Source: an uncultured Bacillales bacterium
Lineage (GTDB): Bacteria; Bacillota_I; Bacilli_A; RFN20; CAG-826
NCBI GenBank assembly: GCA_946414915.1
Contig: CAMKQK010000002.1
Location: 9,377 to 73,376 of the forward strand
Direction of reading: 5' to 3'
DNA: 64,000 nucleotides
Shown here: positions 1-64,000 of the stretch, in pieces
How positions within the stretch are numbered: position 1 is the stretch's first letter
How the letters are laid out: each line of letters opens with the position of its first letter
The notes under the pieces: model-generated
What the model was told of the DNA's origin: nothing
The model's database searches: none
Seen by the model: only the letters and a program-made list of their open reading frames with translations
Made by a program: the position numbers and the translations under genes

Positions 1-642
1 AAAGCATTAACTACTGTCCTAAAAAGGAACTCTTTTGTGGTCGACAGTGCTTTTGATGGTGAAGAAGCTCTATTATTCATTGATCAATATAAATATGACA
101 TTATCATCCTTGATATCATGCTTCCTAAAGTTAATGGCTTAGAAGTGCTCAAAAGAGCAAGAAGTAAGAAGATTAACACTCCAATTATTATGCTCACTGC
201 GAAAAGCACAACCGAAGATAAGATATTAGGTTTAGATTTAGGTGCAGATGACTATTTACCAAAACCATTTAATGTTGAAGAGCTTTTAGCCCGTATCAGA
301 GCGTTACTTCGTCGTAAACCCGCTTATGATGAATCAGAAGTTCTTGATTTTGGGGATCTAGAACTCGATATCAATACATTAACTTTAGCCACTAAAGAAG
401 ATAAGGTCACTCTGATGAATAAGGAAATGCAAATCATGACCTTATTAATGAAGGCTAAAGGTAATGTTGTTTCATTAGAAACAATCTCAAAGAATGCCTG
501 GGATATTGAATCATATTCGACGAGTGAAAATGTTTGGGTCTTTATTTCTTATTTAAGAAAGAAAATCGAAAAGATTAAATCAAATGTAAAGATTAAGTCT
601 ATTCGTTATCAAGGCTACTATTTGGAGTATCAAAATGATTAA
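1..642 (+). CDS. OmpR/PhoB-family response regulator (5' end runs off the window)
   Basis: Frame 1 is open from nt 1 (KALTTVLKRNSFVVDSAFDGEEAL...). Receiver-domain motifs (DIIILDIMLP, LTAK, PKPF) are followed by a winged-helix C-terminus. Overlaps the downstream kinase by 8 nt. Confidence 0.9.
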   Translation, partial: KALTTVLKRNSFVVDSAFDGEEALLFIDQYKYDIIILDIMLPKVNGLEVLKRARSKKINTPIIMLTAKSTTEDKILGLDLGADDYLPKPFNVEELLARIRALLRRKPAYDESEVLDFGDLELDINTLTLATKEDKVTLMNKEMQIMTLLMKAKGNVVSLETISKNAWDIESYSTSENVWVFISYLRKKIEKIKSNVKIKSIRYQGYYLEYQND

Positions 643-2056
643 GAAGTTAAGGCTTCGCTTTATCTTAAGCGCGTTATTTTCGATATTCCTTGTCTTAGCC
701 GCGACCATCGCGGCCATTAATATATCTAACTACGTGAAAGCGGCACGCGATACCGATACTCTTTTAGATCAAGTTGAAGAAAGAGAACGTGAATCATTAG
801 TGAAACAAAACTCTTTTGATTATACAACTCAAGGCCAAGGCCAAGGTCAAGGTGGCTGGGGTGGTCAACCAGGGCAGCCTGGACAGCCAGGACAACCAGG
901 TGGAGAAGGTCAGGGACAAGAACCACCAGAAAAGCCAAGTGAATTCCATTTCACAGTGTCTGATCCAAGCAAAGACGATCCACGTGGTCAATATTTTATT
1001 ACTGTTTTTAATACTGATGGTTCTGTGGAATATACCTATTTCCATATGATTTCCACAGATAAAGAAGCCGATCAACAAATGGCTATTGATGTCTTAGCGA
1101 GCAAGAAAATAAAAGGTAAAATTGGTAACTATTCCTATAAGGTAGACACTAAAACTGATACTGCGAAACAACGCTACTATTCTGGTTCGTGGAATACTAC
1201 TGGTTTTAGAATGGATTACGAGCTTGTGGACGAAGAAGTACCATTTACCGCGACATATGTCGTGTTCGTTGATACTACTGAAAGTAGAAACTATTTAAAT
1301 AACTGGTTAGCGACTTCTATTATTATCGCTTTAGTTAGTTATTCTATTATCGCTGCGCTTATTATTGTTTCTTCACACTTTGTTTTTAGAACTAGTGAAG
1401 AATCATATCGTAAACAAAAAGCGTTCATCACCAATGCATCTCATGAACTTAAAACACCTTTAACTATTATTAACACTGATGTTGAGATTCTTAAGATGGA
1501 CCATGGGGAAAACGAATGGACTGATTCTATCGCTGATCAAGTGAGAAGATTAACAATGATGACTAATCAATTAGTCACCCTTTCTAGACTTGATGAGGCT
1601 AATATGCAAAACTACCCATTCACTGTGTTTTCTATTTCCCAATTAGCGAAAGAATCCGTGGATGCGTTCTTACCAACATACGAAAAAGCGGGATTTATCT
1701 TTAAGAGTGATATTGATGAAGATATCGATGTACGTGCGAATAAATATTTAATTAATGAATTATTCTATATCTTCTTAGATAACGCGCTTAAGTATGCAAC
1801 CCCTAAAGGGGAAATCATCTTTAATGTTAAAAAGACTAATAAAAATAAATTAGAAATCTTATTCTCTAATGATACTGACGATAAAGAAGTTGATATTAAT
1901 CAACTCTTTGAAAGATTCTATCGTAGCCCGAAGAATAGTAAAAAAGAAGGCTCTGGTATTGGCTTAAGTATCGCTAAAGAGATCATTGAATTACATAAAG
2001 GTAAAGTCTCTGCTTCTTTAAGAAACGGTAAGATTTACTTCAATATTTCCTTCTGA
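635..2056 (+). CDS. Sensor histidine kinase with Gly/Gln/Pro low-complexity insert in the extracytoplasmic domain
   Basis: N-terminal TM and a second TM (SIIIALVSYSIIAALIIV), H-box NASHELKTPLT, N box LDNALKYA, G box GSGIGLSIAKEI. Coupled to the upstream regulator. Confidence 0.9.
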   Translation: MIKKLRLRFILSALFSIFLVLAATIAAINISNYVKAARDTDTLLDQVEERERESLVKQNSFDYTTQGQGQGQGGWGGQPGQPGQPGQPGGEGQGQEPPEKPSEFHFTVSDPSKDDPRGQYFITVFNTDGSVEYTYFHMISTDKEADQQMAIDVLASKKIKGKIGNYSYKVDTKTDTAKQRYYSGSWNTTGFRMDYELVDEEVPFTATYVVFVDTTESRNYLNNWLATSIIIALVSYSIIAALIIVSSHFVFRTSEESYRKQKAFITNASHELKTPLTIINTDVEILKMDHGENEWTDSIADQVRRLTMMTNQLVTLSRLDEANMQNYPFTVFSISQLAKESVDAFLPTYEKAGFIFKSDIDEDIDVRANKYLINELFYIFLDNALKYATPKGEIIFNVKKTNKNKLEILFSNDTDDKEVDINQLFERFYRSPKNSKKEGSGIGLSIAKEIIELHKGKVSASLRNGKIYFNISF

Positions 2057-2112
2057 AAACAAACTTAACAAAAAGATTTTTGATTTTAATTTCGTTTAAG
2101 TTTGTTTTTTTA
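2057..2112 (+). terminator. Rho-independent terminator after the two-component operon
   Basis: 12-bp perfect stem AAACAAACTTAA (2057-2068) / TTAAGTTTGTTT (2096-2107) running into a T-run. Confidence 0.7.
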
Positions 2113-2187
2113 ATATGGAACTGACAATAGAGGCTAACTATATACCCAACATCCCTCTTTTGTCATAACGGAAAGGAGGTCAAATAG

Positions 2188-2922
2188 ATGGACGTTATTA
2201 CTGTCATGAAACGTTACGAGATGAAGTTTATCCTTACTAAGGAACAGCTAGTATTCCTTAAGGATGCTTTAAAAGACCATATGGTAGTAGACCAATATGG
2301 TAAGACTTCAATCGCTTCCATTTATTACGACACTCCAGATTATCGCCTTATAAGAAGGTCCATTGAAAAACCCTCTTACAAGGAGAAGATCCGTTTAAGA
2401 AGTTATGGTCTGATTAAAAACGGTAAACCTGCATATTTAGAAATTAAAAGAAAATGTGAAGGTATTGTTTATAAACGCAGAGTGGAAACTTCAGAAGATG
2501 AAGTTACTAGATTCTTAAATAAAGAAATTGATGATATTAGCGAAGGTCAAATCGCTAAAGAGATGGTTTATTTTAGAGACATCTATCAAACTTTAGAACC
2601 TAAAATCATGATTGCCTATGATCGAACATCCTATAAAGAAATAGTGGGAGATATCCGTTTAACAATCGATGAAAATCCTCGATATAGAGCCTATGACCTT
2701 AATCTTCATACCTCCATGGATGGAGCGCCTCTTCTTCCATTAGGAAGTGCGATTTTAGAAATCAAAGTGCAACAAGAAATGCCTTTATGGTTAACAAGTA
2801 TTCTTTCCAAAGGAAAGATTTATAAAACCACCTTCTCTAAAGTTGGTGAAGCATTTAAGAAAGTCATGAACATTAACAATATGATCATAGAAAGGAAGAA
2901 GGAACATGAACTCGTTATTTAG
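2188..2922 (+). CDS. VTC-domain (polyphosphate-polymerase-like, CYTH-like) protein
   Basis: N-terminus KRYEMKFILT..., size and overall similarity to bacterial VTC-domain proteins. Strong RBS AAAGGAGG upstream. Followed by its usual DUF4956 partner. Confidence 0.75.
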   Translation: MDVITVMKRYEMKFILTKEQLVFLKDALKDHMVVDQYGKTSIASIYYDTPDYRLIRRSIEKPSYKEKIRLRSYGLIKNGKPAYLEIKRKCEGIVYKRRVETSEDEVTRFLNKEIDDISEGQIAKEMVYFRDIYQTLEPKIMIAYDRTSYKEIVGDIRLTIDENPRYRAYDLNLHTSMDGAPLLPLGSAILEIKVQQEMPLWLTSILSKGKIYKTTFSKVGEAFKKVMNINNMIIERKKEHELVI

Positions 2923-3604
2923 TTTATTAAGCAATGTTGATACAGTACTCGTGGCATTAATGGTCACTTTTATTGCTTTAATTATCAGTGTTCTTTTCAC
3001 TTTCCTGATTTCTTTAAAGATGAGAGGCACTAAAAGTTTCTTTGTGACTTCCGCGATTATGCCAATGATTGTGGCCGCGGTTGTCTCTATGGTTTCTATA
3101 TTCTTAGATCAAGCCACAACTGGAGTGGTACGAATCGCCACAATTGCGGTAGCTTTAGGCTTAATTAGATTTAGAAGTCAAAACGCTAAAGCAGAAGAGT
3201 TATTACTCTTATTTAGTGGTGTCGCTATTGGATTAATCAGTGGTTTAGGCTATGTCGTATTCGCTTTAATCTTCGCTTTAGTAATCGCAGGTTTATACAT
3301 TTTATTTACTAGCACTAAACTATTCTCTAATAAGAGATTTAATGGTGAAAAGTTATTAAAAATAACTATTCCGGAAACTTTAGAATATAGCGATGTCTTT
3401 TTAGATACGTTTGATCATTATTTAAAAAACAATGAACTAGTGGAAGTTAAGACCACAGCGATGGGATCTTTATTTAGACTTTCTTATCGCGTTGAGTTTA
3501 AAGATATCAAACAAGAAAAAGAATTCATTGATGAATTAAGAGTGAAGAACGGTAATCTTGAGATTTCGGTTCTTCCATATGTTGGTGAGGAGAAATCTTT
3601 ATGA
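2906..3604 (+). CDS. DUF4956-family membrane protein
   Basis: Multi-TM N-terminal half plus soluble C-terminal domain. Overlaps the VTC gene by 17 nt. This is the usual VTC partner arrangement. Confidence 0.65.
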   Translation: MNSLFSLLSNVDTVLVALMVTFIALIISVLFTFLISLKMRGTKSFFVTSAIMPMIVAAVVSMVSIFLDQATTGVVRIATIAVALGLIRFRSQNAKAEELLLLFSGVAIGLISGLGYVVFALIFALVIAGLYILFTSTKLFSNKRFNGEKLLKITIPETLEYSDVFLDTFDHYLKNNELVEVKTTAMGSLFRLSYRVEFKDIKQEKEFIDELRVKNGNLEISVLPYVGEEKSL

Positions 3605-5847
3605 ACAAGAAAGTATTTTTCATTCCATTAACCATGTTTCTTGCTCTATCTTTAGGAGCATGCAAACAAAAGTCACATAACAGTAATGAACCAAGTCAAA
3701 ACCAGAACACATCCTCTGTAAGTGGTGTGTCTCTTAACTATGAAGCTTTAACCATGTATGTCGGTAAAAGCGCGACTTTAACCGCCACCGTTGAACCAGA
3801 TACTGCCTCTAACAAGGAAGTTACTTGGTCATCAAGTGACACGAGTGTAGCCACAGTTAAAAACGGCACAATTAGCGCTCTTAAAGAAGGTAACTCTAAT
3901 ATTGTAGTGACCACTAAAGAAGGTAACTACACAGCTGCCTGTGCATTAACCGTGGTAACTGAAGAAGAGGATACTCCATATGTTCCAGATACAAGTGACA
4001 CAAATATCTACTTTGTGACTACTTCTAATCTAAATGAAGGAACATATGATTCTAGTAAGGATGAATATACTTTCTCCGTTAATAAAAACTATAAACAAAT
4101 CTATGTTAATGTTCCTGATAAAACCATTATCTTAGAACTCAATGGTGTAACTATTGAAAATAACGCCAATTCACCTATTTATGTAGAGGACTGCGATACC
4201 TTAGAGTTATCCGCGAAAAAGAGCACAACTAATAACATAAAAGATACACGTGGTGCCTATGTTACTGATCAACCAGGTCAAGGTAAGGGTGCAATATTTG
4301 TCAATAATGGTGACCTTAAACTTAAAGGTACAGGTACACTAAATATCAATGCTGGATATCTAAATGGTATTCACGGAAAAGATGATGTTAAGGTCCAAAA
4401 ACAAACATTAAATATAACCGCTGTTAATCACGCAATTAGAGGCAATGATAGTGTAACCATTACTAGTGGTACATTAGATATCTCTTGTGGTGGCGATGCC
4501 TTCCATACAGAGAATAGTGATGTTTCCTCAAAAGGTAATCAAAAAGGTGATGTCACCATAAATGGTGGTAACATCACTATTAACTCTTGGAGTGATGCTT
4601 TACAAGCCGCTCATGACGTGGTTATTGAAGAGTTAGATATGGAAGCTCCAATCAGCATGAATATTAAAACAAATAAGTATTCTTCCTATAGTGGTTCTAC
4701 TGTAGAAACAAGTACCTCAAACTTCTATTTAAGAATGAATAATTCTACCTACTCTAATGGTGGTTATACATATGCCGCTTTAATAAACGGACAATGGTAC
4801 GCTGCTAGCTATAAAGGCCCACAATCTAGTGGTAGTCAAGGTGGTCCTGGTGGAGGCGGTCATGGTGGTCCAGGAGGATCAAGTACATACCATATCTATC
4901 AAATTGCTAAACCAAGTGGTGCCACAAGCTTTACTTTATATCGCTTCCAAGGTAGTAATGTGACTTCATTTAACGCTGATAGTTATAACGCTATTAGTGA
5001 CGCTAAAGCCTTTAATGAAGCCTACGATATGGTCACTATCTCAGTGAGTAATAAAACGATTAGTTTCGGTAGCTGGGGTAATTATGCTTCAGGCAACTCT
5101 AATAGTGCAGATGTGTCCGCGAAAGGCATCAAAGCGGAAAACGAAATCTATATCAAATCTGGAACAATTAATATCAAAGCCTATGATGACGCAATCCACG
5201 CTAATAATGATGGCATTTTAGAAAACGGTACAACTCCATTAGGTAACATCAATATTTCTGGTGGTAGCTTAGTGCTTAACGCTAGTGATGATGGTATCCA
5301 CGCAGATAATATCGTTAATATCTCTGGTGGTGAAACACATGTTGAATCATCTTATGAAGGCATTGAAGGTAATGTCATCAACATTACAGGTGGTGAAACA
5401 TACGTCTATGCCACAGACGATGGTATGAACGCAACCAAGGGTAAAGCTAGCCCTGCTATTAATGTCAGCGATGGCTTCCTTGATGTGGAAGTTCCAACTA
5501 ACGGTGACACTGATGGTATCGATAGTAATGGAACATACAATCAAACAGGTGGTGTGGTCATTGTTAAAGGTCCAGGATCTGCAAGTGGTGCATCAGGTGG
5601 TGCAGCAGCTTTAGACACTGATGGTAGCGTTACTTTAAAAGACTGCACATTAATCATCTTTGGTGGCATGGAGAAGACTCCTAGCACCACAAATGTCACA
5701 AAGACAATTTGTTCTTCAACTACGGTTAGTACTGGTTCGCATTCAGTTTCATTCTCGTCTGGAAGTGCCAGCTACAATACAACACTAAAAACATCTTCAA
5801 AGGGATGCTTGGTCTATAGTGCGTTGGGTCAAGCAACATTGAAATAG
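3601..5847 (+). CDS. Surface lipoprotein with a Big_2 domain and a Cthe_2159-like beta-helix carbohydrate-binding domain
   Basis: Lipobox LSLGAC. Big_2-like segment (VTWSSSDTSVATV...). Repeated DD(A/G)IHA and (N/I)SGG beta-helix rungs. ATGA overlap with the upstream gene. Confidence 0.7.
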   Translation: MNKKVFFIPLTMFLALSLGACKQKSHNSNEPSQNQNTSSVSGVSLNYEALTMYVGKSATLTATVEPDTASNKEVTWSSSDTSVATVKNGTISALKEGNSNIVVTTKEGNYTAACALTVVTEEEDTPYVPDTSDTNIYFVTTSNLNEGTYDSSKDEYTFSVNKNYKQIYVNVPDKTIILELNGVTIENNANSPIYVEDCDTLELSAKKSTTNNIKDTRGAYVTDQPGQGKGAIFVNNGDLKLKGTGTLNINAGYLNGIHGKDDVKVQKQTLNITAVNHAIRGNDSVTITSGTLDISCGGDAFHTENSDVSSKGNQKGDVTINGGNITINSWSDALQAAHDVVIEELDMEAPISMNIKTNKYSSYSGSTVETSTSNFYLRMNNSTYSNGGYTYAALINGQWYAASYKGPQSSGSQGGPGGGGHGGPGGSSTYHIYQIAKPSGATSFTLYRFQGSNVTSFNADSYNAISDAKAFNEAYDMVTISVSNKTISFGSWGNYASGNSNSADVSAKGIKAENEIYIKSGTINIKAYDDAIHANNDGILENGTTPLGNINISGGSLVLNASDDGIHADNIVNISGGETHVESSYEGIEGNVINITGGETYVYATDDGMNATKGKASPAINVSDGFLDVEVPTNGDTDGIDSNGTYNQTGGVVIVKGPGSASGASGGAAALDTDGSVTLKDCTLIIFGGMEKTPSTTNVTKTICSSTTVSTGSHSVSFSSGSASYNTTLKTSSKGCLVYSALGQATLK

Positions 5848-5850
5848 TTT

Positions 5851-5904
5851 TCAGTGATAGGTTCCTTTCTCACGGAAAAGGTCAGGTCACTGATCTTTTC
5901 TTTT
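5851..5904 (+). terminator. Rho-independent terminator of the lipoprotein operon
   Basis: Outer stem TCAGTGA (5851-5857) / TCACTGA (5887-5893), inner CCTTT/AAAGG pairing, then TCTTTTCTTTT. Confidence 0.7.
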
Positions 5905-6151
5905 GCGCTAAATATATAAAAAGAAAGTGCGAGCGCACCCCCATGCAAGCAGGTGCCTGCACACACCTAAATGCGCATACAAAATATAAAAAGATAAATA
6001 ATTAATAAAAATTCATAAAAAATGTATTAAAAATAGCTAAAAATAATATAAATAACAAAAAATATTAAAAATTTTCATATTAAAAAAGTAAGACTATATC
6101 GAAGAAAAATAATATTAATAAAAAATAATTAAAAAATTTTTAAAAAAAGTG

Positions 6152-6185
6152 TTGCAATAAAAATTAAATAAGCGCATACTATAAT
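6152..6185 (+). promoter_or_regulatory. Candidate sigma-A promoter for the large RNA
   Basis: TTGCAA (6152-6157), then 17 nt, then CATACT (6175-6180). A perfect TATAAT lies at 6180-6185, but its spacer is 22 nt. About 160 bp of phased A-tracts lie upstream. The exact -10 is ambiguous. Confidence 0.35.
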
Positions 6186-6292
6186 AACCCACCAGGGAAA
6201 CTGAGTGGTAAGATAATAAGAATTGATAGATTCTTATATATCTTAAGTCCAGGTAAATCAATCAACGCAGGTACTTAAGTTGCTAAAGCGTT

Positions 6293-6440
6293 TCTGAGAT
6301 TAAAGAAAAAGCTCAGATCAATGATTGTACTGGCAGGTTGGAGCAATCCAATCAAGGGCAAAATCCTCACTGCTACAGTGGATGCTGAATTAGAGTTTGA
6401 CAGCGTAAGACCACCGCCCGACAAGATCGAAGAGGAAGAT
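6293..6440 (+). repeat. Structured unit 1 of the tri-partite RNA
   Basis: TCTGAG-[ATTAAAG...]-CTCAGA hairpin (6293-6317). CACTG-CTA-CAGTG (6368-6380). GCTG...CAGC (6384-6404). GTAAGACCACCGCCCGACA...CGAAGAGGA (6405-6436). Confidence 0.8.
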
Positions 6441-6598
6441 GAAGGCCAATAACCCATCAAACACCCCACATTCAGGCTAAAGCAACTCAAAACCTGAAAT
6501 AAGTTAGCTGGTCAGTAATGGCACAGCGAGCGAATGGGCGAAAACTTAGCCTTAAAAAGTAAGACGATCACCACTAAAACGACGTTGATAGTAAGGCT

Positions 6599-6745
6599 CT
6601 GGGATTAAAGCTCCCAGTTAATGATCGCAAAAGGCTGGAAATCCTTCGGGAAATCCAAACGGCAAACCTCACTTGAAAAGTGGTAGCTGAGTTAGAGCTT
6701 AACAGCGTAAAACCACCGCCGGACACAAAGACGAAGAGGGAAAAC
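6599..6745 (+). repeat. Structured unit 2 of the tri-partite RNA
   Basis: CTGGG-[ATTAAAGCT]-CCCAG (6599-6617). CACTT-GAA-AAGTG (6670-6682). GCTG...CAGC (6686-6706). GTAAAACCACCGCCGGACA...GACGAAGAGGG (6707-6740). Confidence 0.8.
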
Positions 6746-6908
6746 AAAGATCCAGTTATGAAAAACATAACGGAAAAGCCTAAATCGCATTACTCAACCT
6801 AACGTGAGATGATAGTAAGAGAACCCAGATGGAAATCTTACAAAGAAAAGGCCTAAAGAGCTTAAGACTAGGTCAGTCAACCACCTCCATTAACTGATTA
6901 TGGAGCCT

Positions 6909-7066
6909 CGAAGGATTAAAGAACCGTCGTTAACTGGTTGCACTAGCAAAGAATCATCAGAAATGGTGATTATCGGTACGATCCCACCTGACTGGCAACA
7001 GTCACCGGCATCTGCGTTAAAGCTTGGCAGAGTAAACCCGGCACCGGACATGACGAAGAGGATAAC
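6909..7066 (+). repeat. Structured unit 3 of the tri-partite RNA (most diverged)
   Basis: CGAAGG-[ATTAAAGAA]-CCGTCG (6909-6929, one mismatch). GACTG-GCAA-CAGTC (6990-7003). CTGC...GCAG (7012-7030). GTAAACCCGGCACCGGACATGACGAAGAGGA (7032-7062). Confidence 0.75.
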
Positions 7067-7202
7067 AGTTCCAAAGCTAATGACTTGGAAAAGCTGGCCA
7101 TTAATGCGCTACTCAGTTCAAAACGCATTTTACCAAGAAGCATCACCAGCGAACGCAGCTTAACTTGGGTATCTGGTAACAGGTACAACGGTTCAAAAGA
7201 AG

Positions 7203-7240
7203 GAAGCGGAAATTGTCCGCTTCTTTCTTTTTGTTTTTGT
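7203..7240 (+). terminator. Rho-independent terminator at the 3' end of the large RNA
   Basis: GAAGCGGA (7203-7210), loop AATTG, TCCGCTTC (7216-7223), then TTTCTTTTTGTTTTTGT. Confidence 0.85.
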
Positions 7241-7254
7241 ATTAAACTATTGGT

Positions 7255-8079
7255 ATGTACGATCCGCATTCAACTAGATATAAATATCCAGATTTTACTG
7301 ACCAACATTATTTAGTGGTGAAAAAGAATAATGGTGCTGTTTTTGATGAGAATTACCCATATATTGATAATTCTAAAGGCTTTAGATTTAAAAAATGGTG
7401 GGTACGTGTATTATTAAACTTAATTGTTTTCCCAATTTGTCCTATTTACATGGGATTAAAAATTAAAGGTAGAAAGAACTTAAAAATATATAAAGATGAG
7501 CTATCTAATGGAGCGATAACTGTCTCTAATCATGTCCATATGTGGGACTATATTGCCGTGATTAAAGCCATTAGACCAAGAAAACCAAGAGTGTTAGTCT
7601 GGGCCCCTAATGTTAGAGGGGAAAGTGGTACTTTAGTTAGATTAGTAGGGGGTATCCCTATCCCTGATAATGATTTAGGCGGCAAAGTAGCCTGTAATAA
7701 AGCAGTGGAACAATATCTCAATGATGGAGGGTTCCTACAAATATATGCTGAAGGTAGTATGTGGGAATGTTATCCATATATTAGGCCATTCCATACAGGC
7801 GCTATGTCTTTAGCGTGTCGACTTAATAAACCGATATTACCGATTGGTTTCTCTTTTAGAAAACCTAGTTGGATAAGAAAACATATATTTAAACAAGAAG
7901 TAGCGATTACTCTAACTATTGGTAAACCTTTATTTAAGGATGAAAACTTAAAAGAAGGTGAACAACGTATCGATTTAGCTAAACGAACACATCATGAAGT
8001 ATGTTTACTTGCGGATGTTGATCCTAAAGAAAATATCTACGAACCAATATTCAATAACTCAAAAAGAATCGATAAATAA
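7255..8079 (+). CDS. PlsC-family lysophospholipid/1-acylglycerol-3-phosphate acyltransferase-like protein
   Basis: HX4D motif NHVHMWD and YAEGSMW motif, plus an N-terminal TM. The start has no recognisable Shine-Dalgarno and lies 15 nt after the RNA terminator. Confidence 0.8.
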   Translation: MYDPHSTRYKYPDFTDQHYLVVKKNNGAVFDENYPYIDNSKGFRFKKWWVRVLLNLIVFPICPIYMGLKIKGRKNLKIYKDELSNGAITVSNHVHMWDYIAVIKAIRPRKPRVLVWAPNVRGESGTLVRLVGGIPIPDNDLGGKVACNKAVEQYLNDGGFLQIYAEGSMWECYPYIRPFHTGAMSLACRLNKPILPIGFSFRKPSWIRKHIFKQEVAITLTIGKPLFKDENLKEGEQRIDLAKRTHHEVCLLADVDPKENIYEPIFNNSKRIDK

Positions 8080-8080
8080 A

Positions 8081-8111
8081 ACAGTCACCTCTTTCCACAA
8101 GTGGTGACTGT
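8081..8111. terminator. Bidirectional terminator hairpin between convergent genes
   Basis: ACAGTCACC (8081-8089) / GGTGACTGT (8103-8111). A-rich on the left flank and T-containing on the right flank. Confidence 0.55.
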
Positions 8112-8129
8112 TATTCATTAGTGAGAGCA

Positions 8130-8354
8130 TTAAGCTCTTGCGATTCTGAAGCGATTCTCGTAGTCATAGACATAAGCAATATCGTGCTTGTTATTATCGA
8201 TGAAATATTCATCGTTGATTCTAAGATCGACTAGGCCATGTCTACTGTAGTAATTGAAGATGTAATCAATAGCTTTAGTTCTGGTGTTAAACTTGTGGCG
8301 GAATTGAATGAATCTTCCATCTACGACGGCTTCTAATGTGTACTTATTCATCAT
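8130..8354 (-). CDS. Small hypothetical protein (74 aa)
   Basis: ORF with an AAGAGG-type RBS upstream on the minus strand. No family recognised. Confidence 0.45.
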   Translation of the reverse strand: MMNKYTLEAVVDGRFIQFRHKFNTRTKAIDYIFNYYSRHGLVDLRINDEYFIDNNKHDIAYVYDYENRFRIARA

Positions 8355-8497
8355 CGGAATACCTCTTTTCTTTTAGCCTTTTTACGTCTTGCTTGGGACG
8401 AGGTATTCCTCAAGTGAATACAATATATTAGTCCTTTTTAAAGGACTGTCAAGTATTTTAGTAAAAATCTTTAAAAATATTATGCTATATTTAAATC

Positions 8498-9421
8498 ATG
8501 ATTGGACTTTATATTGCTTTAGGCATCATAGGATTCATTATCTTATTCATTGTTCTCGCGGTTATAACGATGTATCGTTTAATCTTCTTTTCACCGAGAA
8601 AAGGACAAATAAGTGACGCCACTTTAGTGGGTTCTAAAAACTTTCAACACTATGAAGAGATGATGAAAGAAAACATCCTCTCTTTTATAACTAAAGAGTA
8701 TGAAGATGTTTATATTGATTCATTTGATAAGTTAAAGCTGCACGCTAGATTGTTTGATAATAAAGAGTCTAAGAAGATCGCTATATTGTTACATGGTTAT
8801 AAAGGCACAGTTTATCGTGACTTTAACTCTATTAGTAAAATACTCTTTGAAGAAGGCTATAAAGTATTAGCCATTGATGAAAGAGCACATGGCTTATCTG
8901 AAGGCCACGTCATTACCTTTGGTGTTAGAGAAAGTAAAGACCTCTTATCTTGGTTAGATTACGTTAGTAAGAGATTTAATAATCCAGAAATATTACTAGT
9001 GGGTGTCTCTATGGGCGCTCATACGATATTAAACTCAGCGGATAAGATTGATAAAAGCATCAAGATTATCGCTGATTGTCCATATGCATCCCCTAAGGAG
9101 ATATTAGTGAGCACGATTAAATCAGTACATTTACCAGTCTTTATCTTTTATCCACTTCTTAATTTAACTAGTCATATATTCGCTCACGAAAGCTTAAATA
9201 AAACATCAGCGTATAATTCCATTAAGAATAGTGATAACAAAATACTTATCATGCACGGTGATAAAGATCATGTTATTCCATATACCATATCTAAGAAATT
9301 AGCGGATACCTACCCTCATAAAATAAGATATGAAGTATTTAAAAACGCTGACCATGGTGCATCAGCGTTAGTGGATTTCGATAGATATCAGAGAGTAGTG
9401 AAAGAGTTCTTAGATAACTAG
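8498..9421 (+). CDS. Alpha/beta hydrolase with N-terminal membrane anchor
   Basis: TM at the N-terminus, HG oxyanion motif (LLHGYKG), nucleophile elbow GVSMGA, C-terminal HG(D)KD...DH catalytic-type residues. Confidence 0.8.
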   Translation: MIGLYIALGIIGFIILFIVLAVITMYRLIFFSPRKGQISDATLVGSKNFQHYEEMMKENILSFITKEYEDVYIDSFDKLKLHARLFDNKESKKIAILLHGYKGTVYRDFNSISKILFEEGYKVLAIDERAHGLSEGHVITFGVRESKDLLSWLDYVSKRFNNPEILLVGVSMGAHTILNSADKIDKSIKIIADCPYASPKEILVSTIKSVHLPVFIFYPLLNLTSHIFAHESLNKTSAYNSIKNSDNKILIMHGDKDHVIPYTISKKLADTYPHKIRYEVFKNADHGASALVDFDRYQRVVKEFLDN

Positions 9422-9771
9422 TTTGCTTTTCCAAATAGCTCTTCTTGGATTGCTAAGAAATCTTCTTTTAAATCTGGTAAGTTTCTTAATGCAGTTTGAT
9501 AGATTTGAGCAGCGTCAACTTTATTATAAATGTGAACGATGAGTATTCTTAATGCTCTTGCTTCATCCCATGGAAGTGATGGATATTTTTCAGCGAGATG
9601 CTTTTCCATTTTTATCATTTGTTCGCCGATTTGCGCAATTGAGAAGCAAGTGGCTCTAACTAATAAATCTGATTCTGCGAATTGTTCCATTGTTTTGCCT
9701 TGCAAGTCAGACATGACTGTATCGATGTTGTTTAATAGGACACGAATCCTATCTTTTACTGAATTATCCAT
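9418..9771 (-). CDS. hepT: HepT-like (DUF86/HEPN) ribonuclease toxin
   Basis: Rx4HxY motif R-ILIV-H-I-Y, size about 117 aa. Overlaps the upstream nucleotidyltransferase gene by 8 nt. Confidence 0.8.
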   Translation of the reverse strand: MDNSVKDRIRVLLNNIDTVMSDLQGKTMEQFAESDLLVRATCFSIAQIGEQMIKMEKHLAEKYPSLPWDEARALRILIVHIYNKVDAAQIYQTALRNLPDLKEDFLAIQEELFGKAN

Positions 9772-10237
9772 ATATCTTTATTCCTTCTGTAAGTATTCTT
9801 TCTAAAAACGAATCGTTATCGCCAATTTGCCTGTGTGTTTGGAGATCCACTTGTTTAAATAGTACTTTTTCCAACTCACTAGCCATCTTGTAGAAACTCA
9901 ATCCCATTGGTGGGCAAACAACTAATATATCGACATCACTTTCTCCAGTAGCTTCGCCCCTTGCGTAACTACCATATAGATATGCACACTTTACTTCTGA
10001 ATAACGTGAAAATATTTGGCCACATAAAGCCTTAATTACTTTCACGCTTAGAATATAACGTTTCCCCTCAACATCGCATATCTCATTTAATTGAGCAAGT
10101 AAGTCGTTATATGTGCCGTTTTTTAATTCTGTTTCCTCGTATGTTTGGTAAGTACGACGTGAAACACCACATGCTTTGGCCATCTGTGCTTGGGTTAAAC
10201 CCAATTGCTTTCTTTTTAATCTTAATTCGTTTTCCAT
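9764..10237 (-). CDS. mntA: MntA-like nucleotidyltransferase antitoxin fused to an N-terminal XRE-type HTH
   Basis: HTH (LGLTQAQMAKACGVSRRTYQTYE) followed by the minimal NTase motif GSYARGEATGESDVDILV. Confidence 0.8.
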   Translation of the reverse strand: MENELRLKRKQLGLTQAQMAKACGVSRRTYQTYEETELKNGTYNDLLAQLNEICDVEGKRYILSVKVIKALCGQIFSRYSEVKCAYLYGSYARGEATGESDVDILVVCPPMGLSFYKMASELEKVLFKQVDLQTHRQIGDNDSFLERILTEGIKIYG

Positions 10238-10313
10238 ACCTTAATTATATATGCGCAAAACAAAATGCGCAACTTGTTTAATACATAATAATTGTGCTAA
10301 TCTATATGGTTAC

Positions 10314-10829
10314 ATGAAAAAGAGCAGAAAAGATTTGATATTATTGATAACATTCCTCGTACTAGCGGTAGTAATTAACGCTTATATTATTTACCATGCT
10401 TGCTTAAACGGCATGCAAAGCTCTAATGCCTCTGAAGGAGTCGTGGAAGTGAGTGAAGAAGTCGTTAATACAGTAAGACCTAACACTATTACAGAAGCTA
10501 ACCATGACCAATTTGCCACCTTTATTAGAAAAGCCTTTGGTCACTTTGGTTTATTTACTCTCAGTGGTATCTTCTCTTCCTTTGCCACTTATTTTGTAAT
10601 TAAGGACACTAAATGGTACACAAAAGGATTAGGTATTGGTATCTCTTTCCTATTTGGTTTCCTTTTAGCGGTATTAACAGAAATTATTCAATTAAATGTC
10701 CCGGGAAGAAGTGGGGAATTCGTTGATGTTTTAATCGATACAGGTGGATATGTCGTTGGTTTAGGTATTACTGTATTGATTCTTGTCTTGGCTTTAAAAC
10801 ATCAAACAAAGAAGAAAGAAAACCACTAA
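10314..10829 (+). CDS. VanZ-family membrane protein
   Basis: Four TM segments and the VanZ-like motif EIIQLNVPGRSGEFVDVLIDTGG. I prefer the ATG at 10314 (MKKSRKD...) over the track start at 10251. That start lies only 13 nt from the divergent mntA start. Confidence 0.65.
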   Translation: MKKSRKDLILLITFLVLAVVINAYIIYHACLNGMQSSNASEGVVEVSEEVVNTVRPNTITEANHDQFATFIRKAFGHFGLFTLSGIFSSFATYFVIKDTKWYTKGLGIGISFLFGFLLAVLTEIIQLNVPGRSGEFVDVLIDTGGYVVGLGITVLILVLALKHQTKKKENH

Positions 10830-10872
10830 CTTTTTGCGATTATACGCGTAATGTGATTAAATAAATGCACAA

Positions 10873-12720
10873 ATGAAGAAGAAAGAATTAAGAACATTTG
10901 ACTTAGATCAACCATTCAATCCTAGTGATATCAAAGGATTAAAATGGGAAGAATTAGATCTCCTCAGCGAAGAGATAAGAAAAAACATTATCGCTAGCTG
11001 CGCTAAAAATGGAGGTCACCTTTCTAGTTCTTTAGGGGCTACTGATTTAACTGTCGCTATTCATCATTATTTTGATTTACCAAAAGATAAAGTCATCTTT
11101 GACGTTGGTCATCAAAGCTATGCTCATAAGATTCTTTCTGGTAGAAGTTTAGAAAACTTAAGAAAGAGTGATGGTGTATCTGGTTTCCAAAAAAGAAGTG
11201 AATCAGAATATGATCCATATGAAGCAGGACACTCTTCTACATCTATAAGCGCTGCCATGGGTTTAGCGCTTCATCGTGACCTAAATAAAGAGAATTATGA
11301 AGTTATCGCGGTTATCGGTGATTCGTCTTTAGCGAACGGTGTGGCTTTTGAAGGTCTTAATAACCTCGCTAACTTTGATCATAAAATCATTATCATCATT
11401 AACGATAACAACCGCAGTATTAGTGAATCACGTGGTTTATTACACCGTTATTTTGAAAAGTTTAGATTATCCAAAGGTTATTTAAGAAGTAAAAGTCGTT
11501 ACCAAAGATTTTTAAAGAAGACTTTCTTAACTAGATGGTTCTATCACTTAACAAGTTGGATTAAACGTCAATTTAAAAAACTTTTATTAAGAAAGAACTT
11601 CTTTACTGAAATGGGTTTATATTTCATTTCTAATGTTGATGGACATGATATTAAGCAACTAGAGAAAGCCTTTAACTATGCGAAGAACGCTCCTAGTTCC
11701 GTTGTTATCCATGTCACTACACAAAAGGGACATGGTTATAAATATGCAGAAGAAGACTATGTTGGTAACTGGCATGGTGTTGGTCCATTTGATATTGAAA
11801 CTGGTAAACCACTTAAAGAAAGAAATCCATATTACCTTAGTTGGTCACAAATATACGCTCAATTATTAAAAGATAGATTAGCGATAGATGAACGTATGGT
11901 CTTGATTAACCCAGCCACAATGGTGGGATCATGTGTTGATGACTTATTAGAAAAATATCCTGACCGTGTATTTGATGTTGGTATTTCTGAAGAACATGGT
12001 GCGGTATTTGCCGCGGCAGTTGGTCTAAATAAAGATATCCATGCTTATTACAATATCTATAGCACCTTCTTACAACGTAGTTATGATGAAATTAGCCATG
12101 ACGTCGCTAGACTTGATAGTGATGTGACCTTCCTTATCGATAGAGCGGGCTTACCAGGAGAAGACGGGGAAACCCACGCTGGTATATATGATGTAGCGTA
12201 TTTATTAAGTATTCCTAATATCGCTATATGTATGGCTAATACCATGGAAGAAGCGATTGATTTATTTAACTTCTCCACCATATATCCACACCCATTAGCG
12301 ATCCGTTATCCAAAAGACATCGTTGAGAAATGTGGTAATCATGAACCAAGAGAAGTCAGACTTGGTGAATGGAAAATAGAAGCGGATGATGGTGATACCG
12401 CAATCATTTCTTATGGTCCGGTTATTAAGCACCTAGTGGAAGAAATGCCTGGTTACACAATTGTTAATGCTATGTTCATTAGACCAATTGATGTGGAATG
12501 CTTAAAGTCATTGTTCAATAAGAAACAAATCATTCTTTATGATATCTATGGCACTAAAGAGGGTTTTTGTTCCTATGTGCTTAATTATTTAATCGAATTA
12601 GGCTATCAAGGTGATATTAAAACACTCGCAGTGCCAAATACATTTATTAAACACGGTAACGTCTTAGACCAAGTTAAAGATCTTGGTATTACCTTTGATG
12701 ATTTAAGAAAACTCATTTAA
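10873..12720 (+). CDS. dxs: 1-deoxy-D-xylulose-5-phosphate synthase
   Basis: Typical N-terminus (NGGHLSSSLGATDLTVAIHHYF, VGHQSYAHKILSGR), TPP-binding GDSSLANGVAFEGLNN, full length 615 aa. Confidence 0.95.
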   Translation: MKKKELRTFDLDQPFNPSDIKGLKWEELDLLSEEIRKNIIASCAKNGGHLSSSLGATDLTVAIHHYFDLPKDKVIFDVGHQSYAHKILSGRSLENLRKSDGVSGFQKRSESEYDPYEAGHSSTSISAAMGLALHRDLNKENYEVIAVIGDSSLANGVAFEGLNNLANFDHKIIIIINDNNRSISESRGLLHRYFEKFRLSKGYLRSKSRYQRFLKKTFLTRWFYHLTSWIKRQFKKLLLRKNFFTEMGLYFISNVDGHDIKQLEKAFNYAKNAPSSVVIHVTTQKGHGYKYAEEDYVGNWHGVGPFDIETGKPLKERNPYYLSWSQIYAQLLKDRLAIDERMVLINPATMVGSCVDDLLEKYPDRVFDVGISEEHGAVFAAAVGLNKDIHAYYNIYSTFLQRSYDEISHDVARLDSDVTFLIDRAGLPGEDGETHAGIYDVAYLLSIPNIAICMANTMEEAIDLFNFSTIYPHPLAIRYPKDIVEKCGNHEPREVRLGEWKIEADDGDTAIISYGPVIKHLVEEMPGYTIVNAMFIRPIDVECLKSLFNKKQIILYDIYGTKEGFCSYVLNYLIELGYQGDIKTLAVPNTFIKHGNVLDQVKDLGITFDDLRKLI

Positions 12721-12740
12721 AGGAAAATTTTATAAAAAAT

Positions 12741-12814
12741 TTGCCTTTATAATATTATATTAGTCTCTACGTAGATATAGATTACTTATATATAAATATA
12801 ATATATAAAGGCAA
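12741..12814 (+). terminator. Long AT-rich inverted repeat after dxs (terminator and/or cassette boundary)
   Basis: TTGCCTTTATA (12741-12751) pairs with TATAAAGGCAA (12804-12814). It is extended by TATTATAT/ATATAATA, with a 35-nt loop, then TTTT. Confidence 0.5.
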
Positions 12815-12891
12815 TTTTGGTGGGTCTATTGACTCATTTTTTTGTGTGTGAGAATGTAAATAAGAAAGTGAAATAAAAGGAGACCGTATCA

Positions 12892-13779
12892 ATGAATTAT
12901 GAAGTTATAAGGTTCGAAAATGGCAATGTAGAGTTAGAAGTGAATGTTTCTCCGGAAGAAGACACGGTATGGCTTAATTTGAATGAGATTTGTCTTCTCT
13001 TTGGAAGAGATAAATCTGTAATTTCTCGACATATTAAAAACGTTTTCAAAGAAAACGAGTTGGAAAAAAGTCGAGTTGTTGCAAAAAATGCAACTACTGG
13101 TACTGATGGAAAAGTATATCAAGTAGATTACTACAATCTAGACGTAATCATATCAGTGGGGTATCGCGTTAAATCTAAGAATGGTATTGTCTTCAGAAAA
13201 TGGGCTAATTCTGTACTGAAAGAGTATTTACTCAGAGGATATGCGCTGAATGAAGGAAGAACTCTTATCACAAAAGATAATTACCTGAATTTAGTTAATA
13301 GAGTTGATTCTTTGGATGTCAGAATCGGTTCTATTGAAAACGCTGTAAAGCATCGCTTCGTCGAGGATGTGATTATTAGTGATGGAGAAATGTTCGATGC
13401 GCTTGTGCTTATTACTAAAATGATAGAGACAGCCTATTCTTCGATTGTTCTAATGGATCCATATATTGACGCAACTTCTTTGAGCTTTTTTAAAAACAAA
13501 AAAGAAGGAGTGACTCTTGTTGTGATTACTTCTTCTAGAGCAAACATCGGAAGAAGAGAAATATCTTCTTTCTCAGATAGGTTTGGAAAAATTGAAATCA
13601 AAACTGATGATAAGTATCATGATAGATATTTGGTTTTAGATAATGAGCTTTTCTACCATCTAGGTTGTTCAATTAATTATATCGGCAAAAGGCTTTCACA
13701 AATTACTTTGATAAAAGACGAATTTGTAATAGATGCGCTTAAAAAGAGAATTAATACTTTATGTGGAAACGGTGACTAA
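12892..13779 (+). CDS. RhuM-family (virulence/Fic-associated DNA-binding-type) protein with an extra C-terminal domain
   Basis: N-terminal half matches the RhuM signature (LFGRDKSVISRHIKNVF...YQVDYYNLDVIISVGYRVKS...FRKWANSVLKEYLLRGY). The C-terminal about 130 aa are unassigned. Confidence 0.65.
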   Translation: MNYEVIRFENGNVELEVNVSPEEDTVWLNLNEICLLFGRDKSVISRHIKNVFKENELEKSRVVAKNATTGTDGKVYQVDYYNLDVIISVGYRVKSKNGIVFRKWANSVLKEYLLRGYALNEGRTLITKDNYLNLVNRVDSLDVRIGSIENAVKHRFVEDVIISDGEMFDALVLITKMIETAYSSIVLMDPYIDATSLSFFKNKKEGVTLVVITSSRANIGRREISSFSDRFGKIEIKTDDKYHDRYLVLDNELFYHLGCSINYIGKRLSQITLIKDEFVIDALKKRINTLCGNGD

Positions 13780-13780
13780 T

Positions 13781-14557
13781 ATGATTTTTATTACAGGCGA
13801 CACACATGGAGATATTGATTATAAGAAACTCCTTACCTTGAAAGAGAAGAATCTTTCATATGACGATTATCTAATCATTTGCGGTGACGCAGGCATCTGT
13901 TGGTCACCAAAATCATTTCCATACACGCTAGACCTATATAGAGATATTGGATGTACAATTCTCTTTATTGATGGTAATCATGAAAACTTCGATATGTTAG
14001 AACAGGCTCCTCTCGTGGAACACAAAGGAGCACTGATGCACCACATAGATGACCACATATTTCATGTACTCCGTGGCGAGATAATGACGTTAGACAATAA
14101 AACCTTTCTGTGCCTCGGAGGAGCGTGCTCTATAGACAAGATGTATAGAACACCACATCTTTCTTGGTGGCCTCAAGAAGAAATCAATCAACATGATATT
14201 GATAACGCAATGTGTAACCTTGAGAAAGTTAATAACAAAGTGGATTTCGTCATCACGCATTGCTGTGACTCTAAGACGGTACTTAACGCATTTAGTTTTA
14301 GAAGAGATGTATGTAGTGACCAATTAATGCTTATCGATAGAGTGGTGGATTATAAGCATTGGTTCTTTGGCCATTACCATTTTGATAGAGATATAAATGA
14401 GAAAAAGACATGCCTCTATAATCAGATTATTGAGTTGGAAGATGTTCCAAACGAAGAAACAATAAAAGCCATGAAAGAAGTGGAAGAGTTAGAAAGAGAT
14501 CCAACCACTAAAAAGTATAGTAATGTTGAAGAACTAATAGACTACTTAAAGGATTAG
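13781..14557 (+). CDS. Calcineurin-like metallophosphoesterase
   Basis: Motifs ITGDTHGD, CGDAG, GNHEN, and GHYH late in the protein. The ATG at 13781 lies 1 nt after the upstream stop. Confidence 0.7.
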   Translation: MIFITGDTHGDIDYKKLLTLKEKNLSYDDYLIICGDAGICWSPKSFPYTLDLYRDIGCTILFIDGNHENFDMLEQAPLVEHKGALMHHIDDHIFHVLRGEIMTLDNKTFLCLGGACSIDKMYRTPHLSWWPQEEINQHDIDNAMCNLEKVNNKVDFVITHCCDSKTVLNAFSFRRDVCSDQLMLIDRVVDYKHWFFGHYHFDRDINEKKTCLYNQIIELEDVPNEETIKAMKEVEELERDPTTKKYSNVEELIDYLKD

Positions 14558-14584
14558 TCACCTTTGTTTAAGGAGGATAAATAT

Positions 14585-15031
14585 ATGAAAAAAGTTATTT
14601 TAAATAAGTGCTATGGATTATTTAGCGTTTCACCTAAAGCGTATTTTCTCTACGCTAAAAAGATTAATAAAGAATTATATTGCTATAGAGGCAACCATAA
14701 TTCAAAAGATGGCTTTGTTTACACTAAAGAAAGCCTTGAAGACTTTATTAAAAATGAACCAGATCTCTTGTATTTCTATTCTTTCGTGGATTGTGGAGAT
14801 AAAGTACATCTTTCTTCTTTTAACGATGAAGTTGAAGACCGCCTTATTATAGATGGTAAACATAGATTTGATCCTATTCTAATTGAAGTGATTGAAGAAC
14901 TTGGAGATGCTGCTAGTGGCAAGTACAGTGAATTGCGTGTTGTTGAGATACCCGATGATGTCGCTGGAGATTATATGATTGATGATTACGACGGGATTGA
15001 AATATTACACAAAAAGGTAACGGAATATTAA
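14585..15031 (+). CDS. Hypothetical protein (148 aa)
   Basis: Strong RBS AAGGAGG 8 nt upstream of the ATG at 14585. No family recognised. Confidence 0.5.
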   Translation: MKKVILNKCYGLFSVSPKAYFLYAKKINKELYCYRGNHNSKDGFVYTKESLEDFIKNEPDLLYFYSFVDCGDKVHLSSFNDEVEDRLIIDGKHRFDPILIEVIEELGDAASGKYSELRVVEIPDDVAGDYMIDDYDGIEILHKKVTEY

Positions 15032-15108
15032 AGAACAAAGACAACTTCTTACCAATGCGTGGTGAAGGAAAGAAAAGATTTTGTAATTAGAAACAGGGGG
15101 ATCAACTA

Positions 15109-15384
15109 ATGAGAACTTGGGAAGATTATAAAAAAGACGCAAAAAGTACTAGCGATGCGGTTAAGCAGGATATTGAAGAAATGGAAGTGCTTGCCGCTAT
15201 TGTCACAGCAATCATAGATAGACGTAATGAACTTGGATATACCCAAAGAGATTTAGCGGTTATATGTGGCCTTCCTCAATCTTCTGTGGCAAGAATCGAA
15301 GCATGTATTGTTAAACCGAATATTGAAACACTTATTAAGATTATGAAACCACTTGGGCTAACGCTTTCTGTGGTAAATGCTTAA
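15109..15384 (+). CDS. XRE-family HTH protein (antitoxin/regulator-like, 91 aa)
   Basis: HTH_3-like core LGYTQRDLAVICGLPQSSVARIE preceded by a short acidic N-terminal extension. Confidence 0.7.
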   Translation: MRTWEDYKKDAKSTSDAVKQDIEEMEVLAAIVTAIIDRRNELGYTQRDLAVICGLPQSSVARIEACIVKPNIETLIKIMKPLGLTLSVVNA

Positions 15385-15454
15385 TTGCTTAAGAAAGGTA
15401 TGTGTGCAAATCATGCACATATACTTTTTTTATGGAATGGTGGATAATAATGAC

Positions 15455-16306
15455 ATGATTAAATTACTTAAACCTATTGCTCACTGCTATGGTGTGATAA
15501 ATGCGATTAATCTCGCTAAGAAAGTCGCTAATGATTATAAAGATAAGAATATCTATGTTTTTGGTTTACTTGTCCATAATGAAGAAGTGACTAAAGAGTT
15601 AGATAGCTATGGTATCAAAACAATAGATTTAACTAATCAGAATCCATTAGATATTTTAAAGAGATTCACTAGTAATGATATCGTTATATTTACAGCGCAT
15701 GGTCATCCAGATGTCTATGAAGATATCTTAACTATTAGAGGTGTTCGTTATTTTGATGCGACATGTCCTAAAGTGAAGGAATGTTTTAATGCCATAAGAA
15801 ACAGTAAAGAAACTATCTATATCGGTAAACGTAATCATCCAGAAGCTAATGCGGCATTAACACAAAATGATAATGTGTTGTTCTATGATATTAATGAGAA
15901 GTTTGACTATGCCCAAGTCAAAACTGATAATCCATTAATCATCAATCAAACAACATTATCATTTTTAGAATTAGAAGATATCCATCAAGAGATAAAAGAT
16001 AATATCAAGAATCCTAATATCATTGATGAAATATGTGATGCGACATTATTAAGACAAAAGGCTATCAATGAACTAGGGGATGACGTAGACACTATTATCA
16101 TCGTGGGTAGCAAGAAATCATCTAACACCATGAAACTATATGAAGTCGCTAAAAAGAAACATCTTAATAAAGCGATATATCTATTAGAAAATATTGAAGA
16201 TTGTAAGAAGCTAAATATTAAGTATAAGAACGCTGTGATAGCAAGTGGAACATCCACTCCGTTAAATACAATCAATCAAATCAAAGAATACCTAGAAAAT
16301 AAATAA
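15455..16306 (+). CDS. ispH: 4-hydroxy-3-methylbut-2-enyl diphosphate reductase
   Basis: IspH/LytB motifs: LVHNEEV, TAHGHP, DATCPKV, NQTTLS, ICDATLLRQ, VGSKKSSNT. Start chosen at the ATG at 15455 with a GGTGGA RBS. Confidence 0.9.
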   Translation: MIKLLKPIAHCYGVINAINLAKKVANDYKDKNIYVFGLLVHNEEVTKELDSYGIKTIDLTNQNPLDILKRFTSNDIVIFTAHGHPDVYEDILTIRGVRYFDATCPKVKECFNAIRNSKETIYIGKRNHPEANAALTQNDNVLFYDINEKFDYAQVKTDNPLIINQTTLSFLELEDIHQEIKDNIKNPNIIDEICDATLLRQKAINELGDDVDTIIIVGSKKSSNTMKLYEVAKKKHLNKAIYLLENIEDCKKLNIKYKNAVIASGTSTPLNTINQIKEYLENK

Positions 16307-16363
16307 CTATTGCTTGAAATCTCCACTAAATCCAATATAATTGTATTTGAAGGTGCAAACAAT

Positions 16364-16957
16364 ATGATTTTGACTATTTCACAGCTAAAAGAGAGGTATC
16401 ACGAGTATGCCAATCCTATTGATAAGATTAAGAGGGATTGTGATGCTGGTCTTTTGATTCGCTTAAATCGTGGTTTGTATGAAGATAATCCTCATGCTGA
16501 GCCAATGTTTTTAGCGGCATCTCTATTATCTCCTTCCTATATTAGTTTTGAAACAGCACTAGCTTATTATGGTTTAATACCTGAACGAGTGGTAACTATC
16601 ACATCAGCATCTCTTATGGTCAGAAAGAATAAAGACTTCATCAATAGTTTTGGGAGATATACTTTTACCGATATTCCTTCTGATGTCTTTTATTTAGGAA
16701 CAACTCATATTACTAACGGTGATTATGTTGCCCGTATTGCCACTAAAGAAAAAGCACTATGTGATTCTTTGTGCAAATGGCCAGTTGTGCGTAGCGTAAA
16801 GGACTTAAAGCAATTAATGTTTGATGATAAGAGAATAGATATTGATGAATTTCAATCATGCAATTTCCTCGACATGATTGAAATTGCTAAACAATACCAT
16901 AAAACCAATCTTGTTTTATTGATAAAAATGATAAGAAAGGAATATCTCCATGAATAG
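16364..16957 (+). CDS. AbiEi-like (type IV TA antitoxin family) protein with no AbiEii partner
   Basis: N-terminal winged-helix-like segment and the RLNRGLYE motif typical of the AbiEi_4 family. Followed directly by uppS. Confidence 0.6.
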   Translation: MILTISQLKERYHEYANPIDKIKRDCDAGLLIRLNRGLYEDNPHAEPMFLAASLLSPSYISFETALAYYGLIPERVVTITSASLMVRKNKDFINSFGRYTFTDIPSDVFYLGTTHITNGDYVARIATKEKALCDSLCKWPVVRSVKDLKQLMFDDKRIDIDEFQSCNFLDMIEIAKQYHKTNLVLLIKMIRKEYLHE

Positions 16958-16986
16958 TGTCTTTAGAACAATAAGGAGAAAATAAT

Positions 16987-17700
16987 ATGGCTAATAATCA
17001 AATTAATCACGTGGCCCTTATCATGGACGGCAATGGTAGATGGGCTAAAAAAAGAGGTCTACCAAGAACCGCTGGTCATGAAGAAGGCTGTAAAAGAATT
17101 ATTGAAATATTTGACGCAGTTAAGGCTAATCATATCTACTGTATGACCTTATATGCTTTTTCTACGGAAAACTGGAATAGACCAAAAAGTGAAATCACTT
17201 TGTTATTTAGATATTTAGATAAGTTCTTTAAAGATAATATCGCTGATTTAATGAGAGATGGTGTCAGAGTCCAAGTGATGGGGGACATCACTAGACTCCC
17301 TAAACACTCTCAAAAAACAGTCTTAGAAGCACTCAATAAGACAAAAGATAATAATAACTATGTGTTTAATATCGCTTTAAACTATGGTTCTAGACAAGAA
17401 CTAGTCAAAGCCACGAAAGAAATCGCTACACTAGTGAAAGATAATAAGTTAGATGTAAACGATATCAACGAACAAACAATAAGTGATCATCTATACACAA
17501 ATAACTTACCACCAGTGGACTTAATGATTAGAACAAGTGGTGAACAACGTTTAAGTAACTATTTATTATACCAACTCGCGTATTCTGAATTTATTTTCAC
17601 CCCAACATATTGGCCAGACTTCACTAAGGATAAGTTCCAAGAGTGTTTAAAAGAGTATCAGACAAGAGATAGAAGATACGGTAAGATTGTTGAAGAATAA
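16987..17700 (+). CDS. uppS: Undecaprenyl-diphosphate synthase (cis-prenyltransferase)
   Basis: HVALIMDGNGRWA, YAFSTENWNRP, IRTSGEQRLSNYLLYQLAYSEF. Confidence 0.95.
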   Translation: MANNQINHVALIMDGNGRWAKKRGLPRTAGHEEGCKRIIEIFDAVKANHIYCMTLYAFSTENWNRPKSEITLLFRYLDKFFKDNIADLMRDGVRVQVMGDITRLPKHSQKTVLEALNKTKDNNNYVFNIALNYGSRQELVKATKEIATLVKDNKLDVNDINEQTISDHLYTNNLPPVDLMIRTSGEQRLSNYLLYQLAYSEFIFTPTYWPDFTKDKFQECLKEYQTRDRRYGKIVEE

Positions 17701-17768
17701 CGTTTTTACGTACGTTTTGTATTGACGTACGCAATAACATAATGTGTTATATTTGCGAGGTGATAAAA

Positions 17769-18020
17769 ATGGTATACAACATTAATATTACAAATCTTAG
17801 AAAAGACTTATACAAAATCAATGACTCTATCATCAACACTGGCATGATAGTTAATGTTTCAAGCAAAGCCGGTGATGTTGTGATGATTTCAAAAGATGAA
17901 TACAACTCTTTAATTGAAACGCTTTATCTTTCTTCCAATGCTGAGATTAAACAATCCATCATCGACGGAATGAAGGCTACTCATGATGAATGCGTTAGTG
18001 AAGAAGATGTAGTCTGGTAA
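17769..18020 (+). CDS. yefM: Phd/YefM-family type II antitoxin
   Basis: 83 aa, N-terminus ITNLRKDLYKI..., ISKDEYNSLIETLYL motif. Its stop overlaps the downstream toxin ATG (TAATG). Confidence 0.8.
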   Translation: MVYNINITNLRKDLYKINDSIINTGMIVNVSSKAGDVVMISKDEYNSLIETLYLSSNAEIKQSIIDGMKATHDECVSEEDVVW

Positions 18021-18280
18021 TGTATAAGATTGAGTATACAAAGTAAGCTGTTAAAGACGTTGAATTAATAAAAGTAGCAAAATTAGATAACAAAGTAAAA
18101 AACTTAATAGAAATACTAAGAAATAATCCCTTTGAAAAATATCCTCCATATGAAAAATTGATTGGTGATTTATTGGGGGCATATTCTAGAAGGATCAATA
18201 TCCATCATCATCTTGTATACATGGTGTTTGAAAAAGAAAAGATAGTCCGTATTTTGAGAATGTGGACGCATTATGAATAA
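18020..18280 (+). pseudogene. yoeB: YoeB/Txe-family toxin gene interrupted by an in-frame TAA at codon 9
   Basis: ATG 18020, MYKIEYTK, then TAA at 18044-18046. The same frame continues as AVKDVELIK...YPPYEKLIGDLLGAYSRRINIHHHLVYMVFEKEKIVRILRMWTHYE to TAA at 18278-18280. Confidence 0.75.
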
Positions 18281-18287
18281 AAGCAAT

Positions 18288-18320
18288 AACCCAGGCAACT
18301 CTGGGTTTTCTTTTGTTTTT
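18288..18320 (+). terminator. Rho-independent terminator
   Basis: AACCCAG (18288-18294) / CTGGGTT (18301-18307), then TTCTTTTGTTTTT. Confidence 0.85.
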
Positions 18321-18493
18321 ATCTGCATTGTAAAAAGCACAATATAGTATAAAAAATACAAAAAGTGGAATAAGTCAGCATTGTAACGAATGGTTTACAA
18401 TTCATATAACGTGTCTAATGTTTGTAAGCATAGTTTTGTTTTGAGATATATTTTGTAAAAATTAATTGATGTGTAAAAAATACAACTGATATA

Positions 18494-18841
18494 ATGCAAG
18501 ACATGGACTTAGGTGAAAGATTTAAAACATATCGTTTAAAACAAAAACTATCTCAAAAAGAAGCTGCGGATTTGATTGGCGTTAAATCCTACCAATTAGC
18601 GAACTATGAAACAAATCGTAGTGAGCCTTCTATTCAAACACTTAAAAACATGTCCATGGTCTATCATATATCTATTGATAAACTAGTGAATAACGTGCAA
18701 CTTGGTAGTGTTTCTATTGAGGAACAGAAAGTGTTTGAAGAAGAAAAAGCTCTCTTCACTAAGAAGTTAGAAGAGATTCTTGAAGCTTTAAAAGATTGGG
18801 AAGTTAACGACACAAAAAAGTACCCCTTTCCTAATGTCTAG
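18494..18841 (+). CDS. XRE-family HTH transcriptional regulator
   Basis: HTH core LSQKEAADLIGVKSYQLANYETNRSEPS. Lies immediately upstream of the capsule locus. Confidence 0.7.
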   Translation: MQDMDLGERFKTYRLKQKLSQKEAADLIGVKSYQLANYETNRSEPSIQTLKNMSMVYHISIDKLVNNVQLGSVSIEEQKVFEEEKALFTKKLEEILEALKDWEVNDTKKYPFPNV

Positions 18842-19136
18842 GATTTGGGGTACCTTTCAGAATAAATCTCCAGGTCTTTTATTTTCCAAAACTATGCTTG
18901 TGAAACAAAACTCTTCCTCACCAAAGCGTTATTATGTATAATAAGGGCAAGAAAGATAAAATATTTGTCTAAAAGACATCATAAATATTTTGCTCAATTG
19001 ATTGTTGAATATTATGAATAACATCGTTAAACATTGTAGTCACTACGCGTTCATCGCTTGTTTAAGTGATGTTTTTTATTTCAATAAAATTGACGCTGAC
19101 TGATGTCTAGAATGTAAAAACTACATTTATAATGTA

Positions 19137-19169
19137 CTTATCTTTCAGTTGTGCTAATTGAAAGATAAG
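19137..19169 (+). promoter_or_regulatory. Perfect 11-bp hairpin in the capsule-operon leader
   Basis: CTTATCTTTCA (19137-19147), 11-nt loop, TGAAAGATAAG (19159-19169), with no T-run. A TATAAT box sits at 19128-19133 just upstream. Confidence 0.4.
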
Positions 19170-19223
19170 CGCAAGATATAAAATAGTATTTTATCCAAAA
19201 AACAACTTGAGGGGGTTAAGTTT

Positions 19224-20027
19224 ATGGACGAAGAAAAACAAGTCGTCGAAGAAGGTAGGGGCTTAACGTTTAAAGATATTCTATTTATCATCCGTAAGCA
19301 CTGGATTGCTATCATCGTATTTATCTTTTTAGGTACCGCTGCCGGCTTCACTTGGACCAAAGTCGAACAAAGAGTTAGACCTGTTTATAAAAGCACAGGT
19401 ACAATGTTAGTTTCCTATGATAGTGGTAAAGATACCCAAATCACCACTGAATATAACTTCTCTAACTACATTACCAATACTTATGTCGCTTTCATTAAAG
19501 AAGAAGCTGTCTTAAGTAAAGCAGCGGATAAGTTAAACGAAAACAAGGATCTTTTAAAGAAACCAATTGAATATACCGCTGGTAACTTAAAGAGCAATCT
19601 TTCAGTGAGCGCTAATTCACTTATCTTAACAGTGTCCTATACCGCTAGTGATGCAGATGACGCTAAAACAATCTTACAAACTGTCATTGATACCGCTAGT
19701 GAAGTAGCGGATTCACCAAAAACAGATGAACAAGGTAATGTGATTTTAGATAGTGAAGGTAATCCAGAACCAAAATATAAATTCTTAAATGGTAACTTAA
19801 CACCTGTTAGTGAAGCTAAGAAAGGCAAACAAGTTAGTAACACCTTAAGAAATACCGCAATCGGTTTAGCCGCTGGTGTTGTTGCTGCCTTCTTATATGT
19901 TGTTTTAAGAGAATTACTAGATAATAAATTCAAATCAAGCGAAGAAGTCGAAAGAATGCTTGGTGTCCCAGTCCTCGCTGGTATCCCAGACTATCATTTC
20001 GATGATGAAAAGAAAGGTGGTAAGTAA
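19224..20027 (+). CDS. Wzz/CpsC-type chain-length determinant (BY-kinase transmembrane modulator)
   Basis: TM-loop-TM topology and the C-terminal GVPVLAGIP motif. RBS GAGGGGG. Confidence 0.85.
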   Translation: MDEEKQVVEEGRGLTFKDILFIIRKHWIAIIVFIFLGTAAGFTWTKVEQRVRPVYKSTGTMLVSYDSGKDTQITTEYNFSNYITNTYVAFIKEEAVLSKAADKLNENKDLLKKPIEYTAGNLKSNLSVSANSLILTVSYTASDADDAKTILQTVIDTASEVADSPKTDEQGNVILDSEGNPEPKYKFLNGNLTPVSEAKKGKQVSNTLRNTAIGLAAGVVAAFLYVVLRELLDNKFKSSEEVERMLGVPVLAGIPDYHFDDEKKGGK

Positions 20028-20029
20028 TT

Positions 20030-20830
20030 ATGGCTTTCGGTTTACGTAAACATCACTCAGTCAAACATACAGTTACTGATAATCCACACTATAGAATCAT
20101 TACTGTTGAAGAACCATTATCTATTGCCGCTGAATCTTATAGACGAATTAAGACTTCCTTAGAATTCGCTAATGTTGATAAACGAATCCAAGTCATCCAA
20201 GTTTGTTCATCTATGCAAGGCGAAGGTAAATCAGTTACCGCTTTAAATATCGCTGCTACATATGCAGAAGATGGTAAGAAAGTATTAGTTGTGGACTTAG
20301 ACTTCAGAAGACCAAAACTTCACCGTTCATTTAGAAGAGAAAATAAAAATGGTATCACCGATGTTCTCGCGGAACACATTAAGTTAGAAGACGCTATTAT
20401 CCGTGGCGAAAATGGTATCGACTGCTTAAATAGAGGTAGCAAAGCTCCATTCCCAACCGCCTTATTAGGCAGTGAAGGCATGGCTAAGTTATTCGAAGAA
20501 CTTAGAAAAGAATATGAATACATCATTGTTGACTGCCCACCTATCTTAGCCGTTAGTGATGCTGCAATCATCTCTAAATTATGTGATGGCTGCTTATTCG
20601 TTGTTAGCCAAGCTAAAACTGAAAAAGCCGCTGCTAGAGAATCAGTCAAGATTCTTAGAGATAATGGCGTCAACATCTTAGGTGTTGTCTTTGCTAATAT
20701 CTCTGCTAAACGTGGTAATTACTACTACAGCAATAAATACAAATACTATTACCAAAACTACTATGGTAAAGATAATGCTCCTGATGGTAGCAAAGCTCCA
20801 GAAGAAGCCGAAGAAGAGAAAGAAAACTAG
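20030..20830 (+). CDS. CpsD/CapB-type bacterial tyrosine (BY) kinase
   Basis: Walker A GEGKS, Walker A' VVDLDFRRP, Walker B IIVDCPP, C-terminal tyrosine cluster YYYSNKYKYYYQNYYG. Confidence 0.9.
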   Translation: MAFGLRKHHSVKHTVTDNPHYRIITVEEPLSIAAESYRRIKTSLEFANVDKRIQVIQVCSSMQGEGKSVTALNIAATYAEDGKKVLVVDLDFRRPKLHRSFRRENKNGITDVLAEHIKLEDAIIRGENGIDCLNRGSKAPFPTALLGSEGMAKLFEELRKEYEYIIVDCPPILAVSDAAIISKLCDGCLFVVSQAKTEKAAARESVKILRDNGVNILGVVFANISAKRGNYYYSNKYKYYYQNYYGKDNAPDGSKAPEEAEEEKEN

Positions 20831-20839
20831 TTTATAAAT

Positions 20840-21502
20840 ATGATTGATATCCATACCCATGTTATTCCTTGTGTCGATGATGGTAGTCACTCCATTGAAG
20901 AGTCACTAGCCATGATTAAGCATGAAATAGATATTGGAGTGGATACCATCATCTGCACTCCACATCATATCTATCATCGATATGAAAAAAGTGTGGAAGA
21001 AATAACAAAGCAATTCAATCTTCTTAAAGAAGCGGTAGAGAAAGAAAATCTACCCGTAAAACTATATTTAGGTCAAGAGATTTGCTACACCCATCGTGAA
21101 GATCAAATCAAGATGTTAAAAGAAGGCAAGTTATTGACTTTAAATAACACTAATAGGATTCTCCTTGAATTCTCATTTACAAGAGAACCAGAAGATGTCT
21201 TAGATGTTATCTATAACTTCTCCGTTAATGGATACGAAGTCATCGTAGCGCATGTCGAACGTTATGAATGGATGACATATGACAAAGTGGTGGCGCTACG
21301 TCAAGAAGGTGCCTTAATCCAAATTAACTCCAATTCTTATCTAGGTATGACGACTTGGAAAGAAAAGAAATTAACAAAGAAACTATTAAAGCACAATCTC
21401 GTGGACTATGTCGCAAGTGATACGCATAGTTTCAGACCATCCACACTGGATAAGTCATTTAAGAAAATCAAAAACCCTGACTTATTCAACTACGTAAGAT
21501 AG
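20840..21502 (+). CDS. CpsB/YwqE-type PHP-family protein-tyrosine phosphatase
   Basis: MIDIHTHVIPCVDDGS, CTPH, AHVERY, SDTHS motifs. Confidence 0.85.
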   Translation: MIDIHTHVIPCVDDGSHSIEESLAMIKHEIDIGVDTIICTPHHIYHRYEKSVEEITKQFNLLKEAVEKENLPVKLYLGQEICYTHREDQIKMLKEGKLLTLNNTNRILLEFSFTREPEDVLDVIYNFSVNGYEVIVAHVERYEWMTYDKVVALRQEGALIQINSNSYLGMTTWKEKKLTKKLLKHNLVDYVASDTHSFRPSTLDKSFKKIKNPDLFNYVR

Positions 21503-21650
21503 TTAACTCTTACAAAACTCCTTCTTATTCTATATCACTAGGTCGAAGCCTGTGGCACCTCAATAGGGTATAGATGTCATCATCTTATCTAGGTATATTT
21601 ATTGGACTATATCTAATGAACCAGCATGCGATAAAAATGGGAGATTAAGT

Positions 21651-22184
21651 ATGTATTACGTCATTCAAGTCAAAACCGGAAAAGAACAGAAAGCCATCGA
21701 AGACATATTGAAGAATAAGCCAGACGATGCTTCTTTCGACGTCTTCTCACCATATCGCAAATCTCTTCGTAAATATAAGGGCGAAAATAAAGAAGTCATC
21801 GAAAGATGCTTCCCTGGCTATATTTTTGTCGAAACAAATGATGTTAAACAGTTATTCAGACAGTTATATTTCACTCCAGGATTTCAAAAGCTATTAGGTA
21901 GAGAAGAAGGAACAGAGAACTTCGTTCCCCTTGATAAAGATGAAAGCCGTATGATTGATATTCTTTATAGTGCGAACAATTCACGTATCACAGAAATTAG
22001 TCACATCGAAGTTAAAGAAGGAGAAATGATTAGAGTTTTAGATGGCCCATTATTAGGCCTAGAAACTCAAATCAAAAAAGTCAATCTCCATAAACGTACC
22101 GTTATAGTGGAATTTACACTTTGTGGTCGTTTAGTGGAGGCTAATGTCGGAATCGACTTCGTCACAAATATCATTAACAAATAA
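21651..22184 (+). CDS. NusG-paralog transcription antiterminator (LoaP/UpxY-like)
   Basis: NGN-like N-terminus YYVIQVKTGKEQKA and KOW-like GEMIRVLDGPLLGLETQIKKV. Embedded in a polysaccharide operon. Confidence 0.75.
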   Translation: MYYVIQVKTGKEQKAIEDILKNKPDDASFDVFSPYRKSLRKYKGENKEVIERCFPGYIFVETNDVKQLFRQLYFTPGFQKLLGREEGTENFVPLDKDESRMIDILYSANNSRITEISHIEVKEGEMIRVLDGPLLGLETQIKKVNLHKRTVIVEFTLCGRLVEANVGIDFVTNIINK

Positions 22185-22189
22185 TCAAT

Positions 22190-24157
22190 ATGAAAATCAG
22201 TAACAAACACAAATTCTCGTTCTTCCCAATTAGATGGTTGCTCATCCCTTATGACACGCTCATCTATATGGCGGTGATTGTGTTTGCTTTTATTATCTAT
22301 AAAAAACCGATTACCAGCGATGGTGCTTTGTTAAGCTGGTTACAAATCTTATGGCACTTCTTAATTGGCAATGCTTGTGTCGTTTTATCCAGATTTTTCT
22401 GGAGAGTATATGGTCAAATCTGGAGATATGGTGGTGTCGCAAGTTATATTCGCATTATGATTGCCGATACGTGCGCTTTGATAGTGTACTGGTTCATTCA
22501 AAGATTTGTTCCAGGCATTGGTAATATTGGCTTTGTTATAGTCACCCTTGTAGTATTCGCTAATACGCTTATTTGTTTAGCGGTACGTATGGTGTATCGT
22601 TTAGTTTATAAGAAGTTAGATAGAACCACCAAGTTTGGTAGATTTGTGACTAAAACAATCAATATCTTTGGTCGTTCTAATTGGTCCATTAATGATAAGG
22701 GCGATCCAATTGAAAAGATTAAAATCGCAATCATTGGTGCGGGTGTTGTTGGTACCGCTCTCGCGGAAGAATTAGGTAACAACCCACACAGTGTTTATAA
22801 AGCTGTTTGCTTTGTTGATAATGACCCAGAAAAATTAGGTAGAGAAATCTACGGTTTAGAAGTCATTGATGAAGGAGAAGATGCTCCTGAATTATTAAAA
22901 GACTTTAACGTTCAAGAAGTTGTTTTAGCCTTACCTGGCACAGTTGAAGGCGAAGAAAGAAAAATGCTATACCAACGTTATAAAAACGCTGGTTTTAAAG
23001 TTAAATCTTATGACTATCCTTCAATGCAGAATACTCAAAAAGGTAAGAGAACTTTAAGAGAATTCGATATTGAAGACTTGTTATTTAGAAAAGAACAAGA
23101 AGTAATTACAGATGCGACTGTTAATTACTACAAAGAAAAAGTTATCTTAGTCACCGGTGGTGGTGGTTCCATAGGCTCCGAAATTGCTAGACAATTAGCG
23201 AAAATGGAACCAAGACAACTTATTCTTTTAGATATCTATGAAAACGGTGTCTATGATGTTCAACAGGAATTAAGAATTGAATATGGTGATACTTTAGATC
23301 TCAAGATTGAAATCTGTTCCATCACTAATAAAGCAGCATTAGAAAAAGTCTTTAGAGAATATAAACCAAATATTGTTATTATGGCCGCTGCTCATAAACA
23401 TGTTCCGCTTATGGAACATAATATTGTTGAAGCAATTGATAACAACGTCTTTGGTACATTAAATACCGTTTTACTCGCGGAAAAATATGGCGCAGATCGT
23501 GTCCATATGGTAAGTACAGATAAAGCAGTTAATCCAACAAACGTTATGGGCGCGACAAAACGTATGTGTGAAATGATTTGTATGACACATGCCGCGATTA
23601 AACAACACACTAAGTTCTCCGCAACTAGATTTGGTAATGTATTAGGTTCTGCTGGTAGCGTTATCCCATTATTTAAAAAGCAAATTCAAAATGGTGGTCC
23701 AGTCACTATAACTGATAAACGTATTATTAGATATTTCATGACTATTCCTGAAGCATCTCAATTAGTTTTACACAGCGCGACAATCGCTAAAAATGGCGAA
23801 CTTATGGTTTTAGATATGGGTCAGCCAGTTAAAATCTATGACTTAGCCGTGTCCATCATAAAAATGGCGGGCTTCGAACCTGATAAAGATATTGAAATTA
23901 GAGAAACTGGCTTAAGACCGGGCGAAAAGCTTTATGAAGAATTGCTTGTTAAAGATGAGCATTTAACAAAAACAAGCAATAAAAAAATCTTTATCGAAAA
24001 AGATACACCAGTTAGTTTGGAAGAACTTAACGCTAAATTAGATAAACTCGCTAAGGCTGTTGAAGTAGAGGACGATAAACTCGCTAAACAAGCCTTAAAA
24101 GAAGCAGTGCCTACCTATATAAATGGTGATGGCACTAATGGTGGAGGAATGAAATAG
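22190..24157 (+). CDS. Membrane-anchored CapD/PglF-type nucleotide-sugar 4,6-dehydratase
   Basis: Four N-terminal TMs, two Rossmann motifs (IGAGVVG, VTGGGGSIGSE), and the STDKAVNPTNVMGATKR catalytic region. Confidence 0.85.
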   Translation: MKISNKHKFSFFPIRWLLIPYDTLIYMAVIVFAFIIYKKPITSDGALLSWLQILWHFLIGNACVVLSRFFWRVYGQIWRYGGVASYIRIMIADTCALIVYWFIQRFVPGIGNIGFVIVTLVVFANTLICLAVRMVYRLVYKKLDRTTKFGRFVTKTINIFGRSNWSINDKGDPIEKIKIAIIGAGVVGTALAEELGNNPHSVYKAVCFVDNDPEKLGREIYGLEVIDEGEDAPELLKDFNVQEVVLALPGTVEGEERKMLYQRYKNAGFKVKSYDYPSMQNTQKGKRTLREFDIEDLLFRKEQEVITDATVNYYKEKVILVTGGGGSIGSEIARQLAKMEPRQLILLDIYENGVYDVQQELRIEYGDTLDLKIEICSITNKAALEKVFREYKPNIVIMAAAHKHVPLMEHNIVEAIDNNVFGTLNTVLLAEKYGADRVHMVSTDKAVNPTNVMGATKRMCEMICMTHAAIKQHTKFSATRFGNVLGSAGSVIPLFKKQIQNGGPVTITDKRIIRYFMTIPEASQLVLHSATIAKNGELMVLDMGQPVKIYDLAVSIIKMAGFEPDKDIEIRETGLRPGEKLYEELLVKDEHLTKTSNKKIFIEKDTPVSLEELNAKLDKLAKAVEVEDDKLAKQALKEAVPTYINGDGTNGGGMK

Positions 24158-24159
24158 TA

Positions 24160-24831
24160 ATGAATTTTTTAGTAGTTGTTGCTCATCCAGATGATGAGGT
24201 TTTGGGAGCCGGAGCTACCATCCATAAATTAATTGAAGCCGGTCATAAAGTAGCCGTTGTTACTATGGCAAATCATGCAGCTGCTCGTGCCAATATTTCT
24301 GCTACTCTGGTAGATGATCAAAAGAAAGCGTTTGAAATTATGGGCGTAACTAAATCGTACGCTGCTGATTTTCCAAATATTAAAATGAACACAGTTCCTC
24401 ATTTAGACTTAGTGCAGTTTGTTGAAAAATGCATTGAAGACTTTGGAGCAGATGCGATCATCACACATCATCCAAGTGATACAAATAATGATCATGTTGT
24501 GACAAGTTATGCTGTTCAAGCAGCTTGCAGATTATTTCAAAGAAAACCAAATGTTCCTGAATTGAAGGAATTACTGTACATGGAAGTTCCATCCTCAACA
24601 GAATGGAGCTTTGATAGCAGCGCTAATCGTTTTACACCCAATTATTTCATTGAAATTGGTAAAGATGGTGTAGAGCTTAAACTAAAAGCAATCGGAGCTT
24701 ATAAAGGCGTTATGAGACCATATCCACATCCAAGAAGCAATGAAGCGATTGAAGGATTGGCGGCATATCGTGGCGCTCAATCAGGCTGTAATTACGCTGA
24801 AGCATTTGAGTGTGCTTTTAAAAGACAATAA
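24160..24831 (+). CDS. PIG-L/LmbE-family deacetylase
   Basis: VVVAHPDDEVLG motif and HPSDTNNDH zinc-binding-type motif. Confidence 0.8.
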   Translation: MNFLVVVAHPDDEVLGAGATIHKLIEAGHKVAVVTMANHAAARANISATLVDDQKKAFEIMGVTKSYAADFPNIKMNTVPHLDLVQFVEKCIEDFGADAIITHHPSDTNNDHVVTSYAVQAACRLFQRKPNVPELKELLYMEVPSSTEWSFDSSANRFTPNYFIEIGKDGVELKLKAIGAYKGVMRPYPHPRSNEAIEGLAAYRGAQSGCNYAEAFECAFKRQ

Positions 24832-24833
24832 AA

Positions 24834-25502
24834 ATGTACAAGCATTTTCTAAAAAGAGTTATCGATTTTTTGTTGGCCTTTTTAGGAATACTATTATCAT
24901 CACCAATTTGGATTATTACCATCGTTGGAATTCTAATTAACAACTTTGGTCCAATTTTTTACCTTTCGACAAGAGTTGGAAAGAACAATAAAGAATTTAA
25001 GATGATTAAGTTTAGGTCTATGAGAGTGGTAAAAGATGATGACGAGTCGTCTCTTAGACCAGATCAAGATAGAATCTTCTTTGTTGGCAAAATTATTAGA
25101 AAGTTTAAAATTGATGAACTACCTCAACTCATAAATATTCTAATTGGTAATATGGCAATAGTGGGTCCTCGCCCAGTTGCTAAACACCAAATGGATATAT
25201 TCAGAGTGGGCAAATATGATGAAGCTAAGGTTGTGAGACCAGGTTTAACAGGGCCTGCTGCTATTTATGACTATATTTACGGAGATCAATTTGAAGATAA
25301 AGATCTTGATAAATATACCCAAGAAGTGTTGCCAACAAGAAGAGTATTAGAACTCGTATACGTTAAGAAATATGGGTTTTTATTTGATATGAAGATGTTT
25401 TTTTGGACTGCTTGGTCTGTGATATGCAATATGTTTAAAAAAACACCAAAGAAAATGCTCAATAAGCTTACAATGATGGCGGAAGAGAGTACAGGACAAT
25501 GA
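24834..25502 (+). CDS. Undecaprenyl-phosphate sugar phosphotransferase (small PglC/WbaP-C type initiating transferase)
   Basis: Re-entrant N-terminal helix, KFRSM, DELPQLINILIGNMAIVGPRP. Confidence 0.85.
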   Translation: MYKHFLKRVIDFLLAFLGILLSSPIWIITIVGILINNFGPIFYLSTRVGKNNKEFKMIKFRSMRVVKDDDESSLRPDQDRIFFVGKIIRKFKIDELPQLINILIGNMAIVGPRPVAKHQMDIFRVGKYDEAKVVRPGLTGPAAIYDYIYGDQFEDKDLDKYTQEVLPTRRVLELVYVKKYGFLFDMKMFFWTAWSVICNMFKKTPKKMLNKLTMMAEESTGQ

Positions 25503-26356
25503 CAATACTTGTGACTGGCTCTGCAGGAATGATTGGAAGCAATCTTTGTCAAGAACTCCTTAAAAACGGATATAACGTTATCGGTATCGACAAAAAGCCA
25601 ATCACATTCGAAGGGCAATATGAGCACTTCGAAATTGATTTAGGAAACGCTGATGATTTAGAAAAGGTATTTCGTGAGAAAAAGATAGATAGAGTTATTC
25701 ATCTTGCAGCATTAGCACATACAATGGGTGGCAAGAAGTATCCTAAAAAGATGTATGAATATTTTAATATTGAGTGCGCGAATAACATTTTCAAAGTTTC
25801 CGCAAATAATAGTGTCCCCGTCTTATTCATAAGCACTGTTGATGTGTTCGGCTTTCAAAAAGGAATTGTTAATTCAGAAACCGTTTGTAAACCAGTAACC
25901 GTGTATGGAAAGACAAAATTAAAAGCTGAAGAATTATTAAAGAATAGTGGTGCCAAGTATAGTATCTTTAGGTTTTCCCCCGTTTATACAAAAGAAATAA
26001 AAAGAGACATTCAAAAGCGTTATTATCTAAAATTTCCTAATTGGGCATACGTTGTCGGAAAAGGTACCGATTACGAAGTTTTAAGCATTGATTTAGCGAT
26101 TAACTCAATAATTCGTTGGTGCAGAGAGACTCCAAATAATGGAATTAGGATTATTAAAGATTTGGAACCATTGAATACTAGGCAAGCTATCGCAAAAGAG
26201 AAAGAGATTGGGATGGCAAAACATGTTATCCGTTTTCCTAGATGGGTTATCGTTGTTGGATATTATATTTTAAGACTATCAGGAAAAAACAAAATCACAT
26301 TTTTGATAAACAAAGTTTTATATCCGTTGAGGAGTGGATTGAATGGAAATACATAA
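25499..26356 (+). CDS. NAD-dependent epimerase/dehydratase (SDR) family protein
   Basis: VTGSAGMIGSNL Rossmann motif and YGKTK catalytic YxxxK. Confidence 0.75.
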   Translation: MTILVTGSAGMIGSNLCQELLKNGYNVIGIDKKPITFEGQYEHFEIDLGNADDLEKVFREKKIDRVIHLAALAHTMGGKKYPKKMYEYFNIECANNIFKVSANNSVPVLFISTVDVFGFQKGIVNSETVCKPVTVYGKTKLKAEELLKNSGAKYSIFRFSPVYTKEIKRDIQKRYYLKFPNWAYVVGKGTDYEVLSIDLAINSIIRWCRETPNNGIRIIKDLEPLNTRQAIAKEKEIGMAKHVIRFPRWVIVVGYYILRLSGKNKITFLINKVLYPLRSGLNGNT

Positions 26357-27290
26357 TAGAAAGGTTGCAATCATTGGCGCGGGATTTGTTGGATCTTCTA
26401 TTGCCTATGCTTTGACTTTAAAAAACTTAGCTAACGAAATTATCTTAGTCGACATTGATAAGAAAAAAGCCGAAGGAGAAGCTCTTGATATACAACATGG
26501 TATCTCGTATATGGGGCGATCATCTGTACGCGCAGGCGACTACTCTGATTGTTCTGATTGTGATTTGATTGTTGTGACAGCTGGTAGAAATCGTCGAAAA
26601 GGTGAAACAAGATTGGATATGGTACAAGATAATCTTAAAATCATGGATTCTGTTGTTTCTAAACTCAAAAAACACTATACAAGAGGAGCGATAATAATAA
26701 TATCTAATCCTGTTGACATTTTAACTTATTATGTCGATAAGAAAATGGGCCTTCCTAATGGTAGAGTGTTTGGAACCGGCTGTATTTTAGACACTTCTCG
26801 CCTTATTAGAGAATTGGCGAATTATACTGGTTTAAGTACCGAAGTTGTAAAGTGCAATATAATTGGTGAACATGGGGACACTCAAATACCAGTTTGGAGT
26901 AGACTTGCAATTGCTGGTGTTCCTATGGATGAGTACTGTCAAAATGTTGGCTTGAGATGGGACGATTCTGTTAGGGAGCAATTATATTCTAAAGTTAAAA
27001 CGATGGGATCTACAATTATTGAAGATAAAGGGCGTACGCACTACGGCATTGCAACTTGTGTTTGCTCTTTAGCGGATGCAGTTTTAAATCAAAGGTTAAC
27101 TATTGCTTCGGTAACAACTCCATTAACTGGTCAATATAATATTAATGATGTCGCATTAAGCTTGCCATCAATTATTGGTGTAAACGGAGTGGAAAATAGA
27201 CTTGTTGAGTATTTAAGTAACGATGAATATAAAGCACTGCAAATTAGTTCAAAAAAAATGAAGGAAACGATTGCTTCGATAAAAATATAA
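26343..27290 (+). CDS. L-lactate/malate dehydrogenase-family oxidoreductase embedded in the capsule locus
   Basis: VAIIGAGFVGSS, VVTAGRNRRKGETRLD, IGEHGDTQIPVWS: canonical LDH-type motifs. Confidence 0.8.
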   Translation: MEIHNRKVAIIGAGFVGSSIAYALTLKNLANEIILVDIDKKKAEGEALDIQHGISYMGRSSVRAGDYSDCSDCDLIVVTAGRNRRKGETRLDMVQDNLKIMDSVVSKLKKHYTRGAIIIISNPVDILTYYVDKKMGLPNGRVFGTGCILDTSRLIRELANYTGLSTEVVKCNIIGEHGDTQIPVWSRLAIAGVPMDEYCQNVGLRWDDSVREQLYSKVKTMGSTIIEDKGRTHYGIATCVCSLADAVLNQRLTIASVTTPLTGQYNINDVALSLPSIIGVNGVENRLVEYLSNDEYKALQISSKKMKETIASIKI

Positions 27291-27300
27291 CAAATTGTTT

Positions 27301-28476
27301 ATGAAAAAGAGCGCAAAGTATAATAACATTCGTGTATTGTTGGTAGAAGGAAGAGCACGTCAAATCATGCCTTTAATGGAATCATTTCATCGGCTGGGAT
27401 GTCATGTGACAACTTTTAACACAAGCAAGTTAGATATGGGATACGCTTCTCGCTACCCAAATAAAAAGATATTGTCAAAATGTGATATTAATAATCCGGA
27501 TTTGTTTTGGGAATCGCTAAGTCAAGAGCTGAAAACCAAGGATTATGACATTGTAATTCCTATGTTTGACTATTCCGCAGAAATTCTTTCCAAGCACAAA
27601 GAGGAAGTTAAAGAATATGTTACTCTAGCTGTTAATGATTGGAACATTTTCCAACTTGCTAGAGATAAATTTTTGACTATGGATATTTGCATGAAAAATG
27701 GTATTCCTTGTCCAAAAACATACATTTATGATGGCAACATTGAAAAAATAGATGTTGATAGTTTTGACTTCCCAGTTTGCGTTAAACCAAGAATTGGTTC
27801 GTCGGCTATCGGCTTTAGGGTTATCGAAAAAAAAGAAGAATTGCTTGATATTTTGAAGGCGACAATTGAAAAATATGGTCCATCTTTACTTCAAGAGTAT
27901 ATCCCTCAAACGGATTTACAATACAAAGCGGAATTGTTTATTGATAGAAATGGAGAAATAAAAAGCGCATGTGTCTTCGCGAAGCTGCGATGGTATCCAA
28001 TTGATGGCGGATCAAGTACCTTAAATGTAACAGTTGATAGACCAGACATTGTTGAAACATGCACTAGGTTATTAAAAATTATTAAATGGAAGGGCTATGC
28101 GGATGTAGATTTAATTCAGGATCCTCGAGATGGCAAAGCTAAAGTGATGGAGATTAATCCTAGGATTACTGGAAGCGTTAAGATTTGTTATGCTGCCGGC
28201 ATCAATTTTTCTCAGCAAATAATTGAGGACTATTTATGTAAAGAAGTGACTCCACAATTTAACTACAAAATTGGGCAGTATTTAAGATATCTACATACTG
28301 ATATTTTGTGGTTTTTGAAATCAAAAGATCGTTGGAAATGTAAGCCATCATGGTTTAATTTTAGACATTCGGTCGATCAAATATGGAGCGCAAAGGATCC
28401 CCTTCCTTGGTTCGCCTATACTTGGTCAAGTTTATTTAAAATCTCCAAAGACAAAAAGAAAAGAAAAATAAAATAA
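27301..28476 (+). CDS. ATP-grasp domain protein
   Basis: ATP-grasp core (CVKPRIGSSAIGF..., LLQEYIP, VMEINPRITGS). ATG at 27301 preferred over TTG at 27295. Confidence 0.7.
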   Translation: MKKSAKYNNIRVLLVEGRARQIMPLMESFHRLGCHVTTFNTSKLDMGYASRYPNKKILSKCDINNPDLFWESLSQELKTKDYDIVIPMFDYSAEILSKHKEEVKEYVTLAVNDWNIFQLARDKFLTMDICMKNGIPCPKTYIYDGNIEKIDVDSFDFPVCVKPRIGSSAIGFRVIEKKEELLDILKATIEKYGPSLLQEYIPQTDLQYKAELFIDRNGEIKSACVFAKLRWYPIDGGSSTLNVTVDRPDIVETCTRLLKIIKWKGYADVDLIQDPRDGKAKVMEINPRITGSVKICYAAGINFSQQIIEDYLCKEVTPQFNYKIGQYLRYLHTDILWFLKSKDRWKCKPSWFNFRHSVDQIWSAKDPLPWFAYTWSSLFKISKDKKKRKIK

Positions 28477-28488
28477 GGAGAATTTATA

Positions 28489-29661
28489 ATGCGTGATGTT
28501 GTATTCATGGGGTGTCGAGGTTATACAAGAAATTATGGAGGATGGGAAACCTTCTTAAGAAATCTAATTGACAATTGGAAAGAACCAGAAACACATTTTT
28601 ATGTTTTCGAACTAACCCATGATAAAAATGAAAAAAAAGTTGAAGTAGTTAATGGTGTGACCTGCATTCGCATCTTTGTCAAAAAAGCTGGATCGGGCGA
28701 AATGATGTCTATGGATTTAAAAACACTAAGGCAACTTAAAAAAGTATCAGTAACATTTAAATTAAATAATCCAATTCTTTATGTTATGGGCGCAAGAGTA
28801 GGCATTCTTTTTTGGCTCAAAAAAAGAAAGATTAAAAAATGCGGTTACAGAATTGTTTTTAATCCAGCGGGATTAGAATGGAAACGAAAAAAATTTAATT
28901 TACTTATAAGACTCCATAGTTATATTGCTAGAATCTTTTTCAATAAAGCCGCTGATTGGATTGTTTGCGATTCTCAAGGAATATTGGATATTTATAGAGA
29001 CACATTCAAACTTTACAAAAAAAATATGGCTTTTATAGCATACGGGACGTATAAAGCCCAACCGCTTGAGAAAAGAATGCCCAATAAGGTTGAAGAATAT
29101 TTTAAAAAAAACGGTATTGTACCGAACAATTATTATCTTGTCCTGGGTAGATTGGTCGCCGAAAATAATTATGAGTTAATCATAAGCGAATTTATGAAAT
29201 CTGATACAAAGAAGGATTTGGTTGTTATTTGCAACAAAGATAAGGAGAGTAAATACTATAACAAACTCCTTAATATGACAAAATTTGATACTGATAAACG
29301 CATAAAATTTGTTGGAACGATGTATGACAAGGTTATCTTAAACTATTTGAGACAATATGCTCATGCATATATTCACGGACACTCTGTTGGTGGAACAAAC
29401 CCCGGATTGTTAGAAGCGTTATCGACAACGAATGTATGTTTGTTGAACGATGTTGTTTTTAATCGACAAGTTGGTGAAGACTGCGCGTTTTATTTTGGAA
29501 AAGACTATTCACTTAATGCTGTCATGAAGAAAAGCGAAGAATTGTCAGAGAAAGAAAAAATAGAATTAGGTGACAAAGCTAAAGCAAGAATGTCTAGAGA
29601 GTATAGTTGGGAGAAAATTGTTAATCAGTATAGTTTTTTATTTGATGAAATATTATCGTGA
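28489..29661 (+). CDS. Glycosyltransferase family 1 with DUF1972-type N-terminal domain
   Basis: N-terminus GCRGYTRNYGGWETF (DUF1972-like). C-terminal GT1 region HGHSVGGTNPGLLEAL. Confidence 0.7.
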   Translation: MRDVVFMGCRGYTRNYGGWETFLRNLIDNWKEPETHFYVFELTHDKNEKKVEVVNGVTCIRIFVKKAGSGEMMSMDLKTLRQLKKVSVTFKLNNPILYVMGARVGILFWLKKRKIKKCGYRIVFNPAGLEWKRKKFNLLIRLHSYIARIFFNKAADWIVCDSQGILDIYRDTFKLYKKNMAFIAYGTYKAQPLEKRMPNKVEEYFKKNGIVPNNYYLVLGRLVAENNYELIISEFMKSDTKKDLVVICNKDKESKYYNKLLNMTKFDTDKRIKFVGTMYDKVILNYLRQYAHAYIHGHSVGGTNPGLLEALSTTNVCLLNDVVFNRQVGEDCAFYFGKDYSLNAVMKKSEELSEKEKIELGDKAKARMSREYSWEKIVNQYSFLFDEILS

Positions 29662-29673
29662 TTGTTAAACATT

Positions 29674-30810
29674 ATGAGAATAGTAATGATTAGGGGAAAT
29701 AAGGTTGATCCAGATCCTCGCGTAGAAAAAGAAGTAAATTCATTAATCAAAGATGGACGACATTCCGTTGTCATAGTAGCATGGGATAAGACTGCAAAGT
29801 ATGGTGAACGCATTGATACCTTAAGACTAAAGAATGGGGACGTTAAAATAGTCCGATTTGGAATACCTGCTGTTTGGGGCGGAGGAATGAGAAAAAATGC
29901 TATACCAGCTTATTGCTTTCAGAGAAAGGTGTCTAAGTGGTTGAGAAAACATAGAGATGAATATGACTGTATTCATGCGACAAGTTTTAATATTGGAAAA
30001 AAAGCTTTAAAGTATCAAAAACAAGGGAAGAAACTTGTCTATGATGTTTATGATTACTATGCTGATATTCATAAAACAAATAGATTAATTCACAATCTTA
30101 TTAAAAAAGTCGAAGATCGTGTGATAAATTTTGCTGATGCAACTATTATTTGTAGTGAAGCTCGTAAAGAACAAATTCGCGGGACTCATCCTAAACAATT
30201 ATATGTTATCCACAATTCGCCATCGCAGGACGAATTGGCAATTGATGATAGTGTAAAAATTTCCAAATCAAATTGTGTTTTACCTAAGGTTGTCTATGTT
30301 GGAAACCTTATTGAAGATAGATACATTAGATCTCTTTTAGAAATATCATCGAAAACTAATTTGTTTGAACTTCACATCGGGGGATTTGGCGTCTTAGAAA
30401 AAATGGCTAAAGAGTATTCTGAGATGTATGAAAACATTTATTTTTACGGAAAACTTAAATACTCAGATGTGCTTAAATTAGAAAAAGAGTCAGATATTAT
30501 GGTTGCCTTATACGACCCAAGTATTCCAAATCACAAATATGCTGCACCAAATAAATTCTACGAAGCTTTATTCTTAGGAAAACCTATCATAATGTTCAAA
30601 AACACTGGCATGGATACTGTTATCAGTTCAAACGGTATAGGCGAGGTGTGTGATTTTGATAAAGAATCTCTTTTTACTGCAATTAATAATTTAATTTCAA
30701 AAAAACAAAATTGGAACTCAATCAAAGAAAAAGAAAAAGAACTATATGAAAACCTATATAGTTGGGAAATAATGGCCAAAAGGCTATTAGAACTTTACGA
30801 AAAGATATAA
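29674..30810 (+). CDS. Glycosyltransferase (GT4/GT1-like)
   Basis: GT-B-like organisation and the C-terminal NKFYEALFLGKPII motif. ATG at 29674 preferred. Confidence 0.65.
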   Translation: MRIVMIRGNKVDPDPRVEKEVNSLIKDGRHSVVIVAWDKTAKYGERIDTLRLKNGDVKIVRFGIPAVWGGGMRKNAIPAYCFQRKVSKWLRKHRDEYDCIHATSFNIGKKALKYQKQGKKLVYDVYDYYADIHKTNRLIHNLIKKVEDRVINFADATIICSEARKEQIRGTHPKQLYVIHNSPSQDELAIDDSVKISKSNCVLPKVVYVGNLIEDRYIRSLLEISSKTNLFELHIGGFGVLEKMAKEYSEMYENIYFYGKLKYSDVLKLEKESDIMVALYDPSIPNHKYAAPNKFYEALFLGKPIIMFKNTGMDTVISSNGIGEVCDFDKESLFTAINNLISKKQNWNSIKEKEKELYENLYSWEIMAKRLLELYEKI

Positions 30811-30815
30811 ACTAT

Positions 30816-31715
30816 ATGTCCTCAGTTTCTTGCGTTGTTTTAAACTATAATGATTCAAAAACAACCGTCTTGATGGTTAATAGTATTTTGCTCTATAAAA
30901 ACATCAATAACATTATCGTCGTTGATAATCATTCAACGGATGACTCATTAGAGGTGTTGAAGGAAGAACTCTCACATAATAATAGGATTACACTTCTTAT
31001 ATCAAACGAAAACGGTGGATATGGAAGCGGGAATAATATAGGCATTTTATATTCAGTAAATGAATTAAAAAGTGACTACATTGTAATTGCTAATCCAGAT
31101 GTAATATTTACCGATGATTGCATCGGTGCAATGGTAAATGTGTTAGATAACGATGAAACCATAGGTGTGGTTAGTGCGGTTCAAAAAAATTCCAAAGGTT
31201 ATATTGCAAAAAATTTTGCGTGGAATCTTTTAACAAAAAGACAATTTACATTATCGTTCAGTCGCTTGTTTTGGAACAGAGTAAAAAAACACTCTTTATC
31301 AGTCAATGATATTGCTTCCGGCAATGCAGCAACCGTCGATTGCGTTGGTGGTGCGATGTTGATGTTAAGGAAAGAAATTGTTGATAAAGATGGTGTTTAT
31401 GATCCGAACATTTTTTTGTACTGCGAAGAGACAGTTTTAGCCATTAAGGTAAAGCAAAAAGGCTACATAACAAAAGTTCTGTGCAAAGAAAACTATGTGC
31501 ACAATCATTCAGTAACAATTGATAAGTTTTACCACTCAAAAAGCAAACAAAGAAAATTGATGAGAAAAAGTGGATTTTTAGTCTTAAAAAAATACTATAA
31601 TGCTAGCCCTTTTTATTTATTTTTTGTAAGGTTGTTCTTCTTATACTGCAAGATAGAGACTGCGCTAATTGATGCATTTGACTTAGTTTTTAGAAAAAAA
31701 GAGGCGATTAAATGA
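30816..31715 (+). CDS. Glycosyltransferase family 2
   Basis: VVLNYNDSKTT...VVDNHSTDDS...ANPDV (DXD-like). ATG at 30816. Confidence 0.8.
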   Translation: MSSVSCVVLNYNDSKTTVLMVNSILLYKNINNIIVVDNHSTDDSLEVLKEELSHNNRITLLISNENGGYGSGNNIGILYSVNELKSDYIVIANPDVIFTDDCIGAMVNVLDNDETIGVVSAVQKNSKGYIAKNFAWNLLTKRQFTLSFSRLFWNRVKKHSLSVNDIASGNAATVDCVGGAMLMLRKEIVDKDGVYDPNIFLYCEETVLAIKVKQKGYITKVLCKENYVHNHSVTIDKFYHSKSKQRKLMRKSGFLVLKKYYNASPFYLFFVRLFFLYCKIETALIDAFDLVFRKKEAIK

Positions 31716-32797
31716 AAAATAAGAAGCTACTATATATCTTGCACATTGATTGGAACTGGATTTATCAAAGACCACAGATTTTAGCTCATTATCTTGAAAG
31801 CTACTTTGATGTAACCGTTCTTTCTAAAATTCAAGTTCTGTCAAGGAAAAAGATGAGCCCAAACACTATCCAGCCGAGAAAAAAACATCATTATTTCATC
31901 TTGCCTAAGTCAAAAAGCAACAGAATAATGTTTTTTCTTACAAGACTTTTAGAAAAGCTTTCCATGATTAAAGAACGTATCTCAAAAAAGGATGTTGTTT
32001 GGTATTGTCAACCAAATATCATGAATAAATATCTAAGGAAGTGTAAGGGTTTAGTTATTTACGATTGTATGGACGATTATTTCGCGATGGAAAACGATAA
32101 AGAAGTAGCGGAACATATTTTTGAATGTGAAAGAAGAATGTGCGAAAGAGCAAATATTATTTTTGTTTCAAGCCAGTCTTTGGCTAACAAACTTATTGCA
32201 AGAGGCGCAGATTCTAAAAAGATGGTTCTTGTTAGAAACGGGTGCGATAGTTTTATTTTTTCTAAGCCTAAAAAAGCAGTAATTAAAGATAAATATATTA
32301 TTGGATATGTCGGTACAATAGCAGAGTGGATGGATTTCGATTTATTGATAAAAAGTATCGAAATAAATAGTCACGTTCAATATAAATTAATTGGCCCGAA
32401 TCCAAAAGAATTTGCCACATCCAATGCTAGCATCAATTTTGTCGGAAGAGTTGAACACGAAAAAATATATGAAACAATTAAAGATTACGACTGTTTGGTA
32501 ATGCCTTTTGTTGTAAACGAAATTATCAAATCGGTTGATCCTGTCAAGCTATATGAATATATCAGCTATGGAAAATGTATTATTTCGGTTTATTATGATG
32601 AAATCAAGCGCTTTTCTGATTTTGTTTATTTCTATAAAACTCAAGAAGAGTATTTTACATTACTTGATAAGTTATCTAAAACAGGCTTTTTGCCCAAGTA
32701 TAACGAATCACAACAAAGAGATTTTCTAAAAAATAATTCATGGGATGAAAGAGGACAATGTGTTTATCAAGCTATCAAGGAGAAATTATCGAAATGA
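31712..32797 (+). CDS. Glycosyltransferase (GT1-like C-terminal domain)
   Basis: C-terminal motif DPVKLYEYISYGKCIIS typical of the GT-B donor-binding region. ATGA overlap with the upstream gene. Confidence 0.55.
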   Translation: MKNKKLLYILHIDWNWIYQRPQILAHYLESYFDVTVLSKIQVLSRKKMSPNTIQPRKKHHYFILPKSKSNRIMFFLTRLLEKLSMIKERISKKDVVWYCQPNIMNKYLRKCKGLVIYDCMDDYFAMENDKEVAEHIFECERRMCERANIIFVSSQSLANKLIARGADSKKMVLVRNGCDSFIFSKPKKAVIKDKYIIGYVGTIAEWMDFDLLIKSIEINSHVQYKLIGPNPKEFATSNASINFVGRVEHEKIYETIKDYDCLVMPFVVNEIIKSVDPVKLYEYISYGKCIISVYYDEIKRFSDFVYFYKTQEEYFTLLDKLSKTGFLPKYNESQQRDFLKNNSWDERGQCVYQAIKEKLSK

Positions 32798-33999
32798 AAG
32801 TCTTATTAGCAGTACATTATAACCTCAATAATGGTGATAAAGCTGTTTTTGAAGCGACCTTATCACTTCTTAAAAAGAAATACGGAGACGAACTTGAATT
32901 AACTGTTTCTTCATTTGAACCGATCAAAACAGAAACCTCAGATTTTAAGGTTGTTTCTTGGGGCTTTTATGCCACCAATCAATTACAAAGAAGATTGCTG
33001 AAGTTAGCCGCTAAAACAAAATCTTTCTTTGTTTTCAAACACATTTCTAAAATTATTGCTAAAAGAAGCTACTTAAAAGCTGTAAAAGAAGCTGACATAG
33101 TGTATATTTCTGGAGGCCACCATTTAACAGATTTGCTTGGCGATGATGTTTTTTATTCATTGGTTGCAAATATTTTTATGGGGCACTTATATCGTAAGCC
33201 AATGGTATTTTTGCCACAAACAATGGGTGATTTAAAGAATCCAAATAAACTTAAAATTAAATTACTATCTTTTATTATTTCAAATGCAAAATCAGTTGCA
33301 TATAGAGATAACTCGTCTTATGAATTTTTGGAAAAATTAGGCTTATTAAACGAAAATTGTAAGCAAATACCCGATGTGGTATATAGTTTGCCAAAACAGC
33401 AACCATGCAATATCGACAAAAAGAGTATAGGCGTGGCATTATATGGCAATTACTCAGGAACGGATGGAAAAAAGAAAATAGAGTGGTATTCAGACGAATT
33501 AGCTAAAACTATAACGATATTGGCTAAAGAAGGTTATTTATTTCACTTTATTCCTATGGAGGTTAAAGGCACTAATGCTGATGATAGATGGATTGCAAGG
33601 AGAATAATCGAAAGAGTAGATAAAACTCTTAAAAATAATTTATCCATCGTTGAGCCTCAATCTAACTCAATATTTGAGATTATTAGACTGTTTGGTGAAA
33701 ACGAATTTATTTTTGCATATAAAACACATTCTGTTGTCTTTTCTATGATTCAAAATAAACCCCTTGTTGCCATTGCTTACCATAAGAAAGCAATTAATTT
33801 TATGAGTAAAGCATCCCTTGATGATTATGCGATGATGGATAAAGATGCTTCTTGCGAAAAACTTCTTGAAGTATTTAACAATTTAAAAGTTAACTACAAC
33901 GATGTTGTTAACAAAGAAAAACAATATATAGAACAAGCGAAAACAGAGATATATAGTTTTTTGGAGTTTGTAAACAATGATTACAGCAAAAAGATCTAA
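32794..33999 (+). CDS. Polysaccharide pyruvyl transferase-family protein
   Basis: N-terminal NLNNGDKAV motif, ISGGHHL, size about 400 aa. ATGA overlap with the upstream gene. Confidence 0.65.
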   Translation: MKVLLAVHYNLNNGDKAVFEATLSLLKKKYGDELELTVSSFEPIKTETSDFKVVSWGFYATNQLQRRLLKLAAKTKSFFVFKHISKIIAKRSYLKAVKEADIVYISGGHHLTDLLGDDVFYSLVANIFMGHLYRKPMVFLPQTMGDLKNPNKLKIKLLSFIISNAKSVAYRDNSSYEFLEKLGLLNENCKQIPDVVYSLPKQQPCNIDKKSIGVALYGNYSGTDGKKKIEWYSDELAKTITILAKEGYLFHFIPMEVKGTNADDRWIARRIIERVDKTLKNNLSIVEPQSNSIFEIIRLFGENEFIFAYKTHSVVFSMIQNKPLVAIAYHKKAINFMSKASLDDYAMMDKDASCEKLLEVFNNLKVNYNDVVNKEKQYIEQAKTEIYSFLEFVNNDYSKKI

Positions 34000-35173
34000 A
34001 TCAATATTACATTTTACTGGCATCGCAATTTTTCTCTTGCGCCTTATAACGGGAATTGTTGAATATAACATAATCTCCTATCGAGGCATGTATGTAATTA
34101 ATTGCTTGCTACAAGTGTTATTTATTCTTATATCGATAGCTGCGTTATTATTCAAGCCAAAGATTAAAAGGATGCGTTTCTTTGAAATCGCATTATTCTT
34201 TTTTGGGCTAATGGTTTTTATATACTCTATAAACGCTGTTCATACATCTAATATCGAGTATTTCTTCTTTATGATTACTTTGGTTCCTTATTCTATTGCG
34301 ACGTATTTTTTCTTTTCTAGTTTTGATTCAAAAAAAGAATTTACCTCTCTTCATTTAGGCGCCGTTTTTACTTTACTTATCGTATTATTTGTTGTGGCAA
34401 TTATTCGAACAAACAGAGCGTTTGATTATTATGAGATTTATCCAATTATCTGTTTTTCTCCGCTATTATTTTTAAAGCTTAGTGACAGAAACAGATTCAA
34501 GAGCATATTGCTCATTTCTCTACTTGTTATTTTTATTTCAATACTTAGCAACAAAAGAACCGCTGTATTAACGTGTGTAATAGGGCTTATTTTTTTAGTT
34601 TCATCCCATTTATATCTTAAAGCTAACTCAGCAAAAAGATTTTTCGTTATTGTTGCAACAGTAATGATGGTTTTCATTGGTTATTCTTTATTTGTTTCTA
34701 TCAGCAATAAAAGCAATAATGACTTCTTATATTCTTTTTCTTATTCTGAATTTGTTTCTAATTCAAGAATTATAATATGGAATAATGCAGCACAAATGTT
34801 CAACCAATGCGCTCCAATTAATAAATTATTTGGCAATGGCTTTGAAGCTTTTTCAAAAGTGTCAAGTACCAATTTACAGGCGCATAATGACTTTATAGAA
34901 CTGCTGTATGACTATGGAATTGTCGGATTGTCATTATATATTCTCTTCTGCTTGGGCATATTTGTATCATCGTTATCAGATTTAAGCAGAGGAGCAAAAA
35001 ACTCCGATATAAATATAATGTGCATTACATTGCTTTTGATTATTTCAAGCCTATCAATTCTATATTACAACGCCCATAATTTTAGTTTACTGATGGGATA
35101 CTTTGGTATTTATATTTCATCAAAACAAGCAGTTATTACTCCGCGCAAGGCGCTTTTATATGAGCAACGGTAA
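33977..35173 (+). CDS. Wzy-type O-antigen/capsule polymerase
   Basis: About 10 TMs with the Wzy_C-like loop NKRTAVL...AHNDFIELLYDYGIVG. Confidence 0.7.
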   Translation: MITAKRSKSILHFTGIAIFLLRLITGIVEYNIISYRGMYVINCLLQVLFILISIAALLFKPKIKRMRFFEIALFFFGLMVFIYSINAVHTSNIEYFFFMITLVPYSIATYFFFSSFDSKKEFTSLHLGAVFTLLIVLFVVAIIRTNRAFDYYEIYPIICFSPLLFLKLSDRNRFKSILLISLLVIFISILSNKRTAVLTCVIGLIFLVSSHLYLKANSAKRFFVIVATVMMVFIGYSLFVSISNKSNNDFLYSFSYSEFVSNSRIIIWNNAAQMFNQCAPINKLFGNGFEAFSKVSSTNLQAHNDFIELLYDYGIVGLSLYILFCLGIFVSSLSDLSRGAKNSDINIMCITLLLIISSLSILYYNAHNFSLLMGYFGIYISSKQAVITPRKALLYEQR

Positions 35174-36590
35174 GAGATTAAAGAACTTATTTAAGGATAC
35201 AGGCGCTTTTGCCTTAGGGAGTTTGGGATCTAAAATCCTTACATTCCTCCTTGTTCCTTTATATACCAATATTTTAAGCACCGCTGAATATGGCGTCGCT
35301 AGCATTATTTTGACTACTGTCAGCGTGCTTTTCCCAATCTTTACTTTGGCCATTTCAGAAGGAACACTTCGTTTTGCTATGGATAAAAACTATCGACATT
35401 CAGATGTTCTTTCAATATCTTTGGCGTTTAACTTCGGAAGTATAATTCTTCTATTTATTAGTTTTTTCATCATACAACAAGTCGGCACCACAATCATTGA
35501 TTACTGGCTTTATTTCATTCTTTATTATCTTGGTATGGCTCTCCACGATTCATTGTCTCAATATATAAAAGGAATAGGCAAGACCAAATTGTTTGCTTTG
35601 CAAGGCATTATTCATACTTTTTTTATTGTTGCTTTTAATATTTTGTTTTTAATCGTTTTTGATATGAGATTAGAAGGATATCTTTTGGCGACGATACTTG
35701 GTTATTTCTGCACAATATTATTTATTGTAATTGCTGGAGGAGTATATAAAGATTTTTTCCACTTAGGCTTCAATGAGAGATTATTAAAAGAGATGTTATT
35801 TTATAGTATCCCAATGATCCCGACCATCATTGCCTGGTGGGCAAACAGCGCAATTGATAGATATATAATCATTGCGATGGAGGGTTACGAGAGCAATGGT
35901 CTTTATAGTATCGCTGGAAAGATACCGTCAATTCTTTCTATTGTTACAACTCTATTTACTCAAGCATGGCAACTATCATCAATAAAAAGCTTCGAAGATG
36001 ACGACTTTGAAGGGTACTTTAACAATGTCTACTACAGTTATTTTGTTGTTAGCATATTAGCCACCTCCTTACTTATTTTATTCAACAAATATCTCTGCGC
36101 TCTTTTATTTGCTAAAGAGTTTTACAGCGCGTGGGTTTATGTCCCTTTACTTCTTCTAGCCAACGAGTTTTCATCGCTATCAGGCATGCTTGCTAGCGCT
36201 TTTAGAGCATTTAAAAAGACTAAAACACTTTTCATTTCAACCTTAATTGGTGCCATAGTGAATTTACTATCTAATTTAGTATTAATAAAATCTATCGGTA
36301 CAATCGGCGCTGCTTTTGCGACGATGGCAAGTTTCTTTATTGTATGGATTGTTAGAATGATTTTTGTTCAAAAACTATTGCATGTCAGGCTGCCTTTTGC
36401 TAAAACGATTTTATCGTTTGCTAGCATTTTAATAATAGTTTTGGTTTCAACCTTATCTATTGAGGATTCAAATATAATCGCGTGGTCATGTTTCATTTTT
36501 CTTTGTCTTATTAATGTTAAAAAAATTGTTGCGTTATTTTCGAAATCGTTATCTATGTTATCAAAGAGGATGAAGAAGAAAGTTTATTGA
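35160..36590 (+). CDS. Wzx-type polysaccharide flippase (MOP superfamily)
   Basis: About 12-14 TMs and a typical N-terminus NLFKDTGAFALGSLGSKILTFLLVPLYT. ATG at 35160. Confidence 0.8.
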   Translation: MSNGKRLKNLFKDTGAFALGSLGSKILTFLLVPLYTNILSTAEYGVASIILTTVSVLFPIFTLAISEGTLRFAMDKNYRHSDVLSISLAFNFGSIILLFISFFIIQQVGTTIIDYWLYFILYYLGMALHDSLSQYIKGIGKTKLFALQGIIHTFFIVAFNILFLIVFDMRLEGYLLATILGYFCTILFIVIAGGVYKDFFHLGFNERLLKEMLFYSIPMIPTIIAWWANSAIDRYIIIAMEGYESNGLYSIAGKIPSILSIVTTLFTQAWQLSSIKSFEDDDFEGYFNNVYYSYFVVSILATSLLILFNKYLCALLFAKEFYSAWVYVPLLLLANEFSSLSGMLASAFRAFKKTKTLFISTLIGAIVNLLSNLVLIKSIGTIGAAFATMASFFIVWIVRMIFVQKLLHVRLPFAKTILSFASILIIVLVSTLSIEDSNIIAWSCFIFLCLINVKKIVALFSKSLSMLSKRMKKKVY

Positions 36591-36764
36591 TCTGTTTGAT
36601 CTTTTGCAAAAAATGTGTTTTTTGCTTTGCGAATGCTCAGTAAAGCAAATTGTTAAATTTAAGATGCTTAAAATGCGTATGCCGATCGTGTTCTAAACCG
36701 CTTAGAGTGTTTCTATTTCGGCCACAATTGTTTTAGAGTTTTTTTCAGAAAGAAAGGTAAAAAT

Positions 36765-37880
36765 ATGAAGAAAATAATAATCACTGTAGGATGTAGACCA
36801 GATTGCATCAAGATGATGCCTTTGGTTAAAGAATTAAAAAAGAGAAAAGATTTGAACACAATTCTTCTTTCAACTGGTCAACATAGGCAGATGCTTGATC
36901 AAGTTTTTGAAGTTTTTCATGAATGGCCTGACTACGATTTAGAAATTATGAAACCAGGACAATCTTTGTTTGACATTACTTCAAATATTCTTACCAAAAT
37001 TCAAAATGCATTAGTAAAAATTAAACCGGACATTGTTTTAGTTCATGGCGATACTTCGACTGCGTTTGTAACTGCGTTGGCCTGTTATTATATGCAAATC
37101 CCAGTTGGCCACGTTGAAGCTGGCTTGCGTACATACAACATTTACTCGCCGTTCCCGGAGGAATTTAATAGACAGGGTATTGGTTTAATAGCAAAATACA
37201 ACTTCGCTCCGACCAAACTTGCCAAACAGAACCTACTTAACGAAGGAAAGAATAAGGATACGATATTCGTTACTGGAAATACCGTAATTGACGCTATGAA
37301 ACACACAGTTGTGGAAGATTACCATCATCCAGAGTTAGATTGGGTTGGCAATGACAAACTAATTTTCATTACTGCCCATAGAAGAGAAAACCTCGGTGAG
37401 CCTATGCACAACATGTTCAAAGCAATCCGAAGAGTGCTGGATGAACATCCTGATTGTAAGGCTGTTTATCCAATACATATGAATCCATTGGTTAGACAAG
37501 CCGCTGATGAAGAGCTTGGAGATTGTGATAGAATTCACATTATTGAACCAATCGAAGTTTTTGACTGTCACAATTTTGAGTCAAGATCATATCTTATCCT
37601 CACAGATAGTGGAGGTATTCAAGAGGAAGCCCCTGCTTATGGTGTACCTGTTTTAGTTATGAGAGATACCACAGAAAGACCTGAGGGTGTCGAAGCAGGC
37701 ACTTTAAAACTGGTTGGTACCGATGAACAGGTCATTTACGATGAGTTTTCTAAACTATTAACTGACAAAGATGAATACGCTAAAATGGCTAAAGCTGTTA
37801 ACCCTTATGGTGATGGCAATGCATGTAAACGTATTGCTGACATATTAGAAGACAAACCATATCAAGAATGGAAAAATTAA
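36765..37880 (+). CDS. wecB: UDP-N-acetylglucosamine 2-epimerase (non-hydrolysing)
   Basis: VHGDTST, HVEAGLRT, TDSGGIQEEAP, NPYGDGNA motifs. Confidence 0.9.
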   Translation: MKKIIITVGCRPDCIKMMPLVKELKKRKDLNTILLSTGQHRQMLDQVFEVFHEWPDYDLEIMKPGQSLFDITSNILTKIQNALVKIKPDIVLVHGDTSTAFVTALACYYMQIPVGHVEAGLRTYNIYSPFPEEFNRQGIGLIAKYNFAPTKLAKQNLLNEGKNKDTIFVTGNTVIDAMKHTVVEDYHHPELDWVGNDKLIFITAHRRENLGEPMHNMFKAIRRVLDEHPDCKAVYPIHMNPLVRQAADEELGDCDRIHIIEPIEVFDCHNFESRSYLILTDSGGIQEEAPAYGVPVLVMRDTTERPEGVEAGTLKLVGTDEQVIYDEFSKLLTDKDEYAKMAKAVNPYGDGNACKRIADILEDKPYQEWKN

Positions 37881-37893
37881 GGAGATATTTATT

Positions 37894-38502
37894 ATGAGCC
37901 TATTTTTAACATCAACATCAAGTCCAACAAGTGAAGGTTCCAGTGGTGGTTCCTTGGAATCTTTGAAGAAGTTATTTACTAATCCTGTCCTTTATATAGT
38001 TTTAGGATGTATTGTGCTTTTTATTATTGTTATTTATTTAATTAGAAGATTTGTTAATGCTAGACCAAACGCCACTACAATTGTGGTAAGAAGAGGAAAA
38101 ATATATAAGATATTAGATAAAGATAATCCTAAATGCTTCCTTGTTCCTTTTATGGATAGTGTAGGTGCTATTATCACTGATAGTGAAAAAGAATTCTCCA
38201 GTGATAAATTATTCATAAATAATGGTCCAGATGCTTTATATAAGATTAATTACACTCTTAAATATAAAGTAACTAATCCTAATGAATTCTATAAATATCT
38301 AGATAAAATACAAAATATATTACCTGTTAGACTTAATGATGAATTGCGTCTTTATGCTGATCAAGGTAATGCTTTAGTATTAATCAAAGATTATAGAGAT
38401 AACACTAAGAGCATTATTGAAATTATTAATAAAGCAGTAGCGGAGTATAGCATTGAAGTTACTGATTTTAAGATTAATATTATTGAGCCAATGGGCAAAT
38501 AG
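37894..38502 (+). CDS. Membrane-anchored protein, tentatively SPFH/band-7-like
   Basis: Single TM followed by VVRRGKIYKILDKDNPKCFLVPFMDSV, resembling the start of SPFH domains. Weak call. Confidence 0.4.
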   Translation: MSLFLTSTSSPTSEGSSGGSLESLKKLFTNPVLYIVLGCIVLFIIVIYLIRRFVNARPNATTIVVRRGKIYKILDKDNPKCFLVPFMDSVGAIITDSEKEFSSDKLFINNGPDALYKINYTLKYKVTNPNEFYKYLDKIQNILPVRLNDELRLYADQGNALVLIKDYRDNTKSIIEIINKAVAEYSIEVTDFKINIIEPMGK

Positions 38503-38539
38503 GGTTTCTTCAAATCAAAGGAAATAAAGAAAATTAAAT

Positions 38540-39451
38540 ATGTTAATATTTGTTACCGGAGTTGCGGGTCAATTAGGTCACGATGTCATCGACGAACTCC
38601 ACAAAAGAGGGATAGATGCCATTGGTAGTGATATACGTTCTGAAGAAGAAATAATTAACAAAGCAAATTGGAATAGGTATATTCAACTAGATATTACCAA
38701 CGAAGAATCAGTTAATAAGGTTATTGAAGAAATAAAGCCAGACGCTATTATCCATTGCGCCGCTTGGACTAATGTTGATGGCGCAGAAGATTCAAATAAC
38801 AAAGAATTGGTAAAAAAGATTAATATTGCCGGCACCGATAATTTGGTAAAAGCCGCTAAAAAGATTGGCGCCAAATTCATGTATATATCTACAGATTATG
38901 TTTTCGATGGTGAAGGAACTAAACCATGGAAACCAGATGATAAAGATTATTCTCCATTGAATTATTATGGGCAAACAAAATTAGAAGGAGAATTATCTGT
39001 ATCATCTCAATTAGATAAATACTTTATTGTTAGAATAGCGTGGGTATTTGGACTAAATGGTAAGAACTTTATCAAAACAATGTTATCTCTAGCAGATAAA
39101 GGATATAAAGAATTAAGAGTAGTGGATGATCAAATAGGTACACCTACTTACACATATGATTTAGCAAGACTATTAGTGGATATGATTCAAACCGATAAGT
39201 ATGGTTATTATCACGCTACTAATGAGGGTGGATATATTTCTTGGGCAGATTTCGCAGAAGAAATATTTAGACAAGCCAATAAAGATGTGAAAGTAAAAAG
39301 AGTTACAACCGCTGAGTATGGTATTTCCGTTGCAAAGAGACCATTTAATTCAAGATTAGATAAAAGTAAATTAGTAGAAAATGGATTTGAGCCTCTTCCT
39401 GATTGGAAAGATGCTGTTAGAAGATATCTAGAAGAGATAAAGGAGAAATAA
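38540..39451 (+). CDS. rfbD: dTDP-4-dehydrorhamnose reductase
   Basis: [34 protein letters not shown]. Confidence 0.9.
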
Positions 39452-39453
39452 TT

Positions 39454-40341
39454 ATGAAAGGTATTATTTTAGCTGGTGGTAGTGGCACACGTCTCTACCC
39501 ATTAACATTAGTAACATCAAAACAATTATTACCTGTTTATGATAAACCAATGATTTATTATCCATTATCTGTTCTTATGATGGCGGGTATCCGTGATATC
39601 TTAATTATTTCCACTAAAGAAGATACTCCTAGAATGGAACAATTATTAGGAGATGGTTCTAAATTTGGTATTAAATTATCTTATAAAGTTCAACCATCAC
39701 CAGATGGGTTAGCGCAAGCTTTTATTTTGGGTGAAGAATTCATAGGTAAAGATGCCTGCGCTATGGTTTTAGGTGATAACATCTTCTACGGTGCTGGTTT
39801 AGTTAAGCATTTACAAAACTCTGTTAGAAGAGCAGAAGAAGAACACCAAGCTACAATATATGGCTACTATGTACATGATCCAGAAAGATTCGGAATAGTG
39901 GAACTAGATAAAGATGGCAATGCTTTATCAATTGAAGAAAAACCAAAAAATCCAAAATCTAATTATTGTGTTACTGGATTATATTTCTATCCAGCAGGTG
40001 TATCTAAAAAAGCAAATCAAGTTAAACCATCCGCTAGAGGGGAATTAGAAATAACTTCTTTAAATAATATGTACCTAGAAGAAAAGAATCTTCATGTTAC
40101 TACTTTAGGTCGTGGATATTCTTGGTTAGATACAGGAACTCATGAGTCCTTAGTGGATGCTTCTAACTACATTAAACTTCTAGAAGACCACCAAGGCTTA
40201 AAAGTATGCTGTCCAGAAGAAATAGCATATAAGAATGGTTGGATAACAAAAGAGCAATTAATAGAAACTGGCAAATTGATGAAAAAGAACCAATATGGTC
40301 AGCATTTATTAAATGTCGCTAACGGAAAGATTAAATATTAG
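39454..40341 (+). CDS. rfbA: Glucose-1-phosphate thymidylyltransferase
   Basis: [46 protein letters not shown]. Confidence 0.95.
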
Positions 40342-40343
40342 TC

Positions 40344-41300
40344 ATGAATAAAAAATATCAAGTATTTATTAGTTCAACATACAGTGATCTCAAGGAAGAA
40401 AGAGCGGAAGTTACAAAAACTATCCTTGAGCTTGATTGCATTCCATCGGGCATGGAAGCGTTTTGTTCAGAGTCGGAAGAACAATTTGAAATAATCAAAC
40501 GCATCATAGATTTATGTGATTACTACATTTTAATTATTGCTAATAGATATGGTTCGATAAACAAGAAAGAAAACAAAAGTTACACGGAACTAGAGTACGA
40601 ATATGCTTGCCTGAACGGGATACCGGTTCTCGCTTTTATTGCTGATGATAGCGTCAATAAACCATCTGACAATAAGAATGAAAGACTTGAAAATTTCAAA
40701 AAACTTGTCTCTGAAAATAGGATGATATCTTATTGGAAAAATAAAGATGAATTAGCTAGAAAAGTCGCAATCGCATTGTCCAATGCATTTAAAAAGAACG
40801 ACAGAGTTGGATGGATTAAGACGAATGAAAACGAGGAAGAACTTCGCATGCTAGAAGAGATTAAAGGCGAAAATGATTCACTTAGAAAGCAAGCGGAAAA
40901 AAGCGAAGATACTATTGCAAAATTAAAAAAAGAAATTGATGATTTGTCTTTTTCTGATACCACCTTACTGTATGACCAGAAGCCCATTTATATTAAGTAT
41001 AATGTCTATGGTAACACAACAACAAAAACGATTACCATTAAGAGTATTTTCGAAAGCATCTCAATTCATTTCTTAAATATTTCAAAAAGAGAAGACGGCT
41101 TTTTGGAATTGATTGCCAAGGCTATAGACAAAGAATACCATTCAAACATTAACGAAGAGATTCTCAAAAAAATAGCGAATCAACTTCTAGCACTAAACTT
41201 ATTCACAACTCATTGGAGCAAAGAGAACAAAGCTCTTTATTATGAACTTACAAAAAAAGGAATAATAGAAAGAGACAAATTGAATCTTTTTACTGTTTAG
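40344..41300 (+). CDS. DUF4062-domain protein with coiled-coil and unassigned C-terminal domain, inserted between rfbA and rfbC
   Basis: N-terminus YQVFISSTYSDLKEERAEV...CDYYILIIANRYGS matches the DUF4062 signature. Coiled coil EELRMLEEIKGENDSLRKQAEKSEDTIAKLKKEIDDL. The ATG is 2 nt after the rfbA stop. Confidence 0.7.
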   Translation: MNKKYQVFISSTYSDLKEERAEVTKTILELDCIPSGMEAFCSESEEQFEIIKRIIDLCDYYILIIANRYGSINKKENKSYTELEYEYACLNGIPVLAFIADDSVNKPSDNKNERLENFKKLVSENRMISYWKNKDELARKVAIALSNAFKKNDRVGWIKTNENEEELRMLEEIKGENDSLRKQAEKSEDTIAKLKKEIDDLSFSDTTLLYDQKPIYIKYNVYGNTTTKTITIKSIFESISIHFLNISKREDGFLELIAKAIDKEYHSNINEEILKKIANQLLALNLFTTHWSKENKALYYELTKKGIIERDKLNLFTV

Positions 41301-41345
41301 AACCATTCTCCCAGTTGTCAGTAGTTTAGAAAGGAAAAGTTATAA

Positions 41346-41900
41346 ATGAAACAAATAGGTAATTTCTCATTCAAAGAAACATCTATTAAAGGTGTATACA
41401 AGATAGATGTTAAGAAATACGGTGATAACCGTGGTTATTTTATGGAAACTTATAAAAAGACTGACTTTGATGAAGCTGGTCTAGTTTATAACTTTGTACA
41501 AGATAACCAATCTAAATCCAAAAAAGGCGTATTAAGAGGATTACATTTTCAAAAGAAATATCCTCAAGCTAAATTAGTAAGATGCATTGAAGGTGAAGTC
41601 TTTGATGTATGTGTAGATTTAAGACCAGGATCACTAACATATGGTAAATGGGAAGGTGTAGTATTATCCGCTGAAAAAGGCAATCAATTTATGATTCCTA
41701 GAGGATTTGCACATGGTTTCTTAGTCTTAAGCGAAACCGCGACATTCTGCTACAAAGTGGATGAATTCTATCATCCTGAAGATGAAGGCGGCTTAATGTA
41801 TGATGATCCAGACATTGGTGTTGATTGGCCAGATGTTGGAGAAATATTGTTATCCGAGAAAGACAAGAAGAACCTTTGTTTAATGGAATTGTCAAAATAA
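41346..41900 (+). CDS. rfbC: dTDP-4-dehydrorhamnose 3,5-epimerase
   Basis: DNRGYFMETY, RGLHFQ, PRGFAHGF, full length 184 aa. Confidence 0.95.
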   Translation: MKQIGNFSFKETSIKGVYKIDVKKYGDNRGYFMETYKKTDFDEAGLVYNFVQDNQSKSKKGVLRGLHFQKKYPQAKLVRCIEGEVFDVCVDLRPGSLTYGKWEGVVLSAEKGNQFMIPRGFAHGFLVLSETATFCYKVDEFYHPEDEGGLMYDDPDIGVDWPDVGEILLSEKDKKNLCLMELSK

Positions 41901-41919
41901 TAAACGGAGTCGAGACCAA

Positions 41920-42744
41920 ATGAACTATTATCATATAAAAATAAAAATCGCCGTCGATAAAGGCAAATCGTTTTACAGGTATGATAAGATGTATGACGAA
42001 GTTTTAGAAATGGTTAGTCGTTATAAAAGTGGAGAAGCTTTTTATTTGGATGGTTATTCGCTTAACAAGAGCAACATCATCCAATTCAAAATTTCTGTTA
42101 CGGAGAAGAAGAAGGATGATGTCTTGTCCGAAATAAGAGCATCATGGGCTTCTTCTGGGATTGCGCTTATTCTGTCTGATAGTTCGGTTGTTGAAAACAA
42201 TAATTATTCTAAAGATGTTACAGGTGACTTTCTCAATCCCCCGACTAAACAGTTAAAGGGAAATAATAAAAGCATCAGCTCTGTTGATGCGTCAAGAAAT
42301 GTATTCGTTGTCCATGGCCATAACACCAATATGATTGAAAAAGTTGAACTGTTATTAACTAAACTCGGATACAATCCAATTGTTCTTTTTAAAGAAGCCG
42401 ATAAAGGGAAAACAATTATCGAAAAAATTGAAGATAACTCTGATAAAGTATGTTTTGCAATCGTGCTATATTCTAAATGCGACATCGGATATCCTGTTGG
42501 TAAAGAAGGCGACAAGAAATATAGGGCGAGGCAAAACGTTGTGTTTGAGCACGGATATATGATGGCTAAACTCGGAAGAGATAAAGTGTGTGCGCTATTA
42601 GAAGACAGCAGTATTGAGCGTCCTGGTGACATAGATGGAATCATTTATGTTATATTTGGTGACAACGATGAATGGAAATTAAGAATTGCGAAAAATATGA
42701 AGGCAGTTGGGCTAAGCATTGATTACAATTCTTTGTATGATTAA
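41920..42744 (+). CDS. TIR-like nucleotide-binding domain protein (Cap12 / Pycsar-TIR effector-like C-terminal domain) with unassigned N-terminal domain, inserted between rfbC and rfbB
   Basis: C-terminal half VFVVHGHN...FAIVLYSKCD...RARQNVVFEHGYMMAKLGRDKVCALL...PGDIDGIIY matches the bacterial TIR-like family seen in CBASS/Pycsar effectors. Confidence 0.75.
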   Translation: MNYYHIKIKIAVDKGKSFYRYDKMYDEVLEMVSRYKSGEAFYLDGYSLNKSNIIQFKISVTEKKKDDVLSEIRASWASSGIALILSDSSVVENNNYSKDVTGDFLNPPTKQLKGNNKSISSVDASRNVFVVHGHNTNMIEKVELLLTKLGYNPIVLFKEADKGKTIIEKIEDNSDKVCFAIVLYSKCDIGYPVGKEGDKKYRARQNVVFEHGYMMAKLGRDKVCALLEDSSIERPGDIDGIIYVIFGDNDEWKLRIAKNMKAVGLSIDYNSLYD

Positions 42745-42774
42745 TCCATTAAAAGTATATAAGTGGAGTGATTT

Positions 42775-43803
42775 ATGAAAACAATCTTAGTTACAGGTGG
42801 AGCAGGTTTTATTGGTAACTGCTTCTGCAAATTATTATTAAAAGAAAGATCAGAATGGAAAGTGGTGAATGTTGATTCGTTAACATATGCTGCTAATCCA
42901 AACACTATCAAAGAAGAATTAAATAATAAGAACTATAAGTTCTATAAAGTAGATATTAGAAATAGAGAAGAAATTAATAAGATATTCGAAGTAGAAAAAC
43001 CAAATATCGTTGTTAACTTTGCAGCAGAATCTCATGTTGATAGATCTATCCTAGATCCAGAATCATTCTTAACTACTAATATTATTGGTACAGAAGTATT
43101 AATGGATGCTTGTAGAAAATATGGTATTGAAAGATATCATCAAGTATCTACTGATGAAGTATATGGTGATCTTCCATTAGATAGACCAGATTTATTCTTC
43201 CATGAAGATACCCCATTACATACATCAAGTCCATATAGCACATCTAAAGCTAGTGCTGACCTATTAGTTCTAGCGTACTTCCGTACGTATGGTCTACCAG
43301 TCACTATCTCTAGATGTTCTAATAACTATGGCCCATATCAATTCCCAGAAAAACTAATACCACTAATGATATATAAAGCTAACCATGACCAAAAACTTCC
43401 AGTTTATGGTGAAGGTATTAATGTTAGAGACTGGTTATATGTAGAAGACCACTGTAGAGGTATCCTAGCGGTCCTAGAAAAAGGCAGAGTAGGGGAAGTA
43501 TATAACTTAGGTGGACATAACGAAAGAAATAACTTATATATTGTTAAACGTATATTATCTGAACTTAATAAACCAGAATCATTAATTGAACATGTTGCTG
43601 ATAGACATGGTCATGACCAAAGATACGCTATTGATCCCGCTAAAGCTAATAAAGAATTAGGTTGGGATCCAATCACTACATTTGAAGTAGGCATTAAGAA
43701 AACTATTGAATGGTATTTGTCTGATGTTGGTTCATCTTGGCTAGATGAATGCATGAAACAAAACCAAGAGTGGTTAGAAAAGAACTATAAGAATAGGAAA
43801 TAA
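42775..43803 (+). CDS. rfbB: dTDP-glucose 4,6-dehydratase
   Basis: VTGGAGFIG, STDEVYG, YSTSKASAD, HGHDQRYAID. Confidence 0.95.
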   Translation: MKTILVTGGAGFIGNCFCKLLLKERSEWKVVNVDSLTYAANPNTIKEELNNKNYKFYKVDIRNREEINKIFEVEKPNIVVNFAAESHVDRSILDPESFLTTNIIGTEVLMDACRKYGIERYHQVSTDEVYGDLPLDRPDLFFHEDTPLHTSSPYSTSKASADLLVLAYFRTYGLPVTISRCSNNYGPYQFPEKLIPLMIYKANHDQKLPVYGEGINVRDWLYVEDHCRGILAVLEKGRVGEVYNLGGHNERNNLYIVKRILSELNKPESLIEHVADRHGHDQRYAIDPAKANKELGWDPITTFEVGIKKTIEWYLSDVGSSWLDECMKQNQEWLEKNYKNRK

Positions 43804-43825
43804 TTAAGACTAAACAAAACAGCAG

Positions 43826-44062
43826 GTGGCTCGCATTGCTATAGGATGCGCAACACCCGCCGAAAAGAAAGCTGAAGATTTTAAAGTTATTATCTATGAA
43901 CCAACATTAGAAGATGGTTCTGAATTCTTTGGCAGTAAAGTAGTTAATAACTTAGAAGAGTTTAAGAAATTATCTAACGCAATTATCGCTAACAGATATG
44001 ATAGTTGTTTAGATGATGTTCAAAACAAAGTATATACAAGAGACCTATTTAGAAGAGATTAG
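43826..44062 (+). pseudogene. ugd: 3' fragment of a UDP-glucose 6-dehydrogenase gene
   Basis: Only the last about 65 residues of a Ugd-type protein are present (VIIYEPTL...IIANRYD...[10 protein letters not shown]). There is no N-terminal Rossmann or catalytic part. Confidence 0.6.
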
Positions 44063-44079
44063 CCTTTAGACAATTGACT

Positions 44080-44715
44080 ATGTATGATTTTATAAATAAT
44101 AAAGAGCTAAGAAACAATCTCAGGGATTATTGTGAATGTGCTATTTTGGCGGTACAGAAGCAAATCTCTGATTATTTTACATTCTCCTTTAAACTCATTG
44201 GCAGCGGTGATACCCGCTTAATGATGATTAATGGTAAAGATAATTCTATTGATCTAGATTATAACTTAGTGATTCAAAGAGATAAGAAACAATTAATTGG
44301 GGATCCAGGCAGAATAAAACATCTTTTCATGAAAGAGCTAAAAGACTATTTTGGTAAAGATGTGAAAGTCTCTGACTCCACACAAGTGATTACTTGTAAT
44401 ATTGGAAAAATATATGGATATAAATTCTCATTTGATATTGCTATTATCATTGATTGTAATGATGGGTATATGTATAAGATAGTCAACGATAAGAATACGG
44501 CACCCACTAGATATATTTGGAACAAAATACCAAAATCAAAAGACTATGAATATAAGTTCACTGCCTTAAAAAGAATGGGGTATTGGGAAGATATCAAAGA
44601 ATTATATAAAACAAAAAAGAATAATTATTTAAAAAGACAGAGCGATATCACTTCATTTTCTATTCTAATTGAAACGGTTAATGAGATTATTCAAAAGAAT
44701 CACATAGAATTATGA
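44080..44715 (+). CDS. Minimal Pol-beta-fold nucleotidyltransferase (211 aa)
   Basis: G41-S-G-D44, then D58-L-D60, and a later FSFDIAII acidic strand: the hG[GS]...DxD...D pattern of minimal NTases. ATGA overlap with the downstream gene. Confidence 0.55.
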   Translation: MYDFINNKELRNNLRDYCECAILAVQKQISDYFTFSFKLIGSGDTRLMMINGKDNSIDLDYNLVIQRDKKQLIGDPGRIKHLFMKELKDYFGKDVKVSDSTQVITCNIGKIYGYKFSFDIAIIIDCNDGYMYKIVNDKNTAPTRYIWNKIPKSKDYEYKFTALKRMGYWEDIKELYKTKKNNYLKRQSDITSFSILIETVNEIIQKNHIEL

Positions 44716-45392
44716 ACAATCTCGATACATTCTTTTCTCTAATTGAAATCAAAGAGGAAGAAAAAGACTCCGCGAAAGAGTTTATCAAGCTAAGAGGCCT
44801 AGAAGAACACATACTAATGGCTAAACATTTAGCTTCTTACATGAGCGAAGGGAAACCGGCTTATAGCGAAGTGGCCACAGCCTTCCGCTATGACAAAAGA
44901 ATTAGAAGAATAGTTTATAAATATATAGGGTTAATTGAAGAGTATTATCGCTCTTTTTTATGCAATAACTTTTCTAAGCCAAATGAATTAGGTATTAAGA
45001 CAAACAAATCTCTATATGATTATTGTTGTGATTCCTTATTTAGCAAAATAGTGGAGATAGTTTGGTCATTAGATGATAACTATAAATCTCAACTATTTGA
45101 ATCCAAAGTAGTTCTTAAAAAGAATCTAGATGCATTAGTCAGGTTTAGAAATGCTATTAGTCATAATAGAACATTAATCAATTATCGTGATTTTAAAGAA
45201 GTAACTTTAGACAACGGTGAAATAGGTTGTTCCTTGTTGTTAAATACGAAAAACCTTTTAAGCTTATTACCTTGTTCAATTAAAGATTCATTTATAAAAG
45301 AAATCAACTCTTCAATTCGTATTGGGGCAAAAAAGTTGGCCAATCAAACTGAGTGGAAACTATTTTCTTTCTTAATTATTAAATTGAGTTAG
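44712..45392 (+). CDS. Abi_2 (AbiD/AbiF-like, HEPN-superfamily) protein
   Basis: RFRNAISHNR (R146-x4-H151) in a helical protein of 226 aa. Translationally coupled to the NTase. Confidence 0.6.
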   Translation: MNNLDTFFSLIEIKEEEKDSAKEFIKLRGLEEHILMAKHLASYMSEGKPAYSEVATAFRYDKRIRRIVYKYIGLIEEYYRSFLCNNFSKPNELGIKTNKSLYDYCCDSLFSKIVEIVWSLDDNYKSQLFESKVVLKKNLDALVRFRNAISHNRTLINYRDFKEVTLDNGEIGCSLLLNTKNLLSLLPCSIKDSFIKEINSSIRIGAKKLANQTEWKLFSFLIIKLS

Positions 45393-45452
45393 TTGACATA
45401 TTATCCAATTAAAGTGCTTAAAAAATATTACAAATATATGTAGGAGACAATT

Positions 45453-46046
45453 ATGAGTTGGGATCATGAACTCAAAAAAACTATTTGTCCATGTGGGAAT
45501 GGGACAATAGAAAAAGAGGTTAAAAGTGACGATTGGGGCCGATATGAGGAAGGCAATCCTTATATAAATTGCCCAAATTGTTCTAAAAAATACAATTTAA
45601 TAACAGTAGCGCACTATTCAATTTATAAGTGGAAGGGCGGTGGCAACTCTTACTACCTTGTTGAAAAAAACGTAGATTTGCGTGTTAAAAGAGAACAAAA
45701 ATATCCAATAGTTAATGAATACGAATTGTGCACAAAAGATTTTCCTCATTATTTAATTGTTGCTTACAAATTAGAATGGCTACATGATGCTAAAAAAGAA
45801 TTGGATGAAAAAACAAGCATAAATTCTTTAAGTGGCTTTGCGAGTGGAATTGCTAGATGCAAGAAAAAACATTATGGAGGCGTAAAGATTAAAGAGCTTC
45901 GAAAAGATTTAACAATAGCAATAGATGAATACAATTCTTATATTGTCAACAAAGAAAAAATTGAAGAACAAGAAGCTTTGGATAAGAAAGCCAGAGAAGA
46001 ATGGCTTAAGAGGGTCGAAGAAAACGGCATTTTGATAATTTTTTGA
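45453..46046 (+). CDS. Zinc-ribbon hypothetical protein
   Basis: CPCGNG...CPNCSKK four-Cys ribbon at the N-terminus. RBS AGGAG upstream. No family recognised. Confidence 0.5.
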   Translation: MSWDHELKKTICPCGNGTIEKEVKSDDWGRYEEGNPYINCPNCSKKYNLITVAHYSIYKWKGGGNSYYLVEKNVDLRVKREQKYPIVNEYELCTKDFPHYLIVAYKLEWLHDAKKELDEKTSINSLSGFASGIARCKKKHYGGVKIKELRKDLTIAIDEYNSYIVNKEKIEEQEALDKKAREEWLKRVEENGILIIF

Positions 46047-46213
46047 GTTCCATAGTTTGCTGGTGAAACACAAAACTAAACCTATTTTTTATTTGAAAAA
46101 TAAGATATAATTTTTATTAGAAAAATCGTTGTTTTTAATAGAATTTTAAACCTTTAAGAATTACATAATAACGATATGAAGAATAATTAATTTATGTCAA
46201 CAAGGAGTAATGA

Positions 46214-49093
46214 ATGAAATCGGTAGAAGAGTATAAAACCTACATTAGCAATTTGAATTATACATCAGACCAACAAAAAGCTATCTTTGCAGATAATAAG
46301 AATGTTCAAATAATAGCTTGTGCGGGGTCAGGAAAGACTTCTACAATTGTGGCAAGAATTATTTTTCTCATTGTTTCTGGAGTTAAACCATCTGAAATCG
46401 TTGCGATTACCTATACCGAAAAGGCCGCTGCATCTTTGAAGCAAAGAATATATCAAGAGTATGAAAAGGCAACAGGGACGCTTGAAGGTTTGGGAGATTT
46501 GTTTATAGGAACGATTCACGGATATTGTCTTTTCCTTCTGCAAGAATACACGAACGATTTTAAAAACTATGACATATTGAACGATATTCAAACGAAACTA
46601 TTCATTAAGGCTAAAAGATGGAGCAACGGCTTAAACGAATGCAAATATTACTCAAATAACGACCCTAATCCAAAAACATTGGTTGGCAACTTCGGATCAA
46701 ATTGGGAGAGATTTAGCGAAAGAGTAGCAGCGTATAAGCAGTTTCTAGATATTGCTCGTGAATATGGTGTGGAAAAAATTGGCAACCAAGATCTTTCTGA
46801 ATTAGTAAAGAAATATTCTGATTCATTAAAAAATAACAAATATTTTGATTTTACATCTATCCAAATTACAGCTTTAGATTATTTCAAAAATGGATTGTTT
46901 GATGATTACCTCTCGGGAATCAAACATTTGATTGTTGATGAATATCAGGATGTTAACGAGACTCAAGAAGAAATCATAAGATACTTTTATACCCATGGAG
47001 TTAATATCTGCGTTGTCGGTGATGATGATCAGACCATCTACGAATGGCGTGGTAGCCGCTTAAGATATATAAAAGACTTTGTAAATAGATATGAAAACGT
47101 TGAGTTTGTTGAACTATCGAAAAACTTTAGAAGTAGTGTAGGCATTACTGTAACCTCAGAAGTATTAATTTCAAACAATCATAACCGCATACCAAAAACA
47201 ATGGAAAGCGCTAATAATCAAGATTATAGAAAGGGTGATATTCTTGGGATTAGATTTGAATCAAGAGACGATGAGAATCAGTTTATAGTCGATAAAATAA
47301 AACAATTAATCGGATCAAAATTTGAACAAAAATCAAAAAACAAAGAATGGTCTTTAAGCTATGACGATATAGTAATACTTGTTAGTTCTGTTAAAAGAAT
47401 CGATTCTTTGATAAAAAAGCTAAACGATTCCAACATTCCGTTTGTTGTTGAAGGCACACAAAATCTTTTTGAAACTCCTGAAATCAACGCGATACTAGAA
47501 ACATTTAAGTATATGATTTTTAATCACATAGCATCACTTAAGCTCAACCCAATTGATGCGGTGATGTCAATCAAAAAGATGAATACAACAGCGCCTCAAA
47601 ATGTAATTGACAAATGGAAGGCTGTTTTATCTACTGATGAACAATCGATCAATAATGCCCTCATTGAATTTAGAGATATGTTTTTAGATGCTGTTGCTGA
47701 TCAAAACAAATCTTATGAGTATACAATTCAAGAGAATCTCCATAAATTGTTATTTGGCTTAGGTGCTATGTCCACAAAACTAAACGATAAAGTTTATTAC
47801 AACATAGGTAAGTTCACCGAAATGATTAATGATTATGAAAAGATTTACCTAAAAACATTCCCTTTAGAGAGAATTGAAAAATTTAATGAATTTTTAATCC
47901 AAGATGCTAAGAATTTATATCCTGAAGGCTGGCTATCACCAAGATTTAGTCTTGTTAAGGCTTTGAGGGTAATGACCTATCACCAAGCAAAGGGGCTTGA
48001 ATTCCCTGTTGTTTTCTTACCATACCTCACAAAAGATTCGATTTTTCCTTTAACTAAAGGTGGCGGTGGAATTAGTGCTTGGTCTATCATTCATAACGAA
48101 AGAATAAAAGAAGAATTCAATGATTCCGAGTCACGCCATAGAGTTTTTTATGTTGGAATGACTCGCTCAGAAAAATATCTTTTTATGACTAGATCTCCGG
48201 GTGTTTCTTCTACTGGGTTAACACACTACAATACGGAAGCTATCCAATTTACTCAAGCTTTAAATTCGGAATATATCGTTCATGATAAATGTTTAGATAT
48301 TGAGTACGATAAATCATCATGCGAAAAGCATTCAGCAGATGAGATTATCACTTTGAATTTTAGTCTATTGAAAGATTTATTTGAATGCGGATATAAATTC
48401 AAACTCTCCAATATTTTTGGTTTCAAAGCCCCGCTTGATATTAGAATGGGATATGGCCAGTCAATACATAGCATGCTAGATTATATTCACAAGAATTGGC
48501 GCTCAATCAATCTTGATGATGAAAACGAAATCCTCGATATTGTTAATAGATTTTTGCACCTGCCATATGCTTCGAAAAAATTAATCGATGCAGAAAGAAC
48601 AAAGGCTTTCATAAAAATCAAAGCATATATCGTTAATAATAAATACAGGTTTAATAATATTTTGTTCTCAGAAAAAAGAATCGATTATAAGTTTTCTGAT
48701 TATTTCTTTATTGATGGTAGAATTGATTTAATAAGAGATGATGTTAACAAAGAATTAACGATTGTTGATTTTAAGTCTGATAAGAAGGCGCTAAGCCAAG
48801 AACAAATTAAGAATCAGCTTATGCTTTATGTTCTTGGTTATGAATCTATGAAAAAAGAAAAGATTTCTTATATAGAGTCATATGATATTAATGAAACAAA
48901 ACCAACTCGTATCCGTATCACAGATAGTGATCGGGATTCGTTCAAAAAACGATTAACTGAATCTGAGACTACTATTAAAAGTGGGAAGTATCTTAGACAT
49001 TGTGATGTTGATCCAGATTATAAGAACAAGTATTGTAATAAGAATTGTTTTTTGTGGAATGATAAGCTAAAGGCTTGTAACGGTAAATTATAA
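46214..49093 (+). CDS. UvrD/Rep-type SF1 helicase fused to a C-terminal PD-(D/E)XK (RecB/Cas4-like) nuclease with a Cys cluster
   Basis: Helicase motifs: ACAGSGKTS, LIVDEYQDVN, VVGDDDQTIYEWRGS, NFRS, YHQAKGLEFPVVF, FYVGMTRSEKYL. Nuclease: IDGRIDLI...IVDFKSDKK...QLMLY. The Cys at ECGYKF plus C-terminal C...CxxxC...C suggests an Fe-S cluster. Confidence 0.85.
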   Translation: MKSVEEYKTYISNLNYTSDQQKAIFADNKNVQIIACAGSGKTSTIVARIIFLIVSGVKPSEIVAITYTEKAAASLKQRIYQEYEKATGTLEGLGDLFIGTIHGYCLFLLQEYTNDFKNYDILNDIQTKLFIKAKRWSNGLNECKYYSNNDPNPKTLVGNFGSNWERFSERVAAYKQFLDIAREYGVEKIGNQDLSELVKKYSDSLKNNKYFDFTSIQITALDYFKNGLFDDYLSGIKHLIVDEYQDVNETQEEIIRYFYTHGVNICVVGDDDQTIYEWRGSRLRYIKDFVNRYENVEFVELSKNFRSSVGITVTSEVLISNNHNRIPKTMESANNQDYRKGDILGIRFESRDDENQFIVDKIKQLIGSKFEQKSKNKEWSLSYDDIVILVSSVKRIDSLIKKLNDSNIPFVVEGTQNLFETPEINAILETFKYMIFNHIASLKLNPIDAVMSIKKMNTTAPQNVIDKWKAVLSTDEQSINNALIEFRDMFLDAVADQNKSYEYTIQENLHKLLFGLGAMSTKLNDKVYYNIGKFTEMINDYEKIYLKTFPLERIEKFNEFLIQDAKNLYPEGWLSPRFSLVKALRVMTYHQAKGLEFPVVFLPYLTKDSIFPLTKGGGGISAWSIIHNERIKEEFNDSESRHRVFYVGMTRSEKYLFMTRSPGVSSTGLTHYNTEAIQFTQALNSEYIVHDKCLDIEYDKSSCEKHSADEIITLNFSLLKDLFECGYKFKLSNIFGFKAPLDIRMGYGQSIHSMLDYIHKNWRSINLDDENEILDIVNRFLHLPYASKKLIDAERTKAFIKIKAYIVNNKYRFNNILFSEKRIDYKFSDYFFIDGRIDLIRDDVNKELTIVDFKSDKKALSQEQIKNQLMLYVLGYESMKKEKISYIESYDINETKPTRIRITDSDRDSFKKRLTESETTIKSGKYLRHCDVDPDYKNKYCNKNCFLWNDKLKACNGKL

Positions 49094-49110
49094 AAATAAA
49101 CGGAGCTGCA

Positions 49111-50334
49111 ATGACATTAGATATATCTTACGAAAAATATAAAAAAAGTGGTGATATTCACGGGACAGTTCTATACCCAGCAGTTATGGTGGCACCTGTT
49201 CAAAAAGAAGTTTTGAAGTGGCTGATTGGTGGCCGCAAGAATATTAAAGTTTTTGATCCATTTCATGGCTCAGGTACAGCGCTTTATGAAGCTGCAGACA
49301 TCGATCAATCTATATCTGTCTTAGGTTATGATATCAACCCCTTAGCATCTTTGATAACATTTGTTAAACTTCAAGGAATTGATGAAGAATCTTTTAATAG
49401 AGACTTTCACGAACTCAAAAAAAACCTGCTTGCCGATGTTGATTGCCCATCGTTATCGTTTTATAAGTCAGAGAAGTGGTTTAAACCAGATATTCTTAAA
49501 ACTCTATCCAAAATTTCTTTTTCAATTAAAAAAATTGAAAATGATAGGAATCGGAGGTTTTTCTGGGTTATGCTTTGCGACATTGTTAGGAAATATAGTA
49601 ATACCAGAAGTTCTACTTACAAATTACATATAAAAGAAAAAACGAAAATAGATTCATTGAAAAATGATGTCATAAATGATTTTGTTTCAAAAATAAATTC
49701 TTCGTTTGGTTACTACAATAAACATTTTAAGAATATCGAATTGATTAAAGGAAATTCCTTAGAATTAATAAAGGCATTAGATAATAACTCCATAGATATT
49801 ATTATTACGTCTCCACCTTATGGGGATAATGCTACGACAGTTACTTATGGACAGTTTTCTTACTTACAACTTTCTTTTATCGACAAGAATGATTTATCAT
49901 TGGATGGCTGGGAACTTAACAACTGCCAGGCGATTGATTCATCGAGTATGGGCGGTTCTTCCTCAAAATTTGCACTTGATGAATTAGGAGGAAAGTTGAT
50001 AACGCCTTATTTGAAAAAAATACCACGAAACAAACATAAAAAAATAATTAGATTTTTTTCTGATTATTTTGCTTTTCTAGATGAAGCCTCTCGTATTTCA
50101 AATCAGTATATTGTAATGACGTTGGGAAACAGAACAGTAAATCGTATTAAAATTAATCTTACTGGTCTAACTGAAAAATATCTTCAATCAAAGGGTTTTT
50201 TAAAAAAGAAAAAGTTATCCCGCAAAATATCTTCCAAAAGAACGCCTTCTTCAATAATTGTAAATAATAAAAAGACAGACACAATGAACAAAGAATACGT
50301 TTTGATAATGGAAAAACAAGTTGCTCAATCATAG
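49111..50334 (+). CDS. DNA amino-methyltransferase (N6-adenine or N4-cytosine)
   Basis: AdoMet motif I F48-DPFHGSGT. Catalytic S234-P-P-Y (nt 49810-49821). About 180 aa between the motifs could be a target-recognition region. Confidence 0.8.
   Translation: MTLDISYEKYKKSGDIHGTVLYPAVMVAPVQKEVLKWLIGGRKNIKVFDPFHGSGTALYEAADIDQSISVLGYDINPLASLITFVKLQGIDEESFNRDFHELKKNLLADVDCPSLSFYKSEKWFKPDILKTLSKISFSIKKIENDRNRRFFWVMLCDIVRKYSNTRSSTYKLHIKEKTKIDSLKNDVINDFVSKINSSFGYYNKHFKNIELIKGNSLELIKALDNNSIDIIITSPPYGDNATTVTYGQFSYLQLSFIDKNDLSLDGWELNNCQAIDSSSMGGSSSKFALDELGGKLITPYLKKIPRNKHKKIIRFFSDYFAFLDEASRISNQYIVMTLGNRTVNRIKINLTGLTEKYLQSKGFLKKKKLSRKISSKRTPSSIIVNNKKTDTMNKEYVLIMEKQVAQS
50308..50323 (+). repeat. 16-nt direct repeat copy A (ATGGAAAAACAAGTTG) at the 3' end of the methyltransferase gene
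   Basis: Identical to 50400-50415, which is the start of the rfbC remnant. Confidence 0.9.
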
Positions 50335-50399
50335 TGTTTGCCTTATCCGGCAAAGAATTTGGACGAGAAGCAAATGTAATGCTTTAGAAATTATTAATT

Positions 50400-50625
50400 A
50401 TGGAAAAACAAGTTGGTATTTTTTATTTAAAGAATCATCTATTAAAGGTGTTTATAAGATAGATGTTAAAAAATACGGTGATAACCGTGGTTATTTTATG
50501 AAAACTTATAAAAAGACTGACTTTGATGAAGCTGGTCTAGTTTATAACTTTGTGCAAGATAACCGATCTAAATCTAAAAAAGGTGTTTTGAGAGGATTTG
50601 CACACGGCTTTTTAGTATTAAGTGA
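50400..50625 (+). pseudogene. rfbC: Second, internally deleted copy of rfbC (dTDP-4-dehydrorhamnose 3,5-epimerase remnant)
   Basis: MEKQVGIFYLKESSIKGVYKIDVKKYGDNRGYFMKTYKKTDFDEAGLVYNFVQDNRSKSKKGVLRG joins directly to FAHGFLVLSE. It is near-identical at nucleotide level to 41380-41547 plus 41704-41733 of the intact gene. About 150 nt of the middle and the whole 3' end are missing. Confidence 0.85.
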
Positions 50626-51056
50626 ACTCACTGATTTAGGAAATTCCTTTAGGATTAGACATCACGAAACAAGCAAAATTGATTTTACATCAGACAATCA
50701 CCGCGAATACTTTTTTAACAGGTGCCTTGCCTTGATTGTTTTGGCGATAAAATATATAAAACTGTGGTTTTTCTTGACTCAAAAAATAAGGTGGCATCTT
50801 TAGCAATAAGGTGCTACCTTTTGTATATAAAGAAAATAGATCTCGCTATAAGAAGATTACCTTGTATAAGAAACCAATCTTATCTTAGGATAAAGAAGGA
50901 AAAAGACCTTATAAAGAGTCTATTATTAAGTTAATGTTTAAGCATATTATTTAAGTTTACTTACAAACTTTTTTCCTTAAAGTTTTCAATTATTGGTGGT
51001 TGTCTATTTTTCGATGACCACCTTATTTTTGAAAGGACCAAGAATTCTTTATACGA

Positions 51057-51087
51057 TATCAATGCCCGTTAGTCGCTGGCATTGATA
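51057..51087. repeat. Perfect 10-bp inverted repeat upstream of the KAP NTPase gene
   Basis: TATCAATGCC (51057-51066), 11-nt loop, GGCATTGATA (51078-51087). No T-run on either side. Confidence 0.6.
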
Positions 51088-51139
51088 CTAACAAAACAAT
51101 TCTTATGCTTTTAGTGAAGCAATAATATATACTTATGTT

Positions 51140-53395
51140 ATGATTTTGATTAGCGATAAACCAACAGATAAAAAAGAAAATGCTGAAAAAGCATTGCAAG
51201 ATACTTGTAATGCAATAATAACCTCCATATTGAAATACGATAAAGACGATCCAATTACTATACATATTAATGGTCCTTGGGGTTCTGGTAAAAGTTCTTG
51301 TTTAAATATAATAAAGCGTGAGTTTGATACTAATAGAACTAAATTTTGTGATGAAAGTGGCCGATTATATTTGACAACTTGTTTTAATCCTTGGAACGTA
51401 CTGGATAAGTCTAAACTCACTAACGATTTTTTTAAAGCGTTATCTGACACATTTCATAGAACCAAAGTCAAAAAAATACTTGAAAAAAGTTTGAAGATAT
51501 CTTCTACAATAGCATCTCTGCTCGGGAAAGAGAACCTGGCGTCCCAATTTAGTGCATTAAGCAATTATTTTCGTGCACTTAACCAAAGCGAATCAAAGAA
51601 CTCTTTAAGTGAGTCTAAAACAAAAATATGTGAGAAACTTGAAACATCTCCATTTAAGAGGATTGTTTTCATTGATGAAATTGATAGACTGCAATCAGAA
51701 GAAATAGCAGTAGTATTCCAGCTTATTAATAATGTTTGTGATTTGCCAAATGTTATTTTTGTTATTGCTTTTGACCAAGAAATCGTCTCAACTTCTTTGG
51801 CAGAGTATTTAGCAAAAATTAAATTTGAAAAGACAATTACCGGTAGTTTTACAACAGACAAAAAAGACAGTTTTATAAATTCTTCTGCGAAAATAACGGA
51901 CGCATCATTTTTTCCTGCAGAATCAAAGGTCAATCTAATTGAAACTCAAAAATCAGATATTGGCGATTTGTACTTGCAAAAAATAATACAATATAGATTT
52001 GACATTCCAATTTTGGGCGGAAGCGAAAGAATCTCAATTCTGACTAAAGTATTGTTTGAATCAAACTCGTTTAGCAATGAAGAGGCGGCAACTATTTTTG
52101 ATGAGATTAAATCTTTACCTTTATATGGCATTTCTTCATTTAACCATCCTAGACAAATAAAGCGATTTTGCTCATATTTGATTGATGCTTTAAAACAATA
52201 TGGAGAATATGTTGATTCTGGTGACATCCTTATGGTTGAGACTCTAAGAGCATTTTATCCCTCGTCATACACCAAGTTTGTTAGGTATCTTGAAAGAGTT
52301 GCAAAAGGCGATAGCTTATACCAGGTATCAATTGATATTCAAAAGAGTTTTTCTTGGCTTAGTCAGCATGATCCTAATAGAATTGTGAACTATTTGGTTA
52401 ACGAAAATGAAAAATCTTTGTTAAAACCATATGTTAGACTTTTTTCGAAGGAGAATGCTAAACTATACCTTTCAAACGATAATGGATTAATTGCAATTAG
52501 TTATGTTAAGAAAATAGTTTATAGTCCAATAGAATCAAGATGGCTAGATTCCATTCCTAATGAGCATATACGTTATGCTTTGGCACAATTGTATAGGTGC
52601 ATAAAAGAAGCGCCAGTTGAGTTTTCTTCAAGAGATTGGTTGCATTGGTATATTGATAATGCTTTCTCGTTGAGAATTAATGGCGACAAAACGCTATACA
52701 GTCCAACTATTTTTGGCGAACTTCTAGGATGTTTGTTGTCTTTCTTGAATGAAGAGAACGCCAAAAACGTGCTTAATACTATCATTAGCCTCTGCAAGAC
52801 ACAAAAGGTCGATGAAGAATTAGCATCTTTCTTAGAGGGAATTTTGTGGAATATCGATTATGATAAAAGACAATTCGTTAATAAAACATTAGCAGATAAC
52901 TTTGCGAATAATGTAATTGAGACAATCGTTTTTTATTCAAAATCATTAAAAGAAAGTCCTTTTGGTTTCAATAATATGCTTAATGTTTTGAATCAATTTG
53001 ACAAACTATCTGATTTGTTTGGCATTTTGGATTCTTTTAGCGAAGATGAAAAAGTCAATTTTATGTGTAATAGTTATGGGCTATTTTCTTCAAAAAGAGA
53101 TGAATTAAGTTTTACCCCTCCAATTATGGGAGTACTAGGATTTAGAGATAACGCAGCTGATGAATTAAACTCAATTAGAGAAACATCTTTTTATAAGACA
53201 AAAATTTCTCAAGTACTGTCAATGAATCAAGTTAATTTGTCTACTCTTTACTGTTATTTATGGCCAAATCTATATTCTTTCCAAAATAATGGATTTAGTG
53301 GCGAAAGCGTAGAAGCAAAAATCAGCGAGCTTGTTAACAAAAAGAAGCTTGCTGTAAACGACGATATTCAGGGTGCATATTTATCTTCTAAATAG
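51140..53395 (+). CDS. KAP-family P-loop NTPase
   Basis: Walker A INGPWGSGKSS, Walker B-like VFIDEIDRL about 150 aa later, large helical C-terminal region, 751 aa. Confidence 0.8.
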   Translation: MILISDKPTDKKENAEKALQDTCNAIITSILKYDKDDPITIHINGPWGSGKSSCLNIIKREFDTNRTKFCDESGRLYLTTCFNPWNVLDKSKLTNDFFKALSDTFHRTKVKKILEKSLKISSTIASLLGKENLASQFSALSNYFRALNQSESKNSLSESKTKICEKLETSPFKRIVFIDEIDRLQSEEIAVVFQLINNVCDLPNVIFVIAFDQEIVSTSLAEYLAKIKFEKTITGSFTTDKKDSFINSSAKITDASFFPAESKVNLIETQKSDIGDLYLQKIIQYRFDIPILGGSERISILTKVLFESNSFSNEEAATIFDEIKSLPLYGISSFNHPRQIKRFCSYLIDALKQYGEYVDSGDILMVETLRAFYPSSYTKFVRYLERVAKGDSLYQVSIDIQKSFSWLSQHDPNRIVNYLVNENEKSLLKPYVRLFSKENAKLYLSNDNGLIAISYVKKIVYSPIESRWLDSIPNEHIRYALAQLYRCIKEAPVEFSSRDWLHWYIDNAFSLRINGDKTLYSPTIFGELLGCLLSFLNEENAKNVLNTIISLCKTQKVDEELASFLEGILWNIDYDKRQFVNKTLADNFANNVIETIVFYSKSLKESPFGFNNMLNVLNQFDKLSDLFGILDSFSEDEKVNFMCNSYGLFSSKRDELSFTPPIMGVLGFRDNAADELNSIRETSFYKTKISQVLSMNQVNLSTLYCYLWPNLYSFQNNGFSGESVEAKISELVNKKKLAVNDDIQGAYLSSK

Positions 53396-53666
53396 TTTTA
53401 AGACAATTACTTGTAATAAAAGCATGTACCCACAATCTTTTAATCTAATTTCTTTCTTAACTAATTAAAAAGATGAAATGGTGTGTATAATGCTTGCCGA
53501 GATGGTACAAATCTACACGGAATACATTGCCTCAAATTGCTTTTTATCATTCTGTCACTAAGCATATCAAGCATAACGAGAGCGCATCAAATAATCGCAA
53601 TAATTAGAAGCAAATTGCAGCCATGTGATTTGTTTTTTTAAAGAACAAGAAAACTTTATATATCGG

Positions 53667-53696
53667 TTGACATAAAAACAAGAAAACATTTAGAAT
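53667..53696 (+). promoter_or_regulatory. Sigma-A-type promoter for the ATPase/TOPRIM pair
   Basis: TTGACA (53667-53672), 18 nt, TAGAAT (53691-53696). About 40 nt upstream of the AAGGAG RBS. Confidence 0.6.
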
Positions 53697-53735
53697 ATAT
53701 TTGTTCAAAAACTTTGAACTAATAAGGAGATTATT

Positions 53736-54842
53736 ATGGCAGTCTTAAAAGTGGAGTTTGATAATTTTCTTTGCTTTGATGACTTTTCAGCGGATTTTTC
53801 ATATCCAAAGAAAGTTGTAAAAACAAACCTTCCAAACGAGTTTTTATCTGATTATCCAAATATTAGATTTAAGAAAGTTAATATTATCGTTGGTTCTAAT
53901 GCTTCTGGAAAAACATCATTGGGCCGCGCAATCTGGCATACCTTTATGTTCTTAAGTAAAAAAGAAGGTAATGCATTAACCGAACTAATCAAAAATCCAA
54001 ATAAGAGAACTAGCATTTTACTGGATTGTATTTATCCAAATGGTGTTTTCTTTCGCGTTGAAATTAGAATTGAAGCTAGCACAAAAGATATTTTTGTAAG
54101 ATTAAGAGTAATGCGGGCACAAAAGAATGATTCCTATGAGTCTTTGGTAGATAGATTAGATGCTAATGCTCAATTTGAAAACTATATTACTGCCTTAGAT
54201 AAATTTGAATTTCATGGTTGGAATTTCTCCTTTCCTTCAATCGAAAGCGGCTTTGATATCATCAAGTGTGAACACGACGAAAAGGATAAAAAGGAATTCT
54301 GCCAAATCTATGAAAGTGTTTTAAAAACAATGGATCCATCCATTAAGCGAGCGTATCCATCAAGAGAAGTAGAAAACTCATATATTGTCGATTTTTATGA
54401 TGGCCAATCAGTGGCGGTTACAAATGGTGAAAAACTAAGTGAAATTAAAAAATTATCATCTGGTACGAAATACGCAATTAATATCGCAGATGTTATATTT
54501 TCTATTAAAAAACACTATAATGGTTTCTATTTTGTTGACGAACAATTCTCATATGTTAATTCAGACATTGAAATTGCGTGCTTAATGAAAATGATTTCAT
54601 TATTAGATGATGGTGAACAGTTATTCTTTACTTCACACAACGAAGAATTGCTAGCATTGCCATTACCAAATCACACATTTAATTTTATTAGTAAAGTATG
54701 GGATGGCGACAATACTCATATCGTGTGGACAAACGCATCCATTGAAAAACGCAACAATGTTAATATCAAAAACTTATATGATAACGACTTTTTCAATGTG
54801 AGTCCTGACGTAAACAAGATTCTAGATATTGCGGAGAACTAA
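53736..54842 (+). CDS. ABC/AAA_21-type ATPase (OLD-family-like ATPase subunit)
   Basis: Walker A GSNASGKTS, Walker B FYFVDEQF, H-loop region LFFTSHNEELL. Confidence 0.8.
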   Translation: MAVLKVEFDNFLCFDDFSADFSYPKKVVKTNLPNEFLSDYPNIRFKKVNIIVGSNASGKTSLGRAIWHTFMFLSKKEGNALTELIKNPNKRTSILLDCIYPNGVFFRVEIRIEASTKDIFVRLRVMRAQKNDSYESLVDRLDANAQFENYITALDKFEFHGWNFSFPSIESGFDIIKCEHDEKDKKEFCQIYESVLKTMDPSIKRAYPSREVENSYIVDFYDGQSVAVTNGEKLSEIKKLSSGTKYAINIADVIFSIKKHYNGFYFVDEQFSYVNSDIEIACLMKMISLLDDGEQLFFTSHNEELLALPLPNHTFNFISKVWDGDNTHIVWTNASIEKRNNVNIKNLYDNDFFNVSPDVNKILDIAEN

Positions 54843-54844
54843 AA

Positions 54845-55387
54845 ATGGATAGAAGAGTTTTTCAATACTACGTAGAGGGCGAATGTGAGAAGAATTTCTT
54901 AAACTCTTTTATGCACGCCAAAAATAGCGAATATATCATTCATCCAGGCAGAATTGAAAAACTAAATCCCATAACTTCTAGAATAAGCGATACTAAAGCC
55001 AGAACGATTAAAAGAGATACTACAATTGTATTTGTTTTTGATACAGACATCGAAAGTACATCAATTCTTGAGGAGAATATAAAAACGTTAAATAGAATAG
55101 CGTATATCGATGCTAAGGATATTATCTTCCTTATGTCTGTGAAAAGATTTGAAGAGGAGATAGTGTATTCCTGCAAGAAGGTAAGTGATGTTAAGGGATT
55201 AGTAAAGTTGTTTAATTCTCAAGGGTTGACAGCTTTTAAAACAGACTTCTTAACTTGCAAGAACCTAGAAGACAAATTAAGGCAAGTTGGTTTTGATATT
55301 TCAGTTATGTGGACAAGGCTTGCAAGGGAACCATTTGATAAGTATCCAAATGGCGGCAAATATGTCAAAATAAAGAACCCTAAATAA
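54845..55387 (+). CDS. RloB/DUF4276-like TOPRIM-type protein (putative nuclease partner)
   Basis: N-terminal YYVEGECEKNF (conserved Glu) and VFVFDTDIE (DxD): the TOPRIM pattern. Starts 2 nt after the ATPase stop. Confidence 0.55.
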   Translation: MDRRVFQYYVEGECEKNFLNSFMHAKNSEYIIHPGRIEKLNPITSRISDTKARTIKRDTTIVFVFDTDIESTSILEENIKTLNRIAYIDAKDIIFLMSVKRFEEEIVYSCKKVSDVKGLVKLFNSQGLTAFKTDFLTCKNLEDKLRQVGFDISVMWTRLAREPFDKYPNGGKYVKIKNPK

Positions 55388-55570
55388 TTTTAATAGATTT
55401 AAAGTCAAGAATAAGCTGCGCACAAAAAGTGTGGCTTTTTCTTCATTAATACATATATTCCTCTATCATTTCCCTAAATCCATGCTATGATTAGGCTATA
55501 ACCATCATATACGTATAATAAGAATCAAATATTAGATATTGGTTCGAGGGAGTTGTTTTAAATACACATT

Positions 55571-57715
55571 ATGAAAAAGATTAATTGTTTTGTTGCTACG
55601 CTGGTAGGTGCTTTTGCTATAGGCTTAATTGGTTGTAACTCTAATAAGCTACCTACTACACAATATGAGAAAGTTAAGTTTGCCTTTAACGGTGTGGAGA
55701 AGTCATTTAAGTCTCCTAAAGTTGTTAAAAGAAATAGACCATTGCTATTAAAAAGAAATAAGATAGGGGGATCTAATCCATCAAGTGCTTTAGATACTAT
55801 CTTCAGTATGTATAATGAAGAAGACAAAAGAGATGATTTCTTAGATGATGTTTCATACAATGAACCACCAATGATTCAATTCCAATACATTAAGAAAGTA
55901 TTAGAAAAGATTGGTGGCGGATACGAGTTTGATAAGAAATACTATGACACTATTACTGGTGAAATGTATGTCGATATTAATACAGGAGCAAAGAAAAAAG
56001 AAGGTGACGAATTTAAATATAACTACACCTTCACTTTAGGTATGGATATTAATATCGATGATAATAATCTCATCACCGCGGATGTATCATTTGATATTAA
56101 TCTTAAAAAAGGTAGCGAGTCATATACCACGAAATGGTATGTAGGAATAGAACTAGACTATGATATGGCTAATAACTCTCCTAACTATACAATGAGTATG
56201 GTGACAGAGAATGATGAAAGAGAACTACCATATTATGGAAGTTATACATATGAATATGATTATGTAGAAGTTAAGAACTCCGAAATTAATGAGTGGCGAA
56301 AGTTCTGTATGGATAATGACCATCGCTTAGTGAAAGACGCTAGTCATCAAGACTTTTATGCTTACGTTAATGAAGGATGTGAATATAAAGTAGATGCCTG
56401 TTCTTGGTATAAGAATGGTACTTATTATAAGAACAAGAACGTTAGACAAAAAAGCGAAGCTACTAAGACAGTCGCTAATGCTTTGTTCACTAACTTAGGA
56501 TTAAACGCTAATGAGATAGACGCTGATAGTTTCTTTAATAAAACTGGTACACAAAACAGTGTTCTTAAAACTTGCTACAACGATTTCTCTAAAATCGCTA
56601 AAGAAGACATTATCTATGATCTAGTTTGTAGAGACGAACAAGAAGAACAAAAACAAGAGATTGTGGCTATTAGAGCAATGAATGCTGATTTATCCGGAGG
56701 TGCTGGTAACTACCAAGTTCCTGGTAATGTCACTATACGAGAACTACTCAGTGGCTTTGTTGATGAGAATGGTGAGAAACTAGCTATCCATTTATATTAC
56801 ATCGATCAAAATTATGCTTTAGTTTCAGAAATCACTGATTTAGTGGCTTTAAGATTCTATATTAGACAACAAGATAACAACGAAGCTAAGGAAGTTAGCT
56901 TAGTCGATAGTTTATCAGATATTATGGAGAGATATAAATTCACAACTAGAAACCTCATCATTGCCTTTATGGACGAACAAGGTATAGGTGGTGTGATGGA
57001 TTTCATCTATTCAGGTGATTTACCAGATACATATGTTAAACCAACATTCCCTAAAGTCTTAGCGGACATCGGTGTTCCTGAATATGACGGGGAAAGAATT
57101 GAATATGGTACACAAGAATTAAGTAAAGAACCATATGTCTTAGAAATTAAAAATACGAGATATAGTGAATCACAAAATTATAAAAATAAGTTAAATGGTA
57201 ATGGCTTTGTTCTTGATGGTGGATATCTTGGTACATTTAAAGGTGCTTATTACCGTAAAGAAGCGGGCGATAGATATCTCTGGGTTAACTATGATGATAG
57301 TGATGCTAGTTTAGGCACTGTTATTATTCGTGCTTTCCACGAAGCTAAATCACAACAACAGGAAGATGACAGTATTAATTCCATCTCCATGGTCGGCGAT
57401 TTCAATGACTGGGATGTCACAAGTGGTGGTTTGATGTTTACAAAAATGGGTGATGATTTATTCCGTTTAACTAGTGTATATCTTAGACCAAACCAAGCAT
57501 TTAAATTTGTCGTTAATAATGACTGGGGCACTAGAGGCGGCTATGGTTATAGTGATGTTCTTAATATTGCCGAATATGGTAAGTACTTAGTCGGTGGAAC
57601 AAACGATAATATCGTTGTCCAAGATCAAACAGTGTTTTTCGCAGTCGACGCTGTTATTTATGAAGGTAGAATAACATTTACTATTTCTGAATTTGAAGTT
57701 ATAGCACCAAAGTAA
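55571..57715 (+). CDS. Large lipoprotein with C-terminal E-set/CBM48-like module
   Basis: Lipobox GLIGC. C-terminal MVGDFNDWDV...FKFVVNNDW resembles glycogen/starch-binding early-set domains. The remainder is unassigned. Confidence 0.6.
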   Translation: MKKINCFVATLVGAFAIGLIGCNSNKLPTTQYEKVKFAFNGVEKSFKSPKVVKRNRPLLLKRNKIGGSNPSSALDTIFSMYNEEDKRDDFLDDVSYNEPPMIQFQYIKKVLEKIGGGYEFDKKYYDTITGEMYVDINTGAKKKEGDEFKYNYTFTLGMDINIDDNNLITADVSFDINLKKGSESYTTKWYVGIELDYDMANNSPNYTMSMVTENDERELPYYGSYTYEYDYVEVKNSEINEWRKFCMDNDHRLVKDASHQDFYAYVNEGCEYKVDACSWYKNGTYYKNKNVRQKSEATKTVANALFTNLGLNANEIDADSFFNKTGTQNSVLKTCYNDFSKIAKEDIIYDLVCRDEQEEQKQEIVAIRAMNADLSGGAGNYQVPGNVTIRELLSGFVDENGEKLAIHLYYIDQNYALVSEITDLVALRFYIRQQDNNEAKEVSLVDSLSDIMERYKFTTRNLIIAFMDEQGIGGVMDFIYSGDLPDTYVKPTFPKVLADIGVPEYDGERIEYGTQELSKEPYVLEIKNTRYSESQNYKNKLNGNGFVLDGGYLGTFKGAYYRKEAGDRYLWVNYDDSDASLGTVIIRAFHEAKSQQQEDDSINSISMVGDFNDWDVTSGGLMFTKMGDDLFRLTSVYLRPNQAFKFVVNNDWGTRGGYGYSDVLNIAEYGKYLVGGTNDNIVVQDQTVFFAVDAVIYEGRITFTISEFEVIAPK

Positions 57716-57829
57716 CAATTAATTACAATTTATATAAATAACTCAACGTTATTCATTCCTTGTTGTTATTTTGTTATACTTTAAATACAATTATTAGAAA
57801 TTAACTAGACATAATATTGAGGTGTTTTT

Positions 57830-58312
57830 ATGAAAACCAAAATCTTAGAGTTATTAGAAAAGAATGCGAAGCTTTCCACTAAGGAAATCGCTAAAGAATT
57901 AGGTTTAAAAGAAAAGGAAGTTATCCAGCTTGTTGGAGAGTTGGAAGCAGATAAAGTTATCTGTGGCTATAACGCTATTATCAACTGGGATAAACTTACC
58001 GAAGAAAAAGTTGATGCTTTAATTGAACTTAAGGTTGCGCCACAACGTGGCACTGGTTTTGATAGAATCGCCGACCGAATTGCGAGATTTGATGAAGTTG
58101 ACTCTGTTTATTTAATGTCAGGTGGTTATGACTTCATGGTTATCGTTAATGGTAAGTCCATGAAAGAAGTGTCATCCTTCGTCTTTAATAAACTAGCGAC
58201 ACTTGATTACATTCAAAGTACTGCTACTCACTTTGTTTTAAAGAAATATAAGGACCACGGGGTTAAATTATTAGATAAAACATTCGATAGAAGAACTAAT
58301 GTCGTATTATGA
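57830..58312 (+). CDS. Lrp/AsnC-family transcriptional regulator
   Basis: HTH ILELLEKNAKLSTKEIAKELGLKEKEV plus an RAM/ACT-like C-terminal domain. Confidence 0.85.
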   Translation: MKTKILELLEKNAKLSTKEIAKELGLKEKEVIQLVGELEADKVICGYNAIINWDKLTEEKVDALIELKVAPQRGTGFDRIADRIARFDEVDSVYLMSGGYDFMVIVNGKSMKEVSSFVFNKLATLDYIQSTATHFVLKKYKDHGVKLLDKTFDRRTNVVL

Positions 58313-59463
58313 GAGACTTTACATCTGACAAAGTAAAAACTATTAAACCTTCTGGTATCAGAAAGTTCTTTGACATCGCTAATAGTATCGAAGACTGTAT
58401 CTCTTTAGGTGTGGGTGAACCTGATTTTGAAACACCTTGGCATATTACAGAAGAAGGTATCTATTCCTTAGAGCAAGGAAGAACATTCTATACCTCTAAT
58501 CAAGGTTTACCAGAATTAAGAGAAGAAATCGCTAAATGGAATAAGCGTAAATATAATCTTGATTATTCTAAAGAAGAAATCATTATCACCTGTGGTGGCT
58601 CTGAGGCTATTGATATCGCCCTAAGAGCGACATTAAACCCAGGAGACGAAGTAATTATCCTTGAACCTAATTACGTCTGCTACGAGCCTGATATTATTCT
58701 CGCTGGTGGTGTGCCTATTAAGATTAAACTTAAAAACGAAAATGAGTTTAGATTAACTTCAGAAGAACTAGAAAGTGTTATCACTTCTAAAACAAAGATT
58801 CTTTTGATGAATTATCCTAATAACCCCACAGGGGCTATTATGAATAAATCTGATTTAGAGAAGATCGCTAAGGTCATTATTAAACATGATTTATTAGTAA
58901 TTACTGATGAAATATATAGTGAACTTACATATGAGGGTAAGCACTTTTCTATTGGGGCATTACCAGGCATGAGAGATAGAACCATTACCATTAATGGCTT
59001 CTCTAAAACATATTCTATGACTGGATGGAGATTAGGCTATGTCATGGGCCCTAGAGTAATTATTGATCAAGTTAAAAAGATCCATCAATTCGTTGTCATG
59101 AGTGCGCCTACTATATCTCAATATGCTGGATTAGAAGCTTTAAGAAATGGTGATAACGATATTGAAAGAATGAAGAAGGAATATGATAAAAGAAGAAAAT
59201 ACCTTCTTAAAGAATTCAATAGATTAGGTTTACCATGCTTTGAACCTAAAGGAGCGTTCTATATCTTCCCTGATATTAGAAAATATAAAATGAGTAGTGA
59301 AGAGTTCGCTACTGAGTTATTAAATAAAGAACACGTAGTAGTGGTACCTGGTACAGCATTCGGTGATAGTGGCGAGGGATTTGTAAGAATCTCTTACGCC
59401 TATTCATTAGATGCTTTAAAGGAAGCAATTAAGAGAATAGAAAGATTTATTAGATCGTTATAA
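58309..59463 (+). CDS. Class I/II PLP-dependent aminotransferase
   Basis: NYPNNPTG, SKTYSMTGWRLGY (PLP lysine), VRISYA. ATGA overlap with the Lrp gene. Confidence 0.9.
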   Translation: MRDFTSDKVKTIKPSGIRKFFDIANSIEDCISLGVGEPDFETPWHITEEGIYSLEQGRTFYTSNQGLPELREEIAKWNKRKYNLDYSKEEIIITCGGSEAIDIALRATLNPGDEVIILEPNYVCYEPDIILAGGVPIKIKLKNENEFRLTSEELESVITSKTKILLMNYPNNPTGAIMNKSDLEKIAKVIIKHDLLVITDEIYSELTYEGKHFSIGALPGMRDRTITINGFSKTYSMTGWRLGYVMGPRVIIDQVKKIHQFVVMSAPTISQYAGLEALRNGDNDIERMKKEYDKRRKYLLKEFNRLGLPCFEPKGAFYIFPDIRKYKMSSEEFATELLNKEHVVVVPGTAFGDSGEGFVRISYAYSLDALKEAIKRIERFIRSL

Positions 59464-59469
59464 AGATAT

Positions 59470-59496
59470 ACCACCCCAAGTCGGGGTGGTTTTGTT
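59470..59496 (+). terminator. Rho-independent terminator
   Basis: ACCACCCC (59470-59477) / GGGGTGGT (59483-59490), then TTTGTT. Confidence 0.85.
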
Positions 59497-59520
59497 AATA
59501 GCAAGTGTTATAATTTTTCT

Positions 59521-60186
59521 ATGGATTCATTTTATAAAATAATTGATAAATATGATTCTTTCTTAAGCGAAGAAAAGGAAGAGTCTTTTATTGTTAAAAC
59601 ATCTAATAAATCAAAAGTACTTTTATCTTGCCCTCATGCAGTCAGCCAATTTAGAGAAGGCAGGCTTAAATCTGCAGAAAAAGAAACTGGTATTATTGGT
59701 CTATTATTAAATGAACTATATGGATATCCATTAATAGTTAAAACCAGTAATCAAGATGATGACGCGAATTATGACCCTAGTAGTGATTATAAAGATGAGA
59801 TTATTAATCTTGTTAAAGAAAATGGTTATAGATGTGTCATAGATTTACATCAATTATCTTACGAAAGAATAGAAGATGTTAATCCTGGTGTCGCGGGATA
59901 TAGAAACTTTAAAAATAAAGAACTACTTAATTCCATTGTTAATATATTTAATAGACATGGTATCGATAAAGTATCTATCGATCATCCTTTTGGGGCTTAT
60001 TCCCTTAATACGGTATCTAGTTATGTGCATAACCATACAGGTATAGATACCATCCAATTAGAAATCAATTCTAGATTAGTAAGTAAATACTGTAATAAGG
60101 AGTATATGAAATCTCACATTAAAGAAGTGACAGAGGCTCTTCACGAGATTATCATATTGTTAGATAAATTCTATGAAGAAAATTGA
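59521..60186 (+). CDS. Hypothetical protein, tentatively N-formylglutamate amidohydrolase-fold
   Basis: LLSCPHAV...IDLHQL pattern resembles FGase-family metal ligands. Weak call. Confidence 0.4.
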   Translation: MDSFYKIIDKYDSFLSEEKEESFIVKTSNKSKVLLSCPHAVSQFREGRLKSAEKETGIIGLLLNELYGYPLIVKTSNQDDDANYDPSSDYKDEIINLVKENGYRCVIDLHQLSYERIEDVNPGVAGYRNFKNKELLNSIVNIFNRHGIDKVSIDHPFGAYSLNTVSSYVHNHTGIDTIQLEINSRLVSKYCNKEYMKSHIKEVTEALHEIIILLDKFYEEN

Positions 60187-61492
60187 ATTATTAATTGATA
60201 ATGACAATGTTTTAGTGAAAAGAGGTAAAGAAGTTTTTGGCCATGCTTTCTCCTCAAAAGAGCAAGTTAATGTTATAAAGGGTAATTTGAGCCGCACTGA
60301 CAGCTTTTTAAATAGAATCCATGTTTCTAACCAACTCTTTGAAAAAGTCGGTGCTGTCGCTCTTATTTATAACCACGATACTGAGCAATGGATGGAAGTA
60401 TTTTGCATTTTAGATAATGAGCTTAAAGACAATGATATTAGAGTTACAGAAACTATTAATACTGAAATGTCTTTAGAAGACGCTAGTGGTGTTTCTCTTC
60501 TTACTTATAAGTCTTTATCCTTTAGTAAAATCATTAGACAAAAGGTTGATCAAATTAAAGAAGATAATATCGTCATCTCTGAAGAACTTATGAATGAAAT
60601 AGACCCTCATAATGCTTATAAGCTCTATTCTCTATATAACACATCCACTGGTGAGAACATGATTATCAAAAAGAAACACATTAAGTTTGACAAGGGCTTA
60701 GATAAGAACACCATTCGTATTAGTAACTTACAAAGAACATTCTTAGGCTTTGAAGGCAGAGACTATATCCCCGAGATAGTGTGGTCTCAACTAATGAGTA
60801 GATGTAAAGATAGTGAAGATATGGCTCAAATACTTAAGGTCTATGATAAGAACACACATAAGGTTATTAAGTCAGAACAAGTACAAGAAAAAGATATTAC
60901 TAAATTAATTAATAAAATGTTAGGCACTAAGCTGATGCTTTGCCCAATCATTGAATCAGTAGCCCCTAGAAGTGATAAAAGAGGTCCTATTAGAGTCATT
61001 ACTGATTTCTATGTTGGCAAAAGCACAATCCTTCTCGCGGCGAAAAGACCATATGAAATAGATGAAGGTAAAGACATTGTTCGTATGTCTAAAAATAGTA
61101 TGAATTTATTAGGCATCTCATCAATGGATACAGTGAGAATTACCTACCGTAATAAAACAATATCTTCAAGAGCGTTAGAACTAGAAGAAAAAGAAGCCTT
61201 CGCTAAAACTAATCCCCCGATGAGTGGTGATGTAGTTATTGGTATACCAGTTAACTTAAGAAAGAAATTAGGTATTAATAACGTCAACTCTAGTGTCAAA
61301 GTTGATAGAGATACACCATTTATTTTTAGAAAGAGTTTTAATGAGCAATTAGTCCCTATTCTTATTACACTTTTTACTTCATTACTAACATGGAGTGTGT
61401 TTGATTGGAGACCCGCTGTTATATCATTAGTGGCCTTGCCAGTTGTGGTGTACTTTAACTTGTCATCAAAGAGAAATTCGAGATTGAAATAA
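60173..61492 (+). CDS. Hypothetical protein with C-terminal double TM anchor (439 aa)
   Basis: 14-nt overlap with the upstream gene. Two hydrophobic helices at the C-terminus. No family recognised. Confidence 0.5.
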   Translation: MKKIELLIDNDNVLVKRGKEVFGHAFSSKEQVNVIKGNLSRTDSFLNRIHVSNQLFEKVGAVALIYNHDTEQWMEVFCILDNELKDNDIRVTETINTEMSLEDASGVSLLTYKSLSFSKIIRQKVDQIKEDNIVISEELMNEIDPHNAYKLYSLYNTSTGENMIIKKKHIKFDKGLDKNTIRISNLQRTFLGFEGRDYIPEIVWSQLMSRCKDSEDMAQILKVYDKNTHKVIKSEQVQEKDITKLINKMLGTKLMLCPIIESVAPRSDKRGPIRVITDFYVGKSTILLAAKRPYEIDEGKDIVRMSKNSMNLLGISSMDTVRITYRNKTISSRALELEEKEAFAKTNPPMSGDVVIGIPVNLRKKLGINNVNSSVKVDRDTPFIFRKSFNEQLVPILITLFTSLLTWSVFDWRPAVISLVALPVVVYFNLSSKRNSRLK

Positions 61493-61598
61493 GAATTTGC
61501 AATATATTTCCGAATTAATCTAGAAATATTGTAAAAAAACACCTTAACTTTTCCCTTTTAGTATGTTTTACTTAAAAATATAGGAAAAGGTGAATTAT

Positions 61599-62225
61599 AT
61601 GCCGATGTTATCTGATTTTGTTTCAAACGAAGCTCCTTTAATTGTTGCTTTGATTTCCGCCTTCATATGTTTGGCGGCTTTTGTTTGTTCGTTTGCTGTA
61701 GCGAGAAGAGATTCCAGACACCATTTCGAAAAGACGATTGAAGAATGCTTAATGCCAATTTCCATTTTTATTCAAGATTCATTCGAAATGTATTCTTACA
61801 AAAAATATACTGGAGCAGAGTATATTCATAATGGCGAAAAAACCCTTCTCGAAAATTTGCACAAACTTAAAGTGTTCGCTCTAACAAATGGTTACAAGCA
61901 TCTAGAAGAAGTGGCGACAATTAACACAGGAAAGAAAGAAACAAATCTTAGATGTTTCGCCTATTGTTTTTTAAAACTAGAAGATGTTTATATCAAATTC
62001 CGTGATAACCATATCACTGGAACGATTGATCCTGAAAAAGACGCCAATGATCTCGATTTCATAAGAAACGTCAATCTTCTTATGCAAGACTATTTAAAGT
62101 TATTGTCTAAATACATGTTTGGATTCAAGAGAAAATACATCAAATTCTTTAGAGAAAAGAAATATCATAACGAACTTAATCAATTGTTAGAAAGGTCAAA
62201 ACAGTATGGCGTTAAAATCAAATAA
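61599..62225 (+). CDS. Hypothetical N-terminally anchored protein
   Basis: RBS AAAGGTG before the ATG at 61599. One TM (LIVALISAFICLAAFVCSFAV). Confidence 0.5.
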   Translation: MPMLSDFVSNEAPLIVALISAFICLAAFVCSFAVARRDSRHHFEKTIEECLMPISIFIQDSFEMYSYKKYTGAEYIHNGEKTLLENLHKLKVFALTNGYKHLEEVATINTGKKETNLRCFAYCFLKLEDVYIKFRDNHITGTIDPEKDANDLDFIRNVNLLMQDYLKLLSKYMFGFKRKYIKFFREKKYHNELNQLLERSKQYGVKIK

Positions 62226-62370
62226 AACCAAAAGAAAATATAATAGGTTGCCAGCCAAACAAGCACCTATTGATCCAGATGATTATCCAGTTATCCGCCC
62301 AATTCGTCCACGAATTGATCCAGATGATTACCCAGTTCCAGAAGGTAGAAAAGAAAAGAATAAGAAGTAA
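62206..62370 (+). CDS. Candidate small protein (54 aa) with duplicated IDPDDYPV motif; not in the ORF track (under 60 aa)
   Basis: ATG at 62206 preceded by GAAAGG. MALKSNKTKRKYNRLPAKQAPIDPDDYPVIRPIRPRIDPDDYPVPEGRKEKNKK, stop TAA at 62368-62370. Overlaps the upstream gene by 20 nt. Confidence 0.35.
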   Translation: MALKSNKTKRKYNRLPAKQAPIDPDDYPVIRPIRPRIDPDDYPVPEGRKEKNKK

Positions 62371-62686
62371 TAATTACTTACGTTCGCTAAAACCAATCGC
62401 AACTTTATCTTTACAAATTATTTAAACAATAATCAATCGCAATTCTTTAATAATATTTTCTTCCTTGTTTATTCTTAAGTTATTTGGTTTGAAGCCTGTG
62501 TTTGTGTTTTCAAAGAATAAGTTTTTCTCCACGCACATATAATTTTGCAAAAAAGCTAGAATAAGTCTTTGTTTTGCTGCCAATTGTTTTATAATTGTTT
62601 TAAATGTGTTTGGGGTTTGTTTGATAAAAAATGACAATTTGTCAAATGAATCCATTATATTTTAGTCGAAAAGGAAATGGGTAAAC

Positions 62687-63196
62687 ATGGAAGAAGAGTT
62701 AATAATTGCAACAAGTGGCGATGTGACGTTTGAAACGTTGAAGAAAAAAAGTTATTATTCAGAAAGCGAAGCATCAAAAGATGCGAATGTATTTATAATA
62801 CCAGAAGAACATTTGCGAGATGGTTACGACATTTTGTTTTTTGAAAATACTAAAAACCTTTTAAGAGCATTAAATGATCATGGCGATATTAAAGCGGACG
62901 TGCCTTGTTCGGAAGAAGATTTTAAAGAGATTGAATTGCATAGTGGATTATTGGAACTTGGAACGTTTTTAGTAACCTCTTTCATCTTTCCAATATTTGT
63001 CAATCTAGTATCTTCATTTATTTATGACTTGATAAAGAAAAATGATGACGATCCAAAAAAAGTAAAAGCAAGACTAAAGGTGAATGTTGATAAAAAGAAT
63101 GGAAAGTCAATTAAATTTGAATATAAAGGTCCTGCTTCAACTTTCAATAGTTCGATGAAAAAGATTGAGGAAATTTTAGAAGAAAACGATGACTAA
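62687..63196 (+). CDS. Hypothetical protein with central TM segments
   Basis: RBS AAAGGAAATGGG. Acidic N-terminal domain, a hydrophobic stretch (LGTFLVTSFIFPIFVNLVSSFIY), then a basic C-terminal domain. Confidence 0.5.
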   Translation: MEEELIIATSGDVTFETLKKKSYYSESEASKDANVFIIPEEHLRDGYDILFFENTKNLLRALNDHGDIKADVPCSEEDFKEIELHSGLLELGTFLVTSFIFPIFVNLVSSFIYDLIKKNDDDPKKVKARLKVNVDKKNGKSIKFEYKGPASTFNSSMKKIEEILEENDD

Positions 63197-64000
63197 CTAT
63201 TCTCAAGAAAAAAAATACCTAGAGGAAGAATTGCTGGTGTTTGATAAATCCATCCTAGATGGAATAATAAGCAAAAAACGCATTTATGTGTCGCTGGGGG
63301 ATGAATCAAACTCAAATTACTGTTGGTATTTAGAAAATGTATATCACATTAAAGAGAAATATATTTTTGCCTTTAATTTGGTTAAAGATGAAAACTATGA
63401 AGAAGCGTGGAAACTATTAGATGAGGTGGACACAGATATTTCTTTTATTTGTGAAAATTTCGACTTAGAAAAAGACGATCCTTTTGGTCTTAAAAAATTA
63501 AGAAAACAGATACATTGCATACAGCTTTTGTTTCCTTATGTCTTTTTCTTAAGTAGGGAATCGATAATTGAAGAAGAAAGCTGTTCTATTTGCGGAACTA
63601 AAAACGGGCTGAGGAACCATTGCTCACATATACCAGGAAAATTATACATGGGAGAGTTATGCATAATGAATGTGAGCAGAATCAAGCTTAAAGGCTATGC
63701 GATTGTCAGAGATCCGTTTGATAAGTATGCATTTTTAAAAATCAAAGATAGAGAGTATGATTATTATCTTTTAAAGCATCTCATGCTGAATATCCGTGGG
63801 CCGTACGATTATTTTACCGTCGAAACGCACAAAGAAAAGCTTCCTATTTTTCAAGGTGTCGGAAGAAATGACGCTTGCCCGTGTGGTAGTGGGTTGAAAT
63901 ATAAAAAATGCTGTTTGATGTCCGGTAATGACATGTACGACTTTAAAAAAATGCTTTTTACTCACCAACCTGTTGAAAAGAAACTAACATCAATTATAGG
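63189..64000 (+). CDS. SEC-C-motif protein (3' end runs off the window); not in the ORF track
   Basis: ATG at 63189 overlaps the upstream stop (ATGACTAA). The frame stays open to nt 64000 by my manual translation. CSIC...HC and RNDACPCGSGLKYKKCC (SEC-C metal-binding motif). Confidence 0.55.
   Translation, partial: MTNYSQEKKYLEEELLVFDKSILDGIISKKRIYVSLGDESNSNYCWYLENVYHIKEKYIFAFNLVKDENYEEAWKLLDEVDTDISFICENFDLEKDDPFGLKKLRKQIHCIQLLFPYVFFLSRESIIEEESCSICGTKNGLRNHCSHIPGKLYMGELCIMNVSRIKLKGYAIVRDPFDKYAFLKIKDREYDYYLLKHLMLNIRGPYDYFTVETHKEKLPIFQGVGRNDACPCGSGLKYKKCCLMSGNDMYDFKKMLFTHQPVEKKLTSII

Follow-up and report, generated by a model that had tools for sequence, protein, structure and literature searches.

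A 64,000-nucleotide stretch of DNA from an uncultured Bacillales bacterium (hereafter the window) contains, on the + strand, what is almost certainly a stand-alone gene for a structured noncoding RNA of modular architecture. The RNA opens with a 60-nt leader, continues with three tandem paralogous modules of ~300 nt, and ends in a tail that carries an intrinsic terminator. Every module is folded within itself and comprises five parts: a three-way junction made of helices Pa and Pb and hairpins X and A; a hairpin with a tetraloop cap (S4); a pseudoknotted 3' domain, the core of which is the Rfam cow-rumen-1 motif; the hairpins H0 and H1; and a strand of 6 nt. Two contacts at long range hold every module closed, namely K1, in which the loops of X and H0 kiss, and K2, in which the apical loop of the cow-rumen-1 motif pairs with the 6-nt strand. 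A preliminary description of the window had proposed a noncoding structured RNA of ~1 kb on the + strand, composed of three paralogous units with their own promoter and terminator, and the analysis reported here supports that proposal.

A transcription unit with its own promoter and terminator

The predicted full transcript (~1,050 nt, positions 6187-7236, + strand) is delimited by the point just after the terminator at which conservation stops and by the ends of matching contigs. It occupies a gap poor in open reading frames (ORFs), located between ORFs 3601-5847 and 7255-8079, that had been described as the largest noncoding gap and is the largest locally. The candidate promoter region (6128-6185) is composed of an A/T tract resembling an UP element, a -35 box TTGCAA (6152-6157), a 17-nt spacer, and a -10 box CATACT (6175-6180). 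Among 52 distinct full-length homologues that are 60-95% identical to the window, conservation begins where the promoter begins, the TTG, A6176 and T6180 are invariant, and 47 fit the pattern TTGnnn-N16-18-[TC]AnnnT. At the other end, the anticipated strong intrinsic terminator (7195-7240) combines a 16-bp stem (7195-7210/7216-7231) with a T-run behind it; all 52 homologues have, in differing sequences, a hairpin at least as stable as -8 kcal/mol ahead of four or more T. Conservation is limited to the interval from promoter to terminator, and a terminator search detected none between the units, as previously stated. Twenty independent contigs resemble transcripts, measuring either 1.0-1.05 kb (three units) or ~1.68 kb (five units) with ends within ~25-30 nt of the predicted boundaries; the datasets from which they originate yield RNA-sized contigs only. 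The + strand is favored because G.U cells outnumber A.C cells (474 vs 125).

The terminator lies ~20 nt upstream of the next start codon (7255), which belongs to an acyltransferase gene on the same strand. This arrangement would suit a cis-acting leader, in which a tandem riboswitch or attenuator controls the acyltransferase gene via the terminator at 7195-7231, and tandem aptamers do exist. The tandem glycine riboswitch, for example, is a cis-regulatory leader of ~200 nt that precedes a defined class of gene and contains two homologous aptamers; like the RNA described here, it combines paralogous structured domains in a single transcript. However, here the RNA is 1-2.2 kb in length, has its own strong, constitutive-looking terminator in all 52 homologues with no alternative antiterminator found, is present in several copies per genome, and has unrelated neighbors, with downstream genes varying in family and strand among loci. 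We therefore consider control in cis very improbable.

Layout of the modules

The leader (6187-6245) contains a GNRA-type hairpin (6194-6203) and a hairpin H1 with an outer (6209-6213/6241-6245) and an inner helix (6217-6224/6229-6236). The inner helix is 99% paired in the homologues, with five pairs changed on both sides, and the outer helix sits where a K2 helix precedes modules 2 and 3. Module 1 (6246-6547), laid out with the help of covariation, includes Pa (6249-6252/6330-6333), Pb (6259-6264/6322-6327), X (6265-6268/6288-6291), hairpin A with loop ATTAAAG (6293-6298/6312-6317), and S4 with a GCAA loop (6338-6342/6347-6351), followed by the 3' domain (6356-6436), H0 (6471-6476/6493-6498), H1 (6503-6531), and the strand that partners in K2 (6542-6547). 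The layout of module 2 (6548-6863), likewise drawn from covariation, has Pa at 6548-6553/6631-6636, Pb at 6565-6570/6622-6627, hairpin A at 6599-6604/6612-6617, S4 with a UUCG loop at 6638-6655, the 3' domain at 6660-6739, H0 at 6784-6790/6804-6810, H1 at 6815-6841, and the K2 partner strand at 6858-6863. In module 3 (6864-7161), covariation places Pa (6868-6871/6943-6946), Pb (6878-6883/6935-6940), X (6885-6888/6902-6905), hairpin A (6909-6914/6924-6929), S4 with a GAAA loop (6952-6959/6964-6971), the 3' domain (6974-7063), helices T1 (7069-7072/7087-7090) and T2 (7093-7097/7146-7150), an H0-like hairpin (7103-7108/7124-7129), and the K2 partner strand (7156-7161). Pa of module 2 directly adjoins the preceding K2 strand (6547|6548); for modules 1 and 3 the K2 strand is 3-4 nt upstream of Pa.

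That the units are tandem paralogs, as first described, is borne out by a block of 56-62 nt that occurs three times in the window at spacings of 302 and 325 nt, and by alignment of the whole ~300-nt units, which gives a mean column identity of 66%. The individual helices drawn at the outset had mixed fates. Hairpin A is present in all units and shows compensatory changes in homologues, albeit with one A.G mismatch in unit 3, and its ATTAAAG loops start exactly at the reported positions 6299, 6604 and 6915, although they are not invariant as had been claimed, since homologues carry ATCAAA, GTTAAA and others. The proposed hairpin D corresponds to Rfam helix P2, and both it and the proposed closing helix TCCTC/GAGGA are present with compensatory changes in homologues. 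Hairpin B amounts in units 1 and 2 to only 2-4 bp and overlaps Rfam helix P1. The block thought to be single stranded is paired: its CCAC is the 3' strand of P1, GCCx pairs with an upstream xGGC, and GAGG pairs with CCUC.

Covariation and the long-range pairings

In total, ~45 helices are backed by covariation in the 52 full-length homologues. Selection on base pairing, suspected from the three units of the window, is evident in a 216-pair model of the whole RNA that is 93.3% canonical vs 83.0% in shuffles and has both-sided changes in 140 pairs vs 86. For module 3 (alignment A6), 78 pairs are 92.8% paired vs 80.8% when shuffled, 52 pairs are changed on both sides, and the covariation score of 0.397 vs 0.169 was equaled by none of 500 shuffles. 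Folding energies of single modules are unexceptional (z = -1.0 to -1.4), and therefore the case that the structure exceeds chance rests on repetition and covariation and not on thermodynamics. The choice of alignment and scan mattered. When junction domains of mixed type were aligned with MAFFT, indels left RNAalifold able to recover helix Pb only, and per-position alignments of orthologous units were used in its place. A permissive scan of paired columns drowned in G-U noise, whereas requiring changes on both sides exposed K1 and K2.

The 3' domain extends beyond the known motif through two helices that are absent from the Rfam model and that cross, forming an H-type pseudoknot. In module 1 these are a-a' (GGGC 6356-6359 with GCCC 6416-6419) and b-b' (UCCUC 6364-6368 with GAGGA 6432-6436), with equivalents at 6660-6663/6718-6721 and 6667-6670/6736-6739 in module 2, and at 6974-6977/7043-7046 and 6981-6984/7060-7063 in module 3. 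Across units, a-a' occurs in all four Watson-Crick combinations (GCCG/CGGC 95, ACCG/CGGT 86, GCCC/GGGY 61, GCCT/AGGY 7, GCCA/TGGC 2), and in a covariance-model alignment it covaries at 0.321 vs 0.134 in shuffles, a value reached in 0/500. The pair flanking b-b' is UA in 76 cases, AU in 15 and CG in 10, and the b3 helix has both-sided changes in two pairs.

K2 is a 6-bp helix that joins the cow-rumen-1 apical loop to a hexamer ~150 nt downstream (GAGUUU 6393-6398 with AAACUU 6542-6547 in module 1; 6695-6700 with 6858-6863 in module 2; 7020-7025 with 7156-7161 in module 3). In the 52 RNAs its pairs are 96-100% canonical and interchange G-C with A-U and U-A with C-G, as in GC 29/AU 23 at 6395-6545 and UA 26/CG 25 at 6396-6544. 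In a test that needs no alignment, a complementary hexamer was found 60-170 nt downstream in 140 of 147 domains vs 59 of 147 when foreign hexamers were used. The nucleotides of K2 are the same as those that Rfam assigns to a 3-bp apical helix with a UAGA loop, which is 90% paired, K2 being the better conserved of the two. Because the two helices are mutually exclusive and yet both covary, the fold may switch between them. The kissing contact K1 spans ~200 nt (X-hairpin loop AGUUGC 6278-6283 with H0 loop GCAACU 6482-6487 in module 1; 6584-6588 with 6794-6798 in module 2; 6892-6897 with 7113-7118 in module 3). It covaries in modules 1 and 3 (GUUGAC/GUCAAC; 6894-7116 being UA 27/CG 17/UG 8), and in module 2 it is complementary and invariant.

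These data bear on whether the element acts as RNA at all. Tandem repetition, multiple copies per genome and antisense ORFs of 53-99 aa could also be expected of a repeat that functions as DNA (iterons, a satellite or the end of a mobile element) or of a gene that encodes a repetitive protein, possibly in another genetic code. Nevertheless, hundreds of compensatory pair changes and the strand-specific G.U pairs contradict this, and searches of phages, plasmids and viral contigs gave no match. The earlier claim that no ORF is present also stands: the short ORFs (43-99 aa) do not exceed those of shuffled sequence in length (longest open frames have a median of 84 codons vs 89), substitutions show no 3-nt periodicity, and no frame is conserved under Table 4. 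A look-up of one spurious 87-aa ORF returned metagenome contigs only, with no expression evidence there. On account of the covariation, we regard the non-RNA reading as already refuted and its residual probability as negligible.

Cow-rumen-1 is part of a larger RNA

The RNA had been thought to match no known family. Searching the 64-kb window with the covariance models of Rfam 15, a check already suggested in the preliminary description, returned a single family at gathering score, RF02946 (cow-rumen-1), and it is present in all three units on the + strand, at 6375-6435 (79.2 bits), 6677-6739 (74.0 bits) and 7002-7061 (73.9 bits). All three matches cover model positions 1-61 of 61 and exceed the gathering threshold of 53.4 bits, and RF02946 also matches homologous loci. 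Given such a confident hit to a known family, the RNA cannot be called entirely new. However, RF02946 is an uncharacterised 61-nt motif and covers ~17% of the RNA. It originates from a motif survey (PMC5737381), the main text of which does not discuss it. In the searchable literature we found no description of the larger RNA, either by motif name or as a large tandem rumen RNA.

The RNA shares with cow-rumen-1 helices P1 (100% paired, three pairs changed on both sides) and P2, in which all five pairs of P2a are changed on both sides, as well as the conserved tail CCGGACA...CGAAGAGG and the rumen habitat. In the Rfam entry the motif is a 61-nt "sRNA" whose apical hairpin is closed and whose tail is left unpaired. 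In contrast, here it accounts for roughly a fifth of a ~300-nt module, three of which make up a 1.05-kb RNA, its tail is engaged in two helices with upstream sequence, and its apical loop pairs far downstream.

Apart from RF02946, none of the Rfam 15 families, including ROOL, GOLLD, OLE, raiA and HEARO, gave a gathering-score match in the 64-kb window; as a positive control, the same search detects ROOL in the homologous locus L039. At E values up to 10, region 5850-7350 gave weak terminator matches and a few isolated sub-threshold ones, and no model of a self-cleaving ribozyme (hammerhead, twister, pistol, hatchet, HDV-like and others) matched. ROOL, GOLLD and OLE are described as ornate bacterial RNAs of large size and unknown function (PMC5737381; bioRxiv 10.1101/2024.12.08.627333). 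Like them, the RNA reported here is large, stand-alone, multiply pseudoknotted and a product of Firmicutes or rumen bacteria, and it shares one host with ROOL (L039). It differs in having no sequence or structure match to them, in lacking a phage association, and in how the fold is multiplied: each of them has its fold in a single copy and multimerises in trans, whereas here one chain repeats the fold three, five or at least seven times. The sponge RNAs CsrB and RsmZ act in trans and also contain repeated units, the number of which varies between genes. Those repeats, however, are GGA hairpins of ~20-30 nt, in contrast to 300-nt pseudoknotted units, and the junction GGA is absent from type-1 modules (CCCGACA). 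A type III toxin-antitoxin RNA (ToxI-like) or CsrB-like sponge was rejected, the units being 300-325 nt rather than ~20-40 and no conserved adjacent protein gene having been found. Resemblance to a CsrA-type GGA sponge, a T-box or a sarcin-ricin motif was dismissed because their defining sequences are unmatched.

Arrays, hosts and neighboring genes

We identified 141 related loci, and every genome record among them is a metagenome-assembled genome of ruminant-gut Bacilli/Erysipelotrichaceae. Some 390 units are on hand for alignment. Complete arrays contain three units (n = 49), five units (n = 7) or one unit (n = 1), and other arrays have at least seven. Module numbers are odd only, and unit order is constant, (1-2)n-3. 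Duplicated modules are 60-78% identical and are, judged from their sequences, old. Multiple copies per genome occur, several contigs carry two arrays, and three- and five-module genes are found together in one genome (L011, L097). Flanking genes differ among loci, those downstream sometimes being on the opposite strand, and no protein gene consistently linked to the arrays was found among the loci compared. The Cthe_2159/Big_2 surface-protein family recurs, but was discarded as a partner since its positions and orientations vary; the acyltransferase, whose protein returned no record on look-up, is confined to close relatives and was likewise discarded. In one of 26 loci scanned (L039), ROOL is located 1.35 kb from the array, a linkage that is probably coincidental.

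Possible function

Taken as a whole, we favor, with some reservation, a modular noncoding RNA that serves as a trans-acting multivalent scaffold or binder. One abundant full-length transcript would be made, and that it acts in trans at full length is likely. K2 would stack coaxially on the next Pa and so link the modules into a rigid, rod-like string of beads. The junction, nearly invariant and the same in every module (GUAA, GACA-N3-CGAA, UUAGAG, together with AUUAAA of the A loop), would offer a pocket for binding or activity to a protein, a small molecule or another RNA, and valency would depend on how many modules there are (three, five or at least seven). The multivalent role, proposed from the shared junction that every module displays, is itself more tentative. 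Arrays of five and at least seven units argue against a strict threefold design. At the same time, odd-only numbers and strict (1-2)n-3 order hint at specific packing of module against module, and this counts against a scaffold because simple additive valency leaves both unexplained.

The same pattern of number and order would also suit a closed, pseudo-symmetric particle made of RNA only, into which the modules of one molecule, and perhaps of several, would pack. Such a particle would parallel the homo-oligomeric ROOL, GOLLD and OLE assemblies, but with its subunits linked covalently. Type-specific differences that persist across species between such anciently duplicated modules, coexistence of three- and five-module genes in one genome, the many invariant unpaired A-rich segments usable for tertiary contacts, and the host that also carries ROOL are compatible with this. 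However, no covarying contact between modules was found, K1 and K2 both being intra-module after re-phasing, and varying module number speaks against one fixed closed geometry, so we rate such an assembly as unlikely. A broader version, in which a new class of giant modular RNAs of 1.05 to at least 2.2 kb concatenates a ~300-nt triple-pseudoknotted fold whose modules form a defined nano-architecture made solely of RNA, or a particle with a catalytic or encapsulating role, as a cis-linked analog of the ROOL and GOLLD cages, is speculative and somewhat doubtful.

Alternatively, self-cleavage or an RNase could divide the transcript, as a polycistronic precursor, into three separate working RNAs of ~300 nt. 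Every module is structurally self-contained, the units are not separated by terminators, and the invariant junction nucleotides form a pattern such as is seen in ribozymes. Against cleavage, the transcript-like contigs, of 1.0 kb and 1.68 kb, span the full length, no self-cleaving family matches even at the most permissive threshold, and the proximity of each Pa to the preceding K2 strand suggests that the physical link is intended. We judge a precursor to be improbable.

Significance

To our knowledge, very few bacterial RNAs other than rRNA pass 1 kb at such a density of conserved structure, and we know of no other in which a large pseudoknotted fold is strung together in several copies. With a size of ~340 kDa for three modules and >500 kDa for five, and with a detailed pairing model already supported by 52 diverse homologues, the RNA is a good target for cryo-EM. 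An Rfam "sRNA" motif, cow-rumen-1, is recast as a fragment of a far larger RNA, with a probable correction to its secondary structure, which suggests that other short metagenome-derived motifs may also be parts of larger RNAs. This RNA belongs to uncultured bacteria that are widespread in the ruminant foregut community.

A noncoding gap with three cow-rumen-1 matches

Window positions 5848-7254 are free of long open reading frames (ORFs) and lie between a 748-aa ORF (3601-5847) and a 274-aa ORF (7255-8079). A block of 56-62 nt occurs here in three copies, at 6380, 6682 and 7007 (spacings of 302 and 325 nt), and the ~300-nt units aligned around it show a mean column identity of 66%. The ATTAAAG positions and all of the stems listed in the preliminary description were found as it gave them, and the terminator that it named is located at 7195-7231. 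Its statement that the RNA matched nothing known does not hold, as the 61-nt core is already catalogued in Rfam. A covariance-model search of the 64-kb window with Rfam 15 returned exactly three matches, all to RF02946 (cow-rumen-1) on the + strand, at 6375-6435 (79.2 bits), 6677-6739 (74.0 bits) and 7002-7061 (73.9 bits), relative to a gathering score of 53.4 bits. Nothing else in the region rose above noise, with no match to ROOL, GOLLD, OLE, raiA, or any riboswitch or ribozyme. The remainder of the window holds no tRNA gene and no other Rfam family, and ~280 kb of homologous loci gave no riboswitch, T-box or tRNA match. The family originates in a survey of 224 motifs (PMC5737381), the main text of which makes no mention of cow-rumen-1; the name was not found in the literature searched.

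A coding signal is missing. The 43-99-aa ORFs of the region are not conserved among homologues, the longest open frame in 52 homologues has a median of 84 codons versus 89 in shuffled sequence, and column variability in the same 52 shows no codon-phase signal (0.215, 0.229 and 0.213 over the three phases). Because G.U cells exceed A.C cells by 474 to 125, the + strand is the RNA. Non-RNA explanations of the locus are essentially excluded. Among ORFs of 150 aa or more in the window, 56 of 57 lie on the + strand.

A stand-alone transcription unit

Conservation sets in at an A/T tract near 6128, continues to the terminator and collapses beyond it. Within the conserved interval, TTG (6152-6154) is invariant and the -10 hexamer CATACT (6175-6180) keeps its A and T; the pattern TTGnnn-N16-18-[TC]AnnnT was found in 47 of 52 homologues. 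In all 52, a T-run comes after a stable hairpin, the stem sequences being unrelated. Upstream of the promoter, ~175 nt (5975-6150) consist nearly entirely of A/T and contain repeats with a period of 10-11 nt; of this stretch, the promoter-proximal part (6128-6150) is kept in homologues and is UP element-like.

Twenty contigs hold nothing but the RNA, measuring 1.00-1.05 kb with three units and ~1.68 kb with five. Their starts lie 150-176 nt ahead of the first motif and their ends 140-168 nt past the last, which agrees to within ~25-30 nt with the start site and terminator that were predicted, and flanking genes were never recovered in the datasets behind them. We infer that these contigs are assembled transcripts, in which case the full-length RNA would be abundant; it is probably highly expressed. 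That the RNA is a processed or self-processing precursor is improbable, ranking third among the readings considered.

Relatives and module number

A degenerate pattern derived from the motif located 21 loci in species-representative genomes, every one a metagenome-assembled genome labelled Bacilli, Bacillales or Erysipelotrichaceae, and most of their record titles cite foregut samples from cattle, goat, yak, buffalo or water deer. A looser pattern matched at least 120 further metagenome contigs, and 52 distinct full-length three-unit sequences share 60-95% identity with the window. Phage, plasmid and viral collections yielded no matches. Distant loci have differing flanking genes, on either strand; in the window the neighbours encode a Cthe_2159/Big_2 surface protein and an acyltransferase. 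The RNA is multi-copy and probably acts in trans, and cis-regulation is essentially excluded.

A profile scan of related loci showed that the solitary motif is nearly absent. Complete arrays contain three units in 49 cases, five in seven and one in a single case, and one contig-truncated array (locus L049) holds at least seven units over at least 2.2 kb. Complete arrays with an even number of modules were not encountered among the related loci scanned, all two- and four-unit arrays being cut by contig ends. The units are ordered by type as 1-2-3, 1-2-1-2-3 or (1-2)n-3. Five-module RNAs of ~1.7 kb occur at loci L011, L012, L025, L070 and L097, with L011 and L097 carrying a three-unit and a five-unit gene on one contig. 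Duplicated units within five-unit arrays are merely 60-78% identical to each other, and therefore the expansion is old.

Several related loci have further features. The L097 contig also contains an orphan 3' domain plus tail (3118-3350, - strand) with no junction domain upstream, which could be either a relic of truncation or a minimal form. Locus L058 (1-2364), a 2.4-kb contig of probable metatranscriptome origin, has two units on the - strand and five on the +; the genes could be convergent or the assembly chimeric. An ORF of 73-74 aa that lacks a Pfam match (window 8130-8354, - strand) recurs 0.1-1.7 kb downstream of the RNA at 11 close-clade loci, and is sometimes directly adjacent (L015, L073 and L135). 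At L039, a ROOL RNA (RF03087, 213 bits; 6623-7166, + strand) lies ~1.35 kb upstream of a three-module RNA on the same strand (8515-9577); no ROOL was detected at the other 25 loci scanned.

Local helices and long-range contacts

Alignments of orthologous units back every local helix with both-side changes: leader hairpin H1, Pa, Pb, X, hairpin A, S4, B, P1, P2, H0 and H1. In the window, S4 is capped by GCAA, UUCG and GAAA tetraloops. The tail drawn single-stranded by Rfam takes part in two helices. In a-a', xGGy upstream of the motif pairs with y'CCx' (GGGC/GCCC, CGGC/GCCG and CGGU/ACCG in the window), and its variable position shows all four Watson-Crick combinations in 316 units. In b-b', CCUC pairs with GAGG, along with one or two covarying flanking pairs (UA 76, AU 15, CG 10). 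Because the two helices cross, they form an H-type pseudoknot. A covariance-model alignment of 150 domains gave a covariation score of 0.321 versus 0.134 in shuffles, none of 500 reaching it; sliding the partners gave at most 0.068.

When all column pairs of the full-length alignment were scanned stringently, each unit proved to have two long-range contacts. In K2, a helix of 6 bp joins the apical loop of the cow-rumen-1 domain (GAGyUU) to a hexamer ~150 nt downstream (6393-6398/6542-6547, 6695-6700/6858-6863 and 7020-7025/7156-7161). K2 pairs are 96-100% canonical, and their G-C/A-U and U-A/C-G swaps are balanced. Independent of alignment, a complementary hexamer was found 60-170 nt downstream in 140 of 147 domains, five- and seven-unit arrays included, versus only 59 of 147 when hexamers were exchanged between modules. 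K1 joins the loop of hairpin X to that of hairpin H0 ~200 nt downstream (6278-6283/6482-6487, 6584-6588/6794-6798 and 6892-6897/7113-7118), covarying in modules 1 and 3 and invariant yet complementary in module 2. K2 shares nucleotides with the apical 3-bp helix of the Rfam model; there is some covariation for each, K2 being the more consistently Watson-Crick, and the two may form one after the other as the RNA is transcribed.

Since the partners in K1 and K2 both lie downstream, a shifted repeat frame yields self-contained modules at 6246-6547, 6548-6863 and 6864-7161. In the leader, an outer helix (6209-6213/6241-6245) occupies the place that K2 takes ahead of the other modules. Pa of module 2 follows the K2 strand without a gap (6547|6548), whereas 3-4 nt separate that strand from Pa in modules 1 and 3; this layout would permit coaxial stacking. 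Sequences CCUAAA(U/G) and UAUGG (6776-6782, 6852-6858 and 6899-6903) appear similar to halves of the 11-nt GAAA-tetraloop receptor and may make a tertiary contact with the GAAA loop (6960-6963) that caps S4 in module 3.

Over its 216 pairs, the whole model is 93.3% canonical versus 83.0% in shuffles (maximum 83.4), with both-side changes at 140 pairs versus 86 (maximum 96); slid controls reach 29-42%. The official count, an independent check covering module 3 and the tail (78 pairs in 32 diverse sequences, with pseudoknots written in three kinds of bracket), gave 92.8% paired versus 80.8%, 52 pairs changed on both sides versus 31.7, and covariation of 0.397 versus 0.169 (slid versions at most 0.102). 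None of 500 shuffles matched any of these measures.

Novelty and possible function

Only the 61-nt core is already known, through RF02946. As far as the tools and literature searched show, the 1.05-kb RNA, its three-, five- and seven-module forms, the ~300-nt module and the four pairing classes that the Rfam model lacks are undescribed.

The junction and loops are shared by all modules in nearly invariant form, and module number varies in steps of two only. A packed assembly of RNA alone is an unlikely reading, ranked second. The reading that we favour, tentatively, is that the RNA would serve as a multivalent scaffold or binder, and we keep open that it may represent a new class of giant modular RNA.

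Follow-up and report, generated by a model that had tools for sequence, protein, structure and literature searches.

What two genes of defense type are doing between the genes of a dTDP-rhamnose (rml) pathway is the question raised by a 64,000-nt stretch of DNA from an uncultured Bacillales bacterium (hereafter, the window). All six genes concerned lie on the + strand, in the order rmlD, rmlA, DUF4062 gene, rmlC, TIR-like gene, rmlB. The block opens with rmlD (38540-39451; dTDP-4-dehydrorhamnose reductase; Pfam RmlD_sub_bind, E = 1.4e-89) and continues with rmlA (39454-40341; glucose-1-phosphate thymidylyltransferase; NTP_transferase, E = 1e-73), the 318-aa DUF4062 gene (40344-41300; DUF4062, E = 4.6e-29 over residues 6-88), rmlC (41346-41900; dTDP-4-dehydrorhamnose 3,5-epimerase; dTDP_sugar_isom, E = 1.7e-70), the 274-aa TIR-like gene (41920-42744; CAP12-PCTIR_TIR, PF10137, E = 1.6e-34 over residues 127-246), and rmlB (42775-43803; dTDP-glucose 4,6-dehydratase; GDP_Man_Dehyd/Epimerase, E = 6.9e-83), after which the capsule locus has no further intact sugar gene. 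Compared with the relative L094, the encoded proteins were 81% (RmlD), 94% (RmlA), 91% (RmlC), and 95% (RmlB) identical, and RmlB was 93.5% identical to that of L001.

Junctions and transcription

The ORF list and Pfam assignments reproduced the gene order that an earlier note on this DNA had given, as well as its gaps of 2 nt (rmlA to DUF4062), 45 nt (DUF4062 to rmlC), 19 nt (rmlC to TIR-like), and 30 nt (TIR-like to rmlB). In a simple consensus scan, none of the four junctions contained a promoter-like or terminator-like site, again as the note had it; over the whole scan, promoter-like sites were fewer than in shuffled sequence (61 versus 70), and weak 9/12 promoter matches fell inside the upstream ORFs (41113-41141 and 42659-42686). 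RBS-like purine runs precede each gene downstream of the tight junctions, including AAAGGA (41331-41336) within the 45-nt spacer (41301-41345, + strand) and GGAG (42765-42768) within the 30-nt spacer ahead of rmlB. GC content was flat across the inserts (0.30 to 0.36). Because nearly all ORFs of at least 120 aa within the window are on the + strand, co-orientation alone carries little weight; still, tight junctions, RBS-like runs, and the lack of a terminator match between genes make the proposed cotranscription of both inserts with the rml genes plausible, with internal promoters in the upstream ORFs also possible.

Two separate and old insertions

The arrangement goes beyond chance, since each insertion is found again at its junction in diverged relatives that were sampled independently: L099 has the same succession of rmlA end, DUF4062 gene, and rmlC start (83.7% nucleotide identity), and L100 the same succession of rmlC end, TIR-like gene, and rmlB start (81.4%). 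Other relatives show the sites empty. L094 (rmlD-rmlA-rmlC-TIR-rmlB) has no DUF4062 gene, and only 2 nt separate its rmlA stop codon from the start of rmlC, which lies where the ATG of the DUF4062 gene sits in the window. In L181, where the rml genes stand in another order (rmlA, rmlD, acyltransferase, rmlC, rmlB), a further sign of recombination, the rmlC-rmlB junction is intact at 13 nt. Since L094 has the TIR-like gene next to an intact rmlA-rmlC junction and L181 keeps rmlC-rmlB intact, two separate insertions took place, and the doubt previously voiced that a single random insertion could explain the locus was well placed. Behind each insert, the spacer supplies the rml gene that follows with an RBS-like purine run; the 45-nt spacer came in with the DUF4062 gene, its AAAGGA being the likely RBS now serving rmlC.

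Both insertions are old and are maintained under purifying selection (dN/dS of 0.08 for the DUF4062 gene versus L099 and 0.06 for the TIR-like gene versus L100, at dS of ~1.1 to 1.3 for both inserts). In the slot between rmlC and rmlB, the insert has diverged far more than its surroundings: between flanks that are 91 to 95% identical in the window and L094, the TIR alleles are just 48% identical, with saturated dS and a dN of 0.45, against a dS of 0.54 to 0.64 for rmlC and rmlB. No mobile-element signature (repeats, integrase) was found at the original insertions.

A Swarozyc-like DUF4062 protein

The DUF4062 protein comprises an N-terminal DUF4062/NIR TIR-like NADase domain (residues ~1 to 151), a long helical stalk (163 to 202), and an AUX domain (215 to 318) consisting of a beta-hairpin and a winged helix, the predicted sensor. 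A profile built from 23 homologues matched KpSwz (PDB 10wc/11cq/11cv) over its full length (E = 6e-71). KpSwz is a phage-portal-activated, stand-alone NADase with catalytic residue E97 that defends as a single gene and senses the portal through its AUX domain (10.64898/2026.05.01.722283). Its E97 corresponds to chain residue E82 and aligns to E82 of the window protein (SYTE82 here, SFTE82 in the KpSwz chain); E82, F8, and other core residues were invariant among the homologues. An AF2 model (pLDDT 85.7) matched TIR/NDT and winged-helix folds and reproduced the TIR-like domain, stalk, hairpin, and winged helix described for KpSwz and its AUX domain. The two proteins share domain order, length class (318 versus 326 aa), catalytic Glu, and a single-gene, defense-island lifestyle. 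They differ in that pairwise identity is 36% over residues 2 to 189, where the BLAST alignment ends, leaving AUX beyond its reach; in host, here of low-GC Gram-positive type instead of Klebsiella; and in setting, the window gene lying inside a biosynthetic operon instead of free-standing in an island. Because AUX matches KpSwz only at the profile level, the phage trigger of the window protein may not be the portal.

Other NIR/DUF4062 systems, namely, Evangelion Eva01 of Staphylococcus aureus pMW2 (10.64898/2026.06.25.731849) and Avs2-NIR, Vulcan, and Vesta (10.64898/2026.09.04.749371), have in common with the window protein the NADase core with its aromatic motif (F8) and catalytic Glu and the abortive-infection logic of NAD+ depletion. 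The window protein lacks the HEAT repeats of Vulcan, the alkaline-phosphatase partner of Vesta, and the STAND NTPase of Avs; its tblastn matches to about 200 Staphylococcus plasmids cover residues 4 to 160 only (~41% identity), so a short Eva01-type AUX is not shared. By these comparisons, the protein is a member of the Swarozyc family, a probable single-gene defense protein and a putative NADase.

A PDC-S35-like TIR protein

The TIR-like protein consists of an N-terminal domain (residues 1 to 105), a disordered linker (109 to 123), and a C-terminal TIR domain of the Cap12/PycTIR type (124 to 274). It matched the PADLOC profile PDC-S35 essentially end to end (E = 1.4e-74; residues 5 to 272 against profile positions 4 to 277 of 278) and has the two-domain layout of that family, a candidate single-gene system in PADLOC-DB v2; the window copy is distinct in its location, with rmlC on one side and rmlB on the other. 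The candidate status of PDC-S35 is computational, and no experimental test of it was found in the literature. The Glu of the motif RARQNVVFEHG is invariant in the family (E210 here). Foldseek searches with the AF2 model (pLDDT 86.6) retrieved TIR-STING 7un8 (E = 1e-5) and SPARTA TIR-APAZ, the matched TIRs being NADases. The protein is a member of the PDC-S35 family, a candidate single-gene defense protein and also a putative NADase. Pfam and PADLOC bear out the initial calls of both inserts as defense-type genes, one with DUF4062 and the other with a Cap12-like TIR domain.

The protein belongs to the same TIR subfamily (PF10137) as CBASS Cap12 (TIR-STING/TIR-SAVED) and Pycsar PycTIR, matches the SfSTING TIR (7un8 and 9lmq), and keeps the Glu-containing motif. 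In contrast to these effectors, it has no STING, SAVED, or cyclic-nucleotide-binding domain, and its gene has no CD-NTase or pyrimidine cyclase partner; direct sensing by the N-terminal domain, and not by way of a second messenger, is therefore probable. That domain, the presumed sensor, returned no recognized fold or ligand when its AF2 model was searched with Foldseek. A small nucleotidyltransferase encoded 1.3 kb downstream belongs with Abi_2, and its occurrence does not depend on that of the TIR gene.

The border between capsule locus and defense island

The capsule locus (~19.2 to 43.8 kb) ends in the rml genes and abuts a defense island (~44 to 57.7 kb), all features below being on the + strand. 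Directly past rmlB lies a 78-aa ORF (43826-44062), a C-terminal remnant of ugd (UDP-glucose dehydrogenase; phmmer to the L005 Ugd, E < 1e-5), with no complete ugd in the ORF list at this site. The island opens with a separate two-gene module (44074-45392) of a Pol-beta-type nucleotidyltransferase (213 aa; GSG...DLD motif) and an Abi_2 protein (Pfam Abi_2, E = 8.6e-8), a pair kept in L094, L093, and L001 and not found beside TIR-like genes elsewhere. There follow (46214-50334) a GajB-like UvrD helicase/PD-(D/E)XK nuclease (Pfam UvrD-helicase, E = 1.1e-52, and PDDEXK_1, E = 6.4e-13; PADLOC GajB, E = 9.8e-58) and a type II methyltransferase-like gene (PADLOC MTase_II, E = 1.8e-60). A degraded second rmlC copy (50418-50626) retains the N-terminal third and a short piece past an internal deletion: a 181-nt direct repeat 92% identical to 41362-41542 plus 36 nt at 86%, with dTDP_sugar_isom covering profile positions 2 to 55 only. 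Beyond it, at 51140-55387, are a PifA-like KAP NTPase (Pfam KAP_NTPase, E = 1.7e-34; PADLOC PifA, E = 9.9e-39), an AbiLi-like ATPase (AAA_21; AbiLi, E = 5.6e-21), and a 180-aa partner. The ugd and rmlC remnants indicate repeated recombination at this border.

One system, a sugar-related function, or two independent genes

Three functions had been proposed for the pair: a two-component abortive-infection system, a guard watching over the synthesis of dTDP-sugars or capsule, or enzymes acting on nucleotide sugars. A cooperative pair, in which, for example, a single protein senses and the two act together, or one controls the other, would fit a single putative transcription unit encoding two predicted NADases, and in one unrelated genome (L075) a PDC-S35 gene does lie directly upstream of a Swarozyc-like gene. 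Surveys of loci nevertheless revealed no obligate co-occurrence: a TIR-like neighbor was present at 1 of 80 DUF4062 loci and a DUF4062 gene at none of ~75 TIR-like loci, the TIR gene occurs alone in L094, L009, and L012 and the DUF4062 gene alone in L005, L001, L093, and L097, and in the slot between ugd and an epimerase gene L005 and L009 carry one family each, DUF4062 or TIR-like, with DNA homology stopping at the ugd stop codon and restarting at the epimerase start. With KpSwz working as a single gene and PDC-S35 catalogued as a single-gene candidate, we regard a joint system as highly improbable. A role in guarding dTDP-rhamnose or capsule synthesis against phage interference, or in processing nucleotide sugars, is also very unlikely, despite the repeated placement between sugar-nucleotide genes, the nucleotide-binding TIR/nucleoside 2-deoxyribosyltransferase fold, and an N-terminal TIR-like domain with no assigned fold or ligand. 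Both proteins keep an NADase-type catalytic Glu and motifs and belong to defense families, the solved homologue senses the phage portal via AUX, and the rml pathway of close relatives does without the inserts (that of L181, and that of L094 as regards the DUF4062 gene). Most family members, moreover, lie in restriction-modification or defense contexts devoid of sugar genes, with neighbors such as HsdS, HsdR, YhcG, and DNA methylases; relatives of the DUF4062 gene often directly follow hsdS (10 of 75 loci) or precede an hsdR or a YhcG gene (5 of 76 each). Homologues are also carried by plasmids and viral contigs. Neither family has a general link to sugar genes (0/80 DUF4062 and ~4/75 TIR-like loci).

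A further possibility concerns position: the proteins would still be ordinary phage-triggered NADases, with defense cassettes selectively retained in capsule-locus sugar-nucleotide operons, perhaps because the site gives constitutive expression, because a cassette there is hard to delete without capsule loss, or because immunity is tied to capsule type (a phage receptor) and both are swapped during capsule switching, these reasons acting singly or together. In its favor are the same junctions filled in diverged relatives under purifying selection, the divergent TIR alleles between conserved flanks, the translation signals that the inserts keep for downstream rml genes, the slot between ugd and the epimerase gene that takes either family in another lineage, and further lineages with Ugd-TIR (L124) or wecB...TIR...rmlA-rmlC (L118), while L005, L009, and L012 interleave additional defense-type genes (AAA_15/RloB, NYN, AAA_21, NB-ARC) with sugar genes. 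Since sugar-operon embedding recurs in this way (rml, ugd-epimerase, L118, and L124), a pure "neighboring hotspot" model is incomplete. The association is nonetheless rare in the broad surveys, in the close relative L001 the DUF4062 gene is not among the rml genes, and every strong case traces to a small number of related sample sets, probably of related bacteria, so that shared ancestry and an adjoining defense island could yield the pattern without positional selection. We hold selection for position to be unlikely and the inserts to be probably two independent single-gene abortive-infection systems.

A lone defense gene between host-operon genes, presumably cotranscribed with them, recalls the PrrC/RloC-style arrangement, in which a defense gene is embedded in a type I restriction-modification operon. 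Here, in contrast, the operon that hosts the inserts encodes a sugar-nucleotide pathway instead of another defense system, and no functional link is evident between the rml operon and its inserts.

In this reading of two independent systems, low constitutive expression of both proteins would come from transcripts of the capsule/rml genes reading through the inserts, and each protein would be kept autoinhibited. Upon infection, a sensor domain would bind a phage component (in KpSwz, the portal protein), and the NADase domains of both proteins would burn cellular NAD+, leading to abortive infection. The cassettes, each made up of a promoter-less ORF and a trailing spacer whose RBS-like run could serve the gene after it, may have been inserted seamlessly at gene junctions and exchanged by homologous recombination, the conserved sugar-nucleotide genes serving as flanking anchors. 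The earlier view that no such system had been described does not stand for the proteins, given PDC-S35 and three 2026 preprints on DUF4062 single-gene defense (10.64898/2026.05.01.722283, 10.64898/2026.06.25.731849, and 10.64898/2026.09.04.749371). Of the rml-embedded arrangement itself we found no published description, and it appears undescribed so far. The two proteins are new representatives of enzyme kinds already known or catalogued, and the one unusual feature is that they keep their place within a metabolic operon.

Two defense-type genes within the dTDP-L-rhamnose operon

The rml (rfb) operon of the window reads, on the forward strand, rmlD (38540-39451), rmlA (39454-40341), a gene for a DUF4062 protein of 318 aa (40344-41300), rmlC (41346-41900), a gene for a TIR-like protein of 274 aa (41920-42744), and rmlB (42775-43803), as identified from the ORF list and Pfam. 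The gene order and gaps of 2, 45, 19, and 30 nt reported in an earlier note were recovered with the same values from the ORF list, and Pfam confirmed its two domain calls, DUF4062 (PF13271, E = 4.6e-29, residues 6 to 88) and a Cap12-like TIR (CAP12-PCTIR_TIR, E = 1.6e-34). No promoter-like or terminator-like sites were found in the four junctions by a consensus scan. Because very few ORFs in the 64 kb lie on the reverse strand, co-orientation alone is of little information. Base composition was level across both inserts, and in the absence of a GC anomaly a recent horizontal arrival inferred from composition was rejected. RmlA, RmlB, RmlC, and RmlD constitute a complete dTDP-L-rhamnose enzyme set with full-length Pfam matches and are 81 to 95% identical to their orthologs at L094, one of the comparison loci (handles L001 to L181) that we drew from metagenome contigs and species-representative genomes. 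Clustering at 90% identity placed RmlB in a group of 100 members. A further non-sugar member of the same putative operon, encoding a 202-aa SPFH/Band 7 membrane protein (37894-38502; Pfam E = 3.8e-7) without a PADLOC match, lies between wecB and rmlD.

The DUF4062 protein and the Swarozyc family

More than 1,500 matches were obtained for the DUF4062 family, mostly of 315 to 340 aa. In an alignment of 23 members, the N-terminal domain is highly conserved, F8, E38, R68-Y69-G70, and T81-E82 being invariant, and a coiled-coil leads from it to a C-terminal domain that varies more. The AF2 model of the window protein (pLDDT 85.7) comprises a TIR-like domain, a 40-residue helix (residues 163 to 202), a hairpin (215 to 230), and a winged-helix-like domain (232 to 314). 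Its fold matches were to TIR and nucleoside 2-deoxyribosyltransferase for the N terminus and to a MarR-type winged helix for the C terminus, in a Foldseek library that ends in April 2026 and thus could not return KpSwz, the Klebsiella Swarozyc protein of solved structure.

A May 2026 preprint presented Swarozyc as a defense protein that acts on its own: its DUF4062 domain is a TIR-like NADase, E97 being the catalytic residue (residue 82 of the crystallized 16-C chain), and binding of the phage portal by a C-terminal sensor domain (AUX, a hairpin plus winged-helix core) leads to NAD+ hydrolysis and abortive infection (10.64898/2026.05.01.722283). Two other preprints concern Evangelion (10.64898/2026.06.25.731849) and NIR/Vulcan/Vesta (10.64898/2026.09.04.749371). 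The 23-member profile aligned with KpSwz (PDB 10wc/11cq/11cv) over positions 2 to 320 against 3 to 322 (E = 6e-71). Pairwise, the window protein was 36% identical to KpSwz over residues 2 to 189; the pairwise BLAST match stops before the AUX domain, which was aligned by the profile. All 23 homologs have E82 (SYTE in the window protein), which pairs in the alignment with E82 (SFTE) of the KpSwz chain (16-C construct). The DUF4062/NIR TIR-like domain, catalytic Glu, helical stalk, and AUX features of Swarozyc were thus all found in the window protein, for which stand-alone anti-phage activity and NAD+ hydrolysis are predicted by homology; its trigger may or may not be a phage portal. Staphylococcus plasmid copies of the Evangelion type matched just residues 4 to 160 of the query, and no PLSDB record spanned at least 80% of it (tblastn); the DUF4062 core is therefore common to Eva01 and the window protein, whereas the short Eva01-type AUX region is not. 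We file the window protein as a diverged member of the Swarozyc family. Its best match in the species-representative genome collection was 44% identical, with no close relative there, and close comparisons were made with metagenome contigs, often short ones. At one locus (L013, 8283-10266), two tandem DUF4062-AUX paralogs are flanked by a SNF2 helicase on one side and a DNA methylase on the other.

The TIR-like protein and PDC-S35

The TIR-like protein belongs to a family with more than 2,500 matches and was matched over its full length by a profile of PDC-S35, a computational candidate single-gene defense system in PADLOC (PDLC05007, E = 1.4e-74, residues 5 to 272 against 4 to 277 of 278); four more PDC-S35 profiles also matched (E = 6e-62 to 1e-39). 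In the family alignment, the C-terminal domain carries the motif RARQNVVFEHG with an invariant E210, and the first 105 residues are far more variable. The AF2 model (pLDDT 86.6) shows two domains with a disordered linker between them. The C-terminal domain resembles the NADase TIRs of TIR-STING (Foldseek 7un8, E = 1e-5) and SPARTA, and a profile search of the PDB retrieved Cap12 (E = 3e-6). The N-terminal domain (residues 1 to 105; 41920-42234) was confidently modeled as a small alpha/beta fold (pLDDT ~90) that neither Pfam nor the PDB fold search could match. It is also the part most diverged between alleles in the same slot (dN of 0.58 versus 0.37 for the TIR domain, window versus L094), as would be expected of a phage-sensing surface. 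Plasmids of Bacillus, Komagataeibacter, and Acinetobacter carry full-length relatives, as do viral contigs. We found no experimental paper on PDC-S35 or its architecture, nor any test of it among papers citing PF10137 (CAP12-PCTIR_TIR).

With the CBASS/Pycsar effectors Cap12 and PycTIR, the window protein shares a PF10137-type TIR and the conserved Glu, but a cyclase partner (CD-NTase or pyrimidine cyclase) is absent from its operon neighbors, and no counterpart of a STING, SAVED, or cNMP-binding domain was detected on it by Pfam or fold search. Given that both the partner and the cyclic-nucleotide sensor are missing, it is not a CBASS/Pycsar effector in the strict sense. A split system, pairing the TIR effector with a 213-aa nucleotidyltransferase encoded 1.3 kb downstream, was also rejected: elsewhere that nucleotidyltransferase always accompanies Abi_2 and never TIR-like genes, and it is absent beside the TIR-like genes of L009, L012, and L101 to L180.

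A scarred border between a capsule locus and a defense island

Upstream of the rml genes, from ~19.2 kb, lies a Wzy-type capsule locus encoding a Wzz-like protein, a CpsD-like kinase, CpsB, CapD, PIG-L, a DUF1972-type glycosyltransferase domain protein, a pyruvyl transferase, a Wzx flippase, and WecB; the DUF1972 domain is found in rhamnosyltransferases such as WchF. Gene content shifts to defense types 3' of rmlB (Pfam, PADLOC). The Pol-beta-type nucleotidyltransferase overlaps the Abi_2 gene (44074-45392) and carries a GSG...DLD motif; its ortholog at L094 gave a weak PADLOC "Cyclase" match (E = 6e-9). The pair recurs at L094 (9877-11183), L093 (4392-5719), and L001 (12955-14128), with the window and L094 versions just ~30% identical, and its occurrence does not depend on the TIR-like gene. 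It resembles an abortive-infection or toxin-antitoxin module of the nucleotidyltransferase/HEPN type, Abi_2 being assigned to HEPN. Next, a UvrD helicase fused to a PD-(D/E)XK nuclease (959 aa) is followed after 17 nt by a type II DNA methyltransferase-like gene (46214-50334). The fusion protein matched PADLOC GajB (E = 9.8e-58) and also the RTasHel profile; a GajA partner is absent beside it, and helicase-nuclease and methylase may form an unclassified system. The stretch 51140-57715 encodes a PifA-like KAP NTPase (751 aa), an AbiLi-like ATPase (368 aa) with a 180-aa partner lacking any match, and a 714-aa protein without a Pfam or PADLOC match. The island ends at ~57.8 kb with an AsnC regulator (57830), followed by an aminotransferase.

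This stretch also contains two gene fragments. Directly after rmlB, a 78-aa ORF (43826-44062) encodes the C-terminal end of UDP-glucose dehydrogenase (ugd), a leftover that recombination or insertion produced where the capsule locus ends; at L005 and L009, ugd is intact and adjoins the defense cassettes of those loci. Within the defense island, ~9 kb 3' of the intact copy, lies a degraded second rmlC (50418-50626, in ORF 50321-50803), of which 181 nt are 92% identical to 41362-41542 and 36 nt more follow past an internal deletion of ~157 nt. With capsule genes upstream and defense genes downstream, the rml genes form the exact border of capsule locus and defense island, and this border has been scarred by past recombination.

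Age and seams of the inserts

Two metagenome loci from independent samples retain the inserts: L099 preserves the rmlA end, DUF4062 gene, and rmlC start (83.7% nucleotide identity to the window), and L100 preserves the rmlC end, TIR gene, and rmlB start (81.4%). Both insertions are of long standing and have been retained (dN/dS of 0.08 for DUF4062 and 0.06 for TIR, with dS at ~1.1 to 1.3). Between the window and L094, the TIR alleles are just 48% identical with saturated dS, whereas the flanking rmlC and rmlB have dS of 0.54 to 0.64; the TIR cargo was thus either replaced or diverged far beyond its flanks.

The junctions of the inserts are seamless. At the empty site of L181, GGAGAT follows the rmlC stop and rmlB starts 13 nt later; at L094, the TIR ORF begins just past the same GGAGAT, and a new GAGGAGG precedes rmlB. 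Likewise, the ATG of the window DUF4062 gene stands where the L094 rmlC ATG stands, and a 45-nt spacer with AAAGGA precedes the window rmlC. No direct or inverted repeats of a mobile element were found around the inserts, the rmlC remnant being the sole repeat, and no integrase marks them. L181 (8795-10000) comes from a close relative (its RmlA falls in the same 90% cluster as that of the window), and a Metallophos-nSTAND3 protein (PADLOC PDC-S60) is encoded a few hundred bases 3' of its rmlB. Its rml order differs (rmlA, rmlD, [acyltransferase_3], rmlC, rmlB). In this clade, the rml block admits non-rml genes and always adjoins defense genes.

One system or two, and the link to sugar nucleotides

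The earlier note had considered a two-component abortive-infection system hitch-hiking on a constitutive operon, and had called for a survey of co-occurrence elsewhere. The hitch-hiking is supported; the two-component part is not, as the survey revealed no consistent pairing. Among species-representative genomes, a TIR-like gene lay within 4 genes of a DUF4062-AUX gene at 1 of 80 loci (L075), and none of ~75 metagenome loci had a DUF4062 gene within 4 genes of the TIR-like gene. At L075, an uncultured Clostridia MAG and the sole co-occurrence found beyond the window, a PDC-S35 gene (251 aa) stands directly 5' of a Swarozyc-like gene (9174-11002). L094 reads rmlD-rmlA-rmlC-[TIR]-rmlB with an intact rmlA|rmlC junction of 2 nt, and hence has no DUF4062 gene there. 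In another lineage, the slot between ugd and an epimerase gene holds a DUF4062 gene at L005 and a TIR-like gene at L009, with DNA homology between the two loci ending at the ugd stop codon and restarting at the epimerase start. The two genes behave as independent, interchangeable cassettes and not as one system.

Two further proposals, that the proteins guard dTDP-sugar or capsule synthesis or that they are enzymes acting on nucleotide sugars, found no support in the family-wide neighborhoods, which are of restriction-modification and defense genes. None of 80 loci had rml, ugd, epimerase, wecB, or DegT genes within 4 genes of the DUF4062 gene, whose closest neighbors were HsdS, HsdR, YhcG, DNA methylases, and helicases: HsdS was the commonest upstream neighbor (75 loci, Pfam), the DUF4062 gene standing directly 3' of hsdS in 10 of 75, and HsdR and YhcG were among the commonest downstream (5 of 76 each). 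At several Lachnospiraceae and Clostridia loci (L020, L035, L036, L038, and L048; ~8600-12040 in each), gene sizes fit the order hsdM, hsdS, [DUF4062], a 348-aa gene, hsdR; a Swarozyc-like gene in a type I restriction-modification operon would be the same habit of embedding in a host operon as in the window. Sugar genes occurred near the TIR-like gene at ~4 of 75 loci (L124, with Ugd-TIR; L118/L111; L154). There is no functional link to sugar nucleotides family-wide. Among close relatives of the window, the association with sugar genes is striking: the window, L100, and L094 have an insert in the rmlC|rmlB slot, L005 and L009 have one in the ugd|epimerase slot, a glycosyltransferase adjoins the TIR gene in L012, and further defense-type genes (AAA_15/RloB, NYN, AAA_21, and NB-ARC) are also interleaved with sugar genes at L005, L009, and L012.

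Implications

The evidence best supports a reading in which the rml operon, as the final conserved block of the capsule locus and the neighbor of a defense island, took up two promoter-less cassettes, each a single-gene abortive-infection NADase independent of the other. As to NADase activity, triggers, cotranscription, and the route of recombination, we infer that both cassettes are presumably transcribed with the rml operon, that each protein would be kept inactive by autoinhibition and begin to deplete NAD+ once its sensor domain encounters a phage component, and that cassettes are probably exchanged by recombination anchored in the conserved sugar genes. A weaker alternative is selection on the position itself, which could keep expression constitutive, guard the cassettes against deletion, or tie immunity to capsule type; the recurrence is lineage-restricted, which fits such selection without proving it.

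Beyond the capture of two cassettes, it is possible, though we consider it rather unlikely, that the distal sugar-nucleotide operons of capsule loci (rmlDACB, ugd-epimerase) are, for this low-GC, gut- or rumen-type group of bacteria, conserved docking sites for promoter-less single-gene immune cassettes, swapped by homologous recombination via the sugar genes, even across defense families. Each cassette would then consist of an ORF plus a spacer with a replacement ribosome-binding site for the next gene. If so, immunity inside the cell would be passed on and exchanged together with capsule type (the phage receptor) as a single unit, the cassettes would be protected against deletion, and defense genes would have a distinct organization and mode of mobility that needs neither integrase nor mobile element.

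The earlier statement that no such system had been described does not hold for the proteins, which are of known kinds and of little novelty: Swarozyc has been described since 2026, and PDC-S35 is listed as a candidate in PADLOC. It appears to stand for the embedding in rml: searches on defense genes in capsule loci and on rhamnose plus TIR found nothing bearing on the arrangement, and conserved embedding with cassette swapping in sugar-nucleotide operons appears undescribed in the literature searched. We regard this as a moderately interesting finding of genomic organization, not a new mechanism. Seamless, promoter-less defense inserts have been conserved through substantial divergence in a housekeeping biosynthetic operon, and alleles or whole families have been swapped between conserved flanks. 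Such genes would be overlooked or misinterpreted by defense finders that depend on island context or operon purity, and capsule-locus typing schemes would take them for noise. The locus may offer a natural test bed for PDC-S35. If general, the arrangement would link capsule type, which sets which phages adsorb, to abortive-infection genes, with consequences for the spread of resistance in capsule switching.
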